In this document: positions 1-31,948 of the stretch, piece by piece
How the letters are laid out: every line of letters starts with the position of its first letter
Position numbering within the stretch: the stretch's first letter is position 1
DNA from: Candidatus Babelota bacterium
GTDB lineage: Bacteria; Babelota; Babeliae; Babelales; Babelaceae
Reading direction: 5' to 3'
Assembly: GCA_013821315.1 (NCBI GenBank)
Contig: JACDHA010000016.1
Span: 1-31,948, forward strand
Length of the DNA stretch: 31,948 bases
Notes under the pieces: model-generated
The model's database searches: none
What the model was told of the DNA's origin: nothing
Seen by the model: the letters and a program-made list of their open reading frames with translations, nothing else
Translations under genes and position numbers: made by a program

Positions 1-2
1 TA

Positions 3-950
3 GATACTGATGGATTTGATGTTCTTAAAGGTATACTTGCAAAAGAAAACAAATCATTGGAAAAAAAATCTCTTAAAGATTTACAATTATTAGGCAAAGA
101 AAAGCCTACATTGTTTGGTTTAGAAGACCGTTATTTTATCAATGCACTTATTGCCGACCCCCAAGGATTTGCACAAAGAGCTTACTTTAAAATTGACGGC
201 ATTCAAAAGGCCGAATCGGTTTATCAAGCAGATCCTGTTAATCAAACAACCACATGGACAATGTCTTTTTACTGCGGTCCTAAAGAAATTGCAGCTTTTG
301 CGGTAGTAGATAAGCGTCTTGATGGTTCTCTTGATTATGGTTGGTTAGCTCTCTTTTCAAAACCATTACTCTATGCGCTTAATTGGCTCAATAAATTTTT
401 GAAAAATTATGGACTAGCTATTATTGCTCTTACTGTTCTTCTTAAGCTTGCAATGGCACCGCTTACCTTTAAATCTGAAGCAAGTAGAAAGCAACAAGCT
501 GAAATGCAGCGTAGGCTTAAATATCTTGAACAAAAATATAGAAATGAACCAGAAGAACTTAGCCGAGCTAAAGCTGAACTAATGACTAAGTTTGGTGTGT
601 CTACTTTATTAACGCCTTTGGCAGTAGTTTTACAGTTTCCTATATTTATTGGTTTGAATCGCGTGCTTTCTAACTCAATAGAGCTTTATAAAGCTCCTTT
701 TGCTTGGATACCCGATTTGTCTGCCCGTGACCCTTATTATATTTTGCCCGTATTATTTGGTGTTGGTATAGTTATACAGATGAGAAGCACCCAAGGGAGT
801 GATCCTCGTCAAGGTCTCGTTACTCTGTTACTTGGCTTAGTACTAGCTGCTTTTACCTCTAACATATCAGCAGGTCTTGCCTTATTTATGGCCGTAAGTA
901 CTCTTCTTGGTCTAGCGCAAACCTTTATTATAAAGGCAGCAAAAGCATGA
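3..950 (+). CDS. yidC: Membrane protein insertase YidC, 5'-truncated at the window edge; the reading frame is open from nt 3. The ORF track starts it at 57 only because that is the first in-window Met.
   Basis: C-terminal five-TM insertase core. Segments such as GWLALFSKPLLYALNWLNKF, GLAIIALTVLLKLAMAPLTFKS and the KQQAEMQ...KYR helical hairpin are typical of YidC/Oxa1. No stop codon lies between nt 3 and 57 in this frame. Confidence 0.85.
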   Translation, partial: DTDGFDVLKGILAKENKSLEKKSLKDLQLLGKEKPTLFGLEDRYFINALIADPQGFAQRAYFKIDGIQKAESVYQADPVNQTTTWTMSFYCGPKEIAAFAVVDKRLDGSLDYGWLALFSKPLLYALNWLNKFLKNYGLAIIALTVLLKLAMAPLTFKSEASRKQQAEMQRRLKYLEQKYRNEPEELSRAKAELMTKFGVSTLLTPLAVVLQFPIFIGLNRVLSNSIELYKAPFAWIPDLSARDPYYILPVLFGVGIVIQMRSTQGSDPRQGLVTLLLGLVLAAFTSNISAGLALFMAVSTLLGLAQTFIIKAAKA

Positions 951-1546
951 TAGATCAAACTCCTTCGTTGATACTGTTGTTAAAACAGTTACAGCGAGTC
1001 CCTTATTTAGCTTCTAAAAACTTATATCGAGTTGCACAGTACTTTCTTGAGCTTGATGATGTAGCAGCTGAGCAATTTTGTAAAGTGTTACTCGATGCTA
1101 AAAGTAAACTGAGTAAGTGTACTCTTTGTTGGTCTTGGAAAGAAAATGACAAAAACTGTTATTTCTGCACTGCACCTAAGCGTGATCAACAAATAATTTG
1201 TGTTGTTGAAACATGGCATGATCTTATTGCTATTGAAAAAGCAGGCGGGTACAGCGGAGTGTATCACGTATTAGGTTCAGCTATTTGCCCCTTAGAAGGT
1301 ATTGGTCCTGAAGATATAACTATTAAGCCACTTATCGCGCGTGTTCAAAGTGGTTGTAAAGAAGTGATCTTTGCTTTCAATCAAACGCCTGAAGGAGAAG
1401 CTACAGCAGCCTATATAGCTTCTAAGCTTCAAAGCTCTGGTATAACTATTTCATGCTTAGCTCAAGGCCTTCCTGTAGGCTCATCGCTTGAATATATGGA
1501 TAAGCTAACGGTGTTTAAAGCACTTTCAGAACGAAGACCATTTTAA
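947..1546 (+). CDS. recR: Recombination protein RecR.
   Basis: Helix-hairpin-helix N-terminus, a C4 zinc finger (CTLC...CYFC) and a Toprim domain (VVETWHDLIAIEKAGGYSGVYHVLGSAICPLEGIGPEDI...EVIFAFNQTPEGEATAAYI). The start overlaps the yidC stop in ATGA. Confidence 0.85.
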   Translation: MIDQTPSLILLLKQLQRVPYLASKNLYRVAQYFLELDDVAAEQFCKVLLDAKSKLSKCTLCWSWKENDKNCYFCTAPKRDQQIICVVETWHDLIAIEKAGGYSGVYHVLGSAICPLEGIGPEDITIKPLIARVQSGCKEVIFAFNQTPEGEATAAYIASKLQSSGITISCLAQGLPVGSSLEYMDKLTVFKALSERRPF

Positions 1547-1572
1547 AAGAGAACAAACTCATAGACAAAAAA

Positions 1573-1598
1573 GCTCTCTTTTAAAGAGGGCTTTTTTA
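1573..1598 (+). terminator. Rho-independent terminator after recR.
   Basis: gcucucuuu / aaagagggc stem with one G-U pair, followed by a T6 run (cttttttatg). Confidence 0.5.
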
Positions 1599-1769
1599 TG
1601 TAACCAAAGAAAACATTTGAGCTTGTCTAAAAATAATTTCTATGGTACAATAAGAAAGCTGCAATACAGCAGCAAAACTATATCACTCACTAGTACTTAA
1701 CGGGTGTTACAAGTACTCTCTCTTTTTTAAATACAATCAAATCTCTTTTTATTATGGAAAGGAAGTATC

Positions 1770-3152
1770 ATGGTTTTAACAATGATCTCTCCTGCAATGC
1801 TGAGCATAATTGCTGCAGTTACTGGACTTTTAACGCTTGTGTTTGTAGCCTCTCGTTATAAACGTTGTCCCTCAAATAAAATACTTGCTGTTTTTGGTAA
1901 AGTGCAAGGCAACTCGTTTGTTCAATGTATTCATGGTGGCGGTGCCTTTGTATGGCCCTTAATTCAAGATTATGCTTTCTTAGATTTAACACCACGCACT
2001 ATACATATACCGCTTAAAAGTGCTTTGTCGTTACAGAATATTCGTATCAATGTGCCTAGTACGTTTACTATTGCTATTGATACTTCTCCTGAATGCATGA
2101 ATAATGCAGCTATACGCCTTCTTGGGCTAAGCAATCAAGAAATAGAGCTTATGGCAGTAGAGATTATTACTGGGCAAATGCGATTAACGGTAGCTTCATT
2201 AACTATTGAACAAATAAATCAAGACAGAGAAAGCTTTTTATCTGCTATTAAAAATCATATTGATCCAGAACTTAATAAAGTTGGTTTATCTCTTATAAAC
2301 GTAAATATTACTGATATTACCGATGAATCTCACTACATTGAAAGTATTGGTAAAAAAGCAGCTTCTCTAGCAGTAAACCAAGCTAAAATTGATGTAGCTG
2401 AAGCTGAGCGTCGTGGTGAAAGTGGAAGAGCAGATGCTGAAAAAGAGCGTCGTATTTCTGTTGCTACCTACAATGCCCAAGCAGTTGAAGGTGAAAATGA
2501 AGCACAAGCACGTATAGCTTCGTTTAATGCAGATTTAGCTCAAAAAAAAGCTGAATATACAACTAAAGCAGAAGTAGCCGAGCAGACTGCTTACGCACAT
2601 ATTCAACATGCTAAAGCTCAAGCTGAACTCAAGCGCTTAGAAGCTGAGCAAATTGTTCCTAAAGAAATTGAAAAGCGTAAAATTGCTATTGATGCTGAAG
2701 CTACAGCTGAAAAAATGCGTCGTGAAGCTATAGGCCAAGCAGAAGCTATCTTATCTATTAGAAATGCTGAAGCAGAAGGTATTCAAAAAACACTTGATGC
2801 AAAAGCTGAAGGCTATACGCGTTTAATTAAAGCGTGTGGTAACGATGCACAAGCGGCAGCTACCATGTTAATGGTTGAAAAACTTGAACAAATAGTCAGC
2901 CTGCAAACTGAAGCTATCAAAAATATAAAGATTGATAAAATAACGGTATGGGATAGTGGTTCTGGTGATAAAGGTAGCTCAACTGCTAATTTTATGAGCA
3001 ACATGGCAAAATCTTTGCCACCTCTTCATGAGGTTGCTGCTATGGCAGGTATTAATTTACCACAGTATTTAGGACAATTAAATCCTGAAACTAACACAGC
3101 AACAGCTAAAACAGAACACAAACAAGCTAAAAAAGAAAAAGAATTAGCGTAA
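1770..3152 (+). CDS. Flotillin-like SPFH/band-7 protein (YqiK/FloT type) with an N-terminal TM anchor and a Glu/Ala-rich coiled-coil tail.
   Basis: N-terminal hydrophobic helix, then an SPFH domain (KILAVFGKVQGNSFVQCIHGGGAFVWPLIQ...), then a long EA-repeat region (AEAERRGESGRADAEKERR..AQAELKRLEAEQ..) characteristic of bacterial flotillins. Confidence 0.8.
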   Translation: MVLTMISPAMLSIIAAVTGLLTLVFVASRYKRCPSNKILAVFGKVQGNSFVQCIHGGGAFVWPLIQDYAFLDLTPRTIHIPLKSALSLQNIRINVPSTFTIAIDTSPECMNNAAIRLLGLSNQEIELMAVEIITGQMRLTVASLTIEQINQDRESFLSAIKNHIDPELNKVGLSLINVNITDITDESHYIESIGKKAASLAVNQAKIDVAEAERRGESGRADAEKERRISVATYNAQAVEGENEAQARIASFNADLAQKKAEYTTKAEVAEQTAYAHIQHAKAQAELKRLEAEQIVPKEIEKRKIAIDAEATAEKMRREAIGQAEAILSIRNAEAEGIQKTLDAKAEGYTRLIKACGNDAQAAATMLMVEKLEQIVSLQTEAIKNIKIDKITVWDSGSGDKGSSTANFMSNMAKSLPPLHEVAAMAGINLPQYLGQLNPETNTATAKTEHKQAKKEKELA

Positions 3153-3167
3153 CTTTTCTAAAATAGT

Positions 3168-3211
3168 AAAAGATAAGAGCTTTTAGATAATTCTAAAAGC
3201 TCTTATCTTTT
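3168..3211. terminator. Bidirectional intrinsic terminator between the convergent flotillin gene and the J-domain gene.
   Basis: Perfect 17-bp inverted repeat aaaagataagagctttt / aaaagctcttatctttt with a 10-nt loop, flanked by A/T runs on both sides. Confidence 0.65.
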
Positions 3212-3226
3212 TGATTTTTTAGTCTA

Positions 3227-3943
3227 TTAGAGCCCCTTGAGCTTGTTAAAAGCATTAGTGATCATTTTAAATACAGCATCAGCTTGAGGGTTATTAAGAT
3301 TTTTATCTGGATGCCATTTAAGTCCCAAGGTTCTATATGCCTTGCTTATGTCAGCCTGGGATGCTTCTGGAGCAACATTAAGTATTTCTGCAGCAGAAGC
3401 GTCTTTGTAAAGGGCTAAGGCTTTTTGTGCGTCTTTAGGGTCAATTTGTGTTAAAGGTGTTCTTTTAATAACGGGTGCTAGTTTTCTGTAGTTTATTACT
3501 TTTGTGGTAATGTCGCTTTCTTTGACGTTGTTGCCTAGCGGGTAACCGCGCTCAGTTTTTCCTCTCAAGCCAAATAAAGGTCCTGATTGAGGGCCAAATA
3601 CTAATTTGTTATTTTCAGCTGTTGCGCGAACATAGATGGTTTTACCAGGTGTAAACTCATACAAATAAACTGATAGAGGTTTATTTATTTGAGGCTCTTG
3701 TAGAGAGAGTATAAGTTGGTTTTTTTTGTTTAAATCAAGAGTTGCGTAGGTATACTTGGTAGAATCGAGCTTAAGTAAATCGTAATTTTTAGCTTCATCT
3801 TTAGGGTTGATTGTCGATTTACCTAAACTATAATAAATAGGGGTACTAAGCTTATTCCAAAGTTCAAAATTAGCATCAGCTTTGCCTGAAGAGCTATAAA
3901 AAAATAAAAGTGCCGTAGTTACAAGTAAATGAGATAGCTTCAT
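3227..3943 (-). CDS. Protein with an N-terminal signal peptide or signal anchor and a C-terminal J-domain. It is either a DjlA-like membrane co-chaperone or an exported J-protein.
   Basis: C-terminal AAEILNVAPEASQADISKAYRTLGLKWHPDKNLNNPQADAVFKMITNAFNKL carries the invariant HPD tripeptide and the flanking helices II and III of a DnaJ domain. The N-terminus, MKLSHLLVTTALLFFYSSSGKADA|NF, has an h-region plus an A-x-A cleavage motif. The ~190-aa middle region has no recognisable homology. Confidence 0.75.
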   Translation of the reverse strand: MKLSHLLVTTALLFFYSSSGKADANFELWNKLSTPIYYSLGKSTINPKDEAKNYDLLKLDSTKYTYATLDLNKKNQLILSLQEPQINKPLSVYLYEFTPGKTIYVRATAENNKLVFGPQSGPLFGLRGKTERGYPLGNNVKESDITTKVINYRKLAPVIKRTPLTQIDPKDAQKALALYKDASAAEILNVAPEASQADISKAYRTLGLKWHPDKNLNNPQADAVFKMITNAFNKLKGL

Positions 3944-4061
3944 GATTTCTCCGTCAGTTTATGTTAAAATTATAAAAAGCTCTTTTGTTTTAAATATGAC
4001 AAATAGCATATGAATATGTCAATAATAAATAATAAGTTAACCCATATAACGAGAGACCTTT

Positions 4062-5381
4062 ATGCATAAAGATTTTAGTATAGTAAAAAAACGACGCCAA
4101 GAGTTACTGCATGCCCTTAAAAAAGAGCATCCAGACAAAAAAGGTATAGTGCTTCTTTTTGGCGCTTTTGAACAAGAACGGTACCGTTTTCGTCAAGAAA
4201 GTTCTTTTTACTATTTAACAAATATAGAAGAGCCAGGTATAGCACTTACATTAGAACTTGACGGCATGGCTCAGGTGTATATACCACAATACAGTGAGTC
4301 GCGAGCTAAATGGGTAGATTCTTTTCTGTTAAATGCGTCGGCTAATGTACTTGCAAACATGGGTATTGATAAGCTTGAGCCGCTTGGTGAAGCTTGCAAG
4401 GGGTATGCACTTTCAAGTAATTGTAATACAGCTGAGTATACTCATCTACTTAGTTTTATAAAAAAACAGATTGCCCAAGGCAATACTATTTTTACCCTTT
4501 ATTCAGGTGAAAATTATAAGGAGCAACGCTTAATTTTAAACAGCTTGTCCCTAGAATTGCCTGAACTTAAAAATAATGTAGTAGATATCAGTAGTATAGT
4601 TGCTAATATGCGCCGTACTAAAAATCAAGCTGAAATAGAGCTTTTATATGGGGCTATAGATTGTACTATGTCTGCTCATGAAGCGGCAGCGGTTATCATA
4701 GAAGCAGGTAAACAAGAATTTGAAATACAGGCAGGTCTTGAGTTTGTTTTTACGCAATCAGGAGCTCAACCCGCTTTTCCTTCGATAGTCGCTAGTGGTA
4801 AAAACGGTACTGTACTCCATTACACGCGTAATACAAGTACGCTTGCTAAAGGTGACTTGGTGGTTATAGACGCAGGTGCTGAGCTTGACTATTACTGCGG
4901 GGATATTACAAGAACCTATCCTATTTCGGGCACATTTACTAAAAGGCAACGAGAAGTCTATACTGTTGTGTTAGAAACGCAGCGTTATATAGAAGAATTG
5001 GCTAAGCCTGGTTTTTGGCTATCTAACAAAGAAAAGCCTGAAAAATCTTTGCACCACATAGCACAAGCTTTTCTAGAAAAGAAAGGGTATGGTAAGTACT
5101 TTACTCATGGACTAGGGCACTTTTTAGGTCTTGATGTGCATGATGTAGGAAGCTATACAGAGCCTCTTAAAGAAGGCGATGTGATAACCCTTGAACCCGG
5201 TATTTATATTCCTGAAGAAAGATTAGCTGTTCGTATTGAAGATAATTACTGGGTTGTTCAAGATGGCATTCTCTGTTTAAGCGAAGAACTTCCTAAAGAT
5301 ATAGAACTTGTGGAAGAAATGATGGTCGAATCTGATGATGAAGACTATGATTACGATGAAGATTATGATGACGAAAACTAA
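4062..5381 (+). CDS. pepP: Xaa-Pro aminopeptidase PepP (M24B family), ending in an acidic Asp/Tyr-rich tail.
   Basis: N-terminal creatinase-like domain plus a pita-bread catalytic domain with metal ligands (VLHYTRNT.., DLVVIDAGAELDYYCGDITRT, HGLGHFLGLDVHD, ITLEPGIY, RIEDN). The C-terminus is ESDDEDYDYDEDYDDEN. Confidence 0.85.
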   Translation: MHKDFSIVKKRRQELLHALKKEHPDKKGIVLLFGAFEQERYRFRQESSFYYLTNIEEPGIALTLELDGMAQVYIPQYSESRAKWVDSFLLNASANVLANMGIDKLEPLGEACKGYALSSNCNTAEYTHLLSFIKKQIAQGNTIFTLYSGENYKEQRLILNSLSLELPELKNNVVDISSIVANMRRTKNQAEIELLYGAIDCTMSAHEAAAVIIEAGKQEFEIQAGLEFVFTQSGAQPAFPSIVASGKNGTVLHYTRNTSTLAKGDLVVIDAGAELDYYCGDITRTYPISGTFTKRQREVYTVVLETQRYIEELAKPGFWLSNKEKPEKSLHHIAQAFLEKKGYGKYFTHGLGHFLGLDVHDVGSYTEPLKEGDVITLEPGIYIPEERLAVRIEDNYWVVQDGILCLSEELPKDIELVEEMMVESDDEDYDYDEDYDDEN

Positions 5382-5403
5382 AAATAAAGAAGTTAATTAA
5401 AAC

Positions 5404-5446
5404 AAAAGACAGGTGTAGCTACCAGCGTTAACTACACCTGTCTTTT
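5404..5446. terminator. Bidirectional intrinsic terminator between the convergent pepP and transporter genes.
   Basis: Perfect 15-bp inverted repeat aaaagacaggtgtag / ctacacctgtctttt with a 13-nt loop. Confidence 0.65.
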
Positions 5447-5447
5447 G

Positions 5448-7151
5448 TTAGTTACTAGCTTTGTTTCGTATATATAAAATTAATAAAGTAGTAGCTAATC
5501 CTGCAATAAAAGCACCAGTAACACTCAAGGTAGGACTATAACTACCAGTAAGTCCAACTATAAGCAAAGCTAAAGTTGTTCCTGCAATAGCAGGAGTAAC
5601 ATAGCCAAACTGTGTAGCAATATGATCAAGGTGATAAGCCCCTGAGCTTGTTGAAGACATTACCGTTGAGTCAGCTATAGGTGATACAGGCCCTCCTGCA
5701 ACTGCTCCTGAAAGTAACCCCCCCATAATGGGGCCCAGCAAAAAAGCTGATTGGGCATCAATTGGTAATGATTGTCCGGTAGCTGCCGTAATAATGGGCA
5801 CTGCAAGCGGCATCATAATCATTATTGTTCCCCAAGCAGAACCAATAGAGGCTGCAATAATAAGTGCGGTAAAAAAGATCATTACCGGTAATAAAAAGGT
5901 GGGAATTGCTCCCAAAACTAAATGAGCCACGTATTGACCGGCTTTTAGATCATCTTTAAGTAAGCTGCTAAGTGTCCAGGCAAGAAGCAAAATAAATAAA
6001 GAATTTTTCATAAGCATAAAGCCACTAACGCTTATATTTTTAAAATTATGCAAGGTTAATTTTTTTTGTAAGGCTGCTATAAGTAGTGTCAGGCTTAGAG
6101 TGATTACGCTTGCAAAACAGAGTGAAAAAAAGATATTTGCCTGTTGTAACGCAGTGCCAAAAGTAGCATTGCCGCCTAGCATATGCCAATTACCCGAATA
6201 CAGAAGAAGTGCAAATACCAAACCAATAAAAAGACCTATTGGCCCAAAAAAATCAATAAGAGAGCCTTTGTGGGCTGGATCTTGAGTTATTTGAACTACC
6301 AGCGGTTGTTTTCCGCCAAACAAGTTGCCCGTACGGTCGGCTTCATGCTCCTGTGCTTTCATACTGCCAAAAGAGATGGAACGTGCAACAATAAAAAATG
6401 CACTGGCAACTATAAAAAAGGGATAAAATAAATAAGCAATAGTATGTAGGTATACACTAAAAGGATCAGCTTTAATAAACGTTGTAAGGCCGGGTTGCTC
6501 AGAAACGCCTGCTGCTTGTAAGTTAACAAGTATCATTGCAGTCCAGCTAGAAGCAGGAATAATAACACATAAGGGTGCGCTCATGGCGTTAAGCAAAAAA
6601 GCTAATTTAACACGAGGTAGAGCAAACTTGTCCGTTAGGGGTCGCATAATACTTCCTACAACTAAACTGCTTAAATAATCATCAATAAAAAAGCACATTG
6701 AAAGAAGCAAGCATACAAACTGAGTTGCTTTTTTAGTATGTAATCTCCGTTGAAGCGTAGTAATATAGGCAGCAATGCCACCAGAATGGGTTATAAAAGA
6801 AATAATTATCCCGAGTGTTATTAAAAAAACAAATGTATAAAAATGATCAGGTGAACCTAAAGGACACCAAATCTTTTGTATATCTGTTTCTCTATAAAGA
6901 CGACAGACTATAAGCTCCACTGTTGCTACAGGAGAAAAAGAGGTAGCTAATGCTGCAGCACTAACAATGCCAGTTGCTAAAGATAAAAGAACGTTGCGCG
7001 ATATAAGAGCAACTATAAGAACTAACAGGGGTGGAAAAAGTACAAGCCATGCAGGCATAAAAACTCCATAAGTATAAGTTAAGAGTAGCGTAGTATTAGT
7101 GTGGCTTAATAAGCCAATTGTTGTAAATAGAAGGGTTAAAAAAGCTGTCAA
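5448..7151 (-). CDS. Polytopic membrane transporter, probably Na+/H+ antiporter NhaC family.
   Basis: 567 aa with about 12 or more hydrophobic helices. The GSAWGTIMIMMPLAVPI motif resembles the SWGT(x)M(L/I)PI signature I associate with the NhaC family. Family assignment is tentative. Confidence 0.45.
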   Translation of the reverse strand: MTAFLTLLFTTIGLLSHTNTTLLLTYTYGVFMPAWLVLFPPLLVLIVALISRNVLLSLATGIVSAAALATSFSPVATVELIVCRLYRETDIQKIWCPLGSPDHFYTFVFLITLGIIISFITHSGGIAAYITTLQRRLHTKKATQFVCLLLSMCFFIDDYLSSLVVGSIMRPLTDKFALPRVKLAFLLNAMSAPLCVIIPASSWTAMILVNLQAAGVSEQPGLTTFIKADPFSVYLHTIAYLFYPFFIVASAFFIVARSISFGSMKAQEHEADRTGNLFGGKQPLVVQITQDPAHKGSLIDFFGPIGLFIGLVFALLLYSGNWHMLGGNATFGTALQQANIFFSLCFASVITLSLTLLIAALQKKLTLHNFKNISVSGFMLMKNSLFILLLAWTLSSLLKDDLKAGQYVAHLVLGAIPTFLLPVMIFFTALIIAASIGSAWGTIMIMMPLAVPIITAATGQSLPIDAQSAFLLGPIMGGLLSGAVAGGPVSPIADSTVMSSTSSGAYHLDHIATQFGYVTPAIAGTTLALLIVGLTGSYSPTLSVTGAFIAGLATTLLILYIRNKASN

Positions 7152-7375
7152 TACAGCAGAATAGGATATATGCGCTAGGAGCGCTTGAGAAATACGTAAA
7201 CAAGAAAGTAAGTGAGAAAGTTCTGCATAAGATACTAAAAGTAGAGTAAAAATAAATAAAATAGAGTTATTAATAAGTGTAGCAAAAAGAAGCCAAATTG
7301 CAAGACAAAGAGATTCTTTTATGCTATAATAACTAAAAACAGAATATATTAAACTAACTATAAGTTAGGCTGCAT

Positions 7376-7405
7376 TTGACGATTTTGCAGTTTTTTTGTT
7401 AATAT
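7376..7405 (+). promoter_or_regulatory. Candidate sigma70-type promoter for rplM.
   Basis: TTGACG (7376-7381), an 18-nt spacer, then TAATAT (7400-7405), about 60 nt upstream of the rplM ATG. Sequence pattern only. Confidence 0.3.
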
Positions 7406-7466
7406 AGAATATAAAGAGTTTCTTACTAATTTCTAATTTTACTTTTTTGAAGACAAAGGTTTTCTC

Positions 7467-7904
7467 ATGGCTGATATGAATAAAGCATACTTCTTGCGTA
7501 AAGAAGATCAGAGCCCTCGCTGGCGCGTTATCGATGCACAAGATCAAATTGTGGGTCGTTTAGCAACTCAAATAGCAGATGCTCTTCGTGGTAAAGATAG
7601 AGCTAACTATACACCGCACAGTGATGCTGGTGACTACGTTGTAGTACTTAATGCTAAAGGTCTTAAGTTAAGTGGCAATAAAATGGACCAAAAGATCTAT
7701 GAAACCTATAGTGGTTGGATCGGTAACAAAAAATATATCACTGCTAAGCAAAAAATGGCAAAAAACCCAGCTGAAATTATTGAACTAGCTGTTAAAGGTA
7801 TGTTGCCAAAAACCAAGCTTGCACGTCAACTTCTTAGAAAGTTACGTGTGTATGTAGGTGCTGAGCATCCTCATGCAGCTCAAATTGCAGGATTTGCTGA
7901 GTAA
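7467..7904 (+). CDS. rplM: 50S ribosomal protein L13.
   Basis: MADMNKAYFLRKEDQSPRWRVIDAQDQIVGRLATQIADALRGK...NYTPHSDAGDYVVVLNA is the canonical L13 N-terminus. Confidence 0.95.
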   Translation: MADMNKAYFLRKEDQSPRWRVIDAQDQIVGRLATQIADALRGKDRANYTPHSDAGDYVVVLNAKGLKLSGNKMDQKIYETYSGWIGNKKYITAKQKMAKNPAEIIELAVKGMLPKTKLARQLLRKLRVYVGAEHPHAAQIAGFAE

Positions 7905-7935
7905 TTCTTAAATCCAGAGCAAGTGCAAAGTTATA

Positions 7936-7967
7936 AAAAAAAAGCCGCTTTTAAAAGCGGCTTTTTT
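7936..7967. terminator. Bidirectional intrinsic terminator between the convergent rplM and rseP genes.
   Basis: aaaaaaaaGCCGCttttaaaaGCGGCtttttt, a perfect palindrome with a GC stem flanked by an A-run and a T-run. Confidence 0.65.
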
Positions 7968-7989
7968 GCATATCAAGTATTAACTATTT

Positions 7990-9102
7990 TTAAAAACCAA
8001 GAAGAGTAAATATGTCTCGGTAAGTCAGGTAGACAACAAGTGCCATTACAAGCAACCACGTAGCATAGTGGATTTTATAACGAGTCTCATCTTTTAATGG
8101 TTTACCTATAAGAGCTTCAATGGTAAAGAATAATGCTTGACCACCGTCAAATATAGGTAATGGCAACATATTAAATACCGCTAAGTTTATACTAATAAAT
8201 GCAAGCATAAATAAGCATACTTTATAGCCCCCTTTAACGCAGCTTGTTACTTGAGCTATCAGCATAAGTGGACCACCAAGACTTGCTTGTGCTTTTTTAA
8301 AGCCTTTAAAGATACCAAACAGCTCTTTAATCATATTCCACGTGGTTTGCCAGCCTTCAGAAAGCGCTTGGCTTAAAGAAACTGCAGGTGTATGCCAATA
8401 AACACCAAGTAGCGGTGTTGCTGCCTTATTGGCAATAGGGGCTGCAAGTTCTAGGGTAAGTGTTTGTTTTACGCCGTTACGTTCAATTTCTACTGGTGTT
8501 TGCTTGCCCATAAGCGGAGTAAGTTTTTCCGTTACTTGCTCTATAGTAGTTACTGGTTGATTATTAATGCTGATTATTTTATCATAAGGCTTAAAACCTG
8601 CTTTAGCTGCAGGCAAATTTTCTGCTACAGTATCAATAAAAGGAGCTCTTGTTTTACAAGTAGAGCCAACACAAGGTCCACCAACATAAAATAAAAAGCT
8701 TAATGCGGCGTAAGCAAATACTAAATTAAATAAAATGCCGCCAAACATAATAAGCATTTTTTGCCAGTAAGGCTTTTGATTAAAAGAGCGCTCGTCAGTA
8801 CTGTTAGCATATGCTTGTTCTCCTTGACCAACTTCTGCTGATCCAGCCATTTCTACATAACCACCTAAAGGAATAGCTGATATAACAAAGTCTGTGTCCC
8901 AGATTCGCTTTTTAAATAAGCGAGGGCCAAATCCAATAGAAAACGAAGGAGTATGAACGCCAAATAGTTTAGCAAAGATAAAATGTCCTAATTCATGAAA
9001 AAATATAAGAAAACAGACGCCCAAAAGCGCTATAATAATTGAAGGCAAATTGTAAATAAGCATAAGTAAATCCATCGGGCATTCTCCTTGATAATTTGAC
9101 AA
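7990..9102 (-). CDS. rseP: RIP zinc metalloprotease RseP (site-2 protease). The true start is probably the internal Met of MDLLMLIY (about 9075).
   Basis: HELGHFIFAKLFG HExxH motif in TM1, a central PDZ-like region, and the C-terminal LAVFNMLPLPIFDGG (LDG) motif. Confidence 0.85.
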   Translation of the reverse strand: MSNYQGECPMDLLMLIYNLPSIIIALLGVCFLIFFHELGHFIFAKLFGVHTPSFSIGFGPRLFKKRIWDTDFVISAIPLGGYVEMAGSAEVGQGEQAYANSTDERSFNQKPYWQKMLIMFGGILFNLVFAYAALSFLFYVGGPCVGSTCKTRAPFIDTVAENLPAAKAGFKPYDKIISINNQPVTTIEQVTEKLTPLMGKQTPVEIERNGVKQTLTLELAAPIANKAATPLLGVYWHTPAVSLSQALSEGWQTTWNMIKELFGIFKGFKKAQASLGGPLMLIAQVTSCVKGGYKVCLFMLAFISINLAVFNMLPLPIFDGGQALFFTIEALIGKPLKDETRYKIHYATWLLVMALVVYLTYRDIFTLLGF

Positions 9103-9183
9103 ATAAGATATTTTATGTTTTACTGCAATGATAACTTACCCAGTCTAATAATGCAAGTATATTTTCCGCTTTATTCTTTTCAC

Positions 9184-9211
9184 TTGAAAAAATCAACAAA
9201 AAAGTTATACT
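9184..9211 (+). promoter_or_regulatory. Candidate promoter in the long leader upstream of rpsL.
   Basis: TTGAAA (9184-9189), a 16-nt spacer, then TATACT (9206-9211), about 290 nt upstream of rpsL. Sequence pattern only. Confidence 0.3.
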
Positions 9212-9499
9212 ATTAATAATTCCCCATATTCGTTTATCAAGTACAACCATATCGGATAAACTCAACGGGACCTTTGTCCTCATTTTTGTGGATATATACA
9301 TTTTGAATTGTAGCATAGGTAATAATCCTGTATACTAATAACATTAATATGTTCAATTTAGTTTTTCTTACACGTATGATCGTTTATAAAACAAATCATC
9401 ATACAGAAAATGAGAACACAAAAATTGTAGACACACAAAATTAAGAGACTAATTTCTTAAAAATAATTTTTTAACTATTTATACCGTAGGTGGTTAGGT

Positions 9500-9874
9500 A
9501 TGCCGACAATTAATCAGCTTGCTCGCCATGAGCGTCCAAAAGCTAAAACAAAATCGAAAAGCGCAGCTTTAAAAGGGGCTCCTCAGGCGCGCGGTGTATG
9601 TACACGTGTTTTCACTACTACACCAAAAAAACCAAACTCAGCGTTACGTAAAGTAGCACGTGTTAAGTTATCAACAGGTATAGAAATTACTGCTTACATC
9701 GGTGGTGAAGGCCACAACTTGCAAGAGCACTCCGTGGTACTTGTACGTGGTGGAAAAGTAAAAGATTTACCTGGTGTGAAGTATCATATTGTTCGTGGTG
9801 CACTTGACTCAGCTGGTGTTGAGAAAAGAAGACAAGGTCGTTCACTCTATGGCGCTAAGCGTCCAAAGAAATAG
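9500..9874 (+). CDS. rpsL: 30S ribosomal protein S12.
   Basis: [55 protein letters not shown]; RBS AGGTGG upstream. Confidence 0.97.
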
Positions 9875-9885
9875 GAAGATAGTAT

Positions 9886-10368
9886 ATGCCAAGGCGTAAA
9901 TCCGTAAACTTTATTCGCTCTGTAGGTCAAGACCCACGTTATGGCTCAGAGATAGTTCAAAAATTAATCAACGTTGTAATGTGGCGTGGCAAAAAAAATG
10001 CTGCACGCACTATAGTGTATGATGCAATGGAAATTCTTACTAAAAAAGTTGGTGGAGAACAGGAAAAAGGTCTTACTTATTTTCTTAAAGCTCTTGATCA
10101 AATTATACCAGCAATTGAAGTTCGTCCTCGTCGTGTAGGCGGTAGCGTATACCAAATTCCTATGGAAGTTCAGCCTCATCGTGGTCGTGCTTTAGCTATG
10201 CGTTGGTTAATACATGCTGCTGCTTCACGTCCTGATAAAACAATGGGCCTTCGCTTAGCTCATGAGCTTCTTGACGCTCATGAAGGACGTGGTACTGCAA
10301 TTAAGAAAAAATTTGATATGCATAAAATGGCAGAGTCTAATAGAGCATTTGCTCATTATGCATGGTAA
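9886..10368 (+). CDS. rpsG: 30S ribosomal protein S7.
   Basis: MPRRKSVNF...RPRRVGGSVYQIPMEV...ESNRAFAHYAW. Confidence 0.97.
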   Translation: MPRRKSVNFIRSVGQDPRYGSEIVQKLINVVMWRGKKNAARTIVYDAMEILTKKVGGEQEKGLTYFLKALDQIIPAIEVRPRRVGGSVYQIPMEVQPHRGRALAMRWLIHAAASRPDKTMGLRLAHELLDAHEGRGTAIKKKFDMHKMAESNRAFAHYAW

Positions 10369-10380
10369 CAAAGGAATTGT

Positions 10381-12453
10381 ATGAGTAATCCGCTAGAAAA
10401 ATACAGAAATATAGGTATCGCAGCACATATTGATGCTGGTAAAACTACGGTTACTGAACGCGTACTTTTCTACACAGGTATTTCCCATAAAATTGGTGAA
10501 GTTCACGAAGGTGAAACGACTACCGATTGGATGGAGCAAGAAAGAGAGCGGGGTATTACTATTACCTCAGCAGCTGTTGCTTGCTCATGGAAAAACTACT
10601 ACATAAATATTATTGATACCCCAGGCCACGTTGACTTTACTATTGAAGTAGGTCGTTCATTGCGTGTTCTTGACGGTGTAATCGCTGTATTTTGTGGTGT
10701 AGGAAGTGTACAACCTCAATCAGAAACTGTATGGCGCCAAGCAACTCGTTATAAAGTGCCGCGCATTATCTTTGTTAATAAACTAGATCGTATTGGTGCT
10801 GATTACTTTAAAGTAATTAAGGATGTAAACCACAAGTTACGTGATGGTAATGCCATTGCTATGCAACTTCCTGTTGGAGCATCTGATGAATTTACTGGTA
10901 TTATTGACCTTCTTACACAAAGAATGGCTACTTTTAGTGGTGCTGAAGATAAAGGCTCAGTAGTCTCTTGGACCGATATTCCTGAAGAATATAAAGATCA
11001 AGCTGAAGAACTGCGTTTAAAAATTGTTGAAAGAGCAGCAGACTTAGATGATGTTTTAGCAGAAAAGTTTTTAAACGAACAAGAGATAACTCTTGAAGAA
11101 GTTAAAGCTGCTTTGCGTAAAGGTACTATAGAACGTAGGGTAACACTTGCTTTTTGTGGTAGCGCATTTAAAAACAAAGGTGTACAATTACTATTAGATG
11201 CAGTAATTGATTATTTACCGTCACCTATAGATATTCCAGCTGTTATAGGAACTCTTCCGGGCAGTGAGGAAACAGCTGAACGTGAACCAGATCCTAAGGC
11301 ACCATTTTCTGGACTTATTTTTAAACTTATGGCTGATCCTTATGTGGGTATATTAAACTTTGTACGCGTTTACTCTGGTGAATTAAAATCAGGCTCTTAC
11401 GTATATAATAGTACTAAAGGTACCAAAGAACGGGTAAGTCGTTTAGTTAAGATGTTTGCTAATAAAAAAGAAGAAATTGATATTCTCAGAGCGGGCGATA
11501 TCGGTGCAGTAGTAGGTGTTAAAGATGCTTCTACTGGTGATACCATCTGTGATGAGGCTCATCCTATAATTCTTGAAAAAATTGACGTACCTATTCCAGT
11601 TATTTCAGCTTCAGTTGAGCCGAAAAACAAAGCAGATTACGACAAAATGACGCAAGCATTAAGAAAAATGACTCAAGAAGATCCGTCCTTCCATTTTACG
11701 TTTGATAAGGAAACAAATCAGACAGTTATTAAAGGAATGGGCGAATTGCATTTAGAAATAGTTGTTGATCGCTTGAAACGTGAGCAAAAAGTAGAACTGG
11801 TACAAGGTAAACTACAAGTAGCGTTTAAAGAAACTATCCAAAAGCTAATCGAGGTTGAAGGTAAATATATCAAGCAATCCGGTGGTAAAGGTCAGTACGG
11901 TCACGTATGGTTGAAAATGGAACCCCTACCTCGCGGTACTGGTTACCAATTTGAAAATAAAGTTGTTGGTGGATCTATTCCTCGTGAATTTATTCCTGCT
12001 GTACAAAAAGGTCTTGAAGAAGCAATTAACACAGGTGTGTTAGGTGGTTATCCTGCAGTTGATATGAAGATCAGTTTAACTGAAGGTTCATATCATGATG
12101 TCGATTCCTCTGAATTGGCGTTTAAAATGGCTGCTAGTATGGCATTTAAAGCTGGTATGGCTAAAGCTGACCCAGTGCTTTTAGAGCCTATTATGAAAGT
12201 AGAAGTTGAAACACCAGATGAGTATATGGGCGATGTAATGGGTGATTTAAGCTCACGCCGTGGTCGTATATTAGGTTCAGAGTCTAAAGTAGGTACAACT
12301 ATTGTACTTGCTGAAGTACCACTTTCAGAGATGTTTGGCTATGTAACAGTGTTGCGTTCGATGACTAAAGGAAGAGCAAGTTCTACAATGGAATTTGAAT
12401 GCTACCGTGAAGTGCCAAAACATGCTCAAGAATTAATTTTAAAAGCTGTATAA
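10381..12453 (+). CDS. fusA: Elongation factor G.
   Basis: [27 protein letters not shown]-domain, followed by domains II to V; 690 aa. Confidence 0.97.
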
Positions 12454-12493
12454 TAAATCGTTTTAATAACTTAAGTGTTGTCCGGAGATAACG

Positions 12494-13690
12494 ATGGCAA
12501 AAGCTATATTTGAGCGCAGTAAGCCTCATTTAAACACGGGTACTATTGGGCACGTTGACCATGGTAAAACTACATTAACCGCTGCAATTACCAAAGTTCT
12601 TGCAGACCAAAATAAAGCTTGGGCTGAAGCAAGAAGATTCGATCAAATTGATAATGCTCCAGAAGAAAAAGCACGTGGTATTACTATTGCTATTTCTCAC
12701 GTAGAATATCAAACAGCTAATCGTCACTATGCACACGTAGATTGTCCTGGTCACGCTGATTATGTTAAAAACATGATTACCGGAGCAGCTCAAATGGACG
12801 GAGCTATTTTAGTGGTATCAGCTGCTGACGGTGCTATGCCTCAAACACGTGAGCATATCTTGCTTGCGAAAAACGTAGGTGTACCTGCACTTGTTGTGTT
12901 CTTAAACAAAGTAGATATGGTTGATGACACTGACATGCTTGAAATGGTTGAAGAAGAAATTCGTGAACTACTTACCAAGTATGGCTTTCCTGGTCAAGAA
13001 ATACCTATCGTTCGTGGTTCAGCTGTTAAGGCTCTTAACGGTGATCAAAGTGAAATAGGCTCACAGGCTATTATGAAATTAATGGACGCTGTTGATTCTT
13101 ATATTCCACAACCACTTCGCGAAATTGACAAACCATTTTTAATGGCTGTTGAGGGTGTATTCTCTATTCCTGGACGTGGTACTGTAGCTACAGGCCGTAT
13201 CGAACGTGGTAGAGTTAAAGTTGGTGAAGAAGTTGAACTTGTAGGTTTTGGCGATAACAGAAAAACTACCGTAACTGGTGTTGAAATGTTCCGCAAAGAA
13301 CTTACTGAAGGTCAAGCTGGTGATAACGTAGGTCTTCTTCTGCGTGGTATTAAAAAAGAAGAAATTGAACGTGGCCAATGTCTTACTAAAGTTGGTACAA
13401 TTACTCCGCATAAAAAATATAAATGCGAGCTTTATGTACTCGGTAAAGATGAAGGCGGTCGTCACAGTCCGTTCTTTAATGGCTATAGACCTCAGTTCTA
13501 CTTCAGAACAACAGACGTTACTGGTATCGTGACACTTCCAGAAGGTCGTGAAATGGTTATGCCTGGTGATCATGTGAGTGTAACTGTAGAGTTAATTGCT
13601 CCGATTGCTATGGAAAAAGACCAACGCTTTGCTGTTCGTGAAGGTGGAAGAACTGTAGGATCTGGTATTGTTACAGAGATTCTTGACTAA
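12494..13690 (+). CDS. tuf: Elongation factor Tu.
   Basis: [52 protein letters not shown]; 398 aa. Confidence 0.97.
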
Positions 13691-13704
13691 TTATAGGTTG
13701 ATAC

Positions 13705-14010
13705 ATGAAAAAACAGAAAATTCGTTTAACGCTCAAATCATACGATCATCAATTGTTAGACAAAGCGGTTAAGCAAATTGTATTAACTGTTAAAAGGACC
13801 GGGTCCCATATTATGGGACCTGTGCCGATGCCTAACAAACAACGTATTTTTACTGTATTGCGTTCACCGCATATTGATAAAAAATCACGTGAACAATTTG
13901 AGCTTACCACGCACAGACGTATTTTAGATATTGTTGCACCCTCAGACGCTACTATGGATGCGTTGATGAAACTAAATATTTCATCAGGGGTCGACGTTGA
14001 AATTAAGTGA
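13705..14010 (+). CDS. rpsJ: 30S ribosomal protein S10.
   Basis: [26 protein letters not shown]...[29 protein letters not shown]. Confidence 0.95.
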
Positions 14011-14028
14011 CAGAGAAAGGTCAGTTAA

Positions 14029-14652
14029 ATGGTAAATGGTCTCTGGGGTAAAAAAATCGGTATGACCCAGATTTTTTCAGATGAACAAAAAGTTGTTCCA
14101 GTTACAGCAATTGATGTTTCTCATTGGTTTGTTACTCAAATAAAAACCCTTGAAAAAGATGGTTATGCTGCAGCTAAAATGGGACATCTTAAAAAGAAGT
14201 ATACTGGAGAAGTATTCTCTCATGATTGGCTAAAACAACCTAATAAGTATTTTAGTGCTTTCAAAGAAGTACGTATTCAAGATGCTGCATCTGACTTAAC
14301 TGTAGGTCAGCCCGCAGATGTAGCCGCTATTTTAAATAAAGGCGATAACGTAGATGTATTTGGTATCACTAAAGGTGCTGGATTTCAAGGTGTTGTTAAA
14401 CGTCACGGATTTTCTGGTGGACGAGCAAGCCATGGTTCAACCTTTGGACGCTTTACAGGATCGTTAAGCTTTATGAGAAGTCGTGGTCGTGTTATTAAAG
14501 GTAAAAAAATGCCTGGACACATGGGTGTCGATCAACAGGTGATGAAAAACCTTGAAATTGTAAGAATAGAACCCGATGCTCATGTAGTATTAGTAAAAGG
14601 TTCCGTTCCTGGTAAATCAGGTACGTTATTATTTATGAGAAAGAGTAGGTAA
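14029..14652 (+). CDS. rplC: 50S ribosomal protein L3.
   Basis: MVNGLWGKKIGMTQIFSDEQKVVPVTAI...FQGVVKRHGFSGGRASHGS. Confidence 0.95.
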   Translation: MVNGLWGKKIGMTQIFSDEQKVVPVTAIDVSHWFVTQIKTLEKDGYAAAKMGHLKKKYTGEVFSHDWLKQPNKYFSAFKEVRIQDAASDLTVGQPADVAAILNKGDNVDVFGITKGAGFQGVVKRHGFSGGRASHGSTFGRFTGSLSFMRSRGRVIKGKKMPGHMGVDQQVMKNLEIVRIEPDAHVVLVKGSVPGKSGTLLFMRKSR

Positions 14653-14655
14653 GCA

Positions 14656-15300
14656 ATGGCAGTTAAAAATGCTGACGGAACTATGCTTGCTCAAGTTATT
14701 GCTCCTCAAGATTTACAACTTTCACCAGATCAACAAGCTCTGATAGCGCCTGAAGGGTTATCCCAATGCGTACGAGCACTGATGCAAAATTGGCGTCAAG
14801 GAACAGTAGCCTGTAAAGGTCGTTCTGACGTGGCTTTTTCAAATAAAAAGCCTTGGAAACAAAAAGGAACTGGTAGAGCACGTGCAGGTTCTCCTCGCTC
14901 TCCATTATGGCGTAAAGGTGGTGTAACTTTTGGACCACAACCGCGTGTTAGAACACTAACGGTGCCTAAAACTCTAAGACGTGGTGTATGTAATACATTG
15001 CTTTGGAATTATTTAAATAATGAAAAAGTAATGAGTTTAAATTGGGTTGCTCAAGAAGCAGCACCAAAAACAGCTCACGCATTTAATGCTCTTAAACAAG
15101 CAGGACTTGCTGATAAAAAAGTACTCTTGTTTGTAACTAATTATGATGCGGCTACCCATGCATCTTTTAATAATATTTCCAATGTAAAGATGCTGTTATT
15201 TGATCAAGCAAATGCTTATCATTTGGCAAGCGGTGATTACTGGGTATTTTTAAACAAAGACATGGATGCCTTTAAAGAAATGGTCAGCGCATGGATTTGA
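14656..15300 (+). CDS. rplD: 50S ribosomal protein L4.
   Basis: [33 protein letters not shown]. Confidence 0.93.
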
Positions 15301-15635
15301 CATTATATGATATCATCAAAGGTCCTCGTATAACTGAAAAAGCTTACCAGCTTAATCAGAATTTAAAACAATTAGTGCTTGAAGTTCACATGCATGCTAA
15401 TAAAGCTCTTATTGCTGAAGCGTTAAAAAAACTTTTTAACGTAGAAGCTGATAAGATACGCATTGTTCTTTCAAAAGGCAAAAATCGCCGTGCTGGACGT
15501 CATAAGATCACAGGTAAAGACAGAAAAAAAGCCATTATTACTCTTAAAGAAGGCTATTCTGTTGATCTTATGGGACTTTCTCAGTCTGCAGCAGAAAGAC
15601 ATGAGCAAGCTCAATCATCAAGCAGTGGAGCATAA
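15291..15635 (+). CDS. rplW: 50S ribosomal protein L23, with a C-terminal extension of about 20 aa.
   Basis: [13 protein letters not shown]...L23 core. Overlaps the rplD end by 10 nt. The tail is [22 protein letters not shown]. Confidence 0.9.
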
Positions 15636-15644
15636 AGGTAAATT

Positions 15645-16463
15645 ATGGCTATTGTAAGCAGAAAACCGCGCAATCCGTCGTTGCGCTTTCAAACATATGT
15701 CGATACTAGCGACTTAACTAAAAAAGCACCTGAGCGTAGTCTTACTAAAGGATTGAGCAAAAAAGGTGGCAGAAACGCTTATGGTCGTATTACTGTACGC
15801 CATCGTGGTGGTGGTGCTGCACGTAAGTATCGTTTGGTAGATTTTAATCGTTATGAACGTGATGTAACTGGCAAAATTACTGCTGTTGAATACGATCCAA
15901 ATCGTAACACACGTATAGCATTAGTGTTTTATCAAAATGGTGCAAAAAGCTATATTTTAATGCCTCAAGAGCTTAAAATCGGTGACGTAGTAGCTGCTGG
16001 TAAAAACGTAGAAGCAAAAGTAGGAAACTGCTTGCCTTTACGCAATATCCCTGTTGGTTTTACTGTTCACAACGTAGAAATTAAGCCTGGATCAGGTGGT
16101 AAATTTGCTCGTAGCGCAGGTACTTCGGTGCAATTAATGGCTAAAGCCGATAATTATGCAACCTTAAGAATGCCTTCTGGTGAAATGCGCATGGTGCACT
16201 TGGATTGTTTTGCTACCGTAGGTACGTTGAGCAACCCTGATCATAAGAATATTTCTATCGGTAAAGCGGGTCGTACTCGCCGTTTAGGTATTCGTCCTAC
16301 TGTACGTGGTATGGCTATGAACCCTGTAGATCACCCTCATGGTGGTGGTGAAGGTCGTTCTAAGTCTGGTTCCCACCCTGTAAGTCCATGGGGTAAAGGC
16401 GCTAAAGGTACTCGTACTAGAAGACGTAAGAACCCATTGATTTTAAGAAGAAGAAGACCATAA
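15645..16463 (+). CDS. rplB: 50S ribosomal protein L2.
   Basis: GRNAYGRITVRHRGGGAARKYRLVDF...MNPVDHPHGGGEGRS. Confidence 0.97.
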   Translation: MAIVSRKPRNPSLRFQTYVDTSDLTKKAPERSLTKGLSKKGGRNAYGRITVRHRGGGAARKYRLVDFNRYERDVTGKITAVEYDPNRNTRIALVFYQNGAKSYILMPQELKIGDVVAAGKNVEAKVGNCLPLRNIPVGFTVHNVEIKPGSGGKFARSAGTSVQLMAKADNYATLRMPSGEMRMVHLDCFATVGTLSNPDHKNISIGKAGRTRRLGIRPTVRGMAMNPVDHPHGGGEGRSKSGSHPVSPWGKGAKGTRTRRRKNPLILRRRRP

Positions 16464-16487
16464 TTATTAGTATAAAGGTAAACTATA

Positions 16488-16772
16488 ATGGCTCGATCTG
16501 CTAAAAAGGGACCTTTTGTTGATGACTCACTTTTAAAAAAAGTTGAGCATGCTCGCGCAAGCACCAAAAGGGACGTTATTAAGACCTGGTCTCGTCGAAG
16601 CATGGTAACACCAGATTTTGTTGGTCTTACTATTGCTGTACATGATGGGCGTAAATTTGTTTCTGTTTTTGTAACAGAGAACATGGTAGGTCACAAATTA
16701 GGTGAGTTTGCTCCGTCTAGAACGTTTAGACTACATAGTGGTCAACGTAAAGCGGGAGCAGCTGGAAAATAA
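16488..16772 (+). CDS. rpsS: 30S ribosomal protein S19.
   Basis: [20 protein letters not shown]...[40 protein letters not shown]. Confidence 0.95.
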
Positions 16773-16810
16773 TCTCAAAAATTGTATAATAGTATAGTAT
16801 AAGGCATCGT

Positions 16811-17197
16811 ATGGATAAACAGACAAAGGTCAAACAGGCGTCATCAGAGAATTCTGATAAAGTACAGTTTGTAGCGAAAGCTCGCTATATTCGATACTCG
16901 CCTTATAAATTAAGACCTATAGCTGACGTTATACGTGGCAAAGATGTAGTGTACGCCTTAAATTGGCTTACTACTTATCGTACGCAACGTGTAGAACCGA
17001 TCAAAAAAGTACTTGAATCAGCAGTAGCTAATGCAAAAAATCTACAAAACGTAGAAACATCAGCTCTTGCTATTAAAGAAATACGTATTGATCAGGGTCC
17101 AATTCATCGCTATTTTAAGCCAGGTGCAATGGGTCGTGCAATGGTTCAGCGTAAACGCATGAGCCATTTAAGTGTTATTTTAGAACCTAAGAACTAA
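16811..17197 (+). CDS. rplV: 50S ribosomal protein L22, with an N-terminal extension of about 18 aa.
   Basis: ARYIRYSPYKLRPIADVIRGKDVVYALNWL...KVLESAVANA...IDQGPIHRYFKPGAMGRAMVQRKRMSHLSVIL. Confidence 0.93.
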   Translation: MDKQTKVKQASSENSDKVQFVAKARYIRYSPYKLRPIADVIRGKDVVYALNWLTTYRTQRVEPIKKVLESAVANAKNLQNVETSALAIKEIRIDQGPIHRYFKPGAMGRAMVQRKRMSHLSVILEPKN

Positions 17198-17207
17198 GAG
17201 GCGTAGT

Positions 17208-17843
17208 GTGGGACAAAAGGTTAACCCGATAGGGTTTAGAATAGGCATATACCGTGATTGGAGCTCCCGTTGGTTTGCTCGTCGCCAAAATTATGCAGAA
17301 TTGCTTTTTGAAGATTTGGAAATTCAGAAATATATTCGAAAAGCATTACCTGGTGCTGAAATTTCAACTATTGAAATTGAAAAAGCTGGTGATAATCTTC
17401 GTGTTATTATTCACTCCGGTCGTCCAGGTGTAGTAATTGGTAAAAAAGGTCAAGAAATTGATTCTTTACGTAAAGATCTAGCTCGCCTATTAAAGCGTAC
17501 AAACGTTGAAGTATCTGTTCAAGAAATTAAAACTCCTGAACTTGATGCTACTATCGTTTCCAAAACTATAGCTGAGCAGTTAGAAAAACGAGCAAGCTTT
17601 AAGAAAGTCATGAAAAAAGCCGCTACAGCTGCAATGAAAGCTGGAGCACTTGGCGTAAAGATTAGATGTGCAGGCCGACTTGGTGGCGCAGAAATCGCAC
17701 GTGATGAATGGATTCGTATAGGATCAACTCCTTTGCATACTTTGCGATCTGATATTGATTATGGATTCTCCGAGTCACATACTACTTATGGCGTTATTGG
17801 CGTTAAAGTATGGATCTGTCGCGGCGAATACAAATTAGTATAA
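17208..17843 (+). CDS. rpsC: 30S ribosomal protein S3 (GTG start).
   Basis: (M)GQKVNPIGFRIGIYRDWSSRWFA...KH domain. Confidence 0.95.
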   Translation: MGQKVNPIGFRIGIYRDWSSRWFARRQNYAELLFEDLEIQKYIRKALPGAEISTIEIEKAGDNLRVIIHSGRPGVVIGKKGQEIDSLRKDLARLLKRTNVEVSVQEIKTPELDATIVSKTIAEQLEKRASFKKVMKKAATAAMKAGALGVKIRCAGRLGGAEIARDEWIRIGSTPLHTLRSDIDYGFSESHTTYGVIGVKVWICRGEYKLV

Positions 17844-17871
17844 GACTTTATTAGCTTCGAGAGATTAAATC

Positions 17872-18339
17872 ATGTTAATGCCCAAAAAAATAAAGTACCG
17901 TAAAGTACAAAAGGGAAGAAAAGGCGGTTTATCTAAAGGCGCAAGAGATGTTGCTTTTGGTGAATTTGGCCTACAAGCAGTGGAAGCTGCTTGGTTAACA
18001 GCACAGCAAATAGAAGCTGTGCGTGTAACTATTTCCCGTAAATTGAAAAAAGTTGGAAGACTTTATTTAAGAGTGTTTCCAGATAAACCAATCACTAAGA
18101 AACCTGCTGAAACTCGTATGGGTAAAGGTAAGGGTAACGTAGAAGGTTGGGTAGCTGTAGTTAAAAGAGAACGCGTCATGTTTGAACTTGGCGGTCTTGA
18201 TGAAGCAACAGCTAAACAGGTATTTAAAGCAGCAGCCTACAAGCTGCCGATGAAAACCAAGTTCGTAAGAAGACCTAGTGCTGATATATCAGTAGTAGAG
18301 ACTCAAGTAGAACATACTGTAGAGCAAAACAATGAGTAA
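17872..18339 (+). CDS. rplP: 50S ribosomal protein L16, with a C-terminal extension of about 20 aa.
   Basis: [16 protein letters not shown]...[28 protein letters not shown]. Confidence 0.95.
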
Positions 18340-18544
18340 AGTAAATACAATGAAAAAAGAGCTTCAAGGGCTCGCTGCTCAGGATCTTGCTGTAAAAGTT
18401 GATGCATTGCAACGTGAGCTTTTTAGCTTGCGTCTCCATACAGCAACCTCACCAGTTAAAGATAACACGCAATTTCGTAAGCTGCGTAAAGACATTGCGC
18501 GTGCGTTAACGTATTTACGTCAAAAAACGTCGCAATTAGGTTAA
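18332..18544 (+). CDS. rpmC: 50S ribosomal protein L29.
   Basis: 70 aa; [12 protein letters not shown]...[14 protein letters not shown]. Overlaps the rplP end by 8 nt. Confidence 0.9.
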
Positions 18545-18556
18545 TAAAGGCATTAT

Positions 18557-18835
18557 ATGGTTGATACACAGATAACACCAAAACGCGTTCTGACAGGCGA
18601 AGTAATTTCTGATAAAATGGATAAGACTATAGTAGTGAAAGTAGAACGTACTTACACTCATCCACGCCTTCAGAAAGTGATGCGTATAGCAAAAAAGTAT
18701 AAAGTACATGATGAGTCTGAAACAGCTCATGCGGGTGATTTAGTAGAAATCTACGAAGGTCGTCCAATGAGCAAGACAAAATATATGTATTTAGCTCGTG
18801 TTGTAAGGTCTAAAAATCCAAGCAATCCAGCTTAA
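18557..18835 (+). CDS. rpsQ: 30S ribosomal protein S17.
   Basis: [45 protein letters not shown]. Confidence 0.93.
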
Positions 18836-18851
18836 TAACTAGGACAATGTT

Positions 18852-19226
18852 ATGCTTCAAAAAGAATCTTATTTAGAAGTAGCCGATAATTCTGGAGCTC
18901 AGCTTTTACAAGTAATCCATATATTTGGAAGTACCGGTAAAAGATATGCTCGACTTGGCGATAAAGTAAAATGCGCCGTTAAAAAGGCTATTCCTGGCGG
19001 TCAGGTTAAAAAAGGTGACGTGGTTGACGTAGTTATAGCACGCACTCGTAAAGAAAACCGTCGCGCTGATGGTAGTTATATCCGCTTTGGTGACAATGCA
19101 GGTATTATTATCAAATCAGTGGAAGACAATACGCCTATTGGATCCCGTGTGTTTGGTCCTATAGCAAGAGAATTACGTGCTAAAGGTTTTGATAAAATAG
19201 TATCGTTAGCACCTGAAGTTGTATAA
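18852..19226 (+). CDS. rplN: 50S ribosomal protein L14.
   Basis: [24 protein letters not shown]...GDVVDVVIA...[13 protein letters not shown]. Confidence 0.97.
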
Positions 19227-19239
19227 AGGATAGACACAC

Positions 19240-19551
19240 ATGTTACGTATTAAAAAAAATGACACGGTAATTGTTCTTACGGGTAAAGATAAAGGCAAAC
19301 GTGGTACTGTACTTGAAATAGTGCTAGATAAAAATCTAGTTAAAGTAAAAGGTATTGCTGTTGTAACTAAACACGTAAAAGCAAAACGTCAAGGTGAAAA
19401 TTCAGGTATCGTTAAACAAGAAGGTTATATTAACGCTTCTAACGTAATGCTGGTTTCACCTGTTGATAATCAACCGTGCCGAGTAAATTTCAAAACACTT
19501 GAAGATGGTAAAAAAGTTCGTGTATCTAATCGTACTCAACAAACTATCTAA
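19240..19551 (+). CDS. rplX: 50S ribosomal protein L24.
   Basis: MLRIKKNDTVIVLTGKDKGKRGTVLEI KOW motif. Confidence 0.93.
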   Translation: MLRIKKNDTVIVLTGKDKGKRGTVLEIVLDKNLVKVKGIAVVTKHVKAKRQGENSGIVKQEGYINASNVMLVSPVDNQPCRVNFKTLEDGKKVRVSNRTQQTI

Positions 19552-19573
19552 GTGATATAGGTTAAGGATAAGA

Positions 19574-20149
19574 ATGAGCAAAGTCGTTCAAAACGCAGGC
19601 ACTAAATCACGCCTTCACGAAACATACACTGCGACTTTGCGTCCACAATTACAACAAGCACTTGGTCTTTCTAATATTATGGAAGTGCCAAAGCTTAGAA
19701 AAATAGTAATTAACGTGGGCGTTAAAGAAGCTGTTGCTGATAGCCGAGTATTAAATACTGTAACTGCTATGCTTGATAATATTGCTGGTCAAAAGTCAGT
19801 AAAAACTCTAGCACGTAAATCTATTGCAGGATTTAAAATACGTGAAGGTATGCCAATCGGCGCTATGGTAACATTACGTGGTAAGCGTATGTATGACTTT
19901 TTGGATAAACTAATTAATTTAGCACTTCCAAAAGTACGTGATTTCCAAGGCTTGCCAATAAAATTGGATGGTCGTGGAAGTTATAACCTTGGTATCAAAG
20001 ACTGGAGTATTTTTCCAGAGGCTGATACTAACGCTGAAAAAACATTTGGTTTAAATGTCACGATACAGACAACGGTAATTAATGATACTCATGCTTTTGA
20101 GCTTCTTAAAAGTTTTGGTATGCCGTTCCGTAAAGCAGTCGTAAGGTAA
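19574..20149 (+). CDS. rplE: 50S ribosomal protein L5.
   Basis: PKLRKIVINVGVKEAVADSRVL...FKIREGMPIGAMVTLRGKRMYDFLDKLINLALPKVRDFQGL. Confidence 0.95.
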   Translation: MSKVVQNAGTKSRLHETYTATLRPQLQQALGLSNIMEVPKLRKIVINVGVKEAVADSRVLNTVTAMLDNIAGQKSVKTLARKSIAGFKIREGMPIGAMVTLRGKRMYDFLDKLINLALPKVRDFQGLPIKLDGRGSYNLGIKDWSIFPEADTNAEKTFGLNVTIQTTVINDTHAFELLKSFGMPFRKAVVR

Positions 20150-20152
20150 AAA

Positions 20153-20338
20153 ATGGCAAGAAAAGCGTTAATTGAAAAAGCAAACAAAACTCCTAAGTTT
20201 GCAGTAAGGCATCGTAACAGATGTAAATTATGCGGACGACCACGTGGATTTATCGGAATATTCCAAATGTGTCGACTCTGCTTTAGAGAACTTGCATCCC
20301 GTGGGGCATTGCCAGGCGTAAAAAAAACAAGTTGGTAA
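20153..20338 (+). CDS. rpsZ: 30S ribosomal protein S14, type Z (zinc-binding, 61 aa).
   Basis: [48 protein letters not shown], with a CxxC...CxxC motif. Confidence 0.93.
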
Positions 20339-20353
20339 TTTCAAAGGATCTTA

Positions 20354-20749
20354 ATGTCAGTTGATACAATAGGTGATTTCCTAACGATAATACGTAATGG
20401 CGTATTAGCGTCAAAAAGAGAAGTGGTTGCACCCTACTCAAACTTAAAGTATGAAATAGCTCAAATTCTCAAAGCTGAGGGTTTTGTTCGTGATGCTTTA
20501 GTACAAGAAGGTGACGATAGCCACAAACAGATTAAACTATCACTTAAATATGTTGATGGTGAATCTGCTATTCATGAAATTAAACGTATAAGTACTCCTG
20601 GACGTCGAAATTATAAAGGCGTCGCCAGTGTTAATCCGGTAATTGGTGGTCTTGGTATTACCATATTAACTACCAATCGTGGAGTAATAACAAATAAAAA
20701 GGCTCGCCAACTTTCAGTAGGTGGTGAAGTTCTTTGTACGGTCTGGTAA
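20354..20749 (+). CDS. rpsH: 30S ribosomal protein S8.
   Basis: DTIGDFLTIIRNG...ISTPGRRNYKGVASV...GGEVLCTVW. Confidence 0.95.
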   Translation: MSVDTIGDFLTIIRNGVLASKREVVAPYSNLKYEIAQILKAEGFVRDALVQEGDDSHKQIKLSLKYVDGESAIHEIKRISTPGRRNYKGVASVNPVIGGLGITILTTNRGVITNKKARQLSVGGEVLCTVW

Positions 20750-20758
20750 GGTACTGCT

Positions 20759-21295
20759 ATGTCAAAAATCGGTAGAAAACCTATAGATATAGGTGGCGCA
20801 CAGATAGAAGTTAAAGGTAATGAAGTTCATTACAAAGGCAAAAAAGCGTCCGGTGTTTATGTAATACCCTCTCTTTTAGCTATAGAACTAAATGGTAAAG
20901 AACTTAGTTTAGTGCCTCAGCAACAAACAAGCGATACTAATAGAGTATGGGGTTTGCATCGTGCATTACTGGCTAATAAAATTACCGGTGCTGATGTAGG
21001 CTTTGAAAAACAAGTACGTATAGTGGGGCTTGGTTATAAAGCATTACTTACGGGAACAAACATACAATTTGCTCTTGGTTTCAGTCATAAAATCGATTTT
21101 CCTTTACCACAAAATATTACCGTGGAAATCGATAAAAGCGGCCAATTGATGACATTTAGATCTTCTGATAAAGATCTTTTAGGTCAAGTATGTAGTGATG
21201 TTCGCTCGTTACGTCCACCAGAACCGTATAAAGGTACTGGTATTCAATACGTTGGTGAAGTAATTAGACGTAAAGCTGGAAAAGCTAAATCATAA
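20759..21295 (+). CDS. rplF: 50S ribosomal protein L6.
   Basis: MSKIGRKPIDI...VKGNEVHYKGKK...EPYKGTGIQYVGEVIRRKAGK. Confidence 0.95.
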   Translation: MSKIGRKPIDIGGAQIEVKGNEVHYKGKKASGVYVIPSLLAIELNGKELSLVPQQQTSDTNRVWGLHRALLANKITGADVGFEKQVRIVGLGYKALLTGTNIQFALGFSHKIDFPLPQNITVEIDKSGQLMTFRSSDKDLLGQVCSDVRSLRPPEPYKGTGIQYVGEVIRRKAGKAKS

Positions 21296-21313
21296 TAGAT
21301 GTGGAGCTAACAC

Positions 21314-21667
21314 GTGTCTGTAGAAAAAAATATAGCTGCACGTACACAAAGAAGAGCACAACGTGTACGTCAACGCTTGAAAAATGGGGAATCTCCTCGT
21401 GTTTCAGTGTTTAGAAGCTTAACTAATATTTATGCTCAAATTATTGATGATAAACAACACAAAACCCTTGTAAGCTGTTCATCGTTAGAACTTAAAGATC
21501 TAACAGGTGATAAGCAAGCAGTAGCGCGTGCAGTTGGTTTAGAACTTGCACAGCGTGCTTTAAAAAATGGTGTAACAACCGTTGTGTTTGACCGTGGTCC
21601 CTTTTTATACCATGGCAGAGTAAAAGCGCTTGCTGAAGGTTTGCGTGAAGGTGGATTACACATATAA
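21314..21667 (+). CDS. rplR: 50S ribosomal protein L18 (GTG start).
   Basis: [18 protein letters not shown]...[25 protein letters not shown]. Confidence 0.93.
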
Positions 21668-21687
21668 TGTTGTCGTAGGAACATAGA

Positions 21688-22203
21688 ATGGCAGAAACAA
21701 AAGAATTCGTAGATAAAGTAGTAAGCGTAAATCGCGTTACTAAAGTTACTAAAGGTGGAAAAAGATTTTCTTTTTCAGCTTTTGTAGTTTCAGGTGATCA
21801 GCATGGGCGCGTAGGTATCGGACTTGGAAAAAGTCGTGAAGTATCGACCGCAATTGCTAAAGCTACTGCTTTAGCTCGTAAAAAAATGATTACTATAGCA
21901 TTACGTGGTACAACTATACCTTATAACGTTGCTGGTAAACACGGATCTACACGAGTAGTTATCAACTCAGCCTACAAGGGCACAGGGTTAATAGCTGGTG
22001 GTGCAATGCGTGCATTACTTGAAGCAGTTGGTGTAAAAGATGTTCTTGCTAAATGCATAGGCACATCACGTTGTGGTCAAAACGTAGTAAAAGCAACGCT
22101 TAATGCTCTGTCTAAGTGCAGATCAGCAGAACGCATTGCTCAGCTTCGTGGTAAAACAATTGAGCAAGTAGTGAAAGGTGATGATTATGTCAATGCTGAG
22201 TAA
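21688..22203 (+). CDS. rpsE: 30S ribosomal protein S5.
   Basis: [39 protein letters not shown]. Confidence 0.95.
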
Positions 22204-22633
22204 CTTAGTCTCAATAGTTAAAAAACGTAAAACGATAGGTCGCGGCGGTAGTCGTGGTGGCACTTCAGGTAAAGGTAATAAAGGTCAAAAAGCTCGCTCA
22301 GGCGCGCATATTGGCGTACTTTTTGAAGGTGGCCAAATGCCACTAACTAGAAGATTACCAAAACGTGGATTTACAAATGCTCCATTTAAAATAACTTATG
22401 AAATTGTCAATCTTGTACAATTAAATACTATATTTGATAATGGTGCAATTGTTACCAAAGAAGCTCTTATTGAAAAAGGTGTTATAAAAGCTGGTAAAAA
22501 AGCTTTAGTTAAGGTACTTGGTAATGGTGCTCTTGACAAGAATCTTATTGTGCATGCTCATGCTTTCAGCAAAACTGCAGCACAAACAATATCAGATAAA
22601 GGCGGAGAAGTTCACGTAATAAAGGAGAAGTAA
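22187..22633 (+). CDS. rplO: 50S ribosomal protein L15. The start is ambiguous: candidates are the GTG at 22178 and the ATGs at 22181, 22187 and 22193. 22187 has the best-spaced AAGGTG upstream.
   Basis: [26 protein letters not shown] glycine-rich N-terminus. Overlaps the rpsE 3' end, so there is no room for rpmD. Confidence 0.9.
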
Positions 22634-22636
22634 GTT

Positions 22637-23959
22637 GTGGTTTTGCTCAAAAATTTCGGAAATATATTTAAAATTCCGGAGCTCACTCGTAAGCTGTTGT
22701 TCTCTCTCGGTGTCTTAGTAGTATCCAGAATTGGGACGTTTATACCGGCGATCGGTATCAACGTTCCACTTTTAGCCGAGCATATGAAAAGTGCTAAAAT
22801 ATTTAGCGGATTATTGAGTTATTTTGATACCTTCTCTGGTGGTGCATTACAGCAATGTACTATTTTTGCTCTTGGTATTAGCCCCTATATTACTGCTTCT
22901 ATCATGATGCAAATGCTTAGTATGACGGTTCCGTCTCTTGAGCTTCTCATGAAAGAAGGAGATTATGGGCGCAAAGTTATAAATCAATACACGCGATATT
23001 TAGCCTTACTGTTAAGTATTGGTTATGGTGTGGCTTATGCCTTGTATTTAAATAACGTTAATGCTACCACTACTCCGGGGCTATTAGTATCTCCAGGACT
23101 AGGGTTTACTTTGCTTTTTACTTTGTCACTTACTGTAGGCTCAATGTTTACTATGTGGCTTAGTGAACAGATTTCTCTGTTTGGCATTGGTAACGGTAGC
23201 TCAATGATAATTTTTGCAGGTATTGTTGCTCGTTTTCCTGGATATTTTATAAAGATACTTACCCAGTTACCTACGTATAAAAGTCTTTTAGTGTTGCTCT
23301 TATTTTTAGTTATAGCAGCAAGCATTGTATTTTTAGAAAAGGGTGAACGTAAGATTCCTGTTCAATATGCTCGACGTATTATTGGTCAACGTGTCTATGG
23401 TGGTCAAAGCACTTATATACCGTTTAAGATCAATACAGCTGGAGTGATGCCTGTAATTTTTGCATCATCACTTTTAAATATTCCGCTTTTTTTAGTAGGT
23501 GTTTTAGTAGAGCGCTTTACCTGGCTTAAAGTTGTATCAAATGCATTAAATAGTGGATTATTATATAATGCACTTGAATTTGCTTTGATCATATTTTTTA
23601 CTTTTTTCTATACAGCAATCGCCTTTAATCCAACTGAATTAGCTGATAATATCAAAAAAAGTGGTGGTTTTATTCCTGGAATTAGACCGGGCAAACAAAC
23701 CGCAGATTTCTTTGACTTTATATTAACTCGTATAGGCTTAGTTGGCGCTGTTTATTTAGGCGTGCTAGCTATTGCTCCTAACGGTATAGAATATTGGTTA
23801 GGATTACGTGATATCGGTGTGGTGATTGGTGGTACTTCTCTATTAATTATGGTCGGCGTAGCATTAGAAACGTCAGCTCAGATAGAGTCTTATCTTATTG
23901 AACACCGTTATGAAGGTTTCTTGACATCAGGCAGAATGAAAAGTAAGGTTGCACGTTGA
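22637..23959 (+). CDS. secY: Preprotein translocase subunit SecY (GTG start).
   Basis: PELTRKLLFSLGVLVVSRIGTFIPAIGIN, 10 TM segments, GGTSLLIMVGVALET. Confidence 0.95.
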   Translation: MVLLKNFGNIFKIPELTRKLLFSLGVLVVSRIGTFIPAIGINVPLLAEHMKSAKIFSGLLSYFDTFSGGALQQCTIFALGISPYITASIMMQMLSMTVPSLELLMKEGDYGRKVINQYTRYLALLLSIGYGVAYALYLNNVNATTTPGLLVSPGLGFTLLFTLSLTVGSMFTMWLSEQISLFGIGNGSSMIIFAGIVARFPGYFIKILTQLPTYKSLLVLLLFLVIAASIVFLEKGERKIPVQYARRIIGQRVYGGQSTYIPFKINTAGVMPVIFASSLLNIPLFLVGVLVERFTWLKVVSNALNSGLLYNALEFALIIFFTFFYTAIAFNPTELADNIKKSGGFIPGIRPGKQTADFFDFILTRIGLVGAVYLGVLAIAPNGIEYWLGLRDIGVVIGGTSLLIMVGVALETSAQIESYLIEHRYEGFLTSGRMKSKVAR

Positions 23960-24654
23960 GCCAATTACATAAAGATATAGTAATTTTTCTTGGTCCACCT
24001 GGTTCTGGTAAAGGTTCATTGTCACAATTATGTGTTAGGCGACTAGGATGGATGCAGTTTTCTACAGGTAATCTCTGCAGAGAGCACATTGCTAATGCAA
24101 CAGATATAGGAAAACAAATAGATTTTGCTATAAAATGTGGTAAACTTATTTCTGATAGCCTTATAATTGAAATGGTAGAAGAATGGCTTCGGTTGCAGTT
24201 AATGCAACCGCGAGCAATAATTCTTGATGGTTTTCCACGTACAACAGTTCAAGCTACTGCTTTGCATAAGCTTTTGAAATCTGATGACTTTAAAGATGTA
24301 AATTTGCATGTAGTAAAAATGAGTGTTCCTGATGAGCGCATAATAAAGCGCTTATCAGCTCGGTTAATTTGTCGAAACAACAAATGCCAAGCGGTTTACT
24401 CATTGCATCCAGAAGCGTCTTTAAAGCCCAGACAAGAAATGGTATGCAATGAATGCGAAGATATTTTAGTACGTCGACCAGATGACGAAGAAAATGCTAT
24501 AAAAGAACGTCTGCTTATTTATCATAAGCATGAGTTGGATCTTATTAATTTTTATACAAGTGTTGATCAACCTATTACGTTACTAAATGTAGAGCGATCA
24601 CTTGAAGATGTGTACGCTCAACTTATTAATTGTGTAGGTGTTGAATTTTCATGA
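23956..24654 (+). CDS. adk: Adenylate kinase with a zinc-binding LID. TTG start overlaps the secY stop in TTGA.
   Basis: IVIFLGPPGSGKGS P-loop; LID with CRNNKC...CNEC. Confidence 0.9.
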   Translation: MSQLHKDIVIFLGPPGSGKGSLSQLCVRRLGWMQFSTGNLCREHIANATDIGKQIDFAIKCGKLISDSLIIEMVEEWLRLQLMQPRAIILDGFPRTTVQATALHKLLKSDDFKDVNLHVVKMSVPDERIIKRLSARLICRNNKCQAVYSLHPEASLKPRQEMVCNECEDILVRRPDDEENAIKERLLIYHKHELDLINFYTSVDQPITLLNVERSLEDVYAQLINCVGVEFS

Positions 24655-25400
24655 TTACTATTAAAGATAATCAAGCTATTGAAAAGATGGCTACAGCAGG
24701 TAGACTGCTCGGCCAAATGCTTGAAAATATAAAAGAATTATTAGTACCTGATATATCTACTCTTGAGCTTGATACCTGGATAGCAAGTTATTTAAAACAA
24801 CATAATTTAGTGTCAAGTACTAAAGGATATATGGGGTATAAACACTCTAGTTGTATATCAGTAAACGATGAAGTAGTACACGGTGTACCTCAAGCAGCTA
24901 CGAAGTTAAAGCAAGGTGACCTTGTTAAAATTGATGTATGCGCTGCTTTTAGTGGTTATTGTGCAGATATGGCTCGTTGCTTTTTTATAGGCAGTGCATC
25001 TGTTGAAGCACAAAACTTTGTTGCTACAGCTTATAGTGCTCTTGATAAAGGCATTGAAAAAGCTGTAGTAGGTGGTCGCTTAACTGATATATCAGCTGCT
25101 ATCCAAGCAGAGGTTGAGTACTATAATTATGGCATAGTAAGAGAGTTTGCTGGTCATGGTATTGGCAAAAAGATGCATGAGGATCCTGAAATATTAAATT
25201 ATGGAAAACCTGGGTGTGGACCTGTACTTAAAGCAGGAATGGCTTTTGCTATTGAGCCTATGATTACTATGGGTAATCACCGTATTAATATATTGCGCGA
25301 CGGGTGGACGGTTAAAACTGTCGATAAAAGCTTGGCTGCTCATGTAGAAGATACGGTTATTATAACTCAGCAGGGTCCAAGAATCATAACAAGATTATAA
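24651..25400 (+). CDS. map: Methionine aminopeptidase type I.
   Basis: DVCAAFSGYCADMAR, GHGIGKKMHEDPEILNYG, FAIEPMI, HVEDTV metal ligands. Overlaps the adk stop in ATGA. Confidence 0.93.
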   Translation: MITIKDNQAIEKMATAGRLLGQMLENIKELLVPDISTLELDTWIASYLKQHNLVSSTKGYMGYKHSSCISVNDEVVHGVPQAATKLKQGDLVKIDVCAAFSGYCADMARCFFIGSASVEAQNFVATAYSALDKGIEKAVVGGRLTDISAAIQAEVEYYNYGIVREFAGHGIGKKMHEDPEILNYGKPGCGPVLKAGMAFAIEPMITMGNHRINILRDGWTVKTVDKSLAAHVEDTVIITQQGPRIITRL

Positions 25401-25420
25401 GGCTATAAGGTAAAGATCGT

Positions 25421-25651
25421 ATGAGTACGAATCCAAAAGATGATGTAATAAGAGTTGATGGTATTGTTAAAGAAACACTACCCAATGCTATGTTTCGAGT
25501 TGAAATTGAAGGTGGTCACGTTGTTCTTGGACACGTTTCAGGTAAAATGCGCATGAACTACATTCGAATTTTACCAGGAGACAAAGTCGCTCTTGAACTT
25601 TCCCCTTACGATTTAACCCGTGGCCGTATTGTATTACGGTATAAGAGCTAG
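25421..25651 (+). CDS. infA: Translation initiation factor IF-1.
   Basis: [60 protein letters not shown]. Confidence 0.95.
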
Positions 25652-25682
25652 CATGAAAAGCTAACACATAAGGTACAGCACA

Positions 25683-25799
25683 ATGAAAGTAAGAACATCA
25701 GTAAAAAGAATATGCCGCGATTGCCGTGTGATTAATCGCGAAGGCATTGTACGTGTAATTTGTAAAAAAAATCCTCGACACAAGCAACGTCAAGGTTAA
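25683..25799 (+). CDS. rpmJ: 50S ribosomal protein L36 (38 aa, zinc-ribbon type). Not in the supplied ORF track because it is under 60 aa.
   Basis: Translating from the ATG at 25683 gives [38 protein letters not shown], the canonical L36 with a C-x2-C...C-x4-H motif. Confidence 0.9.
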
Positions 25800-25812
25800 T
25801 TAAGAGGGCGCT

Positions 25813-26202
25813 ATGGCTAGAATAGAAGGTGTTAATCTTCCTCGTGAAAAACGCATTGAATATGCATTGCCGTATGTTTTTGGTATTGGATTAAAAACGG
25901 CACGCGACATTTTAAATAAATTAGAAATCAATCTTGATACACGTGTTAAAAGTCTTTCTGATGAAGAAGTAGCTTCAATACAAAAAGAGATCTCTTCAGG
26001 ATATGTTACTGAAGGTGACTTGCGTAAAGAAATCAGACTTAACATTAAACGTCTTCAAGACATTGGATCATATCGTGGTTCACGACATAAAAAGTCATTA
26101 CCAACACGTGGTCAAAGAACAAAAACCAATGCTCGTACACGTAAGGGACCACGTAAAGCAGGTTCAGCGGTAGCATTAAAACGTAAAGTAACTAAAAAAT
26201 AA
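25813..26202 (+). CDS. rpsM: 30S ribosomal protein S13.
   Basis: [26 protein letters not shown]...[31 protein letters not shown]. Confidence 0.95.
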
Positions 26203-26236
26203 TAGTATAATTTTATAGTACGTAGCGAAGGATAGA

Positions 26237-26620
26237 ATGACCTACAAGAAAAAAACTAAAAAAGTAAAAAGACACGTTGATTCAGCCGTAGCTCATGTTA
26301 AATCAACGTTTAACAATACGCTTGTATCTATTACAACACCTGAAGGTGATGTATTGTTACGTGGTAGCTCCGGCAGATTAGGCTTTAAGGGCGCTCGTAA
26401 GGGCACTCCTTTTGCTGCAGCTCAAATTGCTACCACATTAGCAAAAGATATGGTAGCTCTAGGGATTAGAACCTTAGAAGTTAACCTACAGGGCCCAGGA
26501 GCTGGACGCGATTCAATAGTTCGCACATTCCAGTCTTCTGGAATCAATGTTTCGGTGTTGCGTGACGTAACTCCGTTACCACACAATGGATGCCGAGCTC
26601 CTAAAAAGCGTCGCGTATAA
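26237..26620 (+). CDS. rpsK: 30S ribosomal protein S11.
   Basis: AHVKSTFNNTLVSITTPEGDVL...LQGPGAGRDSIVRTFQSSGINVSVLRDVTPLPHNGCRAPKKRRV. Confidence 0.95.
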   Translation: MTYKKKTKKVKRHVDSAVAHVKSTFNNTLVSITTPEGDVLLRGSSGRLGFKGARKGTPFAAAQIATTLAKDMVALGIRTLEVNLQGPGAGRDSIVRTFQSSGINVSVLRDVTPLPHNGCRAPKKRRV

Positions 26621-26656
26621 TTAGTAAGTTTGTATAGTTAAGAAAGATAGAGCCAC

Positions 26657-27223
26657 ATGGAAAGAAGATCCAACGTAAATGCAGATCGTTCTCAACAGGA
26701 GCAGCAACAACGCAGCTCAAAACGTCCACGTAAAACGTCAGAGTATGGACGTCAGTTAGAAGAAAAACAAAAAGTAAAAGAAATGTATGGCATGCGTGAA
26801 AGCCAATTTAAACGTTTCTTTGCAATAGCTACTCGTAGTCAAGTTGCAACTGGTGAAAGCCTTTTAAGCTTGCTTGAGCGTCGTCTTGATAATGTTGTGT
26901 TTCGTATGAAGCTTGCTTCAACGCGTGCACAAGCACGCCAAATTATTGTTCATGGCCATGTTTTGGTTCAAGGCAAAAAAGTGTATTCACCGTCTTATTT
27001 AGTAGTTGTTAACGAAGAAATATCACTTGCTCCTAACGTAGCTGAAAAAGCGGGTTTTCTTGAGCAAGTTATTGATAAGCGTTTAAGCTCTAACGTAAAA
27101 GTTCCTGATTGGATGGAACTTGATAAAAAAGGACGTAAAGGTCGTATTTTGCGTTTACCAGTACGCTCTGACGTTCAAACTCCTATTGAAGAGCATTTGA
27201 TCGTAGAGTTGTATTCGAAGTAA
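26657..27223 (+). CDS. rpsD: 30S ribosomal protein S4, lacking the N-terminal Cys cluster.
   Basis: LLSLLERRLDNVVFRM...TRAQARQIIVHGHVLVQGKKV...EHLIVELYSK. Confidence 0.9.
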   Translation: MERRSNVNADRSQQEQQQRSSKRPRKTSEYGRQLEEKQKVKEMYGMRESQFKRFFAIATRSQVATGESLLSLLERRLDNVVFRMKLASTRAQARQIIVHGHVLVQGKKVYSPSYLVVVNEEISLAPNVAEKAGFLEQVIDKRLSSNVKVPDWMELDKKGRKGRILRLPVRSDVQTPIEEHLIVELYSK

Positions 27224-27306
27224 TTTGATGGCGCCATTTTACTTATACTTAATTAGTTATAAAGGAAATGGCGATACGTGTTAATGGTTAAGGTTCAGGA
27301 GATTTA

Positions 27307-28380
27307 ATGTCTAAAAAGAAGTATCAACCCTTAACAATTCCACGGCTTAGTTGGAAGAGAGAAACGTTGAGTAACACTTTTGGTGAACTCGTCGCCCAAC
27401 CGCTTGAGCCGGGATTTGGAATTACTTTAGGGAACGCTTTAAGGCGTATATTATTAGGGGGCGTAGAAGGTTCTGCGGTAACAGCGGTTATTATCCAAAA
27501 TGTTAATAACGAATTTTCTGCACTTGAAGGTATTGTTGAAGATACTATGCAAGTGGTGTTAAATATTAAAGGTTTGGTAGTTCGTAATAGTACGGGTGAA
27601 CCTGGTAAAATGACACTTAACGTTACTGGAGAAGCTGTTGCCAGTGCAGCAGATATCGTTACTGATGAGCATCTAGAAATAGTTAATAAAGATCATATTA
27701 TAGCTCATGTTGCTCAAGGTGGTACGCTTACTCTTGAATTTACTGTTGAATCAGGGCGTGGCTATCAAGCGGCACAGTGGCCGGTAGGCAAAGCACTACA
27801 AGAAGATAATACTATCTATGTAGATGCAATGTTCTCACCAATAAGAAATATAACATTTGATGTAGAAAAAACTCGTGTTGGTCGTGATATCGATTATGAT
27901 AAGCTTACTATAGCTGTTGAAACTGATGGATCAGAAACACCGGTTGATGTAATGCATTATGCAGTATCATTACTACGTACACAGCTTGAGCATTTCTTGT
28001 TAACGGTAGAAATTCCTTTCAATGAAATTTCTGCTGTACCTGAAGAAGAAAAGCGTGAGCAACAACCACAAGTAGAAGAGTCTCTGCTTAAAGGCATTCC
28101 AGTCGATCTTCTATTAAAGCCAATAGACGAACTAGAGCTTTCTGTAAGAGGCCATAATTGTTTGGTTAATGCGGGTATTAAAAGAGTGATTGATCTGGTA
28201 AATCTTACAGAAGATGAAGCTCTAAAAATTAAAAACTTTGGACGTAAATCCTTTAACGAAGTAGGCGAAAGCTTAAAGCCTTATGGCTTATCTTTTGGTA
28301 TGAACATAAAAGAATCTGACGTTAAAAAAGCACTTGAAAATAAAGATAAGGAAGCAGATCATGAATCATCAAAATGGTAG
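27307..28380 (+). CDS. rpoA: DNA-directed RNA polymerase alpha subunit, with an acidic C-terminal extension.
   Basis: NTFGELVAQPLEPGFGITLGNALRRILL NTD; alpha-CTD with ELELSVRGHNCLVNAGIKRVIDLV; 357 aa. Confidence 0.95.
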   Translation: MSKKKYQPLTIPRLSWKRETLSNTFGELVAQPLEPGFGITLGNALRRILLGGVEGSAVTAVIIQNVNNEFSALEGIVEDTMQVVLNIKGLVVRNSTGEPGKMTLNVTGEAVASAADIVTDEHLEIVNKDHIIAHVAQGGTLTLEFTVESGRGYQAAQWPVGKALQEDNTIYVDAMFSPIRNITFDVEKTRVGRDIDYDKLTIAVETDGSETPVDVMHYAVSLLRTQLEHFLLTVEIPFNEISAVPEEEKREQQPQVEESLLKGIPVDLLLKPIDELELSVRGHNCLVNAGIKRVIDLVNLTEDEALKIKNFGRKSFNEVGESLKPYGLSFGMNIKESDVKKALENKDKEADHESSKW

Positions 28381-28720
28381 AAAAAAACTAAATCTGCCTA
28401 CAGCGCATAGAATCGCCATGCTGCGTAATCAAACTATTATGCTTATTGAACATGGTCATGTGGTAACAACTAAAGCACGTGCTAAAGAATTACGTCGCTT
28501 TGCTGAAAAGTTAGTAACACTTGCGCGTGAAGGTAACAACTTTAATGCGCGTCGTCGTGCTAAAGCTATATTGCCTTATAAAGAAGAAGCTCTTGTTAAG
28601 CTTTTTACTGATATCGCTCCTCGCTATATTCATCGTCCAGGTGGATACACACGCATTATACCTTTAGGTAAACGTATAAGCGATACAGCTACTATAGCAA
28701 AAATTGAATGGGTATTATAA
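28361..28720 (+). CDS. rplQ: 50S ribosomal protein L17. The likely start is the ATG at 28361, overlapping the rpoA 3' end by 20 nt; the track ORF begins at an upstream in-frame ATG at 28334.
   Basis: MNHQNGRKKLNLPTAHRIAMLRNQ...HRPGGYTRII matches the L17 N-terminal and C-terminal signatures. AAGGAAG RBS lies 7 nt upstream of 28361. Confidence 0.9.
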   Translation: MNHQNGRKKLNLPTAHRIAMLRNQTIMLIEHGHVVTTKARAKELRRFAEKLVTLAREGNNFNARRRAKAILPYKEEALVKLFTDIAPRYIHRPGGYTRIIPLGKRISDTATIAKIEWVL

Positions 28721-28968
28721 GCAGTCCACTTGATCAAAATCAAGCACTTGTTGAACGTATCAAAGAGCAACTAACTACTATACGCCCTTTAGTAAACTTA
28801 CATGAGGGTGATATAGAGTTTGTCTCTTTTATTGACGGCGTAGTCTCCTTACGACTACATGGCGCTTGCGTCGGCTGTCCTCTTTCTTTCTATACGCTTA
28901 AGCTTGGCATAGAACAGCAACTTCAAGAATCTATTCCTGAAGTACGCGAAGTCGTTGCTGTAGATTAG
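28708..28968 (+). CDS. Nfu/NifU-C-terminal-like Fe-S cluster carrier domain protein (86 aa).
   Basis: IRPLVNLHEGDIEFVSFIDGVVSLRLHGACVGCPLSFYTLKLGIEQQLQESIPEV matches the NfuA C-terminal domain pattern (L..HGG.V.L..I..DG.V.L.L.G.C.GC......TLK.GIE..L....PE). The start overlaps the rplQ end by 13 nt. Confidence 0.7.
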   Translation: MGIISSPLDQNQALVERIKEQLTTIRPLVNLHEGDIEFVSFIDGVVSLRLHGACVGCPLSFYTLKLGIEQQLQESIPEVREVVAVD

Positions 28969-28983
28969 TAAAAATAGCTCCCA

Positions 28984-29019
28984 ATCAGTTGTTTCTGTTG
29001 GGAGTTTTTTTATGCCTTC
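28984..29019 (+). terminator. Rho-independent terminator closing the ribosomal super-operon.
   Basis: agcucccaa / uugggaguu 9-bp stem with one G-U pair and a 13-nt loop, followed by T7. Confidence 0.6.
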
Positions 29020-29133
29020 TCTTCTATTAATTCAAATTATAATTTTTCAACCGGTTGACAATGGCTGTGTATGCTGTACATTTGCTATTATAATTACAAC
29101 TATTATAGTTAAATAAATATACGGGGACACTTC

Positions 29134-30600
29134 ATGTATAAATCAACTAAAGCATATATTGCTCTAGCTTTATTTTCTTTAGCATTACCGCAAGCTCAGC
29201 TTAGTGGGATGCAATCTAATTCCAATAGCGCAGTATCACATAATGCTTTAAAGAAAAGATATGACTTTTTAGAGTCTGAAGCTCAAAAGAATTCTGATCA
29301 GGTAATGAGTCTAATAGTGACCAAACAATCTCTTAAACAAGCACAAGCTTTAGGTGCAAAAAGTGCAACTGATCAAAAACTGAATAAGATTAATGAAGAA
29401 ATAGCACAACAGCTGAGTACCGGTAAGCGCATCTTAGAAAATTTAGATTATACTGCCGAAACCCTTAAAAAGACACCTGTTACAATAAATGATCAACTGC
29501 AAGAAAGAAGAGCTCAATGGATTGCCAGGCAACCCCTACAGAGCGATAGTTTTGAAGATCTTTTTAAAGCTTCCGATGCTCAACATTCTGCTGCAGTGAG
29601 TACAATAGGGCATGATTTAAGAGCGGTTGGTAATGATCTAAAAGCAATTCAAAGTAAAGTAATAGAGCAACAGCAACAAGCAAATACGCGAAGGCAAGAG
29701 CTCTTGCAGCAGTCTAGGCAGGATCTTGATAGCTTACACGCTCTTATTGCAACACCTGCACGTATACAACCTCAGTCTAGTGTGCTGAATGTTCAAGCAG
29801 CTGCACAACGAGCACTTCCGCAGATTAACTCTATTGATGTTGTTGAGCCATTAAGAAACGTGCTTAGTGAAGCACAACAGCAACTTCAAGCCGCTCCTAG
29901 TGAAATTCAACCGAATTTACCTCTAGTTAGAGCTGGTCGCTTATTAGCTGACGAAGCAGATGATGAAGATAACAACGGGCTATTAGCACTTCAAAAAATT
30001 CAGTATCTAGGAAATTATATAAAAGATACTGTTAATGAGCATCGCTATATAACTGCAGGAGTAGCAGTAGGTGTAGGTGCAGGAGCTTTATATGCCTTTA
30101 ATAAGCCTGTACGAGAAAAATGTAATAAAACGGCACGACAAGCTAAAGACAAAGTAAAGGCTACTTGGCAGGAGCTACAAGAGACTAAAGTTACAGCAAA
30201 AGGTGCTGCTGGATTATTAAGCCTTGCAGCTATTATTGCTTTTACAAATGCTCATCGCGATGTAGTAGCTACTTCTACAGCAAGTGCTTATAACTATGTA
30301 ACGAATAATAAAAAAGCTAGTTTAGCTACGTTAGCTACTGGAGCAGCGCTAGCTGGTTTACTTAGGTATGCTTTTTATAGAAAAGATCTAGTAGATGCTA
30401 CGCGTGCTAAGCATAAGTTAATACAAACTACCATGGCTAAATTTATCGATTCTTTAACGTTACCTCAGTGGGCATACTCAGGCATAGATAAGGTAATTAC
30501 AAGAGCTTACTATACTCCTGAAATTTTAAAAGCGAACACAGATTTGTGGAGTGCGCTTTCTGAAGATCAAAAAGCTTTAATTAATCAGTTAAATAATTAA
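29134..30600 (+). CDS. Hypothetical secreted or membrane protein (488 aa). It has a signal peptide, a long Gln-rich predicted coiled-coil region, and three C-terminal Ala/Gly-rich hydrophobic helices.
   Basis: MYKSTKAYIALALFSLALPQAQLSG signal-like N-terminus. About 280 aa of heptad-like Q/E/K-rich sequence (IEQQQQANTRRQELLQQSRQDL...). Then ITAGVAVGVGAGALYAF, KGAAGLLSLAAIIAFTNA and LATLATGAALAGLLRYAFY. No homology I recognise. Confidence 0.6.
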   Translation: MYKSTKAYIALALFSLALPQAQLSGMQSNSNSAVSHNALKKRYDFLESEAQKNSDQVMSLIVTKQSLKQAQALGAKSATDQKLNKINEEIAQQLSTGKRILENLDYTAETLKKTPVTINDQLQERRAQWIARQPLQSDSFEDLFKASDAQHSAAVSTIGHDLRAVGNDLKAIQSKVIEQQQQANTRRQELLQQSRQDLDSLHALIATPARIQPQSSVLNVQAAAQRALPQINSIDVVEPLRNVLSEAQQQLQAAPSEIQPNLPLVRAGRLLADEADDEDNNGLLALQKIQYLGNYIKDTVNEHRYITAGVAVGVGAGALYAFNKPVREKCNKTARQAKDKVKATWQELQETKVTAKGAAGLLSLAAIIAFTNAHRDVVATSTASAYNYVTNNKKASLATLATGAALAGLLRYAFYRKDLVDATRAKHKLIQTTMAKFIDSLTLPQWAYSGIDKVITRAYYTPEILKANTDLWSALSEDQKALINQLNN

Positions 30601-30634
30601 ATATACCTGTATATAAAACTATGAAAGTTTTACT

Positions 30635-30937
30635 ATGACTCAAAAGAAAATGTTTTTTAGTATTGTTTTAAGTTTAGCGTTTCTTAGTAATAACTGTGCT
30701 CAAGCAGCAGATCTTACAACGAGCAAAGCAGCTTTTTATGTAAAGAAAATGTGTGCTAATCTTAAAGCAACTACGTATAGTGGTTTAAGTAAAACAAAAG
30801 CTTTATTGTATAGAGGTAAAACTAAAGTTGCTCAACCAGGTGATTACATAATTACTCGTGGTATGGCTGTTAAAACCGTGGTAGCTGCTGGTGCACTCTA
30901 TGGTATAGCACGAGGTCTTCAAAAGCTTAGAAAATAG
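30635..30937 (+). CDS. Hypothetical small basic secreted protein (100 aa), member of the local family.
   Basis: Signal peptide MTQKKMFFSIVLSLAFLSNNCAQA|AD. The C-terminus, VVAAGALYGIARGLQKLRK, carries the shared A-G-x-L-Y-G + basic module. Confidence 0.55.
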   Translation: MTQKKMFFSIVLSLAFLSNNCAQAADLTTSKAAFYVKKMCANLKATTYSGLSKTKALLYRGKTKVAQPGDYIITRGMAVKTVVAAGALYGIARGLQKLRK

Positions 30938-31011
30938 CATAAGCTATAACTAGTAATAAGTTACGCTCTTTTCAAGATTATGATACTCTATATACTTAAC
31001 AATTAGACAAA

Positions 31012-31066
31012 TACTTAAGGATTGTATGAATAAAACCAATAAAAAATTAGTTATAGCATTAAGTGT
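31012..31066 (+). repeat. Direct repeat, copy 1 (5'-UTR/RBS plus signal-peptide coding module); copy 2 lies at 31339-31393.
   Basis: tacttaagg(a/g)ttgtatgaataaaa(c/g)caataaaaaatta(g/a)ttatagcattaag shows about 52 of 55 identical nt between the two loci, then diverges. Confidence 0.8.
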
Positions 31067-31286
31067 AGTAGGTCTTCTAAGCATGCCAATAAACATGCGT
31101 GCTCATGGTTTTTCTGCTCTGTCTTCTAAGTTTAATTCTAAGCTTAGCTCTAGTACAGTTTTTTTTATTATGCTAGGCAGCTATATAACTTATAAGCTGT
31201 ATAAACGTTATCAAACAACTCAAGAACAAGAAATTGAAGAACAAGAAATTCAAGAGCAGCAAGAATTAGCTGTAGAAAACGAATAA
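31026..31286 (+). CDS. Hypothetical small signal-peptide membrane protein (86 aa) with a Q/E-repeat tail, paralogous at its 5' end to the next gene.
   Basis: MNKTNKKLVIALSVVGLLSMPINMRA|HG signal, then TVFFIMLGSYITYKLYKRY, then EQEIEEQEIQEQQELAVENE. Confidence 0.5.
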   Translation: MNKTNKKLVIALSVVGLLSMPINMRAHGFSALSSKFNSKLSSSTVFFIMLGSYITYKLYKRYQTTQEQEIEEQEIQEQQELAVENE

Positions 31287-31338
31287 TTTAAAAAGCTTTT
31301 TTCTGTTATAAAAGTTTATTATTTTAGTAACTAGTTAT

Positions 31339-31393
31339 TACTTAAGGGTTGTATGAATAAAAGCAATAAAAAATTAATTATAGCATTAAGCAT
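31339..31393 (+). repeat. Direct repeat, copy 2 of the 5' module shared with 31012-31066.
   Basis: See copy 1. Confidence 0.8.
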
Positions 31394-31948
31394 TGTTGGC
31401 ATACCTGTTAGCATCAATGCCCACTTTTTTAATAAAAAAGTAGTTGCTACAACAGGTGTTACTGCAGGCGTAGCTTTAGCCGCTCTTGCTTATAAAAAAC
31501 GGCAAGCTCTTAAAAATGCAGCAATAGCGACTAAAGAAAAAACAGTTGAGCTTTACGATAGAGCAGTATTTGCTGCCGGAATTAAAGTTTTGGAATGCCA
31601 AGAATGGTGGCAAGAGTTTGATAAAACTCCATTAAACTATGCTGACATTACAGCAGCTACTGCTTTTTGCGGTACAGCATACGGTCTTAAAAAGCTTGAT
31701 GATACCTATAATGTTGGTCGTAAAATAGTTAATGCAACTAAAGCTACCGCTCGCGTAACTTCTGGCTTGATAGGTACTATAGCTAAAGCAACACCTGGAG
31801 TAGTTTATCGTAACAGCACAGAAGCTTGGGCGTATGTAAATTCTCATAAAACACAAGTGGCTGTTATTACTGGTAGTTTAGGGGCAGCCTATATCTTATG
31901 GCAAATTGGCAAAAGTGTTAATGCCGATAGACAGCAGAATTTAACAAC
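31353..31948 (+). CDS. Hypothetical signal-peptide protein, 3'-truncated at the window end (more than 198 aa). Paralog of the 31026 gene, with four repeats of the Ala/Gly-rich ...Y + basic module. Not in the ORF track because no stop occurs in the window.
   Basis: Translating from the ATG at 31353 gives MNKSNKKLIIALSIVGIPVSINA|HFFNKKVVATTGVTAGVALAALAYKKRQ...AATAFCGTAYGLKKLDD...TSGLIGTIAKATPGVVYRN...VITGSLGAAYILWQIGK..., open to nt 31948. Confidence 0.5.
   Translation, partial: MNKSNKKLIIALSIVGIPVSINAHFFNKKVVATTGVTAGVALAALAYKKRQALKNAAIATKEKTVELYDRAVFAAGIKVLECQEWWQEFDKTPLNYADITAATAFCGTAYGLKKLDDTYNVGRKIVNATKATARVTSGLIGTIAKATPGVVYRNSTEAWAYVNSHKTQVAVITGSLGAAYILWQIGKSVNADRQQNLT

Follow-up and report, generated by a model that had tools for sequence, protein, structure and literature searches.

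The window, by which we denote the whole stretch of 31,948 nt analysed here, is a segment of a bacterial chromosome with a G+C content of 37.7%. Its genes include yidC, recR, a flotillin-like SPFH gene, pepP, a gene for an NhaC-type antiporter, rplM, rseP and rpoA, together with the str/S10/spc/alpha ribosomal operons, including secY, adk and map, and both SecY and YidC are encoded in it. The gene under study (Table 1) starts with ATG on the minus strand and gives a product of 238 aa in the list of open reading frames. A sequence-only reading of this DNA had placed a J-domain protein with a signal peptide at this position, and the open reading frame with its ATG and GGAG Shine-Dalgarno motif, the Pfam DnaJ match and the signal-peptide features were all confirmed. 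The terminator hairpin lies between this gene and the convergent flotillin-like gene and is common to both; because it separates the two, we regard the J-domain gene as monocistronic. In NCBI, the identical protein is recorded as 'J domain-containing protein [Candidatus Dependentiae bacterium]' on contig JAITZQ011007521.1 (80.7 kb). In regard to the surroundings of the gene in other genomes, the neighbouring genes varied between all homologue loci examined, as expected for stand-alone accessory genes, and neither an operon partner nor an adjacent T2SS gene or Hsp70 gene was found at these loci.

Table 1. Features of the J-domain gene and its flanks, in positions of the window; residue numbers refer to the 238-aa protein.
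Feature	Position	Strand	Basis and remarks
Complete gene, 238 codons and stop	3227..3943	-	List of open reading frames and sequence; comprises signal peptide, beta-sandwich, linker and J-domain
Sec-type signal peptide, residues 1-24	3872..3943	-	Hydropathy and charge compared with anchors in the window; family features
Beta-sandwich domain, residues 25-154	3482..3871	-	Motifs NFELWNK, TIYVR, GPQ(T/S)GP..G..GKTERGY, NNV
Linker, residues 155-183, one predicted helix (169-178)	3395..3481	-	AlphaFold2 secondary structure
Minimal J-domain, helices I-III, residues 184-238	3230..3394	-	Pfam DnaJ, PDB sequence matches, superposition, alignment of fused homologues
HPD codons (His211-Pro212-Asp213)	3305..3313	-	Reverse complement reads CAT CCA GAT
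Shine-Dalgarno GGAG	3949..3952	-	5 nt 5' of ATG; direct sequence reading
Sigma-70-like promoter candidate, TTGACA, 18 nt, TG-CATATT	3993..4022	-	Consensus scan, 10/12 matches; pattern match only
Bidirectional intrinsic-terminator hairpin, 20-bp stem	3168..3211	both	Terminator scan

J-domain proteins of bacteria are almost always cytoplasmic partners of DnaK, and the HPD motif is the part that stimulates the Hsp70 ATPase. In the window protein, the match to Pfam DnaJ (PF00226) has an E-value of 7.9e-15 and 55.2 bits against a gathering score of 27.8, covering residues 186-235 and profile positions 4-53 of 63. The canonical C-terminal J-domain claimed by the sequence-only reading, with HPD inside a KWHPDKN motif, was thereby corroborated: the motif spans residues 209-215, with its HPD loop placed between the helices predicted at residues 196-210 and 219-236, the remaining J helix of the AlphaFold2 model being at residues 184-187. 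Solved J-domains can be superposed on the modelled J part at 0.7-1.9 A; for one of them, the J-domain of DnaJ bound to DnaK (5nro_B), the value is 0.9 A over 52 residues. Such a likeness of the model to solved structures is far beyond chance. By sequence, the matches of the J part in PDB were DNAJB8, DNAJB6, DNAJC5 and E. coli DnaJ. The protein stops after helix III, and in the alignment helix IV is likewise absent from all fused homologues described below. At the positions of the helix-II basic residues Arg22 and Arg27, in what we take to be the sequence of E. coli DnaJ, the window protein has Ser and Thr.

Two further assignments of this J-domain were considered and rejected. A chaperone of class A/B (DnaJ/CbpA) was discarded, as only the J part matches the respective models, at 22-42 bits against cutoffs of 338-619; the J-domain is C-terminal, not N-terminal, and the Pfam models PF00684 and PF01556 gave no matches in the window protein. 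A eukaryotic origin of the J-domain is also unsupported. Its closest sequence relatives are bacterial DnaJ-type proteins, with up to 60% identity, compared with 48% for human DNAJB8, the best human match, and nothing in the domain marks a tuning to eukaryotic Hsp70.

The N-terminus has the composition of a Sec-type signal peptide. Residues 1-24 read MKLSHLLVTTALLFFYSSSGKADA and are followed by N25, from which the protein continues as NFELW; they can be divided into an n-region (MK), an h-region (LLVTTALLFFY, about residues 6-16/20) and a c-region (SSSGKADA, directly ahead of N25). The n-region is positive through K2, the apolar run at residues 6-20 extends over 15 residues with only about 11 of them strongly hydrophobic, and A22-D23-A24 before N25 satisfies the -3/-1 rule, with cleavage predicted after residue 24. 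Neither a lipobox (no Cys) nor a Tat motif (no RR) is present. The best 19-residue Kyte-Doolittle score (KD19) of the N-terminus is 1.03, while the N-terminal anchors of two other proteins encoded in the window, the flotillin-like protein and RseP, reach 2.43 and 2.38, respectively; on this heuristic, the hydrophobic stretch seems to have neither the length nor the hydrophobicity of a transmembrane anchor. In the AlphaFold2 model, residues 1-22 are disordered, with pLDDT below 50 at residues 1-3 and 11-17. Our signal-peptide call is based on hydropathy and charge heuristics combined with conservation in the protein family, and of these three lines for an export signal, beside hydropathy and charge, the family-wide occurrence of signal peptides is the strongest. 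The Sec-like N-terminus with its A-D-A site before N and 15-residue h-region, as described in the sequence-only reading, is thus borne out by hydropathy, charge, the -3/-1 site and the family pattern, and the protein is very probably exported from the bacterial cytoplasm.

The same features bear on the alternative of a DjlA-like protein, in which the N-terminus would be an uncleaved anchor and a cytoplasmic J-domain would recruit DnaK to the inner membrane. DjlA of the E. coli inner membrane resembles the window protein in having a C-terminal J-domain and an N-terminal hydrophobic segment, and the NCBIfam DjlA model (PRK09430) gives a weak match (E=1.5e-4), but at 21.4 bits against a cutoff of 162, and aligned only to residues 182-222, which belong to the J part. 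DjlA differs in its true transmembrane anchor, its cytoplasmic J-domain and its TerB-like, all-alpha central domain, whereas the non-J part of the window protein is a beta-sandwich and no Pfam match to TerB at E<=1 was found in its 238 aa. The hydrophobic stretch is, moreover, followed by a net-acidic flank (K21, D23, E27) and has K2 on its N-side, and because of this charge distribution the segment would adopt an N-in/C-out orientation even without cleavage, contrary to the topology of DjlA. Three of the four defining features of DjlA thus failed, and in 132 of 145 members of the family a classical signal peptide stands before the domain. A cytoplasmic J-domain combined with a middle part matching DjlA or TerB, which would have made the protein an ordinary DjlA ortholog, was looked for specifically; no TerB, a beta-sandwich and a charge pattern predicting C-out were found instead, and we consider that the DjlA-like reading can hardly be correct. 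The sequence-only reading had also described a middle domain unrelated to DjlA. The lack of relationship was upheld, but its position was not, as the beta-sandwich is the N-terminal domain of the mature protein.

AlphaFold2, given the family alignment as input, modelled the whole protein with a mean pLDDT of 91.5 and the isolated beta-sandwich, which spans about residues 25/26-154 in the model, with 95.8. Searches of Pfam, NCBIfam and PDB sequences with this domain gave no match, and the family is uncatalogued in the sense that it is missing from Pfam and NCBIfam. A first protein search retrieved four relatives of residues 25-150 with differing C-termini, two of them with Cys-rich tails, one with a Pro-rich coiled-coil and one with a J-domain lacking HPD. 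A family profile (A1) was then built from five sequences, the window protein among them, and searched against 1.84 billion cluster representatives, of which at least 365 matched at E<=1e-3 and 89 at E<=1e-10. The window protein, itself one of the five profile-building sequences, scores 196 bits over profile positions 1-128. A separate protein word-index search gave 14 matches, two of which carry an organism name; one of these two is labelled 'Bathyarchaeia' and lies on a 3.6-kb contig that is probably mis-binned. Since the profile found no relatives in viral contigs, there is no sign of sharing of the domain with giant viruses. Residues N30, K31, P118, Q119, G121, G125 and N139 are nearly invariant in the family and form no obvious catalytic set, and for this reason we read the beta-sandwich as a putative binding or targeting module.

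The N-termini of the family are uniform, starting with MKK and continuing with a hydrophobic run, a small-x-small motif and then (P)NFELWNK. Among the 145 members that could be evaluated, a net-positive n-region was present in 135, an h-region of 7-20 aa in 137 and a -3/-1 site in 139; all three features stood directly before the domain in the 132 members mentioned above, and 13 of the same 145 are lipoprotein-like. The conserved domain begins at the predicted mature N-terminus, both in the window protein and across the family, with a median start at residue 27 in the 129 members with a near-full-length domain match. Because the signal peptide directly precedes the domain in so many members, an extracytoplasmic location would be a trait of the domain across the whole family. 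In 82 of the 129 near-full-length members no more than 25 residues follow the domain, so the family appears to consist mostly of small, single-domain, exported proteins.

Some members of the family carry additional modules. Pfam DnaJ was found in 15 of 133 members of up to 320 aa (about 10%), LRR in one and ankyrin repeats in one, and a member of 745 aa carries a cPLA2-like lysophospholipase domain. These fusion partners, namely DnaJ, LRR, Ank and cPLA2-like domains, are typical eukaryote-directed modules. On one contig of 1.42 Mb, three paralogues of the beta-sandwich domain lie beside ankyrin genes. In a separate scan, 13 J-fused members were found, all with the J-domain at the C-terminus. 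HPD is kept in 11 of the 13, a retention that would argue for selection on Hsp70 engagement, and is lost in P0004 (WNPLTN) and P0148 (WDPVKN). These two losses, along with the missing helix IV, could also be the result of a decaying or neutral fusion whose J-domain has no function. The fused homologues, however, share their architecture at only 31-47% identity with HPD intact in most of them, the open reading frame in the window is intact and equipped with a Shine-Dalgarno motif, a promoter-like site and a terminator, and the AlphaFold2 model is highly confident, which makes decay a highly improbable explanation.

Combinations of a signal peptide and a J-domain also occur outside this architecture. 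A search of genome contigs with the full-length protein gave matches mostly to the J part only, the nearest full-length homologue being found in a Dependentiae MAG (L001) at 36% identity. The same locus holds a tandem paralogue of the N-terminal domain and two further proteins made of a signal peptide, a different N-terminal domain and a C-terminal J-domain. At a Babeliales locus, two paralogues have the J-domain directly after the signal peptide, an order also given for Dependentiae signal-peptide-plus-J proteins of L034 and L064, and another Dependentiae MAG encodes a small protein of the signal-peptide-plus-J type. Likewise, a Paracaedibacteraceae endosymbiont has a lipobox-like signal combined with a C-terminal J-domain, and one protein (P0007) consists of a signal peptide, ankyrin repeats and a J-domain.

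Such proteins are also relevant to the possibility that the J-domain acts in cis as an export aid, by recruiting the bacterium's own DnaK so that the beta-sandwich stays unfolded until it reaches Sec, the J-domain being a mere passenger afterwards. In E. coli, DnaK and DnaJ are able to support export through Sec, the J-domain of the window protein is made and translocated last, and its closest relatives are bacterial DnaJ sequences, all of which would suit an aid of this kind. On the other hand, about 90% of the family is exported without any J-domain, in L034 and L064 the J-domain follows right after the signal peptide and would have no chance to stay in the cytoplasm, and a three-helix bundle that folds stably would be an obstacle to Sec transport, not a help. 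We therefore judge an export aid acting in cis to be very unlikely.

What happens to the protein after export has to be seen in the light of the biology of the phylum. Dependentiae (TM6) are obligate intracellular parasites of protists, and Babela grows within a vacuole. In Chromulinavorax destructans, signal peptides are present in 44% of the CDS, most ankyrin proteins among them, and outer-membrane vesicles were observed (PMC6561590). In Babela, no secretion system other than type II was detected, and a T3SS was reported missing from Dependentiae (PMC4378268), while the TM6 core includes a T2SS with two gspD genes (PMC4776705). The route reported for Dependentiae consists of Sec and type II secretion only, and the phylum has many eukaryote-like proteins with signal peptides. 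Three DnaJ-domain proteins specific to Babela were read as an unexplained excess of chaperones (PMC4378268). Our literature search combining Dependentiae with 'J domain' found no paper, and a search for a translocated J-domain effector of Legionella found none either.

To our knowledge, no Hsp70 exists in the periplasm of any bacterium, and none was encoded at the loci examined. This bears on the possibility that the protein is exported but kept in the periplasm or on the surface, with the J-domain serving as an interaction module or working with an exported Hsp70-like partner; in a variant of this arrangement, ATP from the host cytosol could enter the periplasm through porins. HPD in 11 of 13 fusions would be hard to explain without an Hsp70 partner, and the fusions with Ank, LRR and cPLA2-like domains in sister proteins suggest that the targets are eukaryotic, so that residence in the envelope seems unlikely to us, if still worth weighing. 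Because of the missing periplasmic partner, the conserved HPD and the eukaryote-directed modules of the sister proteins, a secreted mimic of a co-chaperone is the most economical explanation. We therefore lean, with moderate confidence, towards a protein exported via Sec and the T2SS that acts on a host Hsp70 and is functionally comparable to HopI1 and to the exported Hsp40s of Plasmodium. The sequence-only reading had likewise proposed export towards a eukaryotic host Hsp70; the export part is supported by the signal peptides of the family, the biology of the phylum and the fusions with Ank, LRR and cPLA2-like domains, while the contact with Hsp70 is something we infer.

Such a mechanism could proceed as follows, although we infer which Hsp70 is engaged and everything that happens past the inner membrane. 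In the first step, the cleavable signal peptide would route the protein through SecYEG, leaving a mature protein whose first residue is N25 or close to it, which coincides with the predicted start of the conserved beta-sandwich. The protein would next reach a compartment of the host. In the third step, going by the biochemistry of J-domains, the J-domain with its intact HPD loop would dock on an ATP-bound Hsp70 of the host, the candidates being Hsc70 in the cytosol and, provided that the bacterial vacuole is connected to the ER, BiP. ATP hydrolysis triggered by the J-domain would then clamp the host chaperone onto the target bound by, or adjacent to, the beta-sandwich. According to this scheme, the beta-sandwich would be the targeting or client-binding module and the J-domain the 'warhead', and the sister proteins would combine the same module with ankyrin, LRR or cPLA2-like warheads, or with none.

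It is also conceivable, although rather doubtful in our view, that the beta-sandwich represents a new module by which parasites of the Dependentiae type deliver and target their proteins. After Sec/T2SS secretion, it would bind a membrane or a factor of the host and bring interchangeable C-terminal warheads (J-domain, ankyrin, LRR or cPLA2-like lipase) to or even across the host vacuolar membrane. If true, such a domain would explain the delivery of effectors in a phylum whose sole secretion system is of type II, and proteins composed of a signal peptide and a J-domain would represent widespread, unrecognised Hsp70-hijacking effectors of protist endosymbionts. Independently of that, the window protein can, on balance, be considered a candidate, rather than a demonstrated, effector-like J-domain protein in which the J-domain is joined to a Sec signal and to a new partner domain, the beta-sandwich. 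In the literature retrieved, HopI1 is the one bacterial J-domain effector, and it is delivered into plants by type III secretion; if a signal peptide and a targeting domain are repeatedly joined to a J-domain in Dependentiae, Hsp70 would be hijacked by Sec/T2SS-secreted proteins of protist parasites as well. The 'excess DnaJ-domain proteins' of Babela would also receive a function open to testing, and several hundred sequence clusters that are not in Pfam or NCBIfam would be defined as a new beta-sandwich family. Furthermore, this combination sharpens a question that concerns the whole phylum, namely how eukaryote-like proteins bearing signal peptides are delivered to the host without T3SS, T4SS or T6SS.

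Several known systems share parts of this organization. Closest in terms of taxonomy are the 'DnaJ-domain-containing proteins specific for Babela massiliensis', which are J-proteins of the same phylum beyond the housekeeping set, yet these were read as an excess of chaperones and tentatively tied to cell division, and not as secreted effectors (PMC4378268). The ankyrin and other eukaryote-like proteins of Dependentiae that bear signal peptides are similar in that secretion to the host via Sec and T2SS has been proposed for them (PMC4378268, PMC6561590). Among eukaryotes, the ERdj family of the ER lumen likewise combines a signal peptide with a J-domain, and has its Hsp70 (BiP) and ATP across the membrane. 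The J-domain of ERdj5 superposes on our model at 0.7 A. ERdj proteins differ in being eukaryotic and in having other partner domains, and BiP as a target of the window protein, speculative as it is, would come into consideration if the bacterial vacuole is derived from the ER.

Parasite J-proteins with an export signal that target host-cell chaperones are represented by the exported Hsp40s of Plasmodium falciparum (e.g. PFA0660w, with a superposition of its J-domain and our model at 1.3 A). In plant-parasitic nematodes, the secreted DnaJ candidates are parasite J-proteins with an export signal as well (PMC6802931). Both cases differ from ours in that the parasites are eukaryotes that use ER/PEXEL export, and many of these Hsp40s are full class II proteins with G/F and C-terminal client-binding domains, which the window protein does not have. 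The established precedent among bacterial effectors is HopI1, a type III effector of Pseudomonas syringae, whose J-domain engages the host Hsp70. As in the window protein, its J-domain with HPD is C-terminal; in HopI1, a non-J N-terminal region sets the location. On the other hand, HopI1, which was compared by description only, is injected by type III secretion and contains P/Q-rich repeats. No P/Q repeats occur in the window protein, which combines a Sec signal peptide with a beta-sandwich and a truncated J-domain and belongs to a phylum for which T2SS alone has been reported. By analogy, the window protein may thus work like HopI1 without being a member of the HopI1 family.

In the Dependentiae phylum, several exported J-domain architectures occur, since in two proteins of a Babeliales locus (L064) and one of Dependentiae NORP98 (L034) the J-domain lies directly after the signal peptide. 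The combination of a signal and a C-terminal J-domain may also recur outside this phylum, because an alphaproteobacterial lineage, the Paracaedibacteraceae MAG UBA6184, encodes a protein of 343 aa (L008 7119-8147, + strand) whose signal is lipobox-like (…FIVSC) and whose J-domain is C-terminal (LKWHPDKNLGNPEAE).

In the locus with the nearest full-length homologue (L001, Dependentiae MAG E44_bin52), the segment 427-6668 looks like an effector-type island. It holds four paralogues of a signal-peptide-bearing family, three of them with near-identical C-termini, and interleaved among these are two genes with a signal peptide and a C-terminal J-domain. Directly 3′ of the J-fused orthologue, a second copy of the beta-sandwich domain without a J-domain (8703-9206, + strand) represents its tandem paralogue, the gene being interrupted by the contig end.

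Genes and ORFs with signal peptides or signal-peptide-like N-termini in the relatives' loci and in the window
Locus	Coordinates	Strand	Feature
L001	427-1467		paralogue, ~330 aa
L001	2437-3432		paralogue, ~330 aa
L001	3704-4666		paralogue, ~330 aa
L001	5664-6668		paralogue, ~330 aa
L001	1530-2243	-	different N-domain, C-terminal J-domain
L001	4721-5368	-	different N-domain, C-terminal J-domain
L064	5724-6542	+	J-domain protein
L064	7902-8768	+	J-domain protein
L034	7551-7985	+	J-domain protein
Window	29134-30600	+	ORF, 488 aa, signal-peptide-like N-terminus
Window	30635-30937	+	ORF, 100 aa, signal-peptide-like N-terminus
Window	31026-31286	+	ORF, 86 aa, signal-peptide-like N-terminus

Among relatives carrying the beta-sandwich domain, the metagenomic P0023 (745 aa) has it (residues 99-212) joined to the catalytic domain of a cPLA2-like lysophospholipase (PF01735, E=6.6e-28), which suggests a secreted lipase employing the same N-terminal module as the J-domain protein. 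In P0004 (228 aa; WNPLTN) and P0148 (246 aa; WDPVKN), the C-terminal J-like domain has lost the HPD motif, and these could possibly be pseudo-J-domains or decaying fusions. Another member, P0159 (166 aa), is labelled 'Candidatus Bathyarchaeia archaeon' at NCBI and sits on a 3.6-kb contig, probably mis-binned rather than evidence of an archaeal occurrence of the family.

In the window, a hairpin with a perfect 20-bp stem (3168-3211), flanked by T-runs on both sides, serves as a predicted bidirectional terminator common to the convergent flotillin-like and J-domain genes. The neighbouring PepP-like M24 aminopeptidase (4062-5381, + strand) carries an unusual acidic C-terminal tail of Asp, Glu and Tyr (ESDDEDYDYDEDYDDEN). 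A consecutive run of three ORFs with signal-peptide-like N-termini lies downstream of rpoA and rplQ and of a gene that is NifU-like. A Pfam scan of the two longer products gave no match; the longest is rich in Q and resembles a coiled coil, and hydrophobic segments lie near the C-terminal third of its sequence. This run agrees with the abundance of signal peptides that has been reported for the proteome of Dependentiae.

Follow-up and report, generated by a model that had tools for sequence, protein, structure and literature searches.

Gene content and borders of the cluster

The window (the whole stretch of 31,948 nucleotides that was analysed) derives from a Candidatus Dependentiae (TM6) MAG and ends in four consecutive forward-strand genes, P1 to P4, starting at 29134, 30635, 31026 and 31353 (Table 1). 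ORF calls and hydropathy confirm the claim of an earlier sequence-only reading that all four begin with signal peptide (SP)-like N-termini. That reading spoke of four or more genes; the four stand but no more do, because a contig 99.99% identical to the window, which supplies the complete P4 (271 aa), continues directly with trxB, so that the cluster comprises exactly four genes.

The cluster had also been placed immediately after the terminator of the ribosomal operon, with rplQ as the last gene. The position of the terminator is correct, but the operon ends differently: a nifU-like ORF (Nfu C-terminal domain), which overlaps the 3′ end of rplQ, is in fact the final gene of the rpoA-rplQ (ribosomal/alpha) operon and forms the upstream border of the slot occupied by the cluster. 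This gene is found at the same position in three related loci (L002, L007 and L034). The terminator hairpin sits after it, rather than after rplQ, and none of 200 shuffled sequences (0/200) folds as well. A candidate sigma-70-type promoter further downstream is a pattern match only, and the count of promoter-like sites in the region is not above that in shuffles. The supposed AT-richness of the region proved marginal (36.0% GC versus 38.6% in the operon). P1 and P4 have 38% GC and the same GC3 as rpoA and secY, and composition is therefore not a signal of foreign DNA; horizontal acquisition of the cluster was rejected, GC and GC3 being equal to those of the genome.

Table 1. Positions in the window of the four genes, their parts and the upstream border (SP, signal peptide; CTD, C-terminal domain; KD, Kyte-Doolittle hydropathy)
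Feature	Position	Strand	Description	Evidence
nifU-like gene	28708..28968	+	Nfu C-terminal domain	Pfam NifU, 80.8 bits
Intrinsic terminator	28976..29011	+	GC-rich hairpin + U7, closes operon	dG -19.4 kcal/mol, z -6.6
Candidate promoter	29055..29082	+	sigma-70-type, TTGACA-16-TACATT	consensus scan, 10/12 matches
P1	29134..30600	+	488 aa: SP, ~275 aa Gln-rich variable region, hydrophobic segments, CTD	
P1 module H1	30043..30099	+	ITAGVAVGVGAGALYAF-NKP; aligns with P4 H1	KD 1.71
P1 middle hydrophobic segment	30196..30249	+	AAGLLSLAAIIAFTNA	KD 1.72
P1 module H3	30322..30381	+	NNKKASLATLATGAALAGLLRYAFYRKD; aligns with P4 H3	KD 1.35
P1 CTD	30436..30591	+	~52 aa, FIDSLTLPQ...YTPEIL...LSEDQKALINQL	CTD HMM, E 7e-14
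P2	30635..30937	+	100 aa: SP + one C-terminal module (VVAAGALYGIARGLQKLRK)	ORF call, hydropathy
Direct repeat, copy 1	31012..31072	+	RBS + first 15 codons of P3	61 nt, 89% identical to 31339-31399
P3	31026..31286	+	86 aa: SP, one module (FFIMLGSYITYKLYKRY), acidic tail	BLASTP versus P4, E 7e-9
Direct repeat, copy 2	31339..31399	+	RBS + first 15 codons of P4	61 nt, 89%
P4 (cut by window end)	31353..31948	+	full length 271 aa: SP, H1, H2, H3; CTD beyond window	
P4 H1	31437-31502	+		
P4 H2	31647-31694	+	CGTAYGLKKLDD	
P4 H3	31848-31913	+		

Signal peptides and hydrophobic modules

Inspection and hydropathy resolve the N-termini of P1–P4 into a basic n-region, a hydrophobic core (Kyte-Doolittle 1.5-2.1) and a c-region of small residues. 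By the same means, a Sec-type SP-like N-terminus was recognized in 64 of the 72 sequences examined. The proteins also carry one to three modules, which are Gly/Ala-rich hydrophobic helices of ~18 residues flanked by Lys/Arg. Both flanks carry K/R in 82% of modules and, because both are basic, the positive-inside rule gives no module orientation. In P3 and P4, the SP and H1 are only 5-20 residues apart.

The module had been described as a glycine-zipper-like small-xxx-small stretch that ends in Tyr and is followed by a basic residue. Shuffle controls separate the two halves of this description. The Tyr plus basic ending is above chance, with the pattern [AGSTCVLIMF]{6}Y.{0,3}[KR] occurring five times versus 0.71 in residue shuffles (p ~5e-4), whilst the strict small-xxx-small form, [AGS]xxx[AGS]...Y...[KR], occurs twice versus 0.47 (p 0.11) and is not enriched. 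The Tyr plus basic pattern reaches 5.3 matches per 1000 aa in P1–P4 versus 0.23 in the other proteins of the window, with none in SecY. Across the family defined below, [YW]x0-4[KR] closes 86 of 134 non-signal hydrophobic segments (64%; the members are related, so the counts are not independent), compared with 16 of 65 (25%) in membrane proteins with housekeeping roles from these genomes (Fisher p 2e-7). The hydrophobic module with its Tyr/Trp-plus-basic ending is a real hallmark of the family. Neither of the two outcomes that the sequence-only reading had named as refuting it, assignment to well-known families or a motif at chance level, came about.

Relationships among the four proteins

P4 is the canonical family member. 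Its AF2 model, built with 44 sequences, has a pLDDT of 73 overall and of 93-98 for the C-terminal domain (CTD). The match between P3 and P4, together with the direct repeat at their 5′ ends, identifies P3 as a short paralog, a truncated copy of the N-terminal part of P4. A fragment of a P3 ortholog is present in L002, and the assembly of the sister genome is interrupted precisely between P3′ and P4′.

P1 corresponds to the NCBI hypothetical protein H0X48_04600 of Candidatus Dependentiae. A word-seeded search among 5.8 billion proteins returned one relative, and a scan of GTDB genomes with P1 gave no match. The family HMM matches P1 over aa 260-485 (E 3e-16), and aa 351-486 match P4 aa 129-256 (E 0.002); like P3, P1 is thus a homologue of P4. 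Over the C-terminal 200 aa, P1 shares 58% identity with its syntenic ortholog P0002 (760 aa), the N-terminal region of which cannot be aligned, and P1 is the long-ectodomain version of the family. Its CTD is the sole copy within the window, that of P4 lying just past the end, and is modelled by AF2 with pLDDT 76-87 from a shallow alignment. The model of the C-terminal half from four sequences is poor (pLDDT 53), and a Foldseek search with it is meaningless.

The claim that all four genes share the module holds for P2 in architecture, an SP plus a module, but not in homology. Comparison of P2 with P1, P4 and the family HMM (E 0.04 for the HMM) gives no significant match, and the 190-aa protein that takes its place in the sister genome retains the SP and C-terminal module without sequence similarity. 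P2 is, as far as its sequence goes, an architecture-only look-alike.

A fast-evolving family at a conserved position

A profile search seeded with P4 retrieved 58 related protein clusters at E<=1e-3, of which 15 reach E<=1e-10, with lengths of 127 to 752 aa and a conserved core visible in alignment A3. None of the 58 has a Pfam or NCBIfam assignment, and scans of P1–P4 against both collections gave sub-threshold noise only, in keeping with the original impression that no family could be named. Other searches recovered little: two proteins came from a word-seeded search that used the 44-sequence alignment, and a degenerate DNA pattern designed by hand, too insensitive for counting paralogs per genome, gave 23 matches, of which the one real match is a Dependentiae MAG. 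The named family records are few and all belong to Dependentiae, most matches are metagenome contigs, and the genomic contexts resemble one another throughout, which supports the proposed lineage specificity. The notion of an expanding family is likewise borne out by the tandem duplication, of which the 61-nt, 89% identical repeat at the 5′ ends of P3 and P4 is the trace, and by the three to six paralogs that occupy the slot in other lineages.

Relatives do carry the cluster downstream of rplQ or nifU, which answers a check that the sequence-only reading had proposed. It lies between rplQ(-nifU) and trxB in L001, L007, L034 and L035, and the same slot is occupied in L002+L004; in L033 and L006, a family gene adjoins trxB and the upstream border was not recovered. 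Six lineages (L001, L004, L007, L033, L034 and L035) have a P4-like gene immediately 5′ of trxB, a position fixed across deep divergence (RpoA 76% and TrxB 56% identity), and the neighbours of this gene in the slot are ORFs with an SP and modules, with or without a CTD. The adjacent thioredoxin reductase is itself unusual in bearing an SP, and Nfu/Suf genes are found nearby.

In contrast to this fixed position, the sequences change rapidly. Genes flanking the slot share 82-97% identity from one sister genome to the other, whereas counterparts of the cluster proteins share 58% at most, and some cannot be aligned at all. At 50% protein identity, synonymous substitutions have reached saturation. 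By these comparisons, this appears to be a fast-evolving family that has so far been found only in Dependentiae.

The C-terminal domain

The CTD is an optional, helical part of the family, of ~58 residues, with two L[ST]xxQ motifs and a [DN]NPxxL motif. Its consensus is xxFxxSLxxxQ...NPxxL....FxxxLxxxQKxxL, with an almost invariant Gln in the second motif, and AF2 predicts five to six short helices. A CTD HMM finds 69 copies in 60 proteins, with one to three copies per protein. In other exported Dependentiae proteins the domain is fused to RING domains, which score 30.3, 32.0 and 37.2 versus the Pfam cut-off of 27.3, and in a 650-aa multi-region Dependentiae protein in GTDB (L021) it is joined to a large additional region. 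Nearby genes encode exported Macro- and J-domain proteins with a similar SP layout and no CTD.

Possible functions and alternative explanations

In Dependentiae, a widespread phylum of obligate protist parasites, SP-bearing ORFans make up about half of the proteins. The explanation that we consider probable, if by no means secure, is that the locus is a tandem cluster of paralogs whose family, hitherto undescribed and specific to Dependentiae, consists of modular proteins that are exported by Sec, anchored in a membrane and favoured to act at the bacterium–host interface. Its building blocks are an SP, then a variable stretch of low complexity or coiled coil (0 to ~550 aa), one to three modules and an optional CTD. 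Gene structure, homology, family size, this modularity, the conserved position, the rapid divergence and the lack of a match to known families are all shown by the comparisons above, whilst the mechanism is inferred. After export by Sec, the hydrophobic modules would hold the proteins in a membrane, either that of the parasite's envelope or, following T2SS or vesicle release, one of the host. The proteins may thus serve as anchors that display the variable region and CTD at the envelope/host interface as protein-binding modules, and the cluster would diversify through tandem duplication, truncation and module shuffling. What favours a role at the interface with the host is the occurrence of this CTD on exported RING E3-ligase proteins. 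Counting against this explanation, the CTD would end up on one side of the membrane in two-module members and on the other in three-module members. Moreover, hydrophobic segments that follow a Sec SP would ordinarily halt translocation at the inner membrane of the bacterium itself, which argues against release to the host.

This last point also suits a less probable alternative, in which P1–P4 are housekeeping envelope proteins anchored in the inner membrane and the CTD is a CpxP/Spy-like (LTXXQ) periplasmic holdase or stress module, maybe tied to trxB and Nfu/Suf. The fixation of a P4-like gene directly upstream of trxB in six lineages agrees with such a role, as do the two L[ST]xxQ motifs of the CTD and its weak matches to LTXXQ, Spy and CnrX. 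Conversely, all LTXXQ signals are below significance, alignment to Spy and CpxP covers a single motif, and the five to six short helices predicted for the CTD contrast with the much longer hairpin of those proteins. The extreme divergence relative to neighbouring genes also counts against this alternative, and RING-CTD fusions would be senseless in the periplasm. The sequence-only reading had preferred effectors to housekeeping genes. That preference does not follow from the locus: the phylum-wide position beside trxB and Fe-S genes suits a core envelope role no less than an effector role. The boldest version of the latter seems to us improbable. It would make the family and its CTD a new class of membrane-inserting effectors delivered by Sec plus T2SS (or vesicles), with helices that insert into host organelle membranes and the CTD as a portable host-targeting or partner-binding module. 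These moderately hydrophobic helices with two basic flanks resemble the signal anchors and tail anchors of the eukaryotic mitochondrial outer membrane, and Chromulinavorax wraps itself in a host mitochondrion.

Two further explanations are less likely still. Membership of a known group of small membrane proteins, whether Gly-zipper or YtxH-like stress proteins, is suggested by the Gly/Ala-rich helices and their small-xxx-small spacing, and is very unlikely. The proposed Gly-zipper families (PF13488 Gly-zipper_Omp, PF13441 Gly-zipper_YMGG and PF05433 Rick_17kDa_Anti) have no match at E<=1 in P1–P4 and none at E<=0.1 in 44 family members, and the strict zipper motif is not enriched over shuffles. 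YtxH-like (PF12732) matches occur in two of the 44 members (best E 9.8e-5) and in the H1 region of P1 (aa 307-351, E 0.0055), where a score of 17.6 bits compares with a gathering score of 37.5 bits, and this assignment was rejected. It is scarcely credible that the module is a generic transmembrane helix end (aromatic belt plus positive-inside charges) and the cluster four unrelated, adjacent ORFans. Tyr/Trp and Lys/Arg are indeed common at the helix ends of membrane proteins, as in a quarter of the control segments, and P2 lacks detectable homology to the other three; runs of SP genes are also expected by chance where, as in cultured Chromulinavorax, 44% of CDS have signal peptides, with enrichment in ORFans (PMC6561590). 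Nevertheless, P1, P3 and P4 are evidently homologous, the ending is far more frequent than in the controls and missing from SecY, and the same modular proteins fill the same slot in six other lineages, so that profile search and synteny largely refute this explanation.

With the Dependentiae-specific family as the preferred explanation, four anonymous ORFs become part of a defined phylum-wide family with a modular grammar of SP, Lys-flanked modules and a new ~58-residue domain. The fixed but hypervariable locus beside an SP-bearing thioredoxin reductase offers a marker for the comparative genomics of host adaptation, whilst the HMM, the confidently folding domain and the RING-CTD fusions provide experimental handles for the few cultured species. 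Should the host-membrane version be true, the family would represent a new strategy of effector delivery and anchoring; should the envelope version be true, it would be a phylum-specific envelope component.

Comparison with known families

In common with YtxH-like proteins, the family has a Gly-rich N-terminal membrane helix, basic residues of the 'A-x-K-P/S' type and a Lys/Glu-rich amphipathic helix, but YtxH proteins lack a cleavable SP, the H2 and H3 modules and the CTD.

The CTD invites comparison with CpxP/Spy/ZraP (LTXXQ, PF07813), which are likewise exported and all-helical with two motifs of the form LTxEQ[KR]xx[IL], a pair that the CTD also possesses. These proteins form a long alpha-helical hairpin of ~100-130 aa. 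The CTD is half that size, is attached to membrane anchors, RING domains and the L021 protein, and can be present in two to three copies. Pfam LTXXQ matches 9 of 55 CTD copies weakly (best E 8e-4), a PDB sequence search finds Spy chains at E 0.1-0.6, Foldseek places CnrX at the top with E about 1, and hhalign against manually entered Spy and CpxP sequences aligns only a motif of 16-17 residues, with probabilities of 23% and 11%. There is no significant whole-domain match, and membership is not supported. The DP domain of STI1/HOP (PF17830; PDB 2llw) is another small helical domain, with a 'QAQxNPxxL' motif, and 2llw is the best PDB sequence match of the CTD (E 0.011 over 26 residues); this candidate was rejected, with 1 of 55 copies at E 0.047 and absence from the fold-search lists.

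Chlamydial Inc proteins offer a parallel in biology. They too are lineage-specific, fast-evolving products of tandem clusters in an obligate intracellular bacterium, with paired moderately hydrophobic helices followed by variable or coiled-coil regions, and the spacing of SP and H1 in P3 and P4 is bilobed-like, as in Inc proteins. Inc proteins, however, carry an N-terminal type III secretion signal, whereas the family has a Sec-type SP; with this N-terminus and no sequence similarity to Inc proteins, membership was rejected. The only secretion system components reported in Dependentiae are those of a T2SS (PMC4378268, PMC4776705), with two copies of gspD in all TM6 genomes (PMC4776705).

The family, its Lys-flanked modules, the CTD and the rplQ-nifU/trxB slot are not described in PMC4378268 or PMC6561590. 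Those studies do present SP-bearing ORFans and proteins with eukaryote-like domains from Babela and Chromulinavorax, presumed to be host-interaction factors exported by Sec/T2SS (PMC4378268, PMC6561590). The family differs from these in carrying membrane anchors instead of soluble repeat domains. It shares with them the phylum, the Sec-type SP, lineage-specific sequences, genomic clustering and fast evolution, as well as a CTD held in common with exported RING proteins.

Gene order and signal peptides

The window derives from a Candidatus Dependentiae (TM6) metagenome-assembled genome and is a ribosomal-protein region, containing the S10, spc and alpha operons with secY, adk, map, infA, rpoA and rplQ. 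In its upstream part (57-9102), YidC, RecR, an SPFH/flotillin-like protein, Xaa-Pro aminopeptidase, an NhaC-type antiporter, L13 and an RseP-type M50 protease are encoded, each an ordinary housekeeping assignment. Both rpoA/rplQ and rplQ/nifU-like are overlapping ORF pairs (28334-28968), and it is the nifU-like gene, not rplQ, that is last ahead of the operon terminator. Beyond this lie four plus-strand ORFs, designated P1 to P4, which start at 29134, 30635, 31026 and 31353, exactly where a sequence-only reading had placed them; P1 is NCBI hypothetical protein H0X48_04600. A Logan contig that extends the window (L001, 99.99% identical) completes P4 at 271 aa and places trxB directly after it, so the cluster consists of four genes. 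The gene that follows the cluster encodes a genuine thioredoxin-disulfide reductase, and sufCBD and sufS are found a few kb downstream in L001 and in L004, a contig of a sister genome. The AT-richness previously ascribed to the region proved marginal (cluster GC 36.0%, operon GC 38.6%): P1 and P4 reach 38%, and their GC3 matches that found for rpoA and secY.

All four products have Sec-signal-like N-termini, judged by composition and hydropathy, in agreement with the earlier reading. A methionine directly follows the c-region ([YAS][SGA]-M-[DEQN]) in about half of the signal-peptide-bearing proteins (31/64; overall Met 1.6%), as in P1 (29134-29215, ...AQLSG-MQSN) and in an unrelated adjacent 1316-aa protein (L021, 1496-5446). 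This residue may reflect a cleavage-site preference peculiar to the lineage, or else an internal start.

Features of the cluster, its flanks and related loci (SP, signal peptide; CTD, C-terminal domain of the family; L-numbers, metagenome contigs)
Feature	Location	Score	Remarks
J-domain protein, 238 aa	window 3227-3943 (-)	Pfam DnaJ 55 bits	N-terminus signal-peptide-like (MKLSHLLVTTALLFFYSSSGKADA); C-terminal J domain with HPD motif
nifU-like ORF, 86 aa	window 28708-28968	Pfam NifU 80.8 bits	overlaps rplQ stop
Terminator, strong hairpin + U7	window 28976-29011	dG -19.4 kcal/mol, z -6.6	3' of nifU-like ORF
Promoter-like site TTGACA-16-TACATT	window 29055-29082	pattern match only	upstream of cluster
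Direct repeat, 61 nt	window 31012-31072 and 31339-31399	89% identity	RBS and first 15 codons of P3 and of P4
trxB	L001 13170-14294	TIGR01292 345.8 bits (cut-off 343.45)	about 1.2 kb past window end
Macro-domain protein	L006 244-1044	Pfam 107.9 bits	signal peptide; C-terminal hydrophobic module ending ...LLSYAGYRYYNR
Two adjacent SP-RING-two-CTD genes	L009 10001-11998		adjoin pilM/T2SS-L and two secretin genes

A shared helical module

P1 has three moderately hydrophobic segments (Kyte-Doolittle 1.2-1.9), P2 and P3 have one each, and P4 has two that are clear and two weaker ones. The proposal that these proteins share a module, a Gly/Ala-rich hydrophobic helix closed by Tyr and Lys/Arg, is borne out: the tight motif [AGSTCVLIMF]{6}Y.{0,3}[KR] has five occurrences where residue shuffles give 0.71 (p about 5e-4), at ~20x its density in the window's other 38 proteins, and SecY has none. 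The strict small-xxx-small form once suggested for it shows no enrichment over shuffles (p 0.11). As residue shuffles destroy hydrophobic clustering and are a weak null, helix ends in the family were compared directly with those of control membrane proteins from the same genomes (SecY, YidC, NhaC, RseP, BrnQ and DUF726 proteins). Of the family's 134 hydrophobic segments outside signal peptides, 64% are closed by the pattern [YW]x0-4[KR], versus 25% of 65 in the controls (Fisher p 2e-7, the family sequences being related and not independent). Both flanks are basic in 82% of family helices, with 1.8-1.9 K+R per 8 residues versus 0.99 expected, and the Gly/Ala/Ser/Thr fraction of these helices exceeds that of controls (0.41 vs 0.30). 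Helix-end frequency, basic flanks and composition therefore make the module a signature of the family, beyond a generic aromatic-belt and positive-inside feature.

The four proteins are related to differing degrees. P3 and P4 have their first ~60 residues in common (E 7e-9) and, with the direct repeat they share, are the product of a recent event, either tandem duplication or gene conversion; the assembly of the sister genome is interrupted at the equivalent position. Over its last 200 residues P1 can be aligned with P4 (pairwise E 0.002; family HMM E 3e-16). Similarity of P2 to P1, P3 or P4 is not detectable, and it has in common with them the layout alone, a signal peptide and one C-terminal module.

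A modular family in a conserved, hypervariable slot

In word-seeded searches P1 and P4 each had one ortholog, the two coming from the same other metagenome, and an exhaustive profile search of 1.84 billion representatives recovered 58 clusters of proteins (E<=1e-3; 15 at <=1e-10), of 127 to 752 aa. The genes encode a modular family bearing signal peptides and hydrophobic helices, whose grammar is apparent from a 44-sequence alignment: a signal peptide, a variable region, a [DNE][HN]P[KR]-type cap and a first module ending AYKK; then a basic helix, PxxxKWEEIKEEGLTKxD, a second module ending YG[LIV]KKxxD and a linker; and finally NxK, a third module ending W/Y-K and a ~58-residue C-terminal domain (CTD). 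All of the nearly invariant positions fall within the CTD, with the consensus xxFxxSL[ST]xEQ..I...eL..L..qA.[DN]NPxxL....FMxLL[ST]xxQKxxL. Iterated HMM searches located 69 CTD copies in 60 proteins, one to three in each, and within every locus examined the domain is confined to the cluster. Three signal-peptide proteins combine a RING finger (zf-RING_2 30.3, 32.0 and 37.2 bits, cut-off 27.3) with two CTDs and are without hydrophobic modules; two of the three are the adjacent L009 genes. A 650-aa protein from a GTDB Candidatus Dependentiae genome carries a signal peptide, a single module and a CTD, together with a long stretch of no assigned family and a second, partial CTD. On present evidence the signal peptide-module-CTD family appears to be confined to Dependentiae.

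Gene order is retained in the sister genome (ERZ27297509): nifU, P1' (760 aa), P2' (190 aa), P3', the assembly break, P4' (258 aa), trxB, brnQ and sufCBD. Identities between the two genomes are 97% for SecY, 97.5% for RplQ, 96% for RpoA, 92% for BrnQ, 88% for NifU and 82% for TrxB; they are 58% for the C-terminal part of P1 and about 50% for P3 and P4, the P1 N-terminal regions (265 vs 535 aa) are unalignable, and P2 and P2' have no similarity. In the more distant L007 (RpoA 76% and TrxB 56% identical to the window genome), five unannotated ORFs lie between nifU and trxB, of which four are family members, one resembling P1, with 718 aa and a charged N-terminal region. On this 1.42-Mb contig rpoA is called in two pieces (2858-3899; 140 + 126 aa), intact in the near-identical L008, and an ORF of 181 aa with a signal peptide overlaps the gene for the 718-aa family member (TTG start, 7650; together 7108-9806); both cases are probably frameshifts or assembly errors dividing single genes. 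Three and six ORFs, respectively, separate rplQ(-nifU) from trxB in L034 and L035, and the cluster adjoins trxB and brnQ in L033 and L006. Upstream ORFs in distant lineages encode a signal peptide and one to three modules, with or without the CTD. The canonical P4-like gene, 21-27% identical between the window and distant lineages, is always last, directly 5' of trxB, the sole exception being L006 with an intervening ankyrin gene. Tandem duplication and a divergence much more rapid than that of the neighbouring genes thus characterise the family at its fixed locus.

Several neighbouring products also appear to be exported. TrxB carries a 25-45 residue signal-peptide-like extension ahead of its FAD-binding GxGxxG in all seven lineages (L001, L004, L006, L007, L033, L034 and L035), which suggests that it is exported or membrane-tethered. 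The J-domain protein of the window is apparently exported, and L033 encodes one of the same type (3176-4024). The Macro-domain gene of L006 is directly upstream of five tandem family members.

Host interface or bacterial envelope

Sec would export the family proteins and the modules would anchor them, with the variable region and CTD displayed as interaction surfaces. Two readings stand against each other: the proteins act at the interface with the host, or they belong to the bacterium's own envelope. Hydrophobic segments behind a Sec signal would be expected to halt translocation at the inner membrane, across the phylum the P4-like gene keeps its position beside trxB, nifU and suf genes, and the CTD has Spy/CpxP-like motifs, all of which favour the envelope. 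Two-module and three-module members, however, cannot have one common inner-membrane topology, and extreme divergence and low-complexity ectodomains are consistent with action at the host interface. In favour of the latter is also the sharing of the CTD with RING E3-type proteins, which to our knowledge can act only with host ubiquitin machinery.

Adjacent signal-peptide proteins with Macro and J domains point the same way. Published work regards signal-peptide proteins with eukaryote-like domains as secreted into the host, T2SS being the only secretion system found in the phylum (PMC4378268, PMC4776705, PMC6561590). The host-interface reading is modestly favoured over the envelope, and the family description and this role, taken jointly, are considered somewhat probable. 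It is unlikely that the family constitutes a class of effectors that depend on Sec, insert into host membranes and have the CTD as a portable element.

Comparison with known families

No Pfam or NCBIfam model matches P1-P4 or the 44 family members at cut-off; the Gly-zipper families formerly suggested were never matched, and YtxH is sub-threshold only (P1 17.6 bits versus a 37.5-bit cut-off; 2/44 members). For the CTD, weak but convergent hints lead toward the CpxP/Spy LTXXQ group: PF07813 is matched by 9/55 copies (best E 8e-4), Spy chains give E 0.1-0.6, and CnrX heads the Foldseek list (E about 1). Alignment by hhalign with approximate Spy and CpxP sequences, and so a lead only, yields one 16-17-residue LTxEQK motif (probability 23% and 11%). 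AF2 predicts the CTD as short helices bundled over ~60 residues (pLDDT 93-98), not as a long hairpin, and fold searches lend no backing to a match with the Sti1 DP2 domain over 26 residues (E 0.011). Given these weak matches and the short-helix bundle, the CTD is treated as a new domain with LTXXQ-like motifs. As far as family libraries and literature show, family and CTD are undescribed; their kind, tandem and fast-evolving signal-peptide ORFan families, is already well known in Dependentiae and other obligate intracellular bacteria.

Follow-up and report, generated by a model that had tools for sequence, protein, structure and literature searches.

Interlocus (ectopic) gene conversion acts between bacterial paralogs such as tufA and tufB of Salmonella, babA/babB and sabA/sabB of Helicobacter pylori, and the opa genes of Neisseria. 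Conserved 5' UTRs and signal peptides are also characteristic of variable surface lipoprotein families, including vlp of Mycoplasma hyorhinis, vsp of M. bovis, vsa of M. pulmonis and the paralogous families of Borrelia. Families of this second type have many copies, a lipobox cysteine, repeat-rich mature regions and a switching device, which is either a promoter homopolymer or a site-specific recombinase.

Here we compare with these systems two adjacent genes, A and B, from a member of the Dependentiae, a phylum of obligate protist symbionts. The locus resembles the interlocus conversion cases in having a patch of near-identity within one genome, with sharp edges, inside which the paralogs are closer to each other than to their orthologs and outside which they are diverged, and in affecting genes for predicted exported or surface proteins. 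The differences are that the patch is only 52 nt long, that it sits right at the 5' end and takes in 14 nt of UTR, and that its flanks are almost devoid of homology. Its resemblance to the Mycoplasma and Borrelia families lies in the conserved ribosome-binding site and leader, the unrelated mature regions, and the clustering of the genes in the small AT-rich genome of a host-associated organism. Unlike those families, however, genes A and B carry the only two copies of the tract in the 41 kb examined, have no lipobox, recombinase or switching element, and are matched in the sister genome by a pair that has no such cassette. A single event in a single lineage is seen, and the likeness to loci of antigenic variation is one of genes and sequence only. 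A literature search for precedents of the tract found nothing usable. We conclude that the near-identity probably arose after the split from the related species, in this lineage only, and that a short gene-conversion patch is its simplest explanation; the tract is an ordinary event of a known kind, in a fast-evolving tandem gene cluster of an unstudied organism.

The window, that is, the whole stretch of DNA analysed, is a complete contig (31,948 bp) from the MAG labelled Candidatus Dependentiae bacterium, and together with an extension assembled onto it makes up the 41 kb. At the right end of the window lies a lineage-specific island of four genes (locus tags H0X48_04600 to H0X48_04615), bounded by rpoA-rplQ-nifU upstream and by a Pyr_redox_2 gene (pyridine-nucleotide oxidoreductase) downstream; A and B are its last two genes. 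All four genes are on the forward strand and have a signal peptide or a signal-peptide-like start. Island gene 1 (H0X48_04600, 29134-30600) encodes a 488-residue protein with a signal peptide and a C-terminal region of about 130 residues that has a paralogous counterpart at the C-terminal end of gene B (BLASTP E 0.002; hhalign probability 94.7%, E 6e-8, 126 columns). Gene 2 (30635-30937; 100 residues) has a signal-peptide-like N-terminus and no Pfam or NCBIfam family match. Gene A (H0X48_04610, MBA3954571.1) occupies 31026-31286 and encodes 86 residues; gene B (H0X48_04615) begins at 31353 and runs off the end of the window at 31948, the complete gene of 271 codons being found at 10328-11143 of contig L001. 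Neither A nor B matches Pfam or NCBIfam at curated cut-offs.

Two copies of the tract, in direct orientation, span the starts of these genes. The first, at 31012-31063 on the forward strand, comprises the last 14 nt of the 5' UTR, with AAGG at 31017-31020 and, starting from the ATG at 31026, the first 13 codons of gene A; the second, 327 nt downstream at 31339-31390 on the same strand, has the same composition for gene B, with AAGG at 31344-31347 and the ATG at 31353. The copies are identical at 49 of 52 positions (94%), including 13 of the 14 in the UTR, and encode MNK(T/S)NKKL(V/I)IALS. A sequence-only reading of this DNA had placed the repeat starts at 31012 and 31339 and listed the same AAGG, ATG and codons, all of which the sequence, the open reading frames and a repeat search bear out; its figure of about 95% identity over 55 nt was right as to near-identity and slightly generous as to the number, the count being 50/55 (91%). 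The repeat finder extends the tract to 61 nt (31012-31072 against 31339-31399) at 89% identity. Identical arrangements in three independent assemblies, the Logan contig L001, L002 (GCA_020064125.1) and L011 (GCA_020063985.1), the last from a strain 99.7% identical to the window, show that the repeat is not an assembly artefact.

The resemblance is far outside what other gene starts in the region provide. Comparison of the 5' ends (-14 to +38) of all 78 open reading frames of at least 60 codons in the 41 kb gives 3003 pairs, with a mean score of 16.7 and a standard deviation of 3.5; A and B agree at 49/52 positions and the next best pair at 29/52. The tract scores 46 for similarity, whereas shuffles average 0; no match to a pattern spanning both copies appeared in 100 shuffles. 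At the codon level, two of the three coding differences between the copies are nonsynonymous, and the same codon is used at 9 of the 10 shared amino acids, which suggests recent common ancestry of the two copies and not long constraint at the protein level. The probability of 9/10 identical codons is 0.0045 if codons are drawn independently with the usage of this genome, but 0.20, and thus not significant, against an ortholog codon identity of 0.73, a baseline drawn mostly from housekeeping genes.

Both leaders are read as signal peptides of the Sec/SPase I type. They have a net charge of +3 in the first eight residues, hydropathy peaks of 2.46 (A, residues 6-24) and 2.21 (B, residues 5-26), an h-region about 12-14 residues long, a helix-breaking proline within the c-region and Ala at position -1 of the cleavage sites predicted by a heuristic (NMRA|H in A, INA|H in B). 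The residue at -3, Met in A and Ile in B, is less typical of such peptides than Ala, Val or Ser. No cysteine of the lipobox kind is present in residues 1-30 of either protein. Beyond the signal peptide (about residues 1-27, ending ...NMRA|HG), protein A has a short linker, a hydrophobic helix at about 40-54, a basic YKLYKRYQ segment and an acidic, Q/E-rich tail. In protein B a signal peptide of about 24 residues (...INA|HF) is followed by two hydrophobic helices, one at about 29-46 and one at about 168-183, and by a conserved helical domain at the C-terminus (about 200-271). On these features both proteins are predicted to be exported or membrane-anchored.

The edges of the tract are sharp on both sides and, with the two copies lying 327 nt apart in one genome, amount to discrete breakpoints. 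Upstream, similarity between the sequences preceding the two copies is at the level of shuffles over 40 nt (p 0.44) and marginal over 72 nt (p 0.009). Downstream, the remaining signal-peptide codons (31064-31106, codons 14-27, in A; 31391-31424, codons 14-24, in B; both on the forward strand) agree at 19 of 33 aligned bases (58%) around a 9-nt indel, which is not distinguishable from shuffles (p 0.10). The indel corresponds to a GLL(S) insertion of 2-3 codons that A shares with its ortholog A' and that is absent from B and from its ortholog B'. Alignment of the two signal peptides (MNKTNKKLVIALSVVGLLSMPINMRAH in A against MNKSNKKLIIALSIVG---IPVSINAH in B) and a profile comparison that includes the orthologs (25 columns, 93.6% probability) show that they are nevertheless homologous throughout. 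BLASTP finds no alignment between the mature proteins even at E<=100, and the 35% identity that it reports between A and the first 62 residues of B is driven by the signal peptide. The description of identity as collapsing immediately after the shared segment therefore agrees with the 58% DNA identity in the rest of the signal peptide and the unalignable mature proteins. A drop in identity after the leader of island gene 1, seen between this genome and the relative described below, was also considered as a second boundary of this kind and was rejected, being a large indel followed by continuing homology.

The age of the pair can be judged from a single relative (ENA ERZ27297509, Logan ERR6862854), the sole related genome that carries both genes, so that the comparison is one of four sequences. 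Its contig L005 contains rpoA-rplQ-nifU, a 760-residue ortholog of island gene 1 (P0004), a second gene of 190 codons that is barely alignable with island gene 2 (23%), and the start of A' up to the contig end; contigs L003 and L004 pick up in the final codons of A' and run through B' (P0002) into the same downstream genes. Over its 54 available residues, A' (L005:12999-13162) shares 50% identity with A; the corresponding value for B' and B is 47-51%. Since A' and B' are diverged orthologs that stand in the same order between the same flanking genes, the A/B pair predates the species split. The relative is not distant: its housekeeping proteins are 92-97% identical to those of the window genome (rpoA 96%, secY 97%), with dS of 0.35-0.56, and an initial view of it as distant with saturated synonymous sites was rejected on the rpoA and secY values. 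This closeness weakens the argument from codon identity, and the conclusion now rests on the comparison of A' with B'.

Within the tract, A and B agree at 49/53 positions (92%), A and A' at 36/53 (68%), B and B' at 36/47 (77%), A and B' at 34/47 (72%), B and A' at 35/53 (66%), and A' and B' at 26/47 (55%). The paralogs A and B are thus closer to each other than either is to its ortholog, and Fisher tests set the A-B identity apart from that of A'-B' (p 2e-5), A-A' (p 0.003) and B-B' (p 0.047). Outside the tract the tree of orthologs is followed, in that mature A aligns with A' and mature B with B' while A and B do not align, and the insertion just after the tract has the same distribution. The DNA identities over codons 14-27 are 64% for A-A', 52% for B-B' and 58% for A-B, a stretch too short to resolve the grouping. 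Ortholog identity in the tract (about 68-77%) equals the local background of the island (about 60-80%), which means that the tract is not unusually constrained between species. The pair in the sister genome, which is equally old, shows no homogenisation.

These observations are most simply explained by one short, non-reciprocal event between two old adjacent genes whose Sec-type signal peptides were already homologous. Interlocus gene conversion, or a template switch, between direct copies 327 bp apart would have replaced a stretch of about 52 nt in one gene (-14 to +38, counted from the ATG) by the sequence of the other. The patch would have carried the ribosome-binding site, the start codon, the n-region and the first part of the h-region, leaving A and B with nearly the same translation-initiation region and signal-peptide N-terminus and with their old divergence intact outside it. 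Three differences between the copies, or four in the strain represented by L011, would have been gained since. Such an event may well have been neutral, and the distances among A, B, A' and B' do not polarise its direction (A to B or B to A). What speaks against conversion is the extreme divergence of the flanks; the longest stretch common to all four sequences is about 11-14 nt (AAAAAATTAAT), so that classical RecA-dependent conversion would have had little homology from which to start.

Of the two origins offered by the sequence-only reading, a recent tandem duplication with rapid divergence of the mature regions is contradicted by the presence of both genes, already diverged and in the same order, in the relative. 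The other, a leader grafted on to variable cargo, was correct to the extent that a 52-nt 5' patch seems to have been copied, but the signal peptides were homologous beforehand and no reusable module is found: there are two copies in 41 kb, the tract identity of A' and B' is 55%, and the signal peptides of other proteins in the B family are unrelated. An equivalent island in a more distant relative (L012) also has adjacent paralogs, 274 nt of which are common to them at 93% identity, indicating that duplication or conversion is recurrent at this locus.

The alternative that survives best dispenses with conversion and supposes that purifying selection at the nucleotide level keeps the 52 nt alike in both genes, the constraint having been lost in the relative. 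Such selection could act on a translation-initiation region common to both genes, on a shared binding site for a regulatory RNA or protein, or on an n-region specific for export targeting. Selection on mRNA sequence acts at the Shine-Dalgarno sequence, the start codon and the early codons, which is exactly what the tract covers. Moreover, the Shine-Dalgarno sequence and spacer, AAGGATT.TATG, are nearly identical in B' (8/9), and part of the UTR identity may stem from constraint in the ancestor and not from conversion. Codon identity in housekeeping orthologs is likewise slightly higher over codons 2-13 (59/68) than over whole genes (0.73). A tract frozen here and diverging fast in the relative would fit the six distances equally well, and is rejected on parsimony only.

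Several observations nevertheless argue against constraint of this kind. The equally old A'-B' pair has diverged to 55%, and the orthologs stand at the local background. Of the three coding differences in the tract, two alter the amino acid, and a synonymous SNP (31043 A>G, in the L011 strain) segregates within the gene A tract, showing that tract bases are free to change. The B ortholog P0005, from L012, and other members of the B family have quite different N-termini. An Rfam search of the region (E<=1) returned a single sub-threshold match, RF02778, with 22 bits against a gathering score of 50, at 31395-31559 and outside the tract. The folding energies of four initiation regions do not differ from shuffles (reported z -0.37 and +1.55), and no significant inverted repeats were found around genes A and B; an imperfect 8-nt inverted repeat at the tract ends (ACTTAAGG / CATTAAGT) was considered as a structure and rejected, since folding is as in shuffles. 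A copying event would in any case still be needed for the original identity. We consider selection of this kind, in place of conversion, unlikely.

The proposal of the earlier reading that either origin implies diversifying selection or shared control does not follow. As to control, the searches yielded neither an RNA family nor a significant structure, nor any promoter block common to the two genes. A consensus promoter scan gave a weak TTTTCA-16-TATACT upstream of A only, with site counts at the shuffle expectation, and the upstream sequences contain no clear common block, the proximal 40 nt being not significantly similar and the 72-nt result only marginal. It is very improbable, in our estimation, that the 52-nt copies are functional, whether through joint trans-acting control of two envelope proteins or as a recombination switch that reversibly deletes or duplicates A and re-promotes B. 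If they were, a single trans-acting control would govern two otherwise unrelated, fast-evolving envelope proteins, or the surface-protein island would contain a minimal switch for copy number or phase variation.

Evolutionary rates bear on the other half of that proposal. Mature A and B do not align, and dN/dS was therefore taken between orthologs, window against relative. It is 0.38 for mature B (dN 0.36, dS 0.94), 0.47 for mature A and 0.35 for island gene 1, compared with 0.04-0.11 for the neighbours of the island. The window and L011 differ by 9 SNPs over 3.4 kb, of which 8 lie in A and B (binomial p 6e-4), six of the eight being nonsynonymous and two synonymous; between the window and L001, the single difference over 10.9 kb is nonsynonymous and lies in B. 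The exported parts are thus fast-evolving, as had been suggested, with a raised dN/dS and a cluster of mostly nonsynonymous SNPs, but values below 1 do not amount to diversifying selection. Judged by these rates, the island proteins appear to evolve fast under relaxed constraint, and positive selection at some of their sites is possible.

A multi-copy leader cassette that precedes many variable surface-protein genes, possibly with programmed switching or deletion of gene A, would account for a conserved 5' end on unrelated mature parts, in a fast-evolving island of exported-protein genes from a probably host-associated bacterium. Direct repeats 327 bp apart could permit a precise deletion of gene A, and the clustering of strain SNPs in A and B could be seen in the same light. 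The copy number of two in 41 kb is difficult to reconcile with this, as are the lack of a lipobox cysteine in either leader, the lack of a long homopolymer or tandem repeat in the promoter region, and a relative without the shared cassette; the longest A-run within the tract itself is 6. All three assemblies agree in their arrangement, and a deletion variant is seen in none of them. Among the open reading frames of the window that were scanned or recognisable there is no recombinase or invertase: those scanned encode YidC, RecR, an SPFH protein, a DnaJ-domain protein, aminopeptidase P, a Na+/H+ antiporter, L13 and RseP, and the remainder, judged by position and by Pfam labels on L001, are mostly genes for ribosomal proteins and translation. 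We regard a cassette family as highly improbable.

Recent tandem duplication of a whole gene, followed by extremely rapid divergence of all but its first 52 nt, is hardly credible. In its favour are the adjacency and common strand of the two genes, the homology of their signal peptides, the BLASTP similarity over the first 62 residues of B and a common architecture (signal peptide, linker, hydrophobic helix and a Y-K-basic motif). Separate orthologs already exist, however, in a relative whose housekeeping genes stand at the dS given above, the mature parts are unalignable, and even the rest of the signal peptide has fallen to 58%.

Chance or compositional convergence of two K- and N-rich signal-peptide starts in an AT-rich genome has negligible probability: MNKxNKKL[ILV]I is generic in AT-rich organisms and occurs with these codons in 20 unrelated AT-rich contigs of archaea, Bacilli, Clostridia and CPR bacteria from two public collections (4 in GTDB-based genome contigs, a collection that lacks the source genome, and 16 in JGI metagenome contigs), but none of these resembles the tract past the pattern (at most 42/61, against 89% of 61 nt for A-B), and the shuffles, the next best 5'-end pair and the 13/14 identity in the UTR all tell against it.

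The wider family to which gene B belongs is defined mainly by the final 100 residues or so of the gene B protein. When 1.84 billion representative proteins were searched with a profile, 37 scored E<=0.001, 10 of them E<=1e-10, and what they have in common lies mainly there; the signal peptides and N-termini of the other members are quite different and unrelated. Pfam searches with 39 family members revealed no family in common. The AF2 (AlphaFold) model of B, computed from the alignment of that profile search, is all-helical, with a mean pLDDT of 71.6, and is confident only in the C-terminal domain, where residues 200-271 exceed 92; the model has no fold match in the PDB at E<1.

If the tract is a short conversion patch, as we consider probable, it illustrates how such a patch can make old genes resemble recent duplicates or a "grafted" pair, which calls for caution in interpreting repeats at gene starts. 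For the organisms themselves, the island between nifU and the oxidoreductase gene in these Dependentiae genomes is a place where signal-peptide proteins without known families diverge about 10 times faster than their neighbours, and it includes an uncharacterised but confidently modelled C-terminal helical domain that is found in about 37 protein clusters. Their rapid divergence and signal peptides, together with this helical domain, make the island proteins candidates for envelope or host-interaction proteins.

The four signal-peptide genes that lie between nifU and a Pyr_redox_2 gene form an island that has diverged far more quickly than the genes flanking it. Comparison of window positions 29134-31948, extended to position 11143 of L001 (an assembly that continues the locus), with the corresponding contigs of a congeneric relative (L005:10001-13162 and L003:1-831) shows 44-51% protein identity within the island, against 92-97% for the products of rpoA, secY, S4, adk and map. 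The corresponding dN/dS values are 0.3-0.5 for the island genes and 0.04-0.11 for their neighbours.

The first island gene is ∼89% identical between the two genomes over its upstream region and first ∼17 codons (29134-29260 in the window, L005:10001-10127). It encodes 488 residues in the window and 760 in the relative, where ∼270 additional residues follow immediately after the hydrophobic core of the signal peptide, the homology picking up again afterwards. The second gene encodes 100 residues in the window, compared with 190 in the relative, and can barely be aligned.

Differences between closely related strains are also concentrated here. When window positions 29770-31948 plus the extension were compared with L011 (GCA_020063985.1), a strain that is 99.7% identical, eight of the nine SNPs over 3443 nt were found in genes A (31026-31286) and B (31353 onwards; p ∼6e-4), and six of these eight are nonsynonymous. 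Over the 10.9 kb in common with L001 the sole difference is a substitution in gene B, I99V (position 31647).

Gene B (window 31353-31948, L001:10328-11143) belongs to an uncharacterised family of ∼37 protein clusters (proteins P0005-P0039) that have in common a helical C-terminal domain of ∼75-100 residues, with the rough consensus F..SL(S/T).EQ...I..S..L..L...A.DNP..L.....FM.LL...QK..L..IV..Y. In the AF2 model of gene B this domain is predicted with pLDDT >92; it matches no Pfam family and no fold in the PDB.

Assembly breakpoints fall repeatedly within this locus, at the window end (31948), at the end of L005 (13162) and at the starts of L003 and L004, a further contig of the relative. The window contig stops inside gene B, the remainder of which is H0X48_05685 on another contig, and two assemblies of the relative are each broken inside its ortholog of gene A, near the region encoding a Q/E-rich repeat in gene A.

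The n-region encoded by the near-identical start regions of genes A and B is a generic solution of AT-rich genomes. The start MNKxNKKL[ILV]I, with the codons ATG AAT AAA nnn AAT AAA AAA TTA, occurs independently in ∼20 unrelated AT-rich contigs (L007-L010 and L015-L030) from Methanosarcinales, Bacilli, Clostridia, Portnoybacteria and metagenomes.

At the ends of each start region lie the arms of an inverted repeat, 8 nt long and imperfect, ACTTAAGG ... CATTAAGT/C (31013-31020 and 31058-31065 in gene A; 31340-31347 and 31385-31392 in gene B), which could base-pair and so mask the Shine-Dalgarno motif; predicted folding energies are no better than those of shuffled sequences (z -0.37 and +1.55). 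On the forward strand at 31395-31559, inside the gene B coding sequence, Rfam gives a sub-threshold match to the FdoG-1 5' UTR thermometer (RF02778, E 0.0065), which scores 22 bits where the gathering threshold is 50; chance is its most likely explanation.

In a more distantly related genome the syntenic island (L012:2263-4249, JGI 3300086451) lacks an A-like gene, and a MerR gene follows nifU. Two neighbouring paralogs in it, of 281 and 368 residues, are 93% identical over 274 nt and 92% identical over a further 108 nt, with an extra internal copy. Recent duplication or conversion is recurrent in the island. In another relative (L013:204-1170, ENA ERZ28575407) the B-like gene is split into two overlapping ORFs, one of 112 residues comprising the signal peptide and a hydrophobic helix, the other of 211 residues comprising the rest. 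Since the short ORF has the architecture of gene A, there are hints that gene A may have arisen by duplication of the 5' portion of such a B-like gene.
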